Shown: piece after piece, positions 1 through 36,039 of the stretch | Layout: each line of letters starts with the position of its first letter | How positions within the stretch are numbered: the first letter of the stretch is position 1 | DNA from: a virus | Direction: 5' to 3' (one strand) | Length of the DNA stretch: 36,039 nt | Virus record (IMG/VR): IMGVR_UViG_3300045988_047146 | Made by a program: the position numbers and the translations under genes | The notes under the pieces: model-generated | Database searches by the model: none | What the model was told of the DNA's origin: nothing | What the model saw: the letters and a program-made list of their open reading frames with translations, nothing else

Positions 1-85
1 AATATCGAGGCGTGGCTCAGCTTGGTAGAGCGCTACATTAGGGATGTAGAGGTCGCAGGTTCAAATCCTGTCGCCTCGATTTTTA
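1..85 (+). repeat. Left copy of the direct repeat (candidate attL); full extent not visible
   Basis: Bases 1-85 are identical to 35955-36039. The copy starts at the window edge, so its true length is unknown. Confidence 0.8.
6..79 (+). tRNA. tRNA, probably tRNA-Pro (anticodon reads AGG in the canonical fold)
   Basis: 7-bp acceptor stem CGAGGCG/CGCCTCG, with C1:G72 as in bacterial tRNA-Pro. D-arm GCTCAGCTTGGTAGAGC, anticodon stem CTACA/TGTAG with loop TTAGGGA (G35 G36 G37), T-arm GCAGG-TTCAAAT-CCTGT. No encoded CCA. A34 is unusual and should be confirmed with tRNAscan-SE. Confidence 0.75.
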
Positions 86-156
86 TAAAAAATTCTTTCG
101 GAAACTTTTGAAAGATGAAAAAGTCAAGACTAAATTGCAAAAATTCATAAAAAAAT

Positions 157-1197
157 TCAAGTAAGACACGCGACGCCTTCCTGGAAAACGGCTTCTGCGG
201 TCCGGAAGCCCAGTATTTCACGGGGATAGTTATTGATCCAGTCTTCGACCTTTTGGATCGCTTTCGCTGTGACTTTCCGGAAGTCTGTTCCTTTCGGGAA
301 CCAACGGCGGATCATTCTATTCACATTTTCGTTTGATCCTCTTTCGTATGACGAATAGGGGTGACAATAGTATATCTTTGTCCTGTTGCCTTTGCGGCGA
401 CAGGACTTTTCCATTCCGGCACAGTCAGCGAATTCGGAACCGTTATCGACAGTGATCGTTCGAAAGATTTTGCTGAAATTTGCGCCGTATTCACGTTCAA
501 GGCTATCCAGGACGCGGACCACGCTTCGGGCGGTCTGGTCGCGCATAGGACGAATGATTTCCCGTCTGGACTTTCTTTCGGTCAGAACCAGAAGTGTTTT
601 CTTTGTTTTCTTCTTGCCTTCGACACAGTCCATTTCCCAGTCACCAACGACCGCGCGATCGTCGATTTCTTTCGGGCGGTTTTCGATACTGGTTCCAGCC
701 GGCGGCCGCTTCGCCCTCTTGACTTTGTTATACGGGCGTTTCTTTTGGCCTTTGACAGGAAGGTTCTTGTTCGTGACAGTCAAAAAGACGCCCTTGTCGA
801 TATAAGAATACAAGGTCGATTCACAGATCGACGTTTTGAATTCAAGGCCCTGTTCCTTAATTTCACCCAAGACGGCGGCCGGCGAATAACCGTCTTCGGC
901 GATTTTCTTTTCGATATGCTGGGCCAGTTCGTGGTCGTTCCCGATTTTCAAGTCCGGACCTTTTGCGGCCAGGTGTTCACGGTAAGCCGCTTCGGCCATT
1001 TCCGGACTGTATCTTTCTTCTTCGGTCAGGTCGGAATTCGTATGAATATAACGGCCACGCTTGATTTCGTTGTAGATCGTTTTCAGGTGAACGCCGATTT
1101 CGTCAGCGATTTCCTGTTTGTGGCGCTTGTCCTTTAACATTGTTTCTATTTTCAGCCTGTCAGTCCAGGACAGGTGTTTGAATCTGCGCTTTTTCAT
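157..1197 (-). CDS. IS30-family DDE transposase
   Basis: 346 aa with an N-terminal HTH, the DNGSEF motif and the C-terminal signature YYCHPYSSYERGSNENVNRMIRRWFPKGTDF typical of IS30 transposases. ATG start at 1197 with an AGGAGG ribosome-binding site. Confidence 0.85.
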   Translation of the reverse strand: MKKRRFKHLSWTDRLKIETMLKDKRHKQEIADEIGVHLKTIYNEIKRGRYIHTNSDLTEEERYSPEMAEAAYREHLAAKGPDLKIGNDHELAQHIEKKIAEDGYSPAAVLGEIKEQGLEFKTSICESTLYSYIDKGVFLTVTNKNLPVKGQKKRPYNKVKRAKRPPAGTSIENRPKEIDDRAVVGDWEMDCVEGKKKTKKTLLVLTERKSRREIIRPMRDQTARSVVRVLDSLEREYGANFSKIFRTITVDNGSEFADCAGMEKSCRRKGNRTKIYYCHPYSSYERGSNENVNRMIRRWFPKGTDFRKVTAKAIQKVEDWINNYPREILGFRTAEAVFQEGVACLT

Positions 1198-1217
1198 TTT
1201 GATTCCTCCTGATATGC

Positions 1218-1247
1218 AAAAAAGCCCCGTCCGTTCATGGACAGGGC
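1218..1247 (-). terminator. Rho-independent terminator downstream of the RHH gene
   Basis: Hairpin GCCCCGTCC-GTTCAT-GGACAGGGC (1224-1247) followed on the minus strand by a T6 run. It also reads as a hairpin plus TTTCGTTTT on the plus strand. Confidence 0.55.
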
Positions 1248-1254
1248 TTTCGTT

Positions 1255-1440
1255 TTATTGTTTGGTTGTGCGGGCGATATATTCGACCAGTGCTTCTTTG
1301 ATAAAAGCGTTTACACTCATACCGGCCGCGCTGGCGGCTTGAACGATCTTTTCTCTGTCGCCTTTTGGAACTGTTATTTCGATTCGGTCATAGGATTTCT
1401 TTCGGAAGCGTTTGTTCGCTTCAATTTGCGCTTGTGCCAT
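1255..1440 (-). CDS. Ribbon-helix-helix (CopG/Arc-like) DNA-binding protein
   Basis: 61 aa. A basic N-terminal strand (KKSYDRIEITVPKGDREKI) followed by two helices gives the RHH pattern. Preceded by a consensus promoter and a palindromic operator. Confidence 0.6.
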   Translation of the reverse strand: MAQAQIEANKRFRKKSYDRIEITVPKGDREKIVQAASAAGMSVNAFIKEALVEYIARTTKQ

Positions 1441-1466
1441 AGTGTAGTCACCTCTTTCTGTCGAAT

Positions 1467-1495
1467 ATTATATAATACCGGTATTATATTGTCAA
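1467..1495 (-). promoter_or_regulatory. Consensus sigma-70 promoter (TTGACA-17-TATAAT) with an embedded 20-bp perfect palindrome
   Basis: Minus-sense TTGACA (1490-1495), a 17-bp spacer, TATAAT (1467-1472). The perfect palindrome ATATAATACCGGTATTATAT (1470-1489) covers the spacer and the -10. The ribosome-binding site AGAGGTGA precedes the ATG at 1440. Confidence 0.6.
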
Positions 1496-1504
1496 GGGGG
1501 GAAC

Positions 1505-1543
1505 AAAAAAATAAAAGACCCTGGCGGTTCAAAGGTTCGCCAG
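1505..1543 (-). terminator. Rho-independent terminator after the XRE repressor gene
   Basis: Hairpin CTGGCG-GTTCAAAGGTT-CGCCAG (1521-1543) followed on the minus strand by TCTTTTATTTTTTT. Confidence 0.6.
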
Positions 1544-1555
1544 TGGTCCGTTGTG

Positions 1556-1804
1556 TTATTCGCAGTCTTCGGACAGTAACCAGTCGACGGTTACGTCCAG
1601 GATTTCAGCTATTATCATAAGTTCATAGTCGGCGACGAAGCGCGTTCCGATTTCGATTCTGCTGACGCTGTCGCGCTCCATAGTGATTCCGGCTATTTGT
1701 AGTTTGGCGGCGAAGTCGGCCTGTGACAGCCGCTTCTTCAATCGTGCTTCGCGGATTCTGTTTCCGCTGATGTTCTTCCGGCCTTTATAGTCATAGATTT
1801 TCAA
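1556..1804 (-). CDS. XRE-family HTH transcriptional regulator (phage repressor or Cro-like)
   Basis: 82 aa. HTH_3 signature LSQADFAAKLQIAGITMERDSVSRIEIGTR. TTG start with ribosome-binding site GGAAGGAGG. Divergent from the gene at 1934. Confidence 0.75.
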   Translation of the reverse strand: MKIYDYKGRKNISGNRIREARLKKRLSQADFAAKLQIAGITMERDSVSRIEIGTRFVADYELMIIAEILDVTVDWLLSEDCE

Positions 1805-1829
1805 GTTGTGACCTCCTTCCCGAAAATTT

Positions 1830-1889
1830 TGTGTTAATGTTCAGCGTCATTCTTGTTTTTAACACATTTTTCACGTATAATTGTGTTAA
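1830..1889. promoter_or_regulatory. Divergent promoter/operator region with three copies of TGTGTTAA
   Basis: TGTGTTAA at 1830-1837 and 1882-1889, and the inverted copy TTAACACA at 1859-1866. The plus-strand promoter TTGTTT (1853-1858), 17 bp, TATAAT (1876-1881) overlaps these sites. Confidence 0.5.
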
Positions 1890-1933
1890 AGGTCAGAACC
1901 TTATAAAGTTTACAAGTAGGAAGGGGGGATATA

Positions 1934-2593
1934 ATGCGAATAGTCGCTATTATATTCGGAATCCTGGCCGCGATTGTCGATCTGATCCTGGTGATTGTGT
2001 CGATCGCGGTTCCGGAAGTATCATTGTGGGGCTGGATCGTCGTCTTGACCATTGTCACCGTTGGGCTTTTTTTCAGTGCGAACAAGGTCAAGAAGCAGAA
2101 GGAAGCCAGACAGGCGGCACAAGTGGCCAGAAACACGCCGTTCATGGAAGAAACCGCGATTTCAGCGATCGCACAGGGCGAACTTCCTGTTGTAACGGGG
2201 ACGCCGGTTCTTTTGGAAGAAGGCGAAGTCGCCCATTATTACGCGCCGGCGACGAAGATCGTCACGAAGAACAAGGCTGTCGGCCGAACCGGAAGCGGTG
2301 CTGGCGTCCGTGTCCGCGTTGCGAAGGGCGTGTCGGTAAGCACTGGCGGCGGTTCCAGTCGGACGGTTTACGGCGAAGTGACAGAAACCTATTCAGGCGC
2401 TATCGTTTTAACGAATAGGCGGATCGTCTTCATTCATAACCAGGCCGGTTTCGAATGTAAGATTTCAGCATTGACAGCGGTGACACCTGTCGACGGCTCT
2501 GTCGTCGTACAGGCCGGATCGAAGACATATCAGTTTTCAGTCGCGCGACAGGACCTTTTCGTGTCGGCTCTTTCAATGGTCACCGGAAAATAA
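1934..2593 (+). CDS. Membrane-anchored protein with a C-terminal bacterial PH-like domain (possible superinfection-exclusion or lysogen-expressed gene)
   Basis: 219 aa. Two N-terminal transmembrane helices, a lysine-rich linker and a C-terminal beta-rich domain. Strong ribosome-binding site GGAAGGGGGG. Only plus-strand gene, transcribed divergently from the repressor. Confidence 0.55.
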   Translation: MRIVAIIFGILAAIVDLILVIVSIAVPEVSLWGWIVVLTIVTVGLFFSANKVKKQKEARQAAQVARNTPFMEETAISAIAQGELPVVTGTPVLLEEGEVAHYYAPATKIVTKNKAVGRTGSGAGVRVRVAKGVSVSTGGGSSRTVYGEVTETYSGAIVLTNRRIVFIHNQAGFECKISALTAVTPVDGSVVVQAGSKTYQFSVARQDLFVSALSMVTGK

Positions 2594-2635
2594 AAAAAGG
2601 CGGTCAGGGAATATCCCTGGCCGCTTTCCTTTTGC
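2591..2635. terminator. Bidirectional Rho-independent terminator
   Basis: Hairpin GGCGGTCAGGG-AATAT-CCCTGGCCGC flanked by A-runs and T-runs on both strands, between the convergent genes 1934-2593 and 2638-3558. Confidence 0.6.
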
Positions 2636-2637
2636 CG

Positions 2638-3558
2638 CTATGCTTTTTTCAGGTTTGCCGCATTGACGGCCGCTGTGACTGTCTTTCCGATACCAATGAC
2701 CACACGGTCGCCGTCGGCTTCGATCACGTCATATTTGTCATAATAGGTCTTGAAGGCTTTCCCTGTGTAGGTGACAGCTTTCAGGACCTTTACTTTATCA
2801 CCCTTCTTGAAAGACTGGGCGGCCTGGGTGTCTGCCGGAATTTTGATTTTCTGGCCGACGCGGATCAGGTTCGCGTTTGCGATCCTGTTATAAGCCGCGA
2901 TCTTCTGATAGGTCGTCCCGTACTTCTGGGCGATCTTCGACAGTGTTTCGCCAGCTTTGACAGTGTGGATCACTTCGCCAGTGGCCGGTTTATTCTCTGC
3001 CGGCTTTTCGGCACTGGCTCCCAGGCGGCGGTTGACTTCGGCCGCGATTTCACCGTGGCGCTTATACAGGTAGTCGCCAGGACAAGCCTTGTTTGCATAA
3101 TCGCGGTGAACGGTCATATTGCACCCGTTCAGGTGATTCATACGGTCCTTTTTGTTGGTGGACCACACAAGGCGTTTGATCCCGTTTCGCTTGCAGATGT
3201 CAGTCACCAGGTCAAGAAGCGCGGCGAACGCCTTTTCATTGACTGCGTAAGGGTGCTTTGTATCGGACGCGACTTCGATCGTGATCGCTCTGTTATCGTT
3301 GGACGCGGAAGAACTACACCAGGAACGGTCCTTTTCTTCCACATACATTCCGATTTTGCCGTCGTAGCCGATCCCATAGTTTGAAGACGCCTGTCTGGAA
3401 GTTGGCGCGAAGATGTTCCCCAGGGTTTCGACCGAACACTGGCCGACGACACAGTGAATCGTGATCGTGTCGATCGCGTGATTTCTGGGGCTGTTCTTGT
3501 TCGGGGAAATGCGCGTATAGTTTACAAGTTTGCTGTTACTCATTTTCGTTCCCTCCAT
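2638..3558 (-). CDS. Endolysin: N-acetylmuramoyl-L-alanine amidase (Amidase_2/PGRP) with LysM and a C-terminal binding domain
   Basis: 306 aa. An amidase_2-like N-terminal half, a LysM motif ([28 protein letters not shown]) and a C-terminal SH3-like segment. Confidence 0.85.
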
Positions 3559-4000
3559 TTCCGGCCATGAAGCCGATCTGGACCTTTCCGGCGTTGGTTA
3601 CTTCCGGCTCCGGTACGTTTTCCACATTTTCCACGGAACCGGTGTTCAAAATAGCAACGAACTTCGTGAAGGCTTCCTTGATGTATTTACAGGACACAAG
3701 CAGAACGGCGCCAATGATGACCAGGTCGGCGAAAATGTCCGTGTATTCGTCAGGAATAGTCCAGCCGACTTCGTTTGCAAAAATCGGAAGTGCAGTAATA
3801 GCCGTACACAGAAGCGTCAGGCCAACGACGAAAACAAGGATTTTCAAGCCGCTTGCGATCAGCTTTTCGCGGTCGAAGTCTTCCTTCCTGATTTTGATGT
3901 TGTACCACAGGGAAAAGGCGACGTTTGCCAGGTATGCACACAGGAAGATCAGCATAGCCCAGCCGATATTTGTCAGGTTTTCAAGTAATGCGTTAAACAC
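3536..4000 (-). CDS. Holin
   Basis: 154 aa with multiple transmembrane helices and a charged C-terminus. Overlaps the endolysin start. Confidence 0.7.
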
Positions 4001-4002
4001 GT

Positions 4003-4266
4003 TTATACCTCCTTCGTGTCATTGTAGATTTCAGGACCATATAATTTCCGAAGTTTGATCCGGTTTTCGGCCTTCGCTTTGCTGAAATAGAAGCCGGTCG
4101 CGGTGGCCAGTTCACCGAAGACCGAAGGGATCAAATACGCCAGGGGCGCGGTGTCGCTTGTTTTCCATACAACGGCCATAGTAAAAGCCGACACGACAAG
4201 CGTGACGGCTCCGACTATGGTTATAATGATTTTGGAAAACTCGCGTTTCTTTTTGCGCGATTTCAC
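4003..4266 (-). CDS. Small membrane protein, holin-like (XhlB-like)
   Basis: 87 aa, two transmembrane segments. Lies between XhlA and the holin, as in the PBSX lysis cassette. Confidence 0.55.
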   Translation of the reverse strand: MKSRKKKREFSKIIITIVGAVTLVVSAFTMAVVWKTSDTAPLAYLIPSVFGELATATGFYFSKAKAENRIKLRKLYGPEIYNDTKEV

Positions 4267-4499
4267 CGGTTTTCCAGGTCCTCTATACGGTGATTCGCGA
4301 CCTTGATTTTTTCTTCAATAACGGCCGCCTGTTCTTCCAGTTTGAAGGTTCGTTCCACGACGGAATTGTGTTTGTCGACCTTCTTTTCAAGAAGTTCCAG
4401 ACGGTAGGCAATAAGGGCGGAACTTTTTCGGTTTGCGAAGTAGGTTCCGGCCAGTGTACCGATCAGCGACAGAATGCCGACAATGATTCCTTCGGTCAT
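4263..4499 (-). CDS. xhlA: XhlA-family cell-lysis (hemolysin-like) protein
   Basis: 78 aa with an N-terminal transmembrane helix and a C-terminal coiled coil. Sits upstream of the holin/amidase module. Confidence 0.65.
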   Translation of the reverse strand: MTEGIIVGILSLIGTLAGTYFANRKSSALIAYRLELLEKKVDKHNSVVERTFKLEEQAAVIEEKIKVANHRIEDLENR

Positions 4500-4966
4500 T
4501 TTGTCACCTCCGTCCAGCCATAGACGCCAGGCTCCCAGACGTTCGCGTCAATGTTAGATGTCCAGTGTTTCCCGTTGTGGGACACTTTGTCGCCGCTGTT
4601 ATAAGCGTCATGGGCGCCGATCGGCTGGGACCAGGCCGGCCATTCTTCCGTCGGATCACCGATTTTCTTCCAAAGGGAAGCGGTGGCGTCAGGCGTCCAG
4701 TCGGCTTGTGAAGTGTGGGCCTGAACACAGCGGAAAAGTTCACCGTTATACTGGCGGATATTGCCGACAGCATACGCCACAGGGTAAGCCCAGGACGCGA
4801 ACTGGCTGACGTTTTCCGTTGCGGTTGTGTCGTCGATCTGGCCGGCTTCGGCCAAAGTGACGAAGGCGATCGAAGTCGCGCGCAAGGCGGCATTGACAGG
4901 ATTTTGTTCTTCCTGGGCTTTTGCCTGGGCCATGCTCACGCTTTCGCATTGTGTAGGGTCAAACAT
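4496..4966 (-). CDS. Protein with tandem CBM5/12-like carbohydrate-binding repeats
   Basis: The start was moved to M47 (MFDPTQ), which has an AGGAGG ribosome-binding site. The upstream extension of the ORF is Arg-rich, out of character and likely spurious. Two repeats of the form YxxGxxVxYNGxxYxCxQAHTSQxxWTP...W (for example WSQPIGAHDAYNSGDKVSHNGKHWTSNIDANVWEPGVYGW). Confidence 0.6.
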   Translation of the reverse strand: MFDPTQCESVSMAQAKAQEEQNPVNAALRATSIAFVTLAEAGQIDDTTATENVSQFASWAYPVAYAVGNIRQYNGELFRCVQAHTSQADWTPDATASLWKKIGDPTEEWPAWSQPIGAHDAYNSGDKVSHNGKHWTSNIDANVWEPGVYGWTEVTK

Positions 4967-4985
4967 TTCGAATTCCTCCTTTCGT

Positions 4986-6692
4986 TTAGGCGAAACGGAT
5001 CGTCGCCTGGGTGATTTCGATTTCCTGGGTTCCCTTCGTGATATAGAAGCGATAGCCCAGGCCATAGCCTTTCGCGGCGGTCGTATTCGTGAAGACGTGG
5101 ACAAGTCTGTTCGCCTTGTCAGTGATGTCTACCCACACCGGCGAAGTGTCGAACGGGTTGTTCGTGACTTCCAGGTGAAGGGTTGCGTCTGCCGGAATCG
5201 TCGCCGGATAAAGGGAAACAAAGACCTTCTGAACCAGGGCGTCCGTATTGAACGCGCGCGCCGCCGCGATACGGCTGACGGTGCGGCTGAATGTGATCTT
5301 TCGCGTTGCGCTTCCGCCGGCGCTGTCGGTGGCCGTGATCGTCAGGACGTGGGTTCCGGAAAGAAGCGGAAGCCATACACTGGACAGGTTGACGGTATTC
5401 TGGGCGCCGCTGGTCGCGGTATAGGTGCGAAGCGTGATCGTCTGGGTTCCGTTGGTCAGTTTTTCCGTGACCGTGATCGTTTGCGTGGCCGCCTGGGCGT
5501 CTGTGACCGTGTACTGGTATGTAAACGGCGCTGTTTTTGCGCCCAGGTTTTGATCCGAACCGCTGATCATGGGCGGCGTGTTGTAGGAAATGGTTTTTGC
5601 CGATCCGGTGCAGTAACCGGATTCAAGGCCGTTCGCGTCGACTGCCTTCACGCGCGCCGTGTAAGTTGTGCCGGACGTCGGAACTGTGTCGGTGAAGGTC
5701 TTTGCCGTGGTGATCCCTAACTGGACATAAGCGCCGGAATCAATCTTCCTTTCCCAGACGTAGGAAATGGCGTCGCCCTCCGGATCGGTAGAACCGCCCG
5801 TCGAAAGAACCAGGCTGTTTCCGGCTTGCGGTGTGCCGTAGGAAATAGAAGAAGGATCAGACGGCGGCTGGTTCCACTGTAAGATATAGGCCCCGTCGGT
5901 GTCTGTTGAATCGGATACCAGATTCCCAGATTCCAAATACAAAGCCGGCCGAACGCCACGGTTGCCAAAGCACGCGTAGTCGTTGTACAGACTGCCGTCC
6001 GAGTAGACAATGCGCGCATAGCACGCGTTGCCGGCGTACGGGGTTCTAAGCCACCAATACCAATAAGAAGACGCGTTCAAGCTGGAATTTGTATATTCCG
6101 AATTGCTGACGGCTTCGGCGGTCGGGTAGCACTGGCGGCGCGCGGCGCTGGAAAAGTAGGACCACAGGGCCCCTTCGGCCACGCTATTTTCGTTGGACAG
6201 GCCGACTTCGGTATTTGACAGAAGAAAGACCTTTCGGGTAATGTCTTCATAACCGCCGCCGTCGGTGACGGTATTCTTTGCGACACGGATCACGGCGTCC
6301 AGGATAGCTTTTCGGAAGTCTGCTTCGAAGTTAGACAGGAATCCGGCTTCGGTGTCGTATTCGTTGTAGTTGCTCCACACGTTGGCGTTATTCGGTGGTG
6401 CGTCGTAGCTGTGACGCGCGGAATACCAGGACGCGGCCTGGCTGTTCAACCACTGGTCAATATTAGACTGGGAATAGCGGTTGTTTCCGTAGCTTCGGCG
6501 GTCACCGTTCGTGTTCGAAGGCTCCTTCGCGTCGAAGCATTTCAGAGTGATCATTTTCTCGGTCACCAGGCCCGTTCGGCCGTTGGCTGTGTCCTGGGTT
6601 CCCACGATCCACCTGATCACTTTCCCGTTGTATTTCGTGTTCGTCGACTTGACAACGCTTCCAACGGGCAAAGCGGATAGTAATTTTGCCAT
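4986..6692 (-). CDS. DGR target 1: putative receptor-binding/tail-fiber-like protein carrying VR1
   Basis: 568 aa. An N-terminal domain of about 255 aa ends in WYWWLRTPYAGNACYARIVYSDGSLYNDYACFGNRGVRPAL, which is encoded by VR1. This is followed by Ig-like, Thr/Ser-rich beta repeats. ATG at 6692 with ribosome-binding site GGAGGG. Overlaps the RT 3' end by 190 bp. Confidence 0.8.
   Translation of the reverse strand: MAKLLSALPVGSVVKSTNTKYNGKVIRWIVGTQDTANGRTGLVTEKMITLKCFDAKEPSNTNGDRRSYGNNRYSQSNIDQWLNSQAASWYSARHSYDAPPNNANVWSNYNEYDTEAGFLSNFEADFRKAILDAVIRVAKNTVTDGGGYEDITRKVFLLSNTEVGLSNENSVAEGALWSYFSSAARRQCYPTAEAVSNSEYTNSSLNASSYWYWWLRTPYAGNACYARIVYSDGSLYNDYACFGNRGVRPALYLESGNLVSDSTDTDGAYILQWNQPPSDPSSISYGTPQAGNSLVLSTGGSTDPEGDAISYVWERKIDSGAYVQLGITTAKTFTDTVPTSGTTYTARVKAVDANGLESGYCTGSAKTISYNTPPMISGSDQNLGAKTAPFTYQYTVTDAQAATQTITVTEKLTNGTQTITLRTYTATSGAQNTVNLSSVWLPLLSGTHVLTITATDSAGGSATRKITFSRTVSRIAAARAFNTDALVQKVFVSLYPATIPADATLHLEVTNNPFDTSPVWVDITDKANRLVHVFTNTTAAKGYGLGYRFYITKGTQEIEITQATIRFA
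5941..6044 (-). repeat. DGR variable repeat VR1
   Basis: 104 bp, ungapped against the TR at 7927-8030, with 14 mismatches. Every mismatch falls at a TR plus-strand T, which is an A on the coding strand. In the protein, Asn codons of the TR appear as Y/C/I/S/D/F/R. Confidence 0.85.
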
Positions 6693-7758
6693 AGGTTAAT
6701 CCCTCCAATTCATTCTTGAACAGGTTGAAGAACAGGTCGTCCGTCTTCCTGATCAAGTGGTAACTGTTGCCGTGTTCGGCGTGACCGGTCCACGAAGAAT
6801 AGGATTGAAGAATCGTTTCGAAGTCGATCCGGCCTTCGTCCAGAAGGTGACGGTATTTCTTCAATTTCCTTCGGATTCGGTTCTTGCTTTCACGGCGGAC
6901 TTTTCTGACGACTTTTCCGGTGTCGGTCAGATAGGTCCTAAATCCCAGGAAGTCGATTCCCTGGGTTAAGGGGAAAATGGCCGTCTTTTGATTCAATTCC
7001 AGTCCTAAAGGGACCAGATACTTCTTGATTTCTTCCAGACAATAACGAAGATAGTCCTTGTCAGGGTGAATCAAATAGAAGTCGTCCATGTAGCGGCCGT
7101 ACATTTTGATTCCCAGACGTTCCTTGATCATGTGATCCATTCCGGACAGGTACAGAACGGCGAACCACTGTGAAGTATGGTTTCCGATCGGGATTCCTGG
7201 TCCTTCGGTGGAATCTATGATCATATCCAGAAGCCACAAGACGTCGCGGTCTTTGATAAGCCGGCGAAGCTGTTCTTTCAGAACGTCGTGATTGATACTG
7301 TAAAAATACTTTCGAATATCGCATTTCAGGACCCAGCCGTCCGCCCCGTTCTGTCGGTAGTACCTCGACATGAAATATTTCAGGCGGTCAAGTCCGAAGT
7401 GCGTTCCTTTGCCTTTCTGGCTTGCGTAGTTGTCGTATATGAAAGTTTTCGAAAGGTACGGTTCCAGGACATTATCGCAAAGACTGTGCTGAACGATTTT
7501 GTCGCGGAAGCTGTTATACATGATCAGTCGTTCCTTCGGTTCTTTCACAATGAAGCAGTTATAAGGCGACAGGCGGTATTTGTGGGCCGATAACATGAAA
7601 TGAACGAACATAAGGTTTTCAAGGACGTTCACTTCGTATTTGCAGACCGCATATTTCCACCGTTTACCTTTGCGCGCTTCTGTATACGATTGATATAGAC
7701 TGTTAAAGTCGATCACCTTCGCGAAGTCAGAAAGATTCAATGTCTGGTCTTCGCTCAA
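6502..7758 (-). CDS. DGR reverse transcriptase
   Basis: Motifs IPIGNHTSQ (DGR-type SQ motif), YMDDFYLI (YxDD catalytic box) and a thumb-like segment LNQKTAIFPLTQGIDFLGF. TTG start with ribosome-binding site AAGGAGG. Lies adjacent to the TR. Confidence 0.85.
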   Translation of the reverse strand: MSEDQTLNLSDFAKVIDFNSLYQSYTEARKGKRWKYAVCKYEVNVLENLMFVHFMLSAHKYRLSPYNCFIVKEPKERLIMYNSFRDKIVQHSLCDNVLEPYLSKTFIYDNYASQKGKGTHFGLDRLKYFMSRYYRQNGADGWVLKCDIRKYFYSINHDVLKEQLRRLIKDRDVLWLLDMIIDSTEGPGIPIGNHTSQWFAVLYLSGMDHMIKERLGIKMYGRYMDDFYLIHPDKDYLRYCLEEIKKYLVPLGLELNQKTAIFPLTQGIDFLGFRTYLTDTGKVVRKVRRESKNRIRRKLKKYRHLLDEGRIDFETILQSYSSWTGHAEHGNSYHLIRKTDDLFFNLFKNELEGLTYGKITIRFARWKRCQVDEHEIQRESDQVDRGNPGHSQRPNGPGDRENDHSEMLRREGAFEHER

Positions 7759-7926
7759 AATAAAAATCCTCCTTGACGCTTACAGTCCGGCCGTCACAGT
7801 AGGAAGGCCATTCGTCGTCAATCTTGTGTTTACCGTGGCCTTTCCGGCACTTCGGAAGGAAATGACCTCCTTTGTTGGGGTACTCTGTTTTCAGGTTCTT
7901 CGCCTTACTCGGTCGCGTTTTCCACC

Positions 7927-8030
7927 AAATCCGGCCGAACGCCATTGTTGCCATTGTACGCGTTGTTGTTGTTCAGACTGCCGTCCGTGTTGACATTGCG
8001 CGCATTGTACGCGTTGCCGGCGTACGGGGT
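7927..8030 (-). repeat. DGR template repeat (TR)
   Basis: Non-coding in its own context (an in-frame stop lies just upstream). The coding-strand sense encodes PYAGNAYNARNVNTDGSLNNNNAYNGNNGVRPD and contains 30 adenines in AAC/AAT-rich codons. 18 of those adenines are the only variable sites in VR1 and VR2. The GC-rich 3' end GGCGTTCGGCCGG is identical in all three copies. Confidence 0.85.
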
Positions 8031-8053
8031 AACAGGTCATTCCCTAAATATCA

Positions 8054-8512
8054 TTACACGCTTTCCGGTATAGGGTCCGACGGGGCGATCGCTTCGGCGG
8101 TGTCCTGTTCGGCCTTGTACCATTTTGCGGTCATGAACTTAACGTCCAGGGTCAACTTCGTCCAATAGTCAAAGGTGTCCTTGTCGATATAGCTTCGCTT
8201 CTTCGATAATTCGATCATGTGAAGCAGTTTCTTGCACTCGGTCAAGGCGGCCCTTTGTAAACGAAGCCGTTCTGTCCGGTCCGCTTCTGTGCGGATCGGA
8301 AATATTTCGTTTGCTTCCAGTAAGCCGTCGTATATGGCCATGACGTGGCCCTGAATCTTGTTTGTGATCGAAAAACGGACGCGCTTCGGAAAGCGTTTCG
8401 CGTTGTCGGTCAGGTCCAGGGTGTAGTCGATCAGTTTTTCGGCCACCGGAAGAACGTGAAGCGGACTGTCATTTTTATTCGAAGTCCGCTGGTAGTTTCT
8501 TCTTGTTCCCAT
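8054..8512 (-). CDS. avd: Avd-like accessory variability determinant (four-helix-bundle protein)
   Basis: Basic, helical protein of about 150 aa immediately upstream of the TR. The region LPVAEKLIDYTLDLTDNAKRFPKRVRF resembles the four-helix-bundle/Avd family. The start is uncertain (M24 chosen; the ORF extends to 8581). Confidence 0.55.
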   Translation of the reverse strand: MGTRRNYQRTSNKNDSPLHVLPVAEKLIDYTLDLTDNAKRFPKRVRFSITNKIQGHVMAIYDGLLEANEIFPIRTEADRTERLRLQRAALTECKKLLHMIELSKKRSYIDKDTFDYWTKLTLDVKFMTAKWYKAEQDTAEAIAPSDPIPESV

Positions 8513-8732
8513 AGATACACCTTCGCTTTCGGATATTTTCGACGGTTTCCGGATCGCCGGAATAGTCGAAGCCATAATCACGAAGGACGACGGTTTCTTC
8601 CTGTCCTTCGTAGGTTACGCCACACAGGACCACGCTGTCGCCCTCACAGTGGCCACAGACGGGCCGAATTTCCGTGAATAGGTTCGATATAAGGCAAGAC
8701 GTTTCCGACGGCGTGGCGCCGATTCTGGTCAT
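8475..8732 (-). CDS. Small Cys-containing hypothetical protein
   Basis: 85 aa with a CxHC...C motif. Lies between the tail fiber gene and avd and overlaps the avd start region. Confidence 0.3.
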   Translation of the reverse strand: MTRIGATPSETSCLISNLFTEIRPVCGHCEGDSVVLCGVTYEGQEETVVLRDYGFDYSGDPETVENIRKRRCIYGNKKKLPADFE

Positions 8733-9475
8733 AAATAAAGACGGTTCAGGGATTGATCCAGAATACCTTCCGGAATTCCTGTTCCGTCGTAGCCTTTCCA
8801 GTATTGAAGCTGTGCAGGAACGAAAGTGTGTGTGACGGTTGTTCCGGTGAATCCGGTGTTTAACTGTTCAAGGATCGACTGAATGTCGTTGTCCTGGCGC
8901 CGCTGAACCTGTTCCGTGGTTTCGCCGGTCGTTTCGTTGATCGTTGTTGCGGCCTGGGTATGAAGCACAGGCGCGGCGTATGCGGTCATTTGCGCGGTTG
9001 TCACGAAGGAACCGACGCCCACCTGGACAGATACGGCCGCCGCTTCCTGGTTGGTGATAAAGACGGCCAGGTCGTGAATGTGGACCGTGTCGGCGTCCTC
9101 TTCAAAGGTTGTCGCCGGAAGGACGTTGTCACTGTCTTCGCCGTCAAGCCAGCCATAGCAGAAAAGAATTTCGTTTCCGCTGATGTCCAGGCCGAAGACG
9201 CCGATTTCCCTGATCCAGACATTCGATTCCAGACCTTCGTTTGTCACCTGTACCGGAATTTGCATGATCGAAGGCGAACCTTCGACCAGTTCCTTTTCGG
9301 ACAGGTTGGCGCTGACGTTTTCCACGTTTACAAGATCGGTCAGTGTATTCGGGCTGGCCTGGGCGACGCCGCTTCCGGCGGCCGCGCGTGTCAGTATCAA
9401 TTTCTGTCCGGACGCGATAAGGGCCGTTAGGGCTTCGCTTCCGCCGTCCGTGACAATGGACTTGAATTTTGCCAT
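8729..9475 (-). CDS. Tail fiber protein with a tail-collar fibre-like N-terminus
   Basis: 248 aa. The N-terminus MAKFKSIVTDGGSEALTALIASGQKLILTRAAAGSG resembles the phage tail-collar fibre domain. Follows the baseplate genes. Confidence 0.65.
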   Translation of the reverse strand: MAKFKSIVTDGGSEALTALIASGQKLILTRAAAGSGVAQASPNTLTDLVNVENVSANLSEKELVEGSPSIMQIPVQVTNEGLESNVWIREIGVFGLDISGNEILFCYGWLDGEDSDNVLPATTFEEDADTVHIHDLAVFITNQEAAAVSVQVGVGSFVTTAQMTAYAAPVLHTQAATTINETTGETTEQVQRRQDNDIQSILEQLNTGFTGTTVTHTFVPAQLQYWKGYDGTGIPEGILDQSLNRLYL

Positions 9476-9488
9476 TCGTTTTTCCTCC

Positions 9489-10016
9489 TTACGTTGCCGG
9501 CGTGTATTTGTGCCGGTTCATTGTAGCCATAGCGGAACAGGCGGCCGTTTTGGCCGGTTGGTCGTCTTGTGGAATATCCGTCCGCAAGCGAAGAACCAGA
9601 TTCGCCGGAATCATTTGTCCCAGGGTTGCCGCCAATGCGTCGCGTTGGGCGTAGCCTTCCAGGCGGATTCTGATATATAGATCGTAGGCGTTTTCGTTTA
9701 GGGTGACTGTGAAGTCTTCGCTGACCGTTGCAAGGTATTTCAAAAGGGTCCTGTAAGTATAGGGAAGCTGATCCAGGTACTTAATCAGGATTCGGTCGCG
9801 GCGGTCCTGTACTGTGTCCCCAGGCGCCGCAGAAAGCCCCAGAATCTTTTCCCAGCGTTCGCACCCATATTCGGACAGGGACACCAGAAAAAAGTCGTCA
9901 GCGGCCGATTTTACGTCACTGACGGCATTTTCGAATTCGGGTTGTTCCGCGTTGGCGATCTGCTGAAACTCGATCAGTTCTTGCAGATAGCGCGGCCAGT
10001 ATTCTTTAAGAACCAT
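9489..10016 (-). CDS. Tail protein, XkdU/YmfQ-like (DUF2313)
   Basis: 175 aa. Position and composition match PBSX XkdU-like baseplate-associated proteins. Confidence 0.5.
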   Translation of the reverse strand: MVLKEYWPRYLQELIEFQQIANAEQPEFENAVSDVKSAADDFFLVSLSEYGCERWEKILGLSAAPGDTVQDRRDRILIKYLDQLPYTYRTLLKYLATVSEDFTVTLNENAYDLYIRIRLEGYAQRDALAATLGQMIPANLVLRLRTDIPQDDQPAKTAACSAMATMNRHKYTPAT

Positions 10017-11085
10017 TTGTCACCACCCCCAGAACCGGAATCGCATTTGAAGCCAGGGGAATATTTTGTGTTCCTCCGTTGATTTTGGTTCCGGTGATGT
10101 CGATCACGCCTTCGACATTCAGGACCTTCGTTTCGATCTGGCTGACGCGGACGACAAGGTTTTCTTGTTCGTCCCAGGTTTTGGCCAGGCTGTCAAAGTA
10201 GTCCTGAATAGCTTTCTTCACAGACGTTTCGACGGTCGACCAGGTGGCCGAACCGGAAAAAGTCAGAGTGAAAGACACGTTGATCGTGGTTCCGGTCACA
10301 CCTTCGACCGTGACGACGTGTCCGATCGGGGCGATACCGTCACCGACGCCCTGGTTCTGAACCGGATCGACGGCCGTTTGAACGCTGTTGACAAGGTCGG
10401 AAGAAGGGATTCCCCAGTCGCTATTTACAAAGACGATCTTCACGGTTCCACCGCCATTCCACACAGGGAACACTTTGACGGCGCCGACACCTTGAAGAAG
10501 TTCGACCTTTGTTTTGTAGTCGGCCTTATTTCCGCCGTATGCCTGGGCCTGTAAGCTGTCCATATAGCGGTCAAGAAGGTCTTCGTCGCTTTCTTCGTCT
10601 TCACCGTTGATCAGAATGTCCGCAAGTCTGGCCGCGCCCAGTCCTTCCACGTAGTCGATCGGGAAAAGGTTTCCCTGGTACTGGTTGCCGGCCGCGCCTG
10701 GCGTTTCGCACAGAAGGCGAAACTGTCCGGTTGCGATCTTTTCGGTGACGGTATAGTTCAGATTGTCACCGGAAAAACGCGTTCCGATCGGCACGTCCAT
10801 AGCGGCGCCGTTTCCGTCTTCAAAATAGCCCTTTCGAATTGCGGCGGTTGCCGGTGTTCGGAAGATACTTCTTTCGCGGACTTTCTTTGTCAGGTCGTCG
10901 CCGGATTCCGTATCAGGAAAAGCGCGGTCCATAAGGTAGGCCAGTTCGATATACATGATCGCCAGTTCGGCCGCCGCCGGCGCTATGGCGTCATATACGA
11001 CGGAACCTTCGCGTTTGTCGATAGAAGAAGACACGCGGTCCAGACAGCGGTCCATAATGTTTTCGAAGGTCATATCCTCATACAT
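10006..11085 (-). CDS. Baseplate J-like protein (XkdT-like)
   Basis: 359 aa, with the size and order expected after XkdS and before XkdU. Acidic N-terminus typical of Baseplate_J. Confidence 0.65.
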   Translation of the reverse strand: MYEDMTFENIMDRCLDRVSSSIDKREGSVVYDAIAPAAAELAIMYIELAYLMDRAFPDTESGDDLTKKVRERSIFRTPATAAIRKGYFEDGNGAAMDVPIGTRFSGDNLNYTVTEKIATGQFRLLCETPGAAGNQYQGNLFPIDYVEGLGAARLADILINGEDEESDEDLLDRYMDSLQAQAYGGNKADYKTKVELLQGVGAVKVFPVWNGGGTVKIVFVNSDWGIPSSDLVNSVQTAVDPVQNQGVGDGIAPIGHVVTVEGVTGTTINVSFTLTFSGSATWSTVETSVKKAIQDYFDSLAKTWDEQENLVVRVSQIETKVLNVEGVIDITGTKINGGTQNIPLASNAIPVLGVVTNGS

Positions 11086-11500
11086 TCACGTTCACCTCGC
11101 TTTCAATAGGTATTTCGCCGAAGATAGTTTCGGCCGTGAACTTCACGGAAGCGGTTCTTTTGTCAATCTGGGCCACTTCGAAGTCTGTGACGTCGGTGAT
11201 CCGGCTGTCTGCCAGAAGGGCTTCGCGAATTACACGTTTTATTTCACTTGCAAACACTTGAAAGCTTTTCCCGACAACGGCGTTCAGTTCAATTCCGTAA
11301 TTCCAGGAATAGATCAGGTATTCGAAGCGTTCTGTTTGCAGTATCTTGTAAATGGCCTGTTTCATGGCTTCCGTTTCATCACAGAAGCCACCGACGCGGC
11401 CGGCGTCGAAGTCGATTTTGAATGTTCTTGTCGGCGCTTCGGCGGCGGTCTGAACCTCCACGTCTTCGCCGATCGTTACGTTTAACGCGTTCGGTATCAT
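11078..11500 (-). CDS. Baseplate protein XkdS-like (DUF2634)
   Basis: Start moved to the ATG at 11500 (MIPNALNV) with ribosome-binding site GGAAGGG. The longer ORF would overlap the upstream gene by 64 bp. Confidence 0.5.
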   Translation of the reverse strand: MIPNALNVTIGEDVEVQTAAEAPTRTFKIDFDAGRVGGFCDETEAMKQAIYKILQTERFEYLIYSWNYGIELNAVVGKSFQVFASEIKRVIREALLADSRITDVTDFEVAQIDKRTASVKFTAETIFGEIPIESEVNVNV

Positions 11501-11504
11501 AAAA

Positions 11505-11909
11505 TCACACCCTTCCCAGGACAAGGAACGCCTGTCCGCCAGCATTTCGCAGAAGGACCACTTTGTCACCGACGGCCAGGCCGTAATAATATTCGGACTT
11601 TGCGTCGGTGTTGGTCTGGTAGTTGCTTTTCAAGGTGTGGGAATGTGCCGCGAAGGACGCGTCGCCGCTTCCACCTGACTTTTCTTCGGTGGAAGGGCTA
11701 CCCTTGACGCCGGTGTGGTAGTGGGTAGGATAGAAGCCGGCCTGGAATTCCTTCATAACCACAATAGCGTCGCCGGATATGTCGAACCGGTTGTCGACGC
11801 GGATCGTCAAGGGCGACGTCTTCGTCACGGAACCGAACAGAAAAGCCGTCGGCATACCGGCGTCGTTGGTCGCTTGTGCGACTTGTTTCATAGTTTCAAG
11901 AAGTCCCAT
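11505..11909 (-). CDS. XkdR-like phage protein (DUF2577)
   Basis: 134 aa, in the conserved position between XkdQ and XkdS. Confidence 0.5.
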   Translation of the reverse strand: MGLLETMKQVAQATNDAGMPTAFLFGSVTKTSPLTIRVDNRFDISGDAIVVMKEFQAGFYPTHYHTGVKGSPSTEEKSGGSGDASFAAHSHTLKSNYQTNTDAKSEYYYGLAVGDKVVLLRNAGGQAFLVLGRV

Positions 11910-11910
11910 A

Positions 11911-12867
11911 TTACACCACCTTTAATTTCAAGGACATTGTTTCTTTCAAAAGGTCGTGCGTGGCTTCTTCGACTATGAAGAAGGATTTCACGCCCACGGC
12001 GCCGATCCCGATATACAAGGCGCGGCCGGCTCTGACTGACAGGTCCGCGATTGCGCTGACGCTGAAAGATCGCTTCGGTCTGTTGTATAGTTCCAACATT
12101 TGTCCGCCGCGTTTCTTGATCTGGGCTTCGTTCATGTCTTCGTCAACCACTTCATAGTCTTGCAGAATACCCCACAAGGTCATATTTTTAGAATCCTGGA
12201 AGATATAAACGTCACGTTTTCCGGTCTTCTTGTTGTCCTTGACCAGTTTGATCTTGTTGTAGGCTTCGGAATCAATTTCTGATTCGTAGGTGAAGCCTGT
12301 CGCCAGACTGCCGTCGCCGACAAAAAGGTCCAGTTTTGCCGTTTCGACGTCTGTCAAGGTCAGTTTCCCGAAGTTATCCCACAGGACGAACATTTTTCCT
12401 GTATTGATCAGGGTGTAGTCGATAGCCTTCAAGACAATGTCGAAAAGCGTCTGGCCGTCTTCAATCATAGACGGTATAGAATATCCGGTGTTTGCCAGGC
12501 TTCCGGTTTTCAATTTGAAGTCTTCGGCGATCTGCTTCAATACCTGATCCGCACGTTTCCCCTTGAAAACATAGGTGTCCTTGTTTTTCTTCAAATACCA
12601 GGTCTGATCGTAAGCCGTGATCTGAACCTGTTCCTTTTCGTTCTGGCTGATTTTTACGACGTAGCCATAAAACAGTCCGGTTTTATCGTCTAACAGGGTG
12701 ACGATTCCGCCGTGGCTCCACTGTATTTCGTCGTTGACAATGGCGGTCAGTTCCAGGGAAGCGGGGGAACCGGACCGTTTTGTCGACCATTTCGCGCCAC
12801 TGACAAGCGTCGTTATATCGAACGCCGCGCCTGTGACGTTATTCTGGTATTGAATACGAATGGCCAT
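11911..12867 (-). CDS. XkdQ-like / late control gene D-like tail protein
   Basis: 318 aa, following the LysM tail protein as in PBSX. Confidence 0.55.
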   Translation of the reverse strand: MAIRIQYQNNVTGAAFDITTLVSGAKWSTKRSGSPASLELTAIVNDEIQWSHGGIVTLLDDKTGLFYGYVVKISQNEKEQVQITAYDQTWYLKKNKDTYVFKGKRADQVLKQIAEDFKLKTGSLANTGYSIPSMIEDGQTLFDIVLKAIDYTLINTGKMFVLWDNFGKLTLTDVETAKLDLFVGDGSLATGFTYESEIDSEAYNKIKLVKDNKKTGKRDVYIFQDSKNMTLWGILQDYEVVDEDMNEAQIKKRGGQMLELYNRPKRSFSVSAIADLSVRAGRALYIGIGAVGVKSFFIVEEATHDLLKETMSLKLKVV

Positions 12868-13523
12868 TATGGAATTGTGAAAACCTGGCCAGGGTAGATC
12901 AGATTCGGGTTCTTTCCGATCGTCCCCTTGTTGGCGTTATAGATTTTTGTATAGTCGCTTCCCTTGCCATAGAATTTCTTCGCGATATTCCACAGGCAGT
13001 CGCCTTTTTTGACCGTATAGGTTTTCGATTTCTTTTCAGGCTTTCCGGCCCTGGCCGGTTCCTGGGTTTTCGCCGGTGTGTTCTTCTTTTCCGGAAGGAC
13101 AATTTTCTTCGGCGACGTGTCTTTCCATTCGTACAGTTTGATCGTATAGTACAGGTCGCCCAGTTCGCCGGACCGTTCTTCGTATTCGAAGGATTCGATC
13201 CCCATTCGAATATTACACTCCAGGTCTGTTCCTGTTATCAGGAAGCGGACCGGCGTTTTGCTGTCCCTGGCTTTCTGGATTGCCTGAATAATAGAAATAG
13301 GGTCCCGAACCTGTCCGGTAGTGTACGGCGCGGAATCGGCCGGAAAGAAACTTTCCCAGGACAGAATCCGAAGGCCCTTTTTACGTAAAAGAAGGACTTC
13401 GCCCAGGTCAAGCACTGTTACACGCTCATTTTTCCCAGGCGAAGACACGTTCAGTTTCGCCGGAAGGACGGGAATGTTGATTTCCCGTCCACCGACGATT
13501 AGTGTCATTCGGTAGTTGCTCAT
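12867..13523 (-). CDS. LysM-domain tail protein (XkdP-like)
   Basis: 218 aa. C-terminal LysM motif YTVKKGDCLWNIAKKFYGKGSDYTKIYNAN. Confidence 0.7.
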   Translation of the reverse strand: MSNYRMTLIVGGREINIPVLPAKLNVSSPGKNERVTVLDLGEVLLLRKKGLRILSWESFFPADSAPYTTGQVRDPISIIQAIQKARDSKTPVRFLITGTDLECNIRMGIESFEYEERSGELGDLYYTIKLYEWKDTSPKKIVLPEKKNTPAKTQEPARAGKPEKKSKTYTVKKGDCLWNIAKKFYGKGSDYTKIYNANKGTIGKNPNLIYPGQVFTIP

Positions 13524-15427
13524 TAGTTATACACTCCTTCCGCCGCCGCTGTGAATTCGTCTTCCAGCTTGCTTTCGATTCGTTCGACGACTTCGTCGAC
13601 GTCGACCTTTTCGCTGATCTGGGCTTCGACAGCCACAGTCGGCGTCAAGGTGACGAAGTTCTGGACATAGCGCATTTCGGCCACGTCGCGAAGGAATTTC
13701 AGGTCTTCATCGGCGATATTTACGTCGCTGTCAATTTTTCCGACCGATCCCACGGAATCGACTTTCCCGACGTCGTTTGTCCCGTCGACATTCCAGTCCG
13801 TGGCGCCGACGTCAGACTTCGCCTGTGCGGCTTCCGCTTTGGCGTTGGCGTAGGTCTTAGACAGTGCGGCCGTAGCGTCAGCAAGTTCTTTCTTCGCCGC
13901 CGAATAGGTGGCGTCACGCTGGGCCTGTGCGGCCTTGATGTCCGATTCGTACTTGTTCAAGGCGTCGGCTCTGGCTTGCTTCGCGGCTTCGTTTTCTGCC
14001 TTTGCTGTCGTGGCGAAGGTTACTTGTTCGACCGCGTCAATGCTGACACCAGGAATCTTGTTCAGTAAGCCGATAAACTTGTTTATGATGTCGATCGCGC
14101 CGTTGACCATATTTTGAAGGATTGTCAGGACGTTTACTTTCATATCGCCCATATATCCGGCTATGGCCACGCCGGCCCTTTGCCAGCATAGTTTCAGCTT
14201 GTCAATCAGGTTCGCGATCCAGTTATAGGTTGCAAAGAACGCCACCTTCAAGGCCGCCCAGGCGACCACAAGGGCCGCTTTGCAGATTTCCCAGGCGTTT
14301 TTCACGCCACCGACAGCCTGAATCATTCTGTAAAGCGCGGCGACGACAACGCCGACCGCAAGGGCGATCCAGAAAAGCGGATTCGTCAAAAGCGTCGTAA
14401 AGAAAGCCTTCGCGGCTCCGTCAGCGATCCAGGTTGCGGCCGTCTGGATTCCCAGCGCCACAGCATAGGCAAGGGCGGCACTGGCCAGGCCCCAGAAGAT
14501 CGGGGCGATAGTGGACCAGTTGTCATAAATCCATTGTGCGCCGGAACCGATCGCCTGAATAACAGGCGTAAAGGCTTCCAGGGCGATATTTTTCGCGATT
14601 GTCCAGACCTGGGCGAAGGTCATAGGCATAGCTTCAAACTTCGCGTTGATTTCGTCAGCAGACGCCAGCATGGCATTTTTGACGATCGTCGAAGTGATCT
14701 GACCGTCGGCGGCCATATCGCGAATTTTGCCGATAGGTACGTCAAGATAGTCCGCGATCGTCTGAATGATTGTCGGCGCCTGTTCGAAGACGCTGTTCAA
14801 TTCTTCACCACGAAGGACACCGGAAGACATGGCCTGTGTAAGCTGTAACATAGCCGCGTCGATACCGGCGGCCGAAGTGCCGGCGATCGTGAACTGTTTA
14901 TTGATCAATTCTGTAAACTTGATCAATTCGTCGTTGTTTGAAAAGGCGTCCTTTGCCATGATACCCATTTTCGAAACGGCGTCAGCCGTTGTCTGATAGG
15001 CGGCGCGGGACCGGTTGGCGGATTTCATAATCATAGACTGTAATTCGTCCGTGGTTTGAAGTCCGTCGTTCATTATGTCCAGTCTGGCCCTGGTCGACGT
15101 CATACTGTCCGCAAGTTCGATCACCTTTTGGACACTGATCGCCGCCAGGGCTGAACCAATAGCCTTTTTTACAAGGCCCCAGGCGGAAGCGACCTTTCGG
15201 GCGCCTTCCTCTGACTGGCGCTGGCGATTGTTGAAATTATCAACCTGGCCGGAAGCGCGACCGGCGGCCGAAGCCGCCCTGTCAAAGTTGGCCCCAGGGT
15301 TCACCTGGTCCGACAGTGCGTCCGTGGTTTCCAGGGCGCGGTTTGTCCTCGATACTGCCTGAAAGATTCGGTTCAGCTTCGAAGTCATACCGTCGCGAAT
15401 GGTCATTTGTGTAGCGACACCGGCCAC
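13523..15427 (-). CDS. Tail tape measure protein
   Basis: 634 aa, helical and Ala/Gln-rich with central transmembrane-like segments. Lies downstream of the chaperone pair. Confidence 0.85.
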   Translation of the reverse strand: MAGVATQMTIRDGMTSKLNRIFQAVSRTNRALETTDALSDQVNPGANFDRAASAAGRASGQVDNFNNRQRQSEEGARKVASAWGLVKKAIGSALAAISVQKVIELADSMTSTRARLDIMNDGLQTTDELQSMIMKSANRSRAAYQTTADAVSKMGIMAKDAFSNNDELIKFTELINKQFTIAGTSAAGIDAAMLQLTQAMSSGVLRGEELNSVFEQAPTIIQTIADYLDVPIGKIRDMAADGQITSTIVKNAMLASADEINAKFEAMPMTFAQVWTIAKNIALEAFTPVIQAIGSGAQWIYDNWSTIAPIFWGLASAALAYAVALGIQTAATWIADGAAKAFFTTLLTNPLFWIALAVGVVVAALYRMIQAVGGVKNAWEICKAALVVAWAALKVAFFATYNWIANLIDKLKLCWQRAGVAIAGYMGDMKVNVLTILQNMVNGAIDIINKFIGLLNKIPGVSIDAVEQVTFATTAKAENEAAKQARADALNKYESDIKAAQAQRDATYSAAKKELADATAALSKTYANAKAEAAQAKSDVGATDWNVDGTNDVGKVDSVGSVGKIDSDVNIADEDLKFLRDVAEMRYVQNFVTLTPTVAVEAQISEKVDVDEVVERIESKLEDEFTAAAEGVYN

Positions 15428-15433
15428 GGTTCA

Positions 15434-15625
15434 TCACCTTCCTTTCTTGCCTTTCCGTTTCGCTTTTTGTGCTTCTTTCTTTTCCTTTTCGATTTGAAGG
15501 TCAATCGAAGCATAAATAAAAGCCCGTTCCCGAAGGGGAAGGGCTACAAGCGTACTGGGAAGGATTTTCAACCGGTGCAAGGCGTAATGTGCGTAGACAG
15601 CTTCGCCGTCCGCGTCAGCGTCCAC
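15434..15625 (-). other. Extension frame of the tail assembly chaperone, reached by a -1 programmed frameshift
   Basis: The slippery heptamer A AAA AAC (15643-15649, minus sense) sits just before the TAA of the upstream gene. The -1 frame reads KKLITGGGVDADADGE... and runs to the stop at 15434. Confidence 0.6.
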
Positions 15626-15639
15626 ACCTCCACCGGTGA

Positions 15640-16047
15640 TTAGTTTTTTGCTTCTTCGCGAAGGTCGTTCACGTCGTCAGAAAAGCCGTTGACTTCCTGG
15701 ACACCCAGAAGAAGATCGACGAACTGGCCAGGCTTCAAAAGGACGTCGATCAAGGATTCGGCGCCCATGACACCGAATTTCGCTTGAAGTTCCGCGTCCT
15801 TGAAGTTCGGGTCCACACAGCACGCGATCACAAGACGGTTATTGTAAAGGTCCTGATCCGTTTCCGTGGTCTTCTGGTGTGTCTTCTTGTCGAAGGTGAT
15901 TTTCTGGCAAGACTTACGAATGGCCTTGTTTTCGCCTTCGGTGATCGACTTGATCGTGAAAGGAACAGGGAAGCCGCTGACCGTGACTTCCGCTGTTGCC
16001 TGAATGTCGTCCTGGTTGGACATAAGGAATTCCTGTAATTTACCCAT
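15640..16047 (-). CDS. Tail assembly chaperone (XkdN-like)
   Basis: 135 aa, between the tail tube and tape measure genes. Ends in the slippery site. Confidence 0.65.
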   Translation of the reverse strand: MGKLQEFLMSNQDDIQATAEVTVSGFPVPFTIKSITEGENKAIRKSCQKITFDKKTHQKTTETDQDLYNNRLVIACCVDPNFKDAELQAKFGVMGAESLIDVLLKPGQFVDLLLGVQEVNGFSDDVNDLREEAKN

Positions 16048-16069
16048 TTTGTTTTCCTCCTTTGATAGC

Positions 16070-16528
16070 TTAGAACTTCGTGAACGGTGTCAGAATGTCG
16101 AAGTCTTCGAAAGTGAAGTCGGCGTCTTCGTCCAGGGCGTCGTCAGAATCGCCGTCCAGTTTCGCAAGGACGACGGAATCCAGATTGCAGTCCATAAGAA
16201 GAACCGTCTGTTTGCCAGCCGAAGATTCCTGGTCGTCATTCTCGACCACCATATCGAAGTAAACGTCCTTTCCGGTTTCCTTCCACTGGCGAAGCATTTC
16301 GCGGAAAAGCGGCGTCATATAGTAAAGCGTCATGGAACCGCTACCGTTCGCGCCGGTTGTCTTGTGGCCAGTCATACGCTTCCCGATCGCCTTGATTTCG
16401 GATTTGCTCTTTTCGACGTTCGCTTCGATCGTCTTCGCGTAGAACAGTTCTTCGTTGTTGCCATTGATTTTCGCATAGGCGCGGCCTTCCTTGCCGGAAA
16501 TGGTATCAGGTGCGTTCAAAGTTTTCAT
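16070..16528 (-). CDS. Tail tube protein (XkdM-like)
   Basis: 152 aa, immediately after the sheath gene. Acidic C-terminus. Confidence 0.7.
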   Translation of the reverse strand: MKTLNAPDTISGKEGRAYAKINGNNEELFYAKTIEANVEKSKSEIKAIGKRMTGHKTTGANGSGSMTLYYMTPLFREMLRQWKETGKDVYFDMVVENDDQESSAGKQTVLLMDCNLDSVVLAKLDGDSDDALDEDADFTFEDFDILTPFTKF

Positions 16529-16545
16529 TGTCTGTCACCCCTTTC

Positions 16546-17880
16546 TTAGTTTACGACGACAGTCATATAAAGTTTTTCCATGCTGTCGTTCGGCTGTAAA
16601 GCGCAGTCGACCGCGACGTCGCGTTTTCCGTCGCCCTGGTTGACAGTGATGTCGTCGGACTTGAAATTGCTGATTGCGTCGATCGACTGATACTGATTTG
16701 CAAGCGCCACAAGGTCAGCCTTGAAAAGCTGTCGGCCGGTGTCGCTGTTGGTTACAAGGCCGATATAAGATTCGCCGAAGATTCTGGCGACGTCATTCGC
16801 CCAGCCGTCCATAACACGGACAACGCGGTTCGACGTCCAGTCGGAAGACATATTCTGACCGATTGTAACAAGGCTGTTAATGTCCGTCAGGACACGGGCT
16901 TTTCCGTTGTCGGCGTAGAATGTGAATTCGCCGGCCTTGATAGCGGCTTCGAACTGGGACTTCGTATATTTAATATCGACGTCCACAGCGTCGTCATAGG
17001 CCGTATTTGTCAGGGATTCGTTCACTTCCGCGCCGGCGGAAGCGCCAGTCACCCAGGCGACGGCCTTGTCGCCGGTCAATGTGGTTCCGTTGGCCAGGAT
17101 AACGCCGTTCTTGACGTTGATCAGGCCCATATTGTCGCCGTCGTAGTCGTAAAGGACGCCGACGATCTTTCTTCCTTCGTCGTCACGAAGACGCTTCACA
17201 AAGGCGCCATAAAGGGCCTTGACGTCGGTATTCGTGCCAGGATAGCCGATCACATTGAAGGATTCGACTTCGAAGGCGTTTAGGGCGGCCGTGTGCTTTG
17301 CGGCGTTGACAGTGGCGTTCGTTCCACCGGTCAAGGCGGTTGCAGTTGCGGCCGTAAGAGTTGCCGCCGTTCCGAAGGTTACGAAGTCATTCGCTACCAG
17401 GGAAGCGGCGCCGCCGGATTTTGCGACGGTCTGGCTATCCATAACCACGCCGTCAAGATAGGTCACGACGTCGACCTTTGTCGCGTCGTCGACGTTGGTG
17501 ATCACGGCGACCATGATGTCGTTTCCGTGTGTGCCACCATATTTCGCGGTGACAGTCATTCCGCCGACGGTTGCGCTGGCCTTTGCGCCGCCACCGTTTA
17601 CGCGATAGATCAAAAGGGACTTCGCGCGTTTCAGTGCTTCGCGGACAAGAAGAATGTTTGCGTCGGTAGGATCGTAACCGAAGACTTTCAAGCTGGTCGC
17701 GTTGAAGTCGGTTGCGGTCATAGTGAAGACCTTGTCGTCAGGTCCCCAGTTAAGTTCAAGGGGAAGGGCGGCGACGCCACGGCTTCCCATTTTGGCGTTG
17801 GTTCCCATGCTTACGAAGTTAATGTAAGCGCCAGGAAGAATTTTGTTCTGTACTGTGAAAGTACCACCACCAATAGGCAT
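16546..17880 (-). CDS. Contractile tail sheath protein (XkdK-like)
   Basis: 444 aa, with the size and order of a PBSX-like sheath. Confidence 0.75.
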   Translation of the reverse strand: MPIGGGTFTVQNKILPGAYINFVSMGTNAKMGSRGVAALPLELNWGPDDKVFTMTATDFNATSLKVFGYDPTDANILLVREALKRAKSLLIYRVNGGGAKASATVGGMTVTAKYGGTHGNDIMVAVITNVDDATKVDVVTYLDGVVMDSQTVAKSGGAASLVANDFVTFGTAATLTAATATALTGGTNATVNAAKHTAALNAFEVESFNVIGYPGTNTDVKALYGAFVKRLRDDEGRKIVGVLYDYDGDNMGLINVKNGVILANGTTLTGDKAVAWVTGASAGAEVNESLTNTAYDDAVDVDIKYTKSQFEAAIKAGEFTFYADNGKARVLTDINSLVTIGQNMSSDWTSNRVVRVMDGWANDVARIFGESYIGLVTNSDTGRQLFKADLVALANQYQSIDAISNFKSDDITVNQGDGKRDVAVDCALQPNDSMEKLYMTVVVN

Positions 17881-17883
17881 AGG

Positions 17884-18072
17884 TTACACCTTCCTTTCAA
17901 GAAATTCGGTCACAAGCTGGATCGCCTGTTCCCGTGTATACTGCTGACCGTCTTTCAGGATTGCCGCCACGGCGTCCCTGGGAAGGCCCAGCGTTTCGGA
18001 TTTGACCAGTTGTTCTTTGCTGAAAGTAGGTTCCGCCTGGTCAACGGAATCAGCCTTTTTCTTTGTTGCCAT
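17884..18072 (-). CDS. Hypothetical phage protein
   Basis: 62 aa ORF with an ATG start, between the sheath gene and the upstream module. Confidence 0.35.
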   Translation of the reverse strand: MATKKKADSVDQAEPTFSKEQLVKSETLGLPRDAVAAILKDGQQYTREQAIQLVTEFLERKV

Positions 18073-18524
18073 TATTCGATTACCTCCGATCTGATTGTGT
18101 TGTCCTGGTCCAGATAATACATAGTCGGAATCGCTTCCGGCGTGATCACAAAGTAGAAGTCCGCGTCAAAAAGAAACTGATAGACGCGGCTGTCGTCGTC
18201 CTTTCTGGCCGTGACGTTCGTCAGGCGAACCAGTCGGGAACGGCTTTCTGTTTCGACCACAGTCAGGGATTCGAATTCGTCCAGCATTTTTTCGGACCAT
18301 TCGTTGAAGTCAAGGTTATCCTTCGACGCCAGGAAATAAAGAACTTCAATCTGGACATGACGCCGGCGGCGCCGATCCAGTTTCTTTTCCTGTGTCGCTT
18401 CGATAATTCCGACGAAGAAATTCCCGTCAGAATCCTTCGGGATTTCATTGACGAATACGTGTCGATCGGGCCACAGGCCGACAAGTTTTTCGGCGACAGC
18501 TTCAAGGAAGTTGTTCAGCGTCAT
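18072..18524 (-). CDS. Hypothetical phage structural protein (tail completion region)
   Basis: 150 aa, translationally coupled to its neighbours. Confidence 0.4.
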   Translation of the reverse strand: MTLNNFLEAVAEKLVGLWPDRHVFVNEIPKDSDGNFFVGIIEATQEKKLDRRRRRHVQIEVLYFLASKDNLDFNEWSEKMLDEFESLTVVETESRSRLVRLTNVTARKDDDSRVYQFLFDADFYFVITPEAIPTMYYLDQDNTIRSEVIE

Positions 18525-19015
18525 TCTGTGCCACCTCCGTTCATGCGTTGACGAATGATCCGGTCCATTTTTCGGTTCAGTCGTGCCGCCTGGGTTGTCT
18601 TCGTGCGTCTTATAGCGCGCCGAAGGGTGAAATGACCGCGAACATAGCCGCCGGCCGGTCCGACGTACATTCCGCCGTCAGGGTCGTTTCTCTGGTACTT
18701 GAAGGAATTTCCCTCCCAGTGGCCAGGAACGAAGTGACTTCGGAAGCCGTATTCAAGCGGCTTCGCATAGTCAAGATTGTTGAAGACGTCGATTTTGTAC
18801 GAATTACCGGCGCGGATCGCCTTTGTTCCGCTTTTGAAGTTGCGTCGATAGTCGCCAGTGTTTACGATATTTTCTTCCTTGCAGATTTTACGGGCCTGGT
18901 CGCGCGCGTAGCGTCCTTCGCCGACGGCCAGACTGTCCATTATTTCAGGAATGTCGTCTTTCAATGCCTGAATCTGATTCTGGAAGGCCAAAAGTTCAGA
19001 ATTGTCCACGCTCAC
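18521..19015 (-). CDS. HK97 gp10-family tail component
   Basis: 164 aa, with the conserved position and size. Confidence 0.5.
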   Translation of the reverse strand: MSVDNSELLAFQNQIQALKDDIPEIMDSLAVGEGRYARDQARKICKEENIVNTGDYRRNFKSGTKAIRAGNSYKIDVFNNLDYAKPLEYGFRSHFVPGHWEGNSFKYQRNDPDGGMYVGPAGGYVRGHFTLRRAIRRTKTTQAARLNRKMDRIIRQRMNGGGTE

Positions 19016-19401
19016 GCCAGATCACCGTCCTTTACTTTGATTTCTTGATGTGTCGCATAGACGGAAGGACGGCCGATCACTTCGAAGGTCAGGTTTCGAC
19101 CACTGGAAGGATCGTCCCGTCCGAACCGTTTTACGACGATTGTATCACCAGGAAGGACCAGAAGGTCCGGACTGGCGAAAATGACAGCGTCATAATCGAC
19201 GTTGTTCTGTGCGTCCGTCTGTCTGCTATTGTCTGAACCTGTATACGATAGCGCGCAAATGATACCGTCGTAAATCACAGAAGTGGAAGACGTTGAAATG
19301 TTGTTTTTCCCTCTCTGTGACGTTGTACGGCTCACGGTGGCGGTGTCTTCGTAGGTCAATTCGATTGCGGCGCGTTCAGCGCTTGCGTTTCCGAAGGCCA
19401 T
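19012..19401 (-). CDS. Head-tail adaptor / head closure protein
   Basis: 129 aa, overlapping its neighbours, in the head-tail joining module. Confidence 0.5.
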   Translation of the reverse strand: MAFGNASAERAAIELTYEDTATVSRTTSQRGKNNISTSSTSVIYDGIICALSYTGSDNSRQTDAQNNVDYDAVIFASPDLLVLPGDTIVVKRFGRDDPSSGRNLTFEVIGRPSVYATHQEIKVKDGDLA

Positions 19402-19405
19402 AGGA

Positions 19406-19855
19406 TCACCACCTTAACACACGATATTCGTTCAGGACAGTTTTCCACCCGAAGAAGTCGCCGCTGTCTGTTCCCAGGTTGAAGGTGTTCGCCGATCCGG
19501 AAGAACCGGAACCGGTGGCGAAGGAAGTCTGGACGTCACCACGCTTCACAGACGCCACAGGACCGACGGCGGCCGTCGTGGTTCCCAGTCCGGCCGATTT
19601 GTAATAGCTGACACACATGACGATCAAGACGTTTTCCAGACGCGGCGGAAGGGTGTCCTGATTGATGTACGACAGGATCATATCTTCGACTGTCTGAATA
19701 ACGAATTCCAGAACGTCGTCCTGATCCGTCGTTGTGATTCCCAGAAGGGCCTTGACCTTAGAAAGGCGGCTGTCCTTCGACATAAGAACGCGAAGGACGT
19801 CCGCACGTTCAAGATCAGTCAGGCCGTCCAGGGACGAAAGAATCTGTTCGAACAT
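19406..19855 (-). CDS. Head-tail connector protein (gp6-like)
   Basis: 149 aa, following the capsid and Rho_N-like genes. Confidence 0.5.
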   Translation of the reverse strand: MFEQILSSLDGLTDLERADVLRVLMSKDSRLSKVKALLGITTTDQDDVLEFVIQTVEDMILSYINQDTLPPRLENVLIVMCVSYYKSAGLGTTTAAVGPVASVKRGDVQTSFATGSGSSGSANTFNLGTDSGDFFGWKTVLNEYRVLRW

Positions 19856-19883
19856 AGTTCCACCACCTTTCGGCGGTTCCGCT

Positions 19884-20144
19884 TTATTCGTCGCCCTGTG
19901 CGGCTTTGATCAGTTCGACGATCTCCGCCTTTGTGGCGCCGTCAGGAACCGCGATTTCGGCGTCCTGGGCGACTTTCAGAAGTTCGTCCTTGTTCATCTT
20001 CGACAGGGGCTTTTCGTCGCCCTGTGCGGCTTCCTGGCCGTCATAGACAACGAAGGAAGGATTCTTTCGAAGCTGTTCAGCGACCATTTCGGAATTCGGT
20101 TCCAGGATCGCGCCGGTTACAATACTTTTGAATTTTGTGTTCAT
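19884..20144 (-). CDS. Small protein with a Rho-N/SAP-like (HeH) motif
   Basis: 86 aa. C-terminal motif MNKDELLKVAQDAEIAVPDGATKAEIVELI. Confidence 0.45.
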   Translation of the reverse strand: MNTKFKSIVTGAILEPNSEMVAEQLRKNPSFVVYDGQEAAQGDEKPLSKMNKDELLKVAQDAEIAVPDGATKAEIVELIKAAQGDE

Positions 20145-20173
20145 GTTGCTACCTCCTATAAAGGTTCCGTCAC

Positions 20174-21067
20174 TTACGCAGTGACGGAAGTTCCATACCA
20201 GAAAATAAGGTCAGGGGTAAGGGCCTTCGTGCCGTAGTCGAAGAACATAGACACGCCATAGTCGTTGGAAAGAGGAATCTTTTCAGGCTCCTTGTAAGGA
20301 TAGATAACCGCCGGCTGTGCGATAGCGCCTTCGATCATGGCGATAGCGTGAACCGTAGTGGTCTTCGTCTTACTGTCGGAAGTCGCTTCGGACGTCACAG
20401 GCAGATTGATAGAAGAATATACCCTTACACCGTGGAAAATAGCGAAGTCTTCGGCGGCCGTGTCCACGTTGGCGTTGTTGGTGCTTTTGTCAAGGTAGTT
20501 TCTGGCTTTGCCGTAGGTAAGAGGATCAAGGACAAGGCGGATCATGTTACGGGGAACGCCGCGAACATAATCGTTCTTGACACTTTCCAAAGTCTGAATG
20601 ATACCTTCCAGAAGGTCTTCGATTCCGGCGTCGCTGGCCGGCGTGTAGGAAGTACCTTCGGCCTTTGCCTGGGCGAAGAAGGCGGTATCGAATTCAGACG
20701 CCACAGTGTCGACGTGGTTGTCGGCACGTCTGGCCATGATGTTTCCGACGCCGAAAGTGTCAAGGTCGAACTTTGCGGCTTCTTCGACGATCTCCTTGTG
20801 GGTGTTAAGGTTTACGGTAGTAGGCGGAACGGTGATCGCGTCGCCCTTGCCGGCAGTTCTTGCCGTACCGTAAGGCTGGGAAGCGCTGTTCTTGAAGCGC
20901 TTAAACTCGACGGAACCGCTGGCAGGATTGCCAGTGTACGCCTGGGACTTCAAGCCCTGGGAAAGGGTGTCCTTCTGAATGTTGCTGATCACAAGGCCGG
21001 AAAGTTCGGCAAGGTCTACCTTCGTAGAACCGGACTGGATCAGGCTGATTGCTTTTGTTCTTGCCAT
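20174..21067 (-). CDS. Major capsid protein (putative)
   Basis: 297 aa, directly downstream of the scaffold gene and with strong expression signals. Confidence 0.6.
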   Translation of the reverse strand: MARTKAISLIQSGSTKVDLAELSGLVISNIQKDTLSQGLKSQAYTGNPASGSVEFKRFKNSASQPYGTARTAGKGDAITVPPTTVNLNTHKEIVEEAAKFDLDTFGVGNIMARRADNHVDTVASEFDTAFFAQAKAEGTSYTPASDAGIEDLLEGIIQTLESVKNDYVRGVPRNMIRLVLDPLTYGKARNYLDKSTNNANVDTAAEDFAIFHGVRVYSSINLPVTSEATSDSKTKTTTVHAIAMIEGAIAQPAVIYPYKEPEKIPLSNDYGVSMFFDYGTKALTPDLIFWYGTSVTA

Positions 21068-21104
21068 TGTAAATCATTCCTTTCTGATTTTGGTTTATGT
21101 GTTT

Positions 21105-21698
21105 TTACAAGCAAACGGGGCCGTCTGCTTTTGCGGCCGGTGCGCCAGGGGCGCCAGGCTCGGCCGGCTTTGCGCCTTTGATTTCAGGGGCGCCAGGTTT
21201 CGCCGGTTCTGTGAACAGATAGGCTTTCGATTCCTTAATAGGCTTCAAAAGGCCGTCAAGGTCTGTTTTCAGATTGCCGGCGTCGTCGACGTCGATTTTC
21301 TCAAGGTCCAGAAGGCCGATAATGTCCGAAGGGTCGTGGACTTTTCCGTTCAGGGCCATTCGAAGGGCGGCGTTCTTGCTGATCTTCTTGATTTCGGCGT
21401 CATGGTTGGTTTGAAGGGTTGTGATTGTGGTCTGGGCCGTCTTCACGTCTTCGGCGATCTTGGCCGGATCGCCACTTCCGCCGATTGCCTTCAACGCTTC
21501 GGCGGCGGCTTTTAATGCGTTTTCTGCGCTGGTCTTGCCGCTATTGGCGCCGTTGTACTTTTCGGCTGGAACGAAACTTCCGTCGTTTCCGATAACCAGA
21601 TCGACGTCCTTTCCGTCTTTGCCTTTTCCTTTCAGCGCTGTTTCAACCTGTTTCGTCAGGTCTTCGCCCAGAAGATTTTTGATTCCTTCAATGATCAT
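21105..21698 (-). CDS. Scaffolding protein
   Basis: 197 aa, helical and Lys/Ala/Glu-rich with a Pro/Gly/Ala-rich C-terminus, upstream of the capsid gene. Confidence 0.6.
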   Translation of the reverse strand: MIIEGIKNLLGEDLTKQVETALKGKGKDGKDVDLVIGNDGSFVPAEKYNGANSGKTSAENALKAAAEALKAIGGSGDPAKIAEDVKTAQTTITTLQTNHDAEIKKISKNAALRMALNGKVHDPSDIIGLLDLEKIDVDDAGNLKTDLDGLLKPIKESKAYLFTEPAKPGAPEIKGAKPAEPGAPGAPAAKADGPVCL

Positions 21699-21797
21699 GT
21701 GTGATCGCTCCTTTCTTTTCCGCTGTGTTTACCGTGACTTCCACACGCTTTGCGGTTCCGCCTGGTCGCCGGACGGGTGCGGCTGTTTTTGTATATG

Positions 21798-21827
21798 AAA
21801 AAGACACCACCGAAAGGGTGATGTCTG
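21798..21827 (-). terminator. Rho-independent terminator after the small Cys-rich gene
   Basis: Hairpin GACACCACC-GAAAG-GGTGATGTC followed on the minus strand by a T5 run. Confidence 0.45.
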
Positions 21828-21871
21828 ATTCAACGCATAAGAAAACGCCGGTCGGAATATCCGATCGACGC

Positions 21872-22057
21872 TTATTCGGGGTGATATTTGCATTTCAAAC
21901 AGATTTCCTTCTTGTCGTCCGTGAAGTCTTCCGGCTTCAAGTCCTTCGGAAGGAACCTGTCGGGGGTTGTCTTTTCGGCGACCATTGAAATATCGAAGCA
22001 GTCGTCGCCGTTGACCTGTCTTTGAAGGACAGGACAGAAAACAGTTTTATTCTCCAT
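21872..22057 (-). CDS. Small Cys-rich (zinc-ribbon-like) protein
   Basis: 61 aa with CPV...C...CLKCKYH. Immediately downstream of the MuF-like gene and overlapping it, and followed by a terminator. Confidence 0.4.
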   Translation of the reverse strand: MENKTVFCPVLQRQVNGDDCFDISMVAEKTTPDRFLPKDLKPEDFTDDKKEICLKCKYHPE

Positions 22058-23630
22058 TCTTCAAAACCTCCATAGCAGATTTTGTCTTTTTGTCGAATTC
22101 GTCCTTCTTGAAGGAAGTCCGGATCACGTTGTCGCTGGTCCGCACATACGAAGCGCCTTCTTCTGAATAGTAGTTCAGGAAGGTTTCACCGGTCCAGTGG
22201 CGCCTTTTCAGGGAAAACGCCGCGTTCTTAATGTAGGAAACGGCTTCTTCCTGGGTGACACCGTGGCGGCGCTCGTTTATGTGTGCGACGTCAAGCGTCA
22301 GGGCGGAAGTATCAATCTTCGCGGCCGGAACTCTGACGGTTCCATATATGCCGGTAGCTTTGATCTTCTTGTACGTCTGGAAGTCGGCTTTCGTCGCTTC
22401 TGGAACGCGCCCTTTGTAAGAATAAAGGCCTTTTAGGTCGGACCATTCGTCGGGCTTGCTATATTTCAAGCGCTGGAAGGTGTCGACGTCAGAAGGTGCG
22501 TCAGCGCCCAGGCGTTCGGAATAGGCTTCGAACTGTTCCAGGTCTGCTTTTCTATTATACACCTTTTGTCGCTCAACCTCAACCGATCCCTGACCGTTCC
22601 TGGCCACCTGTTCGTCGTACCATTCTTCGTAAGTTTTGGCTTTCGGCATAGGTTGACCGGAATTATACCAGTCCAGGGCGTCGTCTGGGTCATATTCTAC
22701 CGTAGTACACCGACAATTCGGGTGTATCGGCGGATAATTGACACCGACTTTCGCTTCGCTGACTTTGAAGTGTTTCCCGTCCAGGCTTCCGCAGACGTCA
22801 CAGGTTCGGACTTCCAGCGTCGCCATGAATTCATATTGTTCGACGCCGGCTTCTTTGTATGCGGCCCGATCTGATTCCGCGTGAATATGCGCGGTTTCTG
22901 TCCTGACCAGGCGTTCGGCGTTCTTGTAGGACTGGCCCATTTTGGCCGCCAGGGCGGAAGACATGACGTTCACGCTTTTTCCCTGGATAAGTCCCTGGGT
23001 CAGAACTTCCCTGGTGTTGAAAAGAAGCGCCTGTTTGTTCTGCCATAGGCGATCGGAAAACATGGCGCCGGACCAGGGATAAGAAACGACGTTTTCAATG
23101 GCCGCATAGTCGATCTTTGCGATCTCGTTGAAGAATCCGGCCCTGGATTGAAGGTCATAACATTTCTTGTAATAACCTTCGACGAAGTCGTCGCCGAACT
23201 GGTTCTTCATTTGTGCGACACCTTTGTCAAACAGGTCATTCAGGATCAGGTCGATTTGACCTTGAAGGGCTTCCAGTCGGGAAATAGAACTGTTCGCCGA
23301 CAGGGCGTCCAGTTGTGCCGTCAGAAGCGCCTTGACCTTCGGGTCCTGGATCGTAGCGATATAGTCCACATATTCCGCCAGACTTGCTTTCCATTCCTGG
23401 AATTCCTTCCGGTTCAGAAGACGGACGGCCTGATCGTATGTAAGGCCATACTTGCCAGCGTACTTCGAATAGAAGGCGCTGATTTCGCGCTTGATAGCCT
23501 TCGCGGCGGATTCGTATTCCTGGAACAGCTTCGCCGTCAATGCCGCGTCGTGAAGGTAGGCTTCTTCGGCGCGTTTCAAGGCTCTTTCTGTCCAGTATGC
23601 TTCATTATTCGTCATTGCCGTCACCACCAT
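22047..23630 (-). CDS. Minor head protein, SPP1 gp7/MuF family, with a C-terminal extension of about 200 aa
   Basis: 527 aa. MuF hallmark ...YPPIHPNCRCTT near aa 320. The C-terminal region VAHINERRHGVT... is of unknown function. Confidence 0.75.
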   Translation of the reverse strand: MVVTAMTNNEAYWTERALKRAEEAYLHDAALTAKLFQEYESAAKAIKREISAFYSKYAGKYGLTYDQAVRLLNRKEFQEWKASLAEYVDYIATIQDPKVKALLTAQLDALSANSSISRLEALQGQIDLILNDLFDKGVAQMKNQFGDDFVEGYYKKCYDLQSRAGFFNEIAKIDYAAIENVVSYPWSGAMFSDRLWQNKQALLFNTREVLTQGLIQGKSVNVMSSALAAKMGQSYKNAERLVRTETAHIHAESDRAAYKEAGVEQYEFMATLEVRTCDVCGSLDGKHFKVSEAKVGVNYPPIHPNCRCTTVEYDPDDALDWYNSGQPMPKAKTYEEWYDEQVARNGQGSVEVERQKVYNRKADLEQFEAYSERLGADAPSDVDTFQRLKYSKPDEWSDLKGLYSYKGRVPEATKADFQTYKKIKATGIYGTVRVPAAKIDTSALTLDVAHINERRHGVTQEEAVSYIKNAAFSLKRRHWTGETFLNYYSEEGASYVRTSDNVIRTSFKKDEFDKKTKSAMEVLKNGE

Positions 23631-25098
23631 TCAGGCCGGCGCTGTCGCCGCCTTCCTGGCTGTCGTCGGCGCCCATAGCGTGATTGAAAAGGCCGTCGCC
23701 GTATTCTTCCATAGCGGCTTTCTTTTCTTCGTCGATTCTGGCCAGTTCTTCGTCGACGTCTGTGACCCACGGGTGATTTTGAAGGATCGTTCGTTTCGAC
23801 AGAAGACCGTTGCTGTTCACGGCGTTGTTGATAATGTCTGTTTCGTTGACCGGAAGGTCCATATTGAAGACAATATCGAATTCTTCGTTTGTGAAGTCGC
23901 CCTGGCCGGTGATCTGGAAGTAAACGTCAATAAACAGTTTCAGACGACGGAATGTGTCTTTCAGTTCTGTTCCCAGGGAATCACAGTCAGCGTCAAGGTC
24001 CATATAACGGAAATTGATCGCCGTTCCGCTGGCGTTCCCCAGGTCAGGGTCCTTTGTATCGACAGCGGCCGCAAAGTCGAACAGATCGCGGCGCTGTTTG
24101 TCCAGGAAGGCCATGACAGCGTCGATATTTAGATCGGCCTGTAATTTATCCACGCCACCGTCAGACGTGACCTTGATCGCCATGTGTTCTTTCAGGTCTT
24201 TCAAGAATTCGGCCAGGTCTTGTCCGCCATAGTTACGAAGAATATAGATAAACTTCGCCACGTCGCGAAGAACGTCGGAAGTGACGGACGTCTGCCAGTT
24301 GATGTCGTCGATCAGGTCCTTAATATAATAGCAAAGGGGAAGTTCTTCTTCGTTGTATTTCAGCCAGGCGATCGGACACTCTTCCCAGTTGTACGGCTTA
24401 TTGTCAACGACGAAGTGTGGTTCCGTATAGTCAGACGCTTCGTCGCCGTGTTCTTTGTCGACATAGAAGTTTCCGGCGCCGGTTCCGGCGAAGGCGTCCG
24501 TCTTGAACCATTTCACACCACCAGGCCACCAGAATTCGGCGTGTGTGATTATGTGTTTCCTGGTTCCGATATAAATGACCTGGTCATAAAATCGAATAAA
24601 GGCGTCCAGTTCCGTTCGTTCAGCGTCGCGCCACAAAGGGACAAGTTCGGTCGAAGGAATACGCATAAATGCCAGTTTCCCGTCCCTGAAATAGGGTTGA
24701 ATCCAGGCAATACCTGACTTGATCGCGCCCTTCCCCAGGGATTTAATCTTCCGGCGGAAGGTCTGGTCGAAGACTTTCGTCAATGCTTCGCCGTATGCGC
24801 TGTTTTTGGTGTCGACCGTCCAGGGCTTCGACAGAAGGTAGTTCGCTTTCTGGTCGACAAGTTTCTTCAAGATCGGGTGTTCGATCTTCGTGTTTGAACG
24901 GTTCGCAACGTCAACCGTCTTTCGCTGGACGTCGCTTCGGTTCCTGTAATAGGATTCAGCTTCAAGCATGATCGCGTATTCAGGGGACGCCTTGAATTCG
25001 CGTATTTCTTCGCTGACGATCTGGGCCAGCGTCATTGTAGCTTTTTCGGGGTCAGACAGAATCATATTGATCCGGTCCATAACAGATAATTCGGCCAT
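23605..25098 (-). CDS. Portal protein (SPP1 gp6-like)
   Basis: 497 aa with an acidic C-terminus, between the terminase and MuF genes. Confidence 0.8.
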   Translation of the reverse strand: MAELSVMDRINMILSDPEKATMTLAQIVSEEIREFKASPEYAIMLEAESYYRNRSDVQRKTVDVANRSNTKIEHPILKKLVDQKANYLLSKPWTVDTKNSAYGEALTKVFDQTFRRKIKSLGKGAIKSGIAWIQPYFRDGKLAFMRIPSTELVPLWRDAERTELDAFIRFYDQVIYIGTRKHIITHAEFWWPGGVKWFKTDAFAGTGAGNFYVDKEHGDEASDYTEPHFVVDNKPYNWEECPIAWLKYNEEELPLCYYIKDLIDDINWQTSVTSDVLRDVAKFIYILRNYGGQDLAEFLKDLKEHMAIKVTSDGGVDKLQADLNIDAVMAFLDKQRRDLFDFAAAVDTKDPDLGNASGTAINFRYMDLDADCDSLGTELKDTFRRLKLFIDVYFQITGQGDFTNEEFDIVFNMDLPVNETDIINNAVNSNGLLSKRTILQNHPWVTDVDEELARIDEEKKAAMEEYGDGLFNHAMGADDSQEGGDSAGLNGGDGNDE

Positions 25099-25108
25099 TT
25101 TTTACACC

Positions 25109-26380
25109 TCACTTCAATACTTCGATAGAAGAACCACGACGAAGACGTTCGACCGAATAGCGAAGGGCGGCCATAGCGTCGTCCATAAATTCGACCGGTT
25201 CGTCTATGTAAAGACCGGACGTCGGGTCCTTTTTCCATTTCCATTGTTGGACTTCTTTCAATACATTCACGCATGACGGGTGAATGTGGATTTTCCGGCC
25301 TTTCAGCCAGTCGATTTGTGCTTTCACGCTTCCAGGCTCTTTCTTCACAGGGTAAGCGCGGAAGCCGGCCTTTGACCATGTCTTGATCCTGTCCGGTTCA
25401 GCGGAATCGCAGAACATTTCGATACGTTGGTCGACTTTGTTCTGTTTGGCCAGACTGATAATTTCTTCGGTGTCCTTTTCAAAGACATAGATTTCAGAAC
25501 AGATATACACTTCGCCGTCTTTCCAGCCAACGCCCAGAATGGCGTCCGCGTGGTTATAGCCGAAATCCTGGCCATAATAGAAGGCGTCGAAGTTGTCTTT
25601 TCCGGTCTTGAAGTCGTGGACTTCGAAGTTCGTCAGGATAAGGCCGCCCAGTTCGCCCCATTCGCCCAGGCCATAGACGCGATAGCCTTCTGGGTCTTCT
25701 TCCTTGCGTCGTTCCATACGGCGAAAATAGGCTGGGTCTATGAACCGGTTTGTCTTATATGTTGAATGGTGGGCCAGGACGTCCGGATCAGCCTTGTCGA
25801 AGTATCGACCTTTGATCCAGTGTGTCGCGCTGACTGGGTTGAACGTCATTGTTATCTGGTAGTACAGATTCGGATTCAGTTCGTTCAGATTACCACGAAG
25901 ACGGTCGTCCAGAATGTCGACGTCTTCGGAAAGAAGTTCTGTCGCTTCTTCGCACCATATCCAGACCAGTTTCCCGTTCTTGAAGGTGATCGACTTCACC
26001 TTTTCACGCTGTCGCTGATCCTTGACACCGCGGAAAATGATTCTGTTTCCGGTGATCTTACATTCCAGCGCAAGCGGATTCAGATTCACTTTCCAGAAGC
26101 GGTCAGCATAGGGGCCGAACATTCTATATATTGCCGCTTGTAATTCGGCGAAGGTACTGTCGCGGTTTGTTTCTTCAATCTTTCGCACGACAAGAAGGTT
26201 CGCGCCGGTGTAGGCCGGATCGGACAGTTTCGCGATATAGTCCTGGGCGATATTCACAGACTTTCCGGAACCGGCTGAACCTTTCAGAATCCTATATCGA
26301 CCGCGCCATTCGTTGACGGGGCGGAAGACAGGGTTAAACTGTGCCGCCGCCTTGAATTCAATCTTCGCCGCCGTAGTCAT
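25109..26380 (-). CDS. terL: Terminase large subunit
   Basis: 423 aa. Walker A motif GSAGSGKS and a C-terminal nuclease-like region. Confidence 0.85.
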   Translation of the reverse strand: MTTAAKIEFKAAAQFNPVFRPVNEWRGRYRILKGSAGSGKSVNIAQDYIAKLSDPAYTGANLLVVRKIEETNRDSTFAELQAAIYRMFGPYADRFWKVNLNPLALECKITGNRIIFRGVKDQRQREKVKSITFKNGKLVWIWCEEATELLSEDVDILDDRLRGNLNELNPNLYYQITMTFNPVSATHWIKGRYFDKADPDVLAHHSTYKTNRFIDPAYFRRMERRKEEDPEGYRVYGLGEWGELGGLILTNFEVHDFKTGKDNFDAFYYGQDFGYNHADAILGVGWKDGEVYICSEIYVFEKDTEEIISLAKQNKVDQRIEMFCDSAEPDRIKTWSKAGFRAYPVKKEPGSVKAQIDWLKGRKIHIHPSCVNVLKEVQQWKWKKDPTSGLYIDEPVEFMDDAMAALRYSVERLRRGSSIEVLK

Positions 26381-26885
26381 AATTGATCACCACCGTTACA
26401 GGGACATTTGCTTCGGGATTGTCTTTGAACATTCCCAGGTGACGACCGCAAAGTTCAAGCGCTTTCAGTTTGTCGCATAGTTTGACTTCACGTTCGATCG
26501 CCTGTTCAATGACAGGATCGCCGTTTTCATCAAAGTCCTTATGTGGGACATATTTGACCTTCATTCCGGCGATAACCGCCAGATCGTCGTCGCTGGTGTC
26601 CGGCTTCACTTCCGCAGTCTGTAAGTCAAGGACGTCCTTCGGATTCACGAAGGCGATTCGTCCCAGTTCCCGAAGAACGCGGTCGGCGTTGATTCCGGTT
26701 CTTTTGGACCTTTCGGCCATTGCGGTTTCTATGCGCGCGCGAATTTCAGGTTTTGTCAAGTTTTCACTTCCGATACTTCCAGCCGATTCGACAGAATATC
26801 CGGCGCGGATCGCGGCCTGGGTCGCGTTCAGGTCGACCAGATATTCTTCACAGAAACGGGCTTGTTTCGGCGTTAGCTTTGCCAT
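26358..26885 (-). CDS. terS: Terminase small subunit
   Basis: 175 aa. N-terminal motif LTPKQARFCEEYLVDLNATQAAIRAGYS typical of the terminase small subunit. Confidence 0.75.
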   Translation of the reverse strand: MAKLTPKQARFCEEYLVDLNATQAAIRAGYSVESAGSIGSENLTKPEIRARIETAMAERSKRTGINADRVLRELGRIAFVNPKDVLDLQTAEVKPDTSDDDLAVIAGMKVKYVPHKDFDENGDPVIEQAIEREVKLCDKLKALELCGRHLGMFKDNPEANVPVTVVINYDYGGED

Positions 26886-27028
26886 GATTCACACCTTCCT
26901 TTCTGATTTTCGGTATTTCCTTTGAATTCGGGTACAAAAAAGACGCTCCCGAAGGAACGTCTTCCTGTACCCTATATCAATAGGAGGGTGGACGCGCAAG
27001 TCCACAATGATGTTATACCATATATTTT

Positions 27029-27078
27029 TCTTGCTGACAGTTGCACATAGTTGCAAGTAGTTGCAAACAGTTGCACAT
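27029..27078. repeat. Five tandem 10-bp repeats AGTTGCA-NNN at the late promoter region
   Basis: The units AGTTGCACAT, AGTTGCAAGT, AGTTGCAAAC, AGTTGCACAT and AGTTGCATAA lie between the activator-like gene and terS. In minus sense they sit just upstream of an extended -10 (TGgTATAAC). Confidence 0.7.
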
Positions 27079-27092
27079 AGTTGCATAAATTT

Positions 27093-27590
27093 TTATTCGT
27101 GGAAGGCTTTTGACCGTTCAGCCCTGGCGAAAAGCCTGTTCAGGGCGATTTCTCTTTGTCGATAGACGGTTGTCCTTTCGACTTGAAGGAATTCGGCCGC
27201 TTCGTCGTATGACCTGTAAGGATAGTACAGGGCAAGAAGGACGCATTTCGAACGGGTGTCCAGGGTATAGACCAGGTTTTGAACCTCTGTGATCTGTTGA
27301 AGCTGGCGTTCCAGATTGCCGATCGCTTCGTTTGCTCTTTGTCTTCTTCGGTCGCGCTTGTCGACCATGCGAACCAGTCTTCCGTCTGGGTCAGGTGAAG
27401 ACTGGACGCGGACGCCGGCGTCGGATAACTGACTGGACGGGTAAGCCGATTCAAGAATGAATTCCAGGTCGGCTTCCAGGGCTTCCTTTTCGGCGGCGAT
27501 CTGTGCTTCTATGACACGCGCTTCCTGATCATGGTTCCGAAGGATTTCCATGACCCTTGTTCTGACTTTGCTTTCTTTGGGTTTGTCCAT
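27093..27590 (-). CDS. Putative late-gene transcriptional activator (ArpU/RinA/sigma-like)
   Basis: 165 aa. The C-terminus (LLALYYPYRSYDEAAEFLQVERTTVYRQREIALNRL) resembles sigma-70 region 4. Sits immediately upstream of the packaging module. Confidence 0.5.
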   Translation of the reverse strand: MDKPKESKVRTRVMEILRNHDQEARVIEAQIAAEKEALEADLEFILESAYPSSQLSDAGVRVQSSPDPDGRLVRMVDKRDRRRQRANEAIGNLERQLQQITEVQNLVYTLDTRSKCVLLALYYPYRSYDEAAEFLQVERTTVYRQREIALNRLFARAERSKAFHE

Positions 27591-27620
27591 GTATCTTCAC
27601 CGCCTTTCCCCAGTCTATTT

Positions 27621-28007
27621 TCAGAACGGAATATCTTCGTCGGTCACTTCGAAGCCTTCGGACGTCATGGCGCTTTCGGCGTAGCTTCCGGCGGCGCTTT
27701 CCTTTTTGGCGTCCGCAAAATAGACAGAATCGGCGACGATTTCGACGGCCTTGTGTTTGCCGCCGTCGTTATCTTCCCAGGATCGTGTCTGTATGCTTCC
27801 GACGATCGCGACGCGCTGGCCTTTGGTGAAGTGCTTCGCGACGAATTCAGCAGTCTGGCGCCACGCGATAATATTGATATAGTCGGCCTTGTCGCGATTG
27901 AAACGGCGGTCGACGGCCAGGGTGAACGACGTGACGGCCGTTCCTTGTGGCGTGTATTTCAGTTCGGGGTCGCGTACCAGGCGCCCCATAAGTTGACACT
28001 GATTCAT
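27621..28007 (-). CDS. ssb: Single-stranded DNA-binding protein
   Basis: OB-fold N-terminus (MGRLVRDPELKYTPQGTAVTSFTLAV) and an acidic C-terminal tail DEDIPF. Confidence 0.9.
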   Translation of the reverse strand: MNQCQLMGRLVRDPELKYTPQGTAVTSFTLAVDRRFNRDKADYINIIAWRQTAEFVAKHFTKGQRVAIVGSIQTRSWEDNDGGKHKAVEIVADSVYFADAKKESAAGSYAESAMTSEGFEVTDEDIPF

Positions 28008-28027
28008 TGTGTTTCCTCCCTTCGGGA

Positions 28028-28432
28028 TCAGAATTTCTTTCCGTGTTTGTACGGGCGGCCTTCATTGTAGGCCATTTTGATTTCGATTACTTCTTCCAGG
28101 TCGATTCCCAGGTGTCCGCAAAGGTCCGCGATCCGGATCACCGCGTCAGCCAGTTCGACGGCCACGCCTTCGGGCTTTCTGCTTCTGTACTTGCAAAGGC
28201 TTTCTTTGCCGTACATAAGACATTCGGTTTCGTCTTGTGGGGTGCAAATAAAGTTGTCGCTTTCGTTACAAGCGAACCAGATGTCGGGGTTCCCGTTGCG
28301 TTCTTCTTCCAGGGCTTCGGAAAGTTCGCTGTGAATCAGTGCGATCGCTGTTCCAAAAGGAAGGGGTGGTTCCCAGAATCCGTGTTTCACGGCGTTTTCA
28401 TGTGCTTTCGCTACAAGTGTTTTGATTTCCAT
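28028..28432 (-). CDS. MazG-like nucleotide pyrophosphohydrolase
   Basis: 134 aa. EL(S/A)EALEE...E(L)ADAVIRIADLCGHLGIDLE motifs of the MazG/NTP-PPase fold. Confidence 0.6.
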   Translation of the reverse strand: MEIKTLVAKAHENAVKHGFWEPPLPFGTAIALIHSELSEALEEERNGNPDIWFACNESDNFICTPQDETECLMYGKESLCKYRSRKPEGVAVELADAVIRIADLCGHLGIDLEEVIEIKMAYNEGRPYKHGKKF

Positions 28433-28438
28433 ATCGTT

Positions 28439-28957
28439 TTACCTCTCTGTATCAGAAATAACTTTGATTCGGATTTCCTGGCGGCCGAAGTGAAGGGCGT
28501 CTTCGTGGTTATTGAAGAATACGTCGATCTTCTGACCGCTTATGGCTCCGCCGCGATCCTGGACGGTTCGTTCGCCTATGCCTTCTATGTAAAGGATAGT
28601 GCCTGGCGAATAGACGGACCAATCGGCCGCGATTGTGACGCCTTCTTCGGCTATGGCTCCGCTGGCCGTGTAGACGATACCGTCAGGGCGGTTCAGCGCC
28701 CATTTCCCACAGCATATTTCACAAGGACAGTAAGCCGTCGCCACGGCGTCGATCCATTCTTCCGGTTGTGTGGTTGGTTCATTTTCTGCAATGGCCACAG
28801 ACGGCGCCAGAATGGCCGTGGTTTCGTTTAATTCTTCCGGTAGGATAATTCCTTCGGCGACTGCTTTATCGTCAGCCAGGGCGAAGGACGCGCCCACCAG
28901 GACCATTCCCAGGGTGATTGTAAACAGTCCGATCTTGAACCTTTTCAGTCTTGTCAT
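28439..28957 (-). CDS. Secreted or membrane-anchored 3D-domain protein (MltA-like fold)
   Basis: N-terminal signal/transmembrane segment, then the 3D-domain residues ATAYCPCEICCG...DRGGAI.G.KIDVFF. Confidence 0.6.
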   Translation of the reverse strand: MTRLKRFKIGLFTITLGMVLVGASFALADDKAVAEGIILPEELNETTAILAPSVAIAENEPTTQPEEWIDAVATAYCPCEICCGKWALNRPDGIVYTASGAIAEEGVTIAADWSVYSPGTILYIEGIGERTVQDRGGAISGQKIDVFFNNHEDALHFGRQEIRIKVISDTER

Positions 28958-29502
28958 TCGTTTTCACCGCCTTCCACTTCGTCGCCCCAGGAATCCCAGC
29001 CAGGGGCGGTCTTTCTTGCAAATAGTTCGATCATTGATCCCCCCCCCGCAAGCTGAACGATCCTGTCACGGGTTTCGGCCGGCTTTTCACTGTGACGGCC
29101 GATCGGGGCGTCGATTATGCTATGGACTGACGCTGACGCGCGCTTCGGTTTGCCTTTTGTGGCCAGAAGACAGATTTCCGCGTTTGCGCGTGTCCAGTTC
29201 CCCAGGCCCCAGAACCAGGAAGGCGATTTTCGGTTTCGCTTCACCCAGACGAAGGCGGCTGTTTTGTACTGGAAGCCCCAGCGCCGGATCGTTTCAAGGG
29301 CAACGTCCAGGTTCGGGAATGTGGCCCACAGAAATAGAAGACAGTCGTCTTCGGCTATATCCTGAACCGGAAGGGAATAGATGTCTTCCGGCTTCATTGT
29401 GCGATAGTGCCTTTCGACGTTTCGCGTCTTTCCACCGGCCGCGTAGTTCCACGGCGGATCGGCGTATATTACCGAATATTTCTTTTCCGGAAATGGTATC
29501 AT
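28954..29502 (-). CDS. DNA N6-adenine methyltransferase (MT-A70/Dam-like)
   Basis: DPPW motif (IYADPPWNY). Contains a G9 coding-strand homopolymer (plus-strand C9 at 29038-29046). Confidence 0.8.
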   Translation of the reverse strand: MIPFPEKKYSVIYADPPWNYAAGGKTRNVERHYRTMKPEDIYSLPVQDIAEDDCLLFLWATFPNLDVALETIRRWGFQYKTAAFVWVKRNRKSPSWFWGLGNWTRANAEICLLATKGKPKRASASVHSIIDAPIGRHSEKPAETRDRIVQLAGGGSMIELFARKTAPGWDSWGDEVEGGENE

Positions 29503-29729
29503 TCGGAATCACCTTCTTCCGGAATTGCTTCGAAGCAGTCACAGCGGACGACACGATCGTCGTCAGCGTGAATCGGGGAAGGAAGGCCGGCGTCGGTCCG
29601 TTCTATGAATTTTATACAATAGTCACCGTCGCGGCGCTTCGCCTTGTCCTTGATGTATTGAATATGACGGCATTTCTTACACGAAAAGTCATATTTCCAC
29701 TTCGGAAGGTTTGATTTTTTCTTCTTCAT
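29499..29729 (-). CDS. Small zinc-finger-like protein
   Basis: 76 aa with CKKC...C.C Cys pairs. Confidence 0.4.
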   Translation of the reverse strand: MKKKKSNLPKWKYDFSCKKCRHIQYIKDKAKRRDGDYCIKFIERTDAGLPSPIHADDDRVVRCDCFEAIPEEGDSE

Positions 29730-30101
29730 TCAGGCCACCGCCTTTTCTGCTTCTTCCAGGGTAAGGAATACGCTTCGGCCTATGTCGTTTTCGGTGAACT
29801 GGTACGTCTGGAAGTTCGCCTTTATATTTCCGCGAAGCACGTTGAAGAAGAAAAGTCTGTCGGCGTTGATTCCGATAAAAATGACCTTTGCTTTCACAGG
29901 TTTTCGGCGGTATATGACATAGACGTCACCGTCCAGGACTACCGGCGGAAGTAAACCGCCGGCAGCCTTAAAATCGGCCAGAAGGTCGCGCGCCAGGAAG
30001 TCCATGACGCCTTTTCCGATTTCGTATGTGTGCCGGTGTTCGTTGGCGTGATATGCGATCCTGGCTTTTATGCGGTCCATTATGGCGTTCTCGTTTTTCA
30101 T
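29730..30101 (-). CDS. Hypothetical early protein
   Basis: 123 aa, translationally coupled to neighbouring ORFs. Confidence 0.4.
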   Translation of the reverse strand: MKNENAIMDRIKARIAYHANEHRHTYEIGKGVMDFLARDLLADFKAAGGLLPPVVLDGDVYVIYRRKPVKAKVIFIGINADRLFFFNVLRGNIKANFQTYQFTENDIGRSVFLTLEEAEKAVA

Positions 30102-30367
30102 TACGACACCGCCTTTCTGGCGGCCAGGTTTTCCGCTGACCGTTGGTCACAGTAAGCAGAAAAGGCCATTTCGCGGATCACGTCGGGGATCAGAAGTGAA
30201 AGGTATTCGTCGCCGTAGCCGTCTTCGCCCCAGGCGCGGCCGGCGCTTTTGTTGGCGACTTCCAGTTTTCTTCTAGCGTAATGCTCTAAGTATCCGAACA
30301 GGTCTTCGTCGATTTCGAAGCCCATTTCTTTTTCGACTTCCAGTTGAAGGGCGGATTTGTTACCCAT
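30101..30367 (-). CDS. Hypothetical early protein
   Basis: 88 aa ORF. Confidence 0.35.
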   Translation of the reverse strand: MGNKSALQLEVEKEMGFEIDEDLFGYLEHYARRKLEVANKSAGRAWGEDGYGDEYLSLLIPDVIREMAFSAYCDQRSAENLAARKAVS

Positions 30368-30590
30368 TGTTTCGACCTCCTTTCAGGCTGTCCGGCATTT
30401 TGGACGGAAGGTCCGCCTGGTGGATCAGGACAAGGTCGCTTCTATCCACCAGGGAACCGTCGTGAAAGTGCGCGAAGGCGCCACTGTTCAGGTTGACCGC
30501 TGTGTTCGGCTTCGTGGTCTTGATCAGGGCTTGTCCCTGATGTTCGAAGACGTCGCCGGCGGCGCATTGCTTAAAAGTCGTCTTCTTCAT
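30360..30590 (-). CDS. Hypothetical small protein (start re-set to MKKTTF)
   Basis: The longer ORF begins MATMAFGR inside VR2 in a different frame, which is a repeat artefact. The internal ATG at 30590 lies just after the stop of DGR target 2. Confidence 0.3.
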   Translation of the reverse strand: MKKTTFKQCAAGDVFEHQGQALIKTTKPNTAVNLNSGAFAHFHDGSLVDRSDLVLIHQADLPSKMPDSLKGGRNNG

Positions 30591-31272
30591 CGTTGTCACC
30601 GTCTTCCTGGCCTTCGGCGATTCTGCGAAGGACTTCTTCGACAAGCTGTTTCGAAGTGAATTCGGCCAACAGGGCGGAAGTGGAAAGTTCAACCTGGTCT
30701 GGCTCCACGGATAACGTGATCCCAGATTCCACGAAGAAAGCCGGCCGAACGCCATAGTTGCCACTGTACGCGTGGCCGTTGTTCAGACTGCCGCCCGTGT
30801 AGACAGAGCGCGCATAGTACGCGTAGCCGGCGTACGGGGTGATCAGCCACCACCAGTCGTCAAGTTCAAGTAGATCCTGATCGGCGTATTTCTCATACAT
30901 GGTTTGCGTCAGAAGCGCGATCTTTGCCTGAATAATTCCGTAACCTTCGCCGCCCTCATGGTCAGCCAGGGACCAGTCGGCCGTCAAGATGTCCTTTGAA
31001 CGGATAGGGCCTTCGGCCTGGTCGAATGTAGCCAGGAATTCGGTATTCAGTTCACGGTTAAGGTTTGAGAAGCGCCAGTCGTTCGGATTTGCGGCCGGCT
31101 TTTCCGGTCTGGTCTTGAACGGCTGATCCGCGAAGTGGCGGTCAGCGATACAGGTATCGGCGATCAGAAGGGTTCTTCCGTCGGCAAAGTGTTCCAGGAC
31201 GCGGACGTCAATCGGTCCGGCGTTGAATACGGTTCCAGGTGCAAGGTCTTTCAATTTTGCGCGTACAGTCAT
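30571..31272 (-). CDS. DGR target 2: standalone paralogue of the target-1 N-terminal domain, carrying VR2
   Basis: 233 aa. Same architecture as target 1 aa 1-255 (KLKDLAPGTVF..., NLNRELNTEFL..., WWWLITPYAGYAYYARSVYTGGSLNNGHAYSGNYGVRPAF). Acidic tail EDGDNDEEDDF. Confidence 0.8.
   Translation of the reverse strand: MTVRAKLKDLAPGTVFNAGPIDVRVLEHFADGRTLLIADTCIADRHFADQPFKTRPEKPAANPNDWRFSNLNRELNTEFLATFDQAEGPIRSKDILTADWSLADHEGGEGYGIIQAKIALLTQTMYEKYADQDLLELDDWWWLITPYAGYAYYARSVYTGGSLNNGHAYSGNYGVRPAFFVESGITLSVEPDQVELSTSALLAEFTSKQLVEEVLRRIAEGQEDGDNDEEDDF
30737..30840 (-). repeat. DGR variable repeat VR2 (remote)
   Basis: 104 bp, ungapped against the TR, with 12 mismatches. All mismatches fall at TR coding-strand adenines. 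Lies 22.8 kb from the TR. Confidence 0.85.
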
Positions 31273-31682
31273 TTTTTGTTTCCTCCTTCAAATTCTTCGA
31301 TTATGACTTCGACACGGGGGTTCTTCGGGTCCACAGCGAAGTCATCGGTAAAGTGTTCAATGTGTTTCCAGCCGTCATTTTGAAGAACGCCGGCATGGAC
31401 AAGGCTGTCCTGAATGAACTTCTTCGCAAAAGCGATATTGTCTTTATCTCTCCGGCGGTTCGGTTCGATCCAGGTGTAATGTATCACCACGGGACGGGTG
31501 AAGCGGACGCCGCGAAGCTGGGTTTTGATCATGTAGCCGATTACGTTTTCAGCCTGTTTCTTCATGGCGGCGGCCTTGTATTTGCCTTTGGCGCCGCGTT
31601 CAGCGTCCACATATTCGTTCAGTCCTGGCAGAAGGCCAGGGATTGTCAGTTTATAGTGTTTCACTCTGTCACGTCCTTTCAA
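31269..31682 (-). CDS. rusA: RusA-family Holliday junction resolvase
   Basis: 137 aa, with the size and conserved acidic/basic pattern of RusA. Confidence 0.65.
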   Translation of the reverse strand: MKGRDRVKHYKLTIPGLLPGLNEYVDAERGAKGKYKAAAMKKQAENVIGYMIKTQLRGVRFTRPVVIHYTWIEPNRRRDKDNIAFAKKFIQDSLVHAGVLQNDGWKHIEHFTDDFAVDPKNPRVEVIIEEFEGGNKK

Positions 31683-32529
31683 GCCCCAGAAGGCGCTTCG
31701 CCTTGTCGCGGCGTTCTTGTGCGTTCTGGGTTCTTCTGGAATCTCCGGCCAGTTTCAGCCTGATCGGACACATTTCCAGAATTCGGTCATAAATTCGGGA
31801 ATATCCCAGGGACGACGGGTTTTGAAGGTCGGCCAGGGAAAGGTTTGTCGTGACGATCAAGGGCTTTCCGGTGCGGCTTCTGGCGTCTATGACGTTGAAG
31901 ACCTGTTCCACGGAATAGGACGTGTCCCTTTCGACGCCCAGGTCGTCGATGACAAGAAGGTCATATCGGGACAGCTTGTCCAGGAATTCCTGTTTATCTT
32001 CGCCGAAGCCTTGAAGTTTGTTCAGGATTCGGGGAAAGTTCGTCACGCTGGCGCGGACCTGTTTGTCGATCAAGGCGTTTGCTATGCAACAGGCCAGGAA
32101 TGACTTTCCGGTCCCGACGCCGCCATAAAACAGGATTCCGATATTGTCGGCCTTCATTTCCGGCCAGTGTTCCACATAGCGGCGGCACACGTCGGAAATT
32201 CTGGCGTTGCGGTTGTCGTCCTGGGTGAAGTTCTGGGACAGGTACGACGGATCAGTGATCCCGTCTTTGCGAAGCCGTTCGCATTGCTTCCGGAATTCGG
32301 CGGCCTTTTCTTCGGCTTCACGTTGGCGGCTGGCTTCTGATTCGCACTTGCACAGGTGCGGAACGCGAAGCGTTTTTTCGCCGATCGTGATGTCGCCTTC
32401 TTTCCTGGTGTGGCATTTGCCACAGCACAGGAAGCCTTCTTCGTCGCGGTAGTCGCCTTCGGCGCCATTGTTCGCCCTACCTCTGGCGGCGATACCTTCG
32501 ACAGCGGCCGTCCAGATGTTGTCGGCCAT
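31669..32529 (-). CDS. DnaC/IstB-like AAA+ helicase loader
   Basis: Walker A motif GGVGTGKS, Walker B motif LLVIDDLG, and an N-terminal Cys-rich zinc-binding segment. Confidence 0.75.
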   Translation of the reverse strand: MADNIWTAAVEGIAARGRANNGAEGDYRDEEGFLCCGKCHTRKEGDITIGEKTLRVPHLCKCESEASRQREAEEKAAEFRKQCERLRKDGITDPSYLSQNFTQDDNRNARISDVCRRYVEHWPEMKADNIGILFYGGVGTGKSFLACCIANALIDKQVRASVTNFPRILNKLQGFGEDKQEFLDKLSRYDLLVIDDLGVERDTSYSVEQVFNVIDARSRTGKPLIVTTNLSLADLQNPSSLGYSRIYDRILEMCPIRLKLAGDSRRTQNAQERRDKAKRLLGLERT

Positions 32530-32531
32530 GA

Positions 32532-33320
32532 TTATTCACCGTCGTCCAGGAAGTCTTCGCCGTCGTCGTAGTTCTTGACGGTGGCCGGCTTCGGGGACGG
32601 TATGACTTCGGCGCGGTCATATTCGTTCCAGCGTTCACCGCGAAGGAATGTCGCCGGATATGGAATAAAGCGGCCGTCGTCCTTTGTCCACTGTTCAGAA
32701 CGCTTCCAGCGCTCCACACCCTGGACGATCTGGTTTGTCAAGTCTGGGTTAGGGCGAATTTGATTCCAGACCTTCACGGCGTCTTTCTTGCCGACTTTTC
32801 GTGGATAGACTGACCAGAACTGGTCAAAAGTGTCGTCCACTCCGGCGCCGCGTTGCGCCGATACTCGTTTTCGTTTCTCGTTTACGTTTTCGAATACGTT
32901 TTCGTTTACGTTTACGGAAGAATCTGCTTGCATTTGCGCGCAAGTGTCAGAATTGTCACTTGATACCCCTTGACTGCAAGTGTTATCAAATTCTTGCGGT
33001 AGTGGGTATTTGGGTTTTGTTGCGCGCCTGTTCTGGTGTTTGTCCCAGGACAGAAGTTTCAGGTATTGCCGACCGTCTTCGGCTCTGTATGTAGCCACAA
33101 GGCCACCGTTCACAAGTTCAGCCAGCCAGGAAGACACCTTCTTTTCGGTCGGTACGTTCAGCGGAAAGAGAAGGGAAGCAAGGATTTTCGGGCTTCCGTA
33201 GTACAGGCCGAAGTCGTCCGCTTTTACGATCAGACGATAGAACAGGACTTCGGCTTCCGCCGATAAGTACGCCAGACTTTCAGACGTACATATTGATTCT
33301 TTCAAAATGCGGCTGGGCAT
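32532..33320 (-). CDS. Replisome organizer / replication initiator (DnaD-like C-terminus)
   Basis: 262 aa, upstream of the DnaC-like gene. Contains internal iteron-like repeats. Confidence 0.55.
   Translation of the reverse strand: MPSRILKESICTSESLAYLSAEAEVLFYRLIVKADDFGLYYGSPKILASLLFPLNVPTEKKVSSWLAELVNGGLVATYRAEDGRQYLKLLSWDKHQNRRATKPKYPLPQEFDNTCSQGVSSDNSDTCAQMQADSSVNVNENVFENVNEKRKRVSAQRGAGVDDTFDQFWSVYPRKVGKKDAVKVWNQIRPNPDLTNQIVQGVERWKRSEQWTKDDGRFIPYPATFLRGERWNEYDRAEVIPSPKPATVKNYDDGEDFLDDGE
32863..32917. repeat. Iteron-like short tandem repeats (candidate phage origin of replication) inside the initiator gene
   Basis: Seven copies of CGTTT(T) at 6-7 bp spacing, encoding NVNENVFENVNEK. Followed by a 10-bp palindrome TTGCGCGCAA. 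Confidence 0.5.
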
Positions 33321-33335
33321 TTATGACACCACCTT

Positions 33336-34106
33336 TCACGCGTTTTTCTGACAGGCGCGGCACATTTCACGGCCGAATTTGTTCATGGAATAGCGGCGTT
33401 CAGCTTCGCTGATAGGGCCGCCGCACACGGGACACGCGGCGCCGCCTGTCTGGGCGCTGTTTTGCGGTTGTGGTGCGGTTCTTTGCTGTTGGTTGGTAGA
33501 TTGTCCACCCTGGGCGTTCTGCCCGTTCGTGGCGCTCTGTGTGGCTTGTGGCGCCGGTGCGTGTCCGTTCATATTGAAGCGGACTTTATTGTTCCGGTCG
33601 ACGATTACCAGGTCACAGATTTCGCGGCGTTCGTTATAGGCGATCTTCGATACCTTGAACTTCGTACTGGCGTAGCACTTGAAGACTTCCTTCTGGCCCT
33701 GGCGTTCGGGATAGAATTCACCGTCAGCCAGTTCGACATAAATGAAAGGGCCTGTATAAAGTTCGCGGCCGATCCCGACGTTGAAGCCGGCACGTTTGAA
33801 GCTGTCGGACGCCTGGCCTTTTTCCTTTTCGGTGTTGCTCTCTGTTCCGACGTCCTGTTTTCTGACCCAGGTCTTTTTTTCGTCGTCCCAGATGTCGATA
33901 TTACAGAACAGGTTTCCATTGATTACTTCGTGGGTTCTCTGCCAGTTGCCAGGCCCGAAGACCTGGTCCAGGATTCGCATATCGACGCGCGCGTCCTTGT
34001 AAAGCAGAAGGACGGCGCCGACGCGGCCGGTCTTTGCTTTGCTGACCGACTGAACGCGACAGTCAATGTCTTGTTCGGTAAGAAGGGGAATCGAAAGTTC
34101 TTTCAT
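33336..34106 (-). CDS. Rad52/Sak-family single-strand annealing protein with a C-terminal zinc ribbon
   Basis: 256 aa. DSFKRAGFNVGIGRELY motif, a Gln/Pro-rich linker and CPVCGG...CRAC. Confidence 0.6.
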   Translation of the reverse strand: MKELSIPLLTEQDIDCRVQSVSKAKTGRVGAVLLLYKDARVDMRILDQVFGPGNWQRTHEVINGNLFCNIDIWDDEKKTWVRKQDVGTESNTEKEKGQASDSFKRAGFNVGIGRELYTGPFIYVELADGEFYPERQGQKEVFKCYASTKFKVSKIAYNERREICDLVIVDRNNKVRFNMNGHAPAPQATQSATNGQNAQGGQSTNQQQRTAPQPQNSAQTGGAACPVCGGPISEAERRYSMNKFGREMCRACQKNA

Positions 34107-34118
34107 TGCGGTTCCTCC

Positions 34119-34613
34119 TTATTTGATTTGAAGGTTTCGGTTCTCCACAAGGGAAGCGCCGGACACTTCCTGGCCGGACTGGATCGCCTTCTTGATCGCG
34201 GTCTTGTCCGGTTTCGTTGTAACGGTTTCAACAACGAAGTCAGCCGGAAGGGCTTTTTCGTCGTCAATGCTTACGGCCACAGACTTTCGGAAGGAAACGC
34301 GAACCTTTGTGGTTTCGACCTTGTCACGGCCGGCGGCGTCCAGACACGCGGTCAGGACATTCTTCAAATAGTCGATTCGCTTTTCGGTCTGCTTGCGGCG
34401 CTTTGCCAGGTTGGCTTCTTCGGCTTTCAGGTCGCCGATAAAGACTTCGGAATTCTTGATGTAGCAAGCGACAGCTTCGCTTTTTTCTTCGAAGGCTCCG
34501 GACAGTTCGTCCAGTTCTTCGGCGTTCAGGATTTCGCCGGTTTCTTCGTCGATTTCCAGGTTGTCAAGGACCTTCAAATACTTGTCAGTGATTTCGTACA
34601 GGGTGTTATTCAT
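34119..34613 (-). CDS. Siphovirus Gp157-family protein
   Basis: Start re-set to the ATG at 34613 (MNNTLYEIT) with ribosome-binding site GGAAGGAGG. A coiled-coil protein next to the recombinase. Confidence 0.5.
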   Translation of the reverse strand: MNNTLYEITDKYLKVLDNLEIDEETGEILNAEELDELSGAFEEKSEAVACYIKNSEVFIGDLKAEEANLAKRRKQTEKRIDYLKNVLTACLDAAGRDKVETTKVRVSFRKSVAVSIDDEKALPADFVVETVTTKPDKTAIKKAIQSGQEVSGASLVENRNLQIK

Positions 34614-34812
34614 TTTCGGAACCTCCTTCCAGGGTAGCGACCTTCGCTTCAAGGTCTTTCACTTGCTGATCGGCTTTCTTGTAGCGGTCGAACCAGTCGT
34701 TCGAACACTTCTTTTCATAGTCCAGATCGCTTTTCAGTTCAGCGTTTTCGATTAAAATATCCAGGACGAACGCCTTCACGGCGTCGGTGTCATAAAAATT
34801 CAGTTTAGCCAT
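34606..34812 (-). CDS. Small coiled-coil hypothetical protein
   Basis: 68 aa with an ATG start. Confidence 0.4.
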   Translation of the reverse strand: MAKLNFYDTDAVKAFVLDILIENAELKSDLDYEKKCSNDWFDRYKKADQQVKDLEAKVATLEGGSENE

Positions 34813-34999
34813 TGTTTTTCACTCCTTTTCGTGATATACTGTTCGTAGACTTTTTTGAAAGGGCCGTTTCGGTTGTTGTGGTGACGACGAAACGGTCTTT
34901 TTCTGTTTCTTCAATGGTGATCTTGCGTTCACCAAGCAGAAGAAGACTTTTGACGGCTTGTCCGACCTGGACGGCCGACAGTGTCGCAGTGTACTTCAT
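34805..34999 (-). CDS. Hypothetical small protein
   Basis: ATG at 34999 preceded by a perfect AAGGAGG ribosome-binding site. Confidence 0.45.
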   Translation of the reverse strand: MKYTATLSAVQVGQAVKSLLLLGERKITIEETEKDRFVVTTTTETALSKKSTNSISRKGVKNNG

Positions 35000-35240
35000 G
35001 TTTTGACCTCCTTTCCGTAGGATTTCGGAAGGCGCCACCTACAAAGGCGAAGCCGGTTCCAATGAACAGAAGGCCGAAGGTTCTGACCGTTCCTTCTACC
35101 AGGGACACCGCGTCGGTTTCTATGGCGCCGATCGTTCCCCAGGCAAAGAAGAAGGCAATAGCCGCCGCCAGGGCTGACGTCCTTCTGATCGCCAGACGGA
35201 TTCGGCGTCGTTTCCGCCTGGTTGCTCTGTCCGGTGTCAT
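34929..35240 (-). CDS. Small 2-transmembrane membrane protein
   Basis: Basic N-terminus followed by two hydrophobic helices. Ribosome-binding site AAAGGAGG. Overlaps the downstream gene by 71 nt. Confidence 0.4.
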   Translation of the reverse strand: MTPDRATRRKRRRIRLAIRRTSALAAAIAFFFAWGTIGAIETDAVSLVEGTVRTFGLLFIGTGFAFVGGAFRNPTERRSKHEVHCDTVGRPGRTSRQKSSSAW

Positions 35241-35497
35241 TTCTTGACCTCCTTTCTTTTCGGACCACTGCCGCGACGGCGAATGTTTTCCTGGTAGGTT
35301 CTTTGTGCCAGTACCGGATCATAGGCCGGTCGCTGGTTCTGATCCAGTTTCCCAGTCGCGCCGCGTTTCAGTTCGACATACAGTGTTCGAAGGGCGACGC
35401 CCACTTCGTCAGAAATGTCGGAAATGGACATTCCTTTCGCGTACAGGGCCGCGATTTTCTTTCTGTTGTCGAAGGTGATAGACTTATAAACTGCCAC
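35237..35497 (-). CDS. HTH DNA-binding protein (possible early regulator)
   Basis: 86 aa. Contains IAALYAKGMSISDISDEVGVALRTLY. GTG start. Confidence 0.45.
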   Translation of the reverse strand: MAVYKSITFDNRKKIAALYAKGMSISDISDEVGVALRTLYVELKRGATGKLDQNQRPAYDPVLAQRTYQENIRRRGSGPKRKEVKK

Positions 35498-35525
35498 GTT
35501 CTCACGCTCCTTTCTGCTTGCGGCC

Positions 35526-35798
35526 TTATAACCACGTATCGCCCTTGTCAGGATCGCCGTTGACCTGTTTAATGTTTGGGTCGAAGATTACGACGAAACG
35601 GTCTTCGTAAAACTTTTCAGAAATGACGGTTACTTCCCACAGGATATTCCAGTCTGTCAGTGTTCGGATCAGGTCCACAGCGAATTCCGCTTCCACGATT
35701 TCGCCGTCGGTGCTGACCAGAACTATATTCTTCGCTCTGCGTTTGTTAGTTGCGACGACGATTCTTTCAAGCATTTTTCTAATAGTCATTTTCTTCAT
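35526..35798 (-). CDS. First early gene, hypothetical
   Basis: Start re-set to the ATG at 35798 (MKKMTIRK) with ribosome-binding site GGAGGA. The longer ORF uses a GTG at 35873. Confidence 0.45.
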   Translation of the reverse strand: MKKMTIRKMLERIVVATNKRRAKNIVLVSTDGEIVEAEFAVDLIRTLTDWNILWEVTVISEKFYEDRFVVIFDPNIKQVNGDPDKGDTWL

Positions 35799-35899
35799 TT
35801 TTAGGGTCCTCCGTGGTAAAAAAATAAGTTGCGAAGGCTCATTTGAACCTTGCAACTTAATACTACTCCTCACAAAACTTTTGAAAGAAGAAAAAAGAA

Positions 35900-35928
35900 T
35901 TGACAGGAATATAATCCTGTGGTATCAT
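35900..35928 (+). promoter_or_regulatory. Near-consensus sigma-70 promoter (TTGACA-17-TGgTATCAT) facing the right tRNA copy
   Basis: TTGACA at 35900-35905, a 17-bp spacer, an extended -10 TGgTATCAT ending at 35928. Followed by the hairpin CCGCT-GAATA-AGCGG (35936-35950) and the tRNA at 35960. Confidence 0.5.
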
Positions 35929-35954
35929 AATTAAGCCGCTGAATAAGCGGTAGG

Positions 35955-36039
35955 AATATCGAGGCGTGGCTCAGCTTGGTAGAGCGCTACATTAGGGATG
36001 TAGAGGTCGCAGGTTCAAATCCTGTCGCCTCGATTTTTA
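35955..36039 (+). repeat. Right copy of the direct repeat (candidate attR)
   Basis: Identical to 1-85. Truncated by the window end. Confidence 0.8.
35960..36033 (+). tRNA. Second identical copy of the tRNA (probably tRNA-Pro)
   Basis: Same 74-nt sequence as 6-79. Confidence 0.75.

What the first reader, a model, noticed from the sequence alone, without database searches (positions are those of the whole stretch)
4986..8512. Diversity-generating retroelement in the tail-fiber region: avd, TR, RT and a VR-bearing target gene
Three near-identical 104-bp copies exist in the window. The non-coding copy at 7927-8030 lies between an Avd-like gene (8054-8512) and a reverse-transcriptase gene (6502-7758) that carries the DGR-type IGNxxSQ and YMDD motifs. 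The copy at 5941-6044 lies inside the next gene. Aligned without gaps, the TR and VR1 differ at 14 positions, and every one is a T on the plus strand of the TR. That is an adenine on the minus-strand coding strand shared with the RT. There is no substitution at any of the 74 other bases. The TR sense strand is packed with AAC/AAT codons (PYAGNAYNARNVNTDGSLNNNNAYNGNNGVRPD). These appear in VR1 as ...NACYARIVYSDGSLYNDYACFGNRGVRPA. This is the signature of adenine-specific mutagenic retrohoming and would permit receptor-binding (tropism) switching of the prophage.
Basis: partly seen in the sequence, partly recalled or inferred. Interest (0 to 1): 0.9.

Follow-up and report, generated by a model that had tools for sequence, protein, structure and literature searches.

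The report
Two-target DGR in a gut prophage
This is a genuine diversity-generating retroelement in a Clostridia prophage: it rewrites a 104-base patch in two lectin-like phage genes. The same architecture has already been described in gut phages, so this is a clean new example rather than a new kind of system.

Summary
The non-coding template repeat (TR, 7927-8030, sense on the minus strand) lies between avd (8054-8512) and a reverse transcriptase gene (6502-7758). It differs from VR1 (5941-6044) at 14 positions and from VR2 (30737-30840) at 12. All 26 differences are at TR adenines (P about 2e-9 and 5e-8).

The RT matches the Bordetella phage DGR RT far better than group II intron or retron RTs, and it carries IGNHTSQ and YMDD. 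Avd models as a four-helix bundle that superposes on bAvd.

In 12 related prophages, 199 of 206 TR-VR mismatches are at adenines, and each VR follows its own TR allele. Among 77 homologues of target 2, the 11 AAY-templated residues each carry 10-13 different amino acids.

Both targets carry DUF6273. Target 1 is a "tentaclin", 46% identical to that of phage nd12, with the VR in mid-gene. Target 2 is a 233-aa protein in the replication module. This two-target layout was published in 2023-2026. The host phage is an IS30-transposase ("IScream"-type) myovirus-like prophage.

Verdict: a real and probably active DGR, and a new member of a known kind. Tropism switching is plausible but unproven.

The parts
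8054..8512 (-). avd, the accessory variability determinant (152 aa)
   Evidence: NCBIfam DivGenRetAVD matches at E 2e-7 over profile positions 1-104/104, and Pfam 23S_rRNA_IVP at E 1e-4. Both are below the curated cut-offs. Homologues of 152 aa confirm the ATG at 8512. The AF2 model (pLDDT 82) is a four-helix bundle. Its best PDB folds are 2rld and 2gsc (IVP family), and it superposes on bAvd 4dwl/8ub7_B at TM 0.83-0.88 normalised to the target, rmsd 2.0-2.4.
7927..8030 (-). Template repeat (TR), non-coding, with 30 adenines in 11 AAY codons plus 8 single-A codons
   Evidence: An identical TR is present in IMG/VR contigs L001 and L002.
7931..7943 (-). G+C-rich 3' end of the TR (GGCGTTCGGCCGG). 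The same 13-mer ends VR1 (5945-5957) and VR2 (30741-30753). The next base is A in every TR and C in every VR, after which homology ends. This is a candidate IMH*/IMH boundary.
   Evidence: The functional assignment is an inference by analogy with BPP-1.
7759..7926 (-). TR-RT spacer, a candidate Sp part of the DGR RNA
   Evidence: It is nearly invariant among relatives whose genomes are only 72-82% identical to the window overall. Seven predicted pairs keep pairing through double changes, mainly in L028. There is no Rfam match. The evidence is suggestive only (7 sequences).
6502..7758 (-). DGR reverse transcriptase (418-aa ORF; the conserved part ends near residue 350). IGNHTSQ lies at 7168-7188 and YMDD at 7081-7092.
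   Evidence: Pfam RVT_1 matches at E 3e-18. The best PDB match is 8ub7_A, the Bordetella DGR RT, at E 9e-40 over residues 15-337. The next best are a 'retron-type' RT chain (5hhj) at 4e-11 and group II intron RTs at 7e-11 to 7e-9. The C-terminal tail overlaps the target gene, with a variable stop position in relatives.
4986..6692 (-). Target 1 (568 aa): a tentaclin-type protein with an N-terminal DUF6273 domain followed by Ig/PKD-like domains
   Evidence: Pfam DUF6273 matches at E 2.8e-38 (residues 42-254), with a weak K319L-like PKD match. It is 46% identical over 98% of its length to the phage nd12 tentaclin and 42% to that of nd4.
5941..6044 (-). VR1, residues 217-251 of target 1, at the C-terminal edge of the DUF6273 domain
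   Evidence: There are 14 A-site differences from the TR, giving 12 amino-acid changes. VR1 differs among genomes that are 97-99% identical in the flanks.
30571..31272 (-). Target 2 (233 aa): DUF6273 only, with an acidic C-terminal tail. It lies between RusA and small unknown ORFs in the replication/early module.
   Evidence: Pfam DUF6273 matches at E 4e-15. It has 1950 homologues.
30737..30840 (-). VR2, residues 145-179 of target 2
   Evidence: There are 12 A-site differences from the TR, giving 10 amino-acid changes. Across five genomes there are 22 variable columns, all at TR adenines and all at codon positions 1-2. Entropy is 2.5-3.3 bits at AAY positions in 77 homologues.
8729..9475 (-). 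Tail-fibre N-terminal protein immediately upstream of the cassette (context)
   Evidence: PHROG 7037 'tail fiber protein' matches at E 1.2e-38. Pfam Phage_tail_fib matches weakly.

Best explanation
The region is a diversity-generating retroelement with one template and two targets. It is carried by a temperate, contractile-tailed, IS30-transposase prophage of gut Clostridia. The cassette, read on the minus strand, is tail fibre - avd - TR - spacer - RT - target 1. Inferred mechanism, by analogy with Bordetella phage BPP-1: the TR plus spacer is transcribed, and the RT-Avd complex copies the TR RNA into cDNA while misincorporating opposite template adenines. The cDNA then replaces the homologous 104-nt VR in target 1 and in the remote target 2. 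The shared G+C-rich 3' end and the TR-specific flank would make the transfer one-way. All 30 TR adenines sit at codon positions 1-2 (11 AAY codons plus 8 single-A codons). The TR can therefore specify about 6e17 peptides without ever creating a stop codon, on the C-terminal edge of the DUF6273 domain; homologues of this domain are reported to have a C-type-lectin fold. What is shown here: the anatomy, the adenine-only mismatch pattern, RT and Avd identity, and VR-restricted, adenine-restricted hypervariability with TR-VR concerted evolution across relatives. What is inferred: the biochemical steps, directionality through the 3' boundary, present-day activity of this particular copy, and the biological purpose (ligand or receptor switching).
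For: All 26 of 26 mismatches are at TR adenines, and none of the 74 non-A positions differs in either pair. The TR is non-coding and lies between avd and the RT. The RT's best solved relative is the BPP-1 DGR RT at E 9e-40, against 4e-11 or weaker for retron and group II RTs, and it carries IGNHTSQ and YMDD. The Avd fold matches bAvd. No group II intron or retron RNA family was found. In 14 cognate TR-VR pairs from 11 relatives plus the window, found through RT homology or VR-flank patterns, 199 of 206 mismatches are at adenines. VRs also share the non-A substitutions of their own TR allele in L028, L004 and L019. Flanks diverge by 1-3% while VRs diverge by 10-25%. In 77 target-2 homologues, AAY-templated residues carry 10-13 amino acids each (H 2.5-3.3 bits), against a mean of 0.32 bits outside the VR. 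Both VRs map to the C-terminal end of Pfam DUF6273, as reported for published DGR targets (PMC11792537; 10.1101/2024.10.15.618418).
Against: There are no reads from the source sample, so activity of this copy is not shown directly. The Avd HMM hits are below curated thresholds. Sequence-profile comparisons with bAvd and with Mtd found nothing. My structure model of target 2 failed (pLDDT 45), so the C-lec fold rests on the literature for homologues. No significant hairpin follows either VR (z -0.9 and -0.55). Four of the first relatives were found with a pattern that fixed the non-A positions. The later sets do not have that bias.
Confidence: 0.93

Rival explanations
1. The DGR is real, but it does not serve host-range (tropism) switching of the phage. 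Target 1 would instead be a Hoc-like or tentaclin adhesin for mucus, host glycans or other microbes, possibly also benefiting the lysogen. Target 2 would be a non-tail protein.
For: [quoted passage not shown] Target 2 sits among replication and recombination genes, not tail genes. Baykov et al. leave open binding to bacterial receptors or to intestinal or immune cells (PMC10743442).
Against: Target 1 follows directly after the baseplate and tail-fibre genes and precedes the lysis cassette, which is the usual place for a receptor-binding protein. C-lec DGR targets such as Mtd are receptor-binding proteins (established knowledge).
Confidence: 0.35
2. The element is a fossil DGR. The VRs were diversified in the past, but this copy no longer homes.
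For: There is no direct activity data for this genome. The window's TR has lost three adenines relative to the commoner allele. A close relative (L024) has a TR with only 14 adenines left, which shows that such elements can decay.
Against: The RT, Avd and TR are intact, and the RT motifs are preserved. There is not one non-adenine mismatch in 2 x 74 positions, whereas post-inactivation drift would add them. An identical TR is found in other contigs whose VRs differ.
Confidence: 0.1
3. The three copies are an ordinary dispersed repeat or paralogous domain segment that diverged by normal mutation, and the RT belongs to a retron or a group II intron.
For: Both VR genes are paralogous DUF6273 proteins. 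NCBIfam's best-scoring RT model is the group II intron maturase (104 bits).
Against: That score is far below the model's cut-off of 300. The PDB ranking puts the DGR RT about 29 orders of magnitude ahead. No intron or retron RNA was found. The adenine-only pattern has P about 1e-9 and recurs in relatives. Outside the 104 nt the two target proteins align at only 29% identity (tblastn), and the DNA flanking the copies is unrelated.
Confidence: 0.01

Closest known systems
Two-target 'tentaclin' DGRs of gut phages nd12 and nd4 (Baykov et al. 2023, PMC10743442; GenBank OR777946, OR777945)
   Same: The layout is the same: avd - TR - RT - tentaclin, followed by lysis genes and an IS30-family transposase. 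Target 1 is about 570 aa, with an N-terminal DUF6273/C-lec domain, Ig-like domains and the VR near the 5' part of the gene. There is a remote DUF6273-only target 2 next to the early/methyltransferase region, and the TR encodes a YNGNN motif.
   Different: Amino-acid identity to nd12 is only 46% (tentaclin), 62% (RT), 40% (Avd) and 31% (target 2). There is no detectable similarity in the sheath, portal or terminase and no megablast match to any GenBank phage. The RT ORF tail overlaps the tentaclin gene by 190 nt here, against 16 nt in nd12.
Bordetella phage BPP-1 DGR (mtd-avd-TR-brt), the prototype
   Same: It shares the adenine-specific TR-to-VR information transfer, an RT of the same clade (E 9e-40), an Avd four-helix bundle, a TR between avd and the RT, and a cassette lying between the tail genes and the lysis genes.
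   Different: In BPP-1 the single target lies upstream of avd with the VR at its extreme C-terminus. Here the adjacent target is downstream of the RT, its VR is in mid-gene, and there is a second target 22.8 kb away. There is no detectable sequence similarity of the targets to Mtd or of Avd to bAvd. No significant hairpin follows the VRs.
DGRs of Faecalibacterium prophages (Toutatis, Brigit, Mushu, Lelie, CP11; PMC11792537; 10.1101/2024.10.15.618418)
   Same: They have large and small DUF6273 targets with the VR at the C-terminal end of DUF6273. A Hoc-like target lies downstream of the RT, and a second VR gene lies about 17 kb away.
   Different: Target 1 is only 33-36% identical to them over part of its length. 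The host lineage differs (Clostridia MAG / Senimuribacter).
IScream phages (IS30-bound prophages; Nature 2025, PMC12823448)
   Same: There is an intact outward-facing IS30-family transposase at one end (157-1197) and a truncated IS30 remnant at the other (about 35270-35488). Insertion occurs at many chromosomal sites, a circular form exists, and the hosts are Clostridia.
   Different: This concerns the backbone, not the finding. In the passages I retrieved by term search, that paper mentions DGRs only in its discussion of possible host-range determinants, not in connection with IScream phages.

Membership tests
Diversity-generating retroelement (DGR) | TR/VR repeat pair whose differences are confined to adenines of the TR | tested here: met
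   There are 14/14 (VR1) and 12/12 (VR2) mismatches at TR adenines, and none of the 74 non-A positions differs in either pair; P 1.8e-9 and 5e-8.
Diversity-generating retroelement (DGR) | Reverse transcriptase of the DGR clade, with an [I/L/V]GxxxSQ motif and YxDD | tested here: met
   The best PDB match is the BPP-1 DGR RT 8ub7_A at E 9e-40. Retron and group II RTs match at 4e-11 or weaker. IGNHTSQ is at residues 191-197 and YMDD at 223-226. No dedicated DGR-RT HMM was available in the libraries.
Diversity-generating retroelement (DGR) | Non-coding TR adjacent to the RT gene | tested here: met
   The TR at 7927-8030 lies 168 nt upstream of the RT start and 23 nt downstream of the avd stop. 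The overlapping 75-aa ORF has no family hit and is frame-broken in relatives.
Diversity-generating retroelement (DGR) | Accessory protein Avd (four-helix bundle, 23S rRNA IVP family) | tested here: met
   NCBIfam DivGenRetAVD matches at E 2e-7 over the full profile length but below the cut-off. The AF2 four-helix bundle superposes on 4dwl/8ub7_B at TM 0.83-0.88 normalised to the target. Sequence-profile searches against bAvd were negative.
Diversity-generating retroelement (DGR) | VR lies at the C-terminal end of a C-type-lectin-fold (or Ig-fold) ligand-binding domain of the target | tested here: inconclusive
Diversity-generating retroelement (DGR) | IMH-type G+C-rich 3' boundary and a downstream hairpin or cruciform at the VR | tested here: inconclusive
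   A shared GGCGTTCGGCCGG 13-mer is followed by A in every TR and C in every VR. The folds downstream of the VRs are no better than shuffles (z -0.93 and -0.55).
Diversity-generating retroelement (DGR) | Ongoing mutagenic homing (VR hypervariability in populations, with an invariant TR) | tested here: met
   This was tested by proxy across public assemblies. 199 of 206 cognate mismatches are at A, and VRs follow their own TR allele. VR divergence is 10-25% against 1-3% in the flanks. Entropy peaks at exactly the AAY positions. Read-level data from the source sample could not be tested.
Tentaclin family (Baykov et al. 2023) | [quoted passage not shown] | tested here: met
   DUF6273 covers residues 42-254, with a weak PKD/Ig match at 291-357. 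Identity to the nd12 tentaclin is 46% over 98% of the length and to nd4 42%. The C-terminal Ig consensus of the family was not examined.
Group II intron or retron | Associated structured RNA (intron domains, or msr/msd) and an RT that passes the family model | tested here: not met
   Rfam at gathering threshold finds only the two tRNAs. The NCBIfam group_II_RT_mat score is 104 against a cut-off of 300, and retron_St85_RT scores 42 against 235.
IScream (IS30-bound) prophages | Outward-facing IS30-family transposase at one prophage end, a degenerate IS30 remnant at the other, and integration at varied sites | tested here: met
   rve + HTH_38 at 157-1197, 63% identical to the nd12 'IS30 family transposase'. 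An HTH remnant lies at about 35270-35488 (E 2e-9). The identical transposase is found next to 8 different host genes. An end-to-end junction with a 2-nt spacer is present in L005.

The most novel reading that the evidence does not exclude
Target 2 may not be a virion receptor-binding protein at all. It is a 233-aa DUF6273 protein with an acidic ...EEDDF tail, encoded between RusA and the DNA methyltransferase in the replication/early module. It could be an early-expressed, possibly intracellular or secreted, diversified binder, for example one that counters variable host defences or acts on competing phages or cells. One TR would then co-diversify a structural adhesin and a non-structural effector. 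In an IS30-transposing phage found in many host contexts, that pairing could underlie an unusually broad host range.
Probability: 0.08. Interest if true: 0.6.

Novelty: new member of a known kind. Interest (0 to 1): 0.2.

Why it matters
It is a very clean, fully anatomised DGR with two targets, in a prophage lineage that is extremely common in human-gut assemblies. The identical transposase is indexed in 6,743 blocks of the assembly collection, and target 2 has 1,950 homologues. It adds a third, divergent lineage to the tentaclin-type DGRs. It also links them to IS30-mobilised ('IScream') phages, which is relevant to how temperate gut phages combine promiscuous integration with programmable ligand binding. 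It does not change what is known about how DGRs work.

Tried and rejected
- **GenBank phages:** megablast of 25 kb against GenBank phages gave only one short 78% match, so there is no annotated close relative.
- **Avd by sequence:** the Avd sequence and an Avd profile found nothing meaningful in the PDB. hhalign of the Avd profile against bAvd was negative. Only the fold comparison worked.
- **Target 2 structure:** the AF2 model had pLDDT 45, so no fold search was run on it. hhalign of the target-2 profile against BPP-1 Mtd was negative. The only PDB sequence hit was a weak match to the DUF6273 N-terminal domain of an IgA protease, 9qa6. Target 1 alone had no PDB hit.
- **Hairpin after the VRs:** DNA folds downstream of the VRs are not better than shuffles.
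- **Promoters and terminators:** the scan of 4400-9600 found no more sites than the shuffles.
- **Rfam:** there is no match in the cassette.
- **Circular genome with a terminal repeat:** I considered that the identical 85-nt window ends meant a circular phage genome. I rejected this because relatives end at 116 and 35874 and are inserted elsewhere.
- **The 75-aa ORF (7727-7954):** I considered it a possible gene and rejected it.


Full report
**Observation.**

- The window holds three copies of a 104-nt sequence, at 7927-8030, 5941-6044 and 30737-30840.
- Read on the minus strand, the copy at 7927-8030 (TR) differs from the copy at 5941-6044 (VR1) at 14 positions and from the copy at 30737-30840 (VR2) at 12.
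- All 26 differences are at adenines of the TR, and none of the 74 non-adenine positions differs in either pair.
- With 30 A in 104 nt, the chance that all mismatches fall on A is 1.8e-9 for VR1 and 5e-8 for VR2.
- Homology ends sharply on both sides.
- In the VR reading frame, all 30 TR adenines sit at codon positions 1 or 2: 11 AAY codons plus 8 single-A codons. Adenine substitution can therefore give about 6e17 peptides and never a stop codon.

**Genes of the cassette.**

- On the minus strand the order is tail-fibre N-terminal protein (8729-9475), avd (8054-8512), TR, a 168-nt spacer, RT (6502-7758), then target 1 (4986-6692). A small ORF, a holin-like gene and an endolysin follow.
- The RT has Pfam RVT_1. 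Its best solved relative is the Bordetella phage DGR RT, 8ub7, at E 9e-40 over residues 15-337. Retron and group II intron RTs reach only 4e-11 or weaker.
- The RT carries the DGR-type IGNHTSQ motif and YMDD. No NCBIfam RT model reaches its cut-off. Rfam finds no intron or retron RNA.
- Avd matches NCBIfam DivGenRetAVD over the whole profile, though below threshold. It models confidently as a four-helix bundle. The model superposes on IVP-family proteins and on bAvd (4dwl, 8ub7_B) at TM 0.83-0.88 normalised to the target.
- Sequence-profile comparisons with bAvd failed.

**Targets.**

- Both VR-bearing genes carry Pfam DUF6273, and both VRs map to the C-terminal edge of that domain.
- Target 1 (568 aa) continues for 317 residues after the VR, with Ig/PKD-like sequence. 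It is 46% identical over 98% of its length to the 'tentaclin' of phage nd12 and 42% to that of nd4. It is more distantly related to the 'Hoc-like' proteins of Faecalibacterium phages.
- Target 2 (233 aa, 30571-31272) is a DUF6273-only protein with an acidic tail. It lies between RusA and small unknown ORFs upstream of a DNA methyltransferase, far from the tail genes.
- No further DUF6273 gene or repeat copy exists in the window.

**Evidence for activity from relatives.**

- A pattern search with the TR adenines masked found identical TRs and new VRs in IMG/VR. That search fixes the non-A positions and is therefore biased.
- I then collected relatives without that bias: by VR-flank patterns, by RT homology in GTDB genomes and by whole-protein homology.
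- In 14 cognate TR-VR pairs from the window and 11 relatives, 199 of 206 mismatches are at TR adenines.
- Where the TR allele differs at non-adenine sites (L028, L004, L019), the VRs of the same genome carry the same differences. This is the concerted evolution expected from homing.
- Between genomes whose 1.2-kb flanks differ by 1-3%, the VRs differ by 10-25%.
- Among 77 target-2 homologues, the 11 AAY-templated residues each show 10-13 different amino acids (2.5-3.3 bits). The mean outside the VR is 0.32 bits, and residues templated by A-free codons stay nearly invariant.

**Other anatomy.**

- All TRs and VRs end in GGCGTTCGGCCGG. The next base is A in every TR and C in every VR, after which the sequences diverge. 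This is a plausible IMH*/IMH boundary.
- No significant hairpin follows the VRs.
- The TR-RT spacer is almost invariant among relatives whose genomes are only 72-82% identical to the window. It shows a few compensatory pair changes, consistent with a structured Sp RNA, but only seven sequences were compared.
- The RT ORF runs 128-191 nt into the target-1 gene in all close relatives, with a variable stop position. The tail is probably unselected read-through.

**Context.**

- The window is a complete prophage of the contractile-tail, PBSX/Xkd-like type. It encodes terminase, portal, sheath, tape measure, baseplate, lysis and replication modules.
- Its true ends are 116 and 35874. Relatives in a Clostridia MAG and in Senimuribacter sp. 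DSM 106208 lose homology at 116 and 106 respectively, and run into unrelated host genes.
- The integrase is an IS30-family DDE transposase. The other end carries a truncated IS30 remnant.
- The identical transposase lies beside eight different host genes in eight long contigs.
- One IMG/VR contig joins the two ends with a 2-nt spacer.
- This matches the 'IScream' prophage class.

**Comparison with what is known.**

- The layout here is avd-TR-RT followed by a tentaclin target with a mid-gene VR, plus a remote DUF6273-only second target. It was described for phages nd4 and nd12 in 2023, for a Toutatisvirus hotspot in 2024 and for Faecalibacterium prophages.
- The present element is a divergent member. 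Identity to nd12 is 62% for the RT, 46% for the tentaclin, 40% for Avd and 31% for target 2, on a different structural backbone. There is no close relative in GenBank phages.
- Relative to the BPP-1 prototype it differs in gene order, VR position and number of targets.

**Verdict.**

- This is a real, intact and most probably active DGR. It is a new member of a known kind.
- The claim of tropism switching is reasonable but untested. The ligand and the virion location of both targets are unknown, and adhesion to non-host ligands is a live alternative.

Noticed in passing
window 1-115 and 35875-36039: The two window ends are identical over 85 nt, and each holds a tRNA-Pro with the unusual anticodon AGG. 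These ends are host flank, not phage. A 14-nt direct repeat, AAACTTTTGAAAGA (102-115 and 35875-35888), brackets the prophage. It is probably a target-site duplication. The right flank has a near-consensus promoter ahead of the tRNA. The prophage likely sits between tandem tRNA-Pro copies, which would make the contig look circular.
   Followed up: partly
window 157-1197 (-), about 35270-35488 (-); L005 10042-10045; L041-L048: The integrase is an IS30-family DDE transposase. A truncated IS30 HTH remnant lies at the other end, and the phage ends read TG...CA. One IMG/VR contig joins the ends with a 2-nt spacer. The identical transposase is found next to 8 different host genes. This is the 'IScream' prophage class (PMC12823448), here carrying a DGR.
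   Followed up: yes
L024 9729-9832 (Senimuribacter sp. DSM 106208 prophage, 98.5% identical to the window): The copy at the TR position has only 14 adenines. Sixteen of the canonical TR adenines are replaced, yet it keeps the TR-type 3' flank GGCCGGATTT. The TR itself seems to have been overwritten by mutagenised cDNA or converted from a VR. That would cripple further diversification in this cultured strain.
   Followed up: partly
window 8009, 8018, 8024 (TR): The window's TR allele (shared with L001 and L002) has T, G and T where most relatives' TRs have A: 30 adenines against 32-34. In genomes with the A-rich allele the VRs vary at these extra positions. In the window both VRs carry T, G and T.
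   Followed up: yes
window 6502-6692: The RT ORF continues 190 nt into the target-1 gene in another frame. The overlap is 128-191 nt in relatives, with a variable stop, against 16 nt in nd12. The tail looks unselected.
   Followed up: yes
L001 (IMGVR_UViG_3300008599_000162) against window 4986-8581: The avd-TR-RT segment is 100% identical to the window, but the tentaclin gene is only about 79% identical. Its VR has 4 non-adenine mismatches to the TR. This indicates recombinational replacement of the target gene next to an unchanged DGR core.
   Followed up: partly
window 30571-30640 (C-terminus of target 2): Target 2 ends in a strongly acidic tail (...EGQEDGDNDEEDDF) that is conserved in its homologues. 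It recalls the protein-interaction tails of SSB-type proteins. Its function is unknown.
   Followed up: no
window 7759-7926: The TR-RT spacer is more conserved than the neighbouring coding DNA across relatives that are 72-82% identical overall. It contains a predicted long hairpin (TTGACG...CGTCAA around GGCC...GGCC) with compensatory changes in L028. There is no Rfam family for it.
   Followed up: partly
window 12867-13523 and 2638-3558: There are two LysM-containing proteins. One is an XkdP-like tail-associated protein after the tape measure. The other is the amidase/LysM endolysin in the lysis cassette.
   Followed up: no

What the first reader, a model, noticed from the sequence alone, without database searches (positions are those of the whole stretch)
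30571..31272. Remote second DGR target in the early region, 22.8 kb from the TR
The segment 30737-30840 is a third copy of the 104-bp repeat. Its 12 differences from the TR are again exclusively at TR coding-strand adenines. Across both variable repeats, 18 of the 30 TR adenines vary and no other base does. The host gene is a 233-aa standalone protein. Its whole length parallels the N-terminal ~255-aa domain of target 1, sharing the KLxxLxxG, NxNxELNTEFL, LLS/LTQT and WWWLxTPYAG...GVRPA blocks. It ends in an acidic tail EDGDNDEEDDF and has no attached fiber or Ig-like region. It sits among replication and recombination genes (between rusA and the methyltransferase) rather than in the virion module. 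A diversified ligand-binding module expressed with early genes is unusual. It could be a second receptor-binding protein, or an intracellular binder such as an anti-defence or host-takeover factor.
Basis: partly seen in the sequence, partly recalled or inferred. Interest (0 to 1): 0.85.

Follow-up and report, generated by a model that had tools for sequence, protein, structure and literature searches.

The report
Second, remote DGR target gene
A gut prophage uses one mutagenic retroelement to hypervariate two binding proteins. The second is a small stand-alone lectin-fold protein encoded among the replication genes; this layout is real but already published for related gut phages.

Summary
Window 30737-30840 is a third copy of the 104-nt DGR repeat. 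All 12 differences from the template repeat (TR, 7927-8030) lie at TR adenines. One of them (TR position 101) is a fixed TR-versus-VR marker, not random mutagenesis.

The host gene (30571-31272, minus strand, 233 aa) is a free-standing DUF6273/C-type-lectin-fold protein. Its start codon overlaps the rusA stop codon, inside a tightly packed replication/recombination gene block.

Relatives show that diversification is active:
- VR2 codons are hypervariable only where the TR has adenine.
- VR2 carries lineage-specific non-adenine TR changes.
- Neighbouring proteins are identical on at least 1000 contigs, whereas the exact target-2 protein is on 3.

The architecture is already published: a large "tentaclin" target next to the reverse transcriptase plus a small remote DUF6273 target. 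It is described for phages nd4/nd12, Toutatisvirus, and Faecalibacterium prophages Lelie and CP11. CP11 is probably this lineage.

What the papers read here do not discuss is where the small target sits. It lies in the early/DNA-metabolism region in five gene maps examined, four distinct lineages. In nd12-type phages it is fused to DUF3310, a domain of early intracellular phage proteins. Whether it works on the virion or inside the cell is unresolved.

The parts
30571..31272 (-). Target gene 2: 233-aa stand-alone DUF6273 / C-type-lectin-fold protein. Features: pI 4.4, one Cys, no hydrophobic segment, a C-terminal amphipathic helix, and an acidic tail ending ...EEDDF.
30737..30840 (-). VR2, the variable repeat, encoding aa 145-179 of target 2.
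   Evidence: 12 of 12 differences from the TR are at TR adenines. It is hypervariable in relatives only at TR-adenine codons. It tracks lineage-specific non-adenine TR changes.
30737..30753 (-). GC-rich 3' end of VR2 (GGCGTTCGGCCGGCTTT), an IMH-like element. It carries the fixed C (30740) where the TR has A (7930).
   Evidence: C in 31/31 VR2 and 31/31 VR1; A in 42/42 TRs.
7927..8030 (-). Template repeat (TR): 104 nt, 30 adenines, AAY-rich codons.
   Evidence: The TR is almost invariant at A positions across 42 relatives, with mean entropy 0.13 bit.
8054..8581 (-). Avd accessory protein gene.
   Evidence: phrog_3206 'Avd protein of DGR', E 7.5e-25. Weak Pfam 23S_rRNA_IVP hit.
6502..7758 (-). 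DGR reverse transcriptase gene.
   Evidence: Pfam RVT_1, E 3e-18. phrog_1423, E 1.7e-137.
4986..6692 (-). Target gene 1: 568 aa, an N-terminal DUF6273 domain plus Ig/PKD-like domains (a 'tentaclin', annotated 'Hoc-like').
   Evidence: DUF6273, E 2.8e-38. Full-length match to phrog_10993, E 1e-207.
5941..6044 (-). VR1, encoding aa 217-251 of target 1.
   Evidence: 14 of 14 differences at TR adenines. In 15 of 16 related loci every difference from the cognate TR is at A.
31269..31682 (-). rusA-like resolvase gene, the upstream neighbour. Its TGA stop overlaps the target-2 ATG (ATGA), and a GGAGG sits 8 nt upstream of the ATG.
   Evidence: phrog_1682, E 1.2e-41. Sequence. Gene gaps from Gam to TerS range from -47 to +30 nt.

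Best explanation
SHOWN. The gene at 30571-31272 is a genuine, currently active, non-adjacent second target of the prophage's single diversity-generating retroelement. That element is Avd 8054-8581, TR 7927-8030 and RT 6502-7758.

By the established DGR mechanism, TR RNA is reverse-transcribed with misincorporation opposite adenines. The cDNA then replaces VR2, as it does VR1. The shared GC-rich 3' end directs this; it differs from the TR at one fixed base.

The product is a 26-kDa free-standing DUF6273/C-type-lectin-fold protein. The VR rewrites about 15 codons at the C-terminal end of the domain.

INFERRED FROM GENE ORDER. The gene is translationally coupled to rusA and lies in an uninterrupted Gam-Erf-replication initiator-DnaC-RusA-...-methyltransferase-SSB block. 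It is therefore made together with the replication/recombination genes.

INFERRED, ABOUT 0.45. The protein acts as a soluble diversified binder off the virion, most likely inside the infected cell. The candidate role is recognition of variable host or competitor proteins, i.e. takeover or anti-defence. It would not be a tail-anchored receptor-binding protein.
For: DGR target:
- Adenine-only differences.
- In cognate TR/VR2 pairs on the same contigs, 9/9, 11/11 and 20/20 differences are at A. VR2 also copies lineage-specific non-adenine TR substitutions.
- Mean column entropy in VR2 is 1.22 bit at TR-A positions against 0.10 elsewhere.
- Protein hypervariability is confined to aa 147-173.
- The exact target-2 sequence is on 3 contigs, while the DnaC-like, methyltransferase and Erf-like proteins are each on at least 1000.

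Early or off-virion role:
- ATGA overlap with rusA and no gap longer than 30 nt in the block.
- No promoter- or terminator-like site flanks the gene on its strand.
- The small target occupies the early/DNA-metabolism region in five gene maps examined, four distinct lineages (window, nd4, nd12-like, Toutatisvirus): the window, nd4, nd12, FP_Toutatis and an nd12-like prophage.
- The nd12-type orthologue is fused to DUF3310. That domain marks early, intracellular, often toxic phage proteins such as T7 gp1.7 and lactococcal SaV (PMC10700055, PMC8306868).
- Gene-call fusions to an RNase_T exonuclease and to DNA methylases show the same neighbourhood.
- There is no signal peptide, no transmembrane segment, and no Ig, beta-prism or fibre-attachment domain.
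Against: - No expression or proteomic data exist for this gene. Gene order is only a proxy for timing, and the whole minus-strand array runs on into the terminase genes without an obvious terminator.
- Phage DGR targets characterised so far are mostly virion receptor-binding or adhesion proteins (PMC8144416).
- DUF6273 occurs in extracellular proteins such as tentaclins and the IgA protease N-terminal domain.
- One TR serves both targets, which suggests similar ligand chemistry.
- Published authors favour an Mtd-like receptor-binding role (PMC10743442; bioRxiv 10.1101/2024.10.15.618418).
- The VR part of the model has low confidence (pLDDT below 50), so the binding surface itself was not seen.
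Confidence: 0.5

Rival explanations
1. Target 2 is a virion-associated or virion-recruited receptor-binding/adhesion protein, functionally like Bordetella phage Mtd. It would give the phage a second diversifiable specificity alongside the tentaclin. It would be encoded away from the tail genes but incorporated through its C-terminal helix.
For: - It has a C-type-lectin-type fold with the VR at the end of the domain, as in Mtd, TvpA and the B. ovatus pilin 4EPS.
- It uses the same TR as the tentaclin target.
- Its Tyr/Asn/Ser/Gly/Asp-rich VR repertoire is typical of ligand-binding surfaces.
- A conserved C-terminal helix motif in many small DUF6273 proteins could be a docking element.
- This is the hypothesis published for nd4/nd12 tgt2 and Toutatis gp24.
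Against: - The gene lies in the replication/recombination block in five gene maps examined (four distinct lineages), never in the tail module.
- It lacks Mtd's beta-prism and beta-sandwich attachment domains and any Ig domain.
- The nd12-type version is fused to an early-protein domain, DUF3310.
Confidence: 0.33
2. VR2 is a relic: a decayed copy of the repeat left by an old duplication of the DUF6273 domain and no longer targeted by the retroelement.
For: None beyond the distance of 22.8 kb from the TR.
Against: - VR2 carries lineage-specific non-adenine TR changes in three independent contigs.
- It has high entropy at TR-A positions only.
- It keeps the IMH-like end with the fixed marker in 31/31 relatives.
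- Relatives at 77-96% identity fall into at least 120 separate 90%-identity clusters, several holding thousands of distinct sequences.
Confidence: 0.02
3. The variation in VR2 comes from gene conversion or recombination between the two VR copies or between co-infecting phages, not from retrohoming.
For: Two homologous 104-nt segments exist in one genome. Some related contigs show rearrangements.
Against: - VR1 and VR2 of the window differ at 14 positions.
- Each differs from the TR only at adenines.
- Recombination would not produce adenine-restricted substitutions to all three other bases.
Confidence: 0.02

Closest known systems
Target2 (tgt2) of gut phages nd4 and nd12 (Baykov et al. 2023, PMC10743442; GenBank OR777945, OR777946)
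   Same: - One Avd-TR-RT cassette with a large N-terminal-DUF6273 'tentaclin' target next to the RT, plus a small DUF6273-only target of 234-294 aa.
- All belong to phrog_9958.
- nd4_tgt2 hits target 2 by tblastn at 29% identity, E 5e-9.
- The small target lies about 9-10 kb from the cassette, among replication genes.
   Different: - Only 27-31% identity.
- nd4/nd12 are described in the paper as sheath-bearing myoviruses. No sheath gene was looked for in the window; only baseplate-wedge and tail-fibre genes were identified.
- nd4_tgt2 lacks the acidic tail with terminal aromatic residue.
- nd12_tgt2 has an extra N-terminal DUF3310 domain.
- The paper does not discuss the genomic position: the word 'replication' does not occur in it.
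Faecalibacterium prophages CP11 and Lelie, 'small DGR target proteins' (PMC11792537)
   Same: - CP11 is a 35,729-bp Faecalibacterium prophage with a DGR, two VRs, and large plus small DUF6273 targets.
- It has 37 IMG/VR cognates that show variation spikes at both VRs.
- The phage proper in the window is about 35.76 kb.
- One of the window's proteins is identical to a Faecalibacterium wellingii entry.
   Different: Identity with CP11 rests on size, host and architecture only. The paper calls the function 'not entirely clear'. It does not discuss the small target's position among the replication genes, and no virion proteomics is mentioned in the passages retrieved.
Toutatisvirus second VR gene (FP_Toutatis gp24; bioRxiv 10.1101/2024.10.15.618418)
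   Same: - The TR lies between Avd and RT.
[quoted passage not shown] - gp24 belongs to phrog_9958.
- It lies between the methyltransferase/3D-domain genes and the replication initiator and antiterminator Q.
   Different: A different phage genus with a 54.7-kb genome and low sequence identity. The authors assume a receptor-binding role.
Bordetella phage BPP-1 Mtd, and Roseburia phage Shimadzu VR2 (bioRxiv 10.1101/575076)
   Same: - Adenine-specific mutagenic retrohoming into a lectin-fold variable protein.
- Shimadzu shows experimentally that two VRs, one in an ORF of unknown function, are both rewritten.
   Different: Mtd is 381 aa with beta-prism and beta-sandwich domains. It is encoded next to its cassette in the tail region and is a proven virion receptor-binding protein. 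Target 2 has none of these features.

Membership tests
DGR variable-repeat target (mutagenic retrohoming) | The VR is homologous to a TR, with differences confined to TR adenines. | tested here: met
   12/12 in the window. 9/9, 11/11 and 20/20 in cognate pairs from other contigs.
DGR variable-repeat target (mutagenic retrohoming) | A DGR-type reverse transcriptase, an accessory protein (Avd) and the TR are in the same genome. | tested here: met
   RT with RVT_1 and phrog_1423; Avd with phrog_3206; the TR lies between them.
DGR variable-repeat target (mutagenic retrohoming) | A GC-rich IMH at the 3' end of the VR differs from IMH* of the TR. | tested here: met
   GGCGTTCGGCCGG followed by C in all 62 VRs and by A in all 42 TRs.
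DGR variable-repeat target (mutagenic retrohoming) | A hairpin/cruciform lies just downstream of the VR (Guo et al. 2011, PMC3240598). | tested here: inconclusive
   Hairpins fold at the same offset after VR2 and VR1 but not after the TR. However, z-scores are only -1.9 and -0.9, the outer stem is broken in most relatives, and the region is coding.
DGR variable-repeat target (mutagenic retrohoming) | The VR is hypervariable in populations while the TR and flanks are conserved. | tested here: met
DGR variable-repeat target (mutagenic retrohoming) | RT-dependent cDNA transfer from TR to VR is demonstrated. | not testable with these tools
   This needs an RT-null mutant or a marked TR.
Small DUF6273-only DGR targets (phrog_9958; 'tgt2' class) | DUF6273 is the only domain, with a full-length match to phrog_9958. 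| tested here: met
   nd4_tgt2 and Toutatis gp24 match the same PHROG over their full length; nd12_tgt2 matches it over its DUF6273 part (aa 86-281), downstream of the DUF3310 domain.
Small DUF6273-only DGR targets (phrog_9958; 'tgt2' class) | A C-type-lectin-type fold with the VR as a surface beta-hairpin at the end of the domain. | tested here: inconclusive
Mtd-like tail receptor-binding proteins | N-terminal beta-prism/beta-sandwich domains that attach a trimer to the tail fibre. | tested here: not met
Mtd-like tail receptor-binding proteins | Encoded in the tail/late module next to the cassette. | tested here: not met
   The gene lies between rusA and the methyltransferase, 22.8 kb from the TR.
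Mtd-like tail receptor-binding proteins | Present in virions and determines adsorption. | not testable with these tools
   Needs virion proteomics and adsorption assays.
Tentaclins (Baykov 2023) | An N-terminal DUF6273 domain followed by Ig-like domains. | tested here: not met
   Target 2 has no Ig/PKD/Fn3 part. Target 1 (4986-6692) does.
SSB C-terminal-tip mimics | A terminal D-D-D-I-P-F type peptide. | tested here: not met
   The tail is ...DNDEEDDF (variants ...SEIW...DDDF), without the Ile-Pro. The window's own SSB ends ...DEDIPF. The terminal aromatic residue is confined to this clade.

The most novel reading that the evidence does not exclude
The small stand-alone DUF6273 targets of gut-phage DGRs may not be virion receptor-binding proteins. 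They may be early-expressed intracellular binders that the phage re-randomises to keep recognising variable host or rival-phage proteins, for host takeover or anti-defence. This would be a phage-side counterpart of the DGR-diversified sensors described in multicellular bacteria.

Three observations are compatible with this reading:
- the conserved position among replication/DNA-metabolism genes in five gene maps examined (four distinct lineages);
- the DUF3310 fusion in nd12-type phages;
- the lack of any export or virion-attachment feature.
Probability: 0.35. Interest if true: 0.8.

Novelty: already known. Interest (0 to 1): 0.35.

Why it matters
The finding itself is a clean, well-supported example of a known arrangement in a very prevalent gut prophage. 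Its neighbouring proteins occur unchanged on at least 1000 assembled contigs.

The value added here is a pattern the papers read here do not discuss. The small second target sits in the early/DNA-metabolism region in several unrelated phages, and in one lineage it is fused to an early-protein domain.

If that reflects function, phage DGRs would diversify more than host-recognition hardware. They would also diversify an intracellular protein-recognition module, which would widen what targeted hypermutation is thought to do for viruses. The question is directly testable with inducible Faecalibacterium prophages such as Lelie.

Tried and rejected
- **First structure prediction.** The run with 97 close homologues failed (mean pLDDT 44.6). 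A second run used a 135-sequence alignment spanning five subfamilies and gave pLDDT 72.9.
- **Close relatives among deposited phages.** Megablast of 24 kb of the window found nothing. tblastn found only four distant hits.
- **Terminal repeat as genome ends.** I first took the identical 85-nt window ends as phage termini or att sites. They are two host tRNA-Pro copies. The phage ends at about 113 and about 35876, as shown by a circle junction in L007 and by different host flanks in L026, L027 and L003.
- **Shorter VR2-TR spacing in L003.** The 9.5-kb spacing is due to internal deletions or misassembly of that contig.
- **SSB-tail mimicry.** The idea for the acidic ...EEDDF tail failed. It lacks the Ile-Pro, and the terminal aromatic residue is clade-specific.
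- **Downstream hairpin as a recognition element.** Inconclusive.
- **Promoter/terminator scan of 26-36 kb.** Counts were near shuffled expectation, and nothing flanks the gene.
- **Literature on early-gene or anti-defence DGR targets.** A search combining DGR with anti-defense, C-type lectin and early genes found no paper.
- **IgA-protease paper (PMC12402451).** The passages retrieved did not say what its DUF6273 domain binds.

Full report
**Observation**

The repeat search finds three in-register copies of one segment, at 5912-6056, 7898-8042 and 30708-30852. A base-by-base comparison on the minus strand delimits these 104-nt cores:
- TR 7927-8030
- VR2 30737-30840
- VR1 5941-6044

The TR has 30 adenines. 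VR2 differs from it at 12 positions and VR1 at 14. Every one is a TR adenine, and the union is 18. The chance of 12/12 and 14/14 falling on adenines is 5e-8 and 2e-9. The described feature is therefore present at the stated coordinates and is far beyond chance.

One refinement concerns the A-to-C difference at TR position 101 (7930 versus 30740). It is A in 42 of 42 related TRs, and C in 31 of 31 VR1 and 31 of 31 VR2 copies. It behaves as the fixed TR/VR marker of the GC-rich IMH-like end (GGCGTTCGGCCGG-C/A-TTT), not as a mutagenesis product.

**The retroelement and its two targets**

On the minus strand the order is:
- Avd (8054-8581, phrog_3206)
- TR
- reverse transcriptase (6502-7758, RVT_1, phrog_1423)
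- target 1 (4986-6692, 568 aa)

Target 1 has an N-terminal DUF6273 domain followed by Ig/PKD-like domains and matches phrog_10993 'Hoc-like' over its full length.

Target 2 (30571-31272, 233 aa) contains only DUF6273, scoring 56.5 bits against a cut-off of 23.5. It matches phrog_9958 from end to end.

BLASTP aligns the two targets only around the VR: aa 127-192 versus 198-264, 51% identity. The VR encodes aa 145-179 of target 2.

**Is VR2 an active target?**

A homologue search returned 1950 relatives. The best 120 have 77-96% identity and all represent separate 90%-identity clusters, several with thousands of distinct member sequences.

Column entropy in an alignment of 119 of them is near zero across the protein, except at aa 147-173. 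There it reaches 2.5-3.4 bits, exactly at codons where the TR has adenine.

At DNA level, 31 VR2 copies from viral contigs and genomes have mean entropy of 1.22 bit at TR-adenine positions and 0.10 bit elsewhere. The 42 TR copies have 0.13 bit at those same positions.

Three contigs hold both VR2 and its own TR. In them, 9/9, 11/11 and 20/20 differences are at TR adenines. VR2 also carries the lineage-specific non-adenine substitutions of its own TR. That result requires continued copying of TR information into VR2 in separate lineages.

As a contrast, the exact DnaC-like, methyltransferase and Erf-like proteins of the window are each found on at least 1000 contigs. The exact target-2 protein is found on 3, and the exact target-1 protein on none.

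A relic copy or gene conversion between VRs cannot produce this adenine-restricted spectrum. VR1 and VR2 of the window differ from each other at 14 positions.

**Context**

The neighbours on the minus strand, in order, are:

| Gene | Coordinates |
|---|---|
| Gam-like | 34119-34652 |
| Erf-like | 33336-34106 |
| replication initiator | 32532-33320 |
| DnaC-like | 31669-32529 |
| RusA | 31269-31682 |
| target 2 | 30571-31272 |
| four small ORFs | |
| DNA methyltransferase | 28954-29502 |
| 3D-domain protein | 28439-28957 |
| MazG-like pyrophosphatase | 28028-28432 |
| SSB | 27621-28007 |
| sigma-r4-like regulator | 27093-27590 |
| small terminase | 26358-26885 |
| large terminase | 25109-26380 |

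The rusA stop overlaps the target-2 start (ATGA), with GGAGG 8 nt upstream. The next ORF probably starts 20 nt inside the target-2 3' end. No gap in the block exceeds 30 nt. A consensus scan finds no promoter- or terminator-like site flanking the gene on its strand, and overall counts are near shuffled expectation.

Co-expression with the replication/recombination genes is thus inferred from gene order. It has not been measured.

The protein has pI 4.4, one cysteine and no hydrophobic segment; the maximum 19-residue hydropathy is 0.81.

**Fold**

A first AlphaFold run on close homologues failed (pLDDT 44.6). After two profile searches for divergent small targets and tentaclin N-domains, a 135-sequence alignment gave mean pLDDT 72.9 and pTM 0.71. 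The model is one globular domain followed by two C-terminal helices and a disordered acidic tail.

- FGE-like folds such as PvdO, CarF and PorK.

The lectin/FGE-type fold is therefore supported. The VR segment itself is modelled with low confidence, so its surface exposure was not confirmed here.

**What is already known**

The layout is published.
- Baykov et al. 2023 (PMC10743442) described gut phages nd4 and nd12 with one TR serving two targets. One is a 569-579-aa 'tentaclin' (N-terminal DUF6273 plus Ig domains). The other is a 234-294-aa DUF6273-only 'tgt2', modelled as a lectin-fold globule flanked by short helices and proposed to be Mtd-like.
- A 2024 preprint (10.1101/2024.10.15.618418) reports the same for Toutatisvirus. 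The second VR gene of unknown function lies 17,480 nt from the TR and is present in 98.8% of the phages.
- PMC11792537 reports large and small DUF6273 targets in Faecalibacterium prophages Lelie and CP11.
- CP11 is 35,729 bp, has 37 IMG/VR cognates, and shows variation spikes at both VRs. The phage proper in the window is about 35.76 kb, and one of its proteins is identical to a Faecalibacterium wellingii entry. The window is thus probably this lineage, although I could not compare sequences.
- Wu et al. 2018 (PMC5758913) already noted many prophage DGRs with one adjacent and one non-adjacent target.
- Roseburia phage Shimadzu shows experimentally that both of its VRs are rewritten.

On this basis the finding is already known.

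**What the papers read here do not discuss**

I examined the gene maps of the published relatives.
- In nd4, tgt2 (30965-31669) lies beyond the lysis genes and a divergent regulator. It sits next to an exonuclease-like gene, SSB and dnaC.
- In nd12 and an nd12-like prophage, it lies in the early array upstream of a methyltransferase, a VRR-NUC nuclease, HNH and the terminase.
- In FP_Toutatis and a relative, gp24 lies between the methyltransferase/3D-domain genes and the replication initiator and antiterminator Q.

With the window, that makes five gene maps from four distinct lineages in which the small target is in the early/DNA-metabolism region and never in the tail module.

In the nd12-type lineage the small target carries an N-terminal DUF3310 domain. 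That domain is found in T7 gp1.7, in the early toxic lactococcal protein SaV, and in cytotoxic early genes of mycobacteriophages (PMC10700055, PMC8306868).

Gene-call fusions to an RNase_T exonuclease and to DNA methylases point to the same neighbourhood.

The Baykov paper never uses the word 'replication'. The Faecalibacterium paper does not discuss the small target's position. A literature search combining DGR with anti-defence, C-type lectin and early genes found nothing.

**Function**

Two readings remain.
- **Receptor-binding reading (published).** It rests on analogy with Mtd and on the lectin fold. It is weakened by the lack of any virion-attachment domain and by the gene's position.
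- **Off-virion early-binder reading.** It rests on position, translational coupling, the DUF3310 fusion and the absence of export signals. It has no direct evidence.

I put the off-virion reading at about 0.45 and the virion reading at about 0.33.

The acidic tail ending in an aromatic residue (...EEDDF...SEIW) is conserved in this clade and superficially recalls SSB-type tails; the window's SSB ends ...DEDIPF. It lacks the Ile-Pro, and the terminal aromatic residue is absent outside the clade, so I do not build on it. A C-terminal helix motif, (F/Y)(S/T)xx(E/Q)L(V/L)xEV(L)RR, recurs across many 50%-identity clusters and may be a docking element.

**Verdict**

- The novelty is overstated.

The feature is a well-documented kind, probably already described for this very lineage. 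The conserved early-region placement of the small target is a modest, testable lead.

Noticed in passing
window 1-112 and 35877-36039; L003, L007, L026, L027: The identical 85-nt window ends are two host tRNA-Pro(AGG) copies, not phage termini. The phage runs from about 113 (ATGAAAAAGTC...) to about 35876 (...CTCCTCACAA). L007 shows the two ends joined as a circle junction. In other prophages the same right end abuts different host DNA, each time about 20-30 nt upstream of a TTGACA -35 box (a tRNA-Lys/Glu operon, rpmG, and others). AACTTTTGAAAG occurs at both junctions in the window and may be a 12-nt target duplication.
   Followed up: partly
window 157-1197 (-) and 35237-35497 (-); L117 2457-2825: The integrase is a DDE enzyme of IS30 type (rve plus HTH_38; phrog_4646 'transposase'), not a tyrosine or serine recombinase. 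A small HTH_38-only paralogue sits at the other end of the prophage. An nd12-like prophage also begins with an HTH_38 gene, next to rpsL/rpsG/fusA.
   Followed up: partly
window 8024 and 8009 (TR positions 7 and 22): The window's TR has T at two positions where 39 of 42 related TRs have A. Two codons (TAC instead of AAC) are therefore not mutable in this copy. In relatives both VRs vary at these positions.
   Followed up: yes
L027 (CALPCJ010000012.1): A prophage 98.5% identical over 15 kb lies in a genome labelled Senimuribacter sp. DSM 106208 (Peptostreptococcales). Identical proteins are also recorded for Faecalibacterium wellingii (Eubacteriales). This means either a very broad host range or mislabelled or contaminated assemblies.
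   Followed up: no
window 6502-6692 (-): The reverse-transcriptase ORF overlaps the start of target 1 by 190 nt. RT homology to phrog_1423 extends to about aa 370, past the target-1 ATG. In nd4 the corresponding overlap is only 11 nt.
   Followed up: no
window 30571-30606 (-); L016, L017, L021, L024: Target 2 ends in an acidic tail with a terminal aromatic residue (...EEDDF, ...SEIW, ...DEIW, ...DDDF). The tail is conserved in this clade and preceded by an amphipathic helix. That helix motif recurs in many distant small DUF6273 proteins.
   Followed up: partly
L116 19719-20612; P0122, P0123, P0146, P0172, P0124: nd12-type small targets are DUF3310+DUF6273 fusions, in 90%-identity clusters of 10,000-23,000 distinct sequences. 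Some gene calls fuse small targets to an RNase_T exonuclease or to DNA methylases.
   Followed up: partly
L023 4815-5512 and window 30360-30590 (-): In one relative, target 2 is fused in frame to the downstream small ORF, giving a 303-aa product. In the window that ORF probably starts at ATG 30590, 20 nt inside the 3' end of target 2.
   Followed up: no
L029 14555-14639, L019 14525-14609: More distant relatives carry a tRNA-Leu(CAG) gene between the regulator gene and the small ORF upstream of the terminase. The window has none there.
   Followed up: no
window 4496-5104 (-) and 2638-3558 (-): Directly downstream of target 1 lies a protein with two CBM_5_12 carbohydrate-binding modules. After two small ORFs comes an endolysin with a LysM-like part.
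   Followed up: no
L003 (IMGVR_UViG_3300029623_000510), L017: Two related viral contigs are not collinear with the window. L003 lacks about 1.5 kb and about 11.8 kb of the structural region. L017 has a tail segment inverted next to the early genes. They may be deletion derivatives or assembly chimeras.
   Followed up: partly
related VR1 copy listed (locus not recorded): In one relative the reading frame of target 1 stops immediately after VR1 and a terminator-like hairpin follows. This would be a short target with a C-terminal VR in place of the tentaclin architecture.
   Followed up: no
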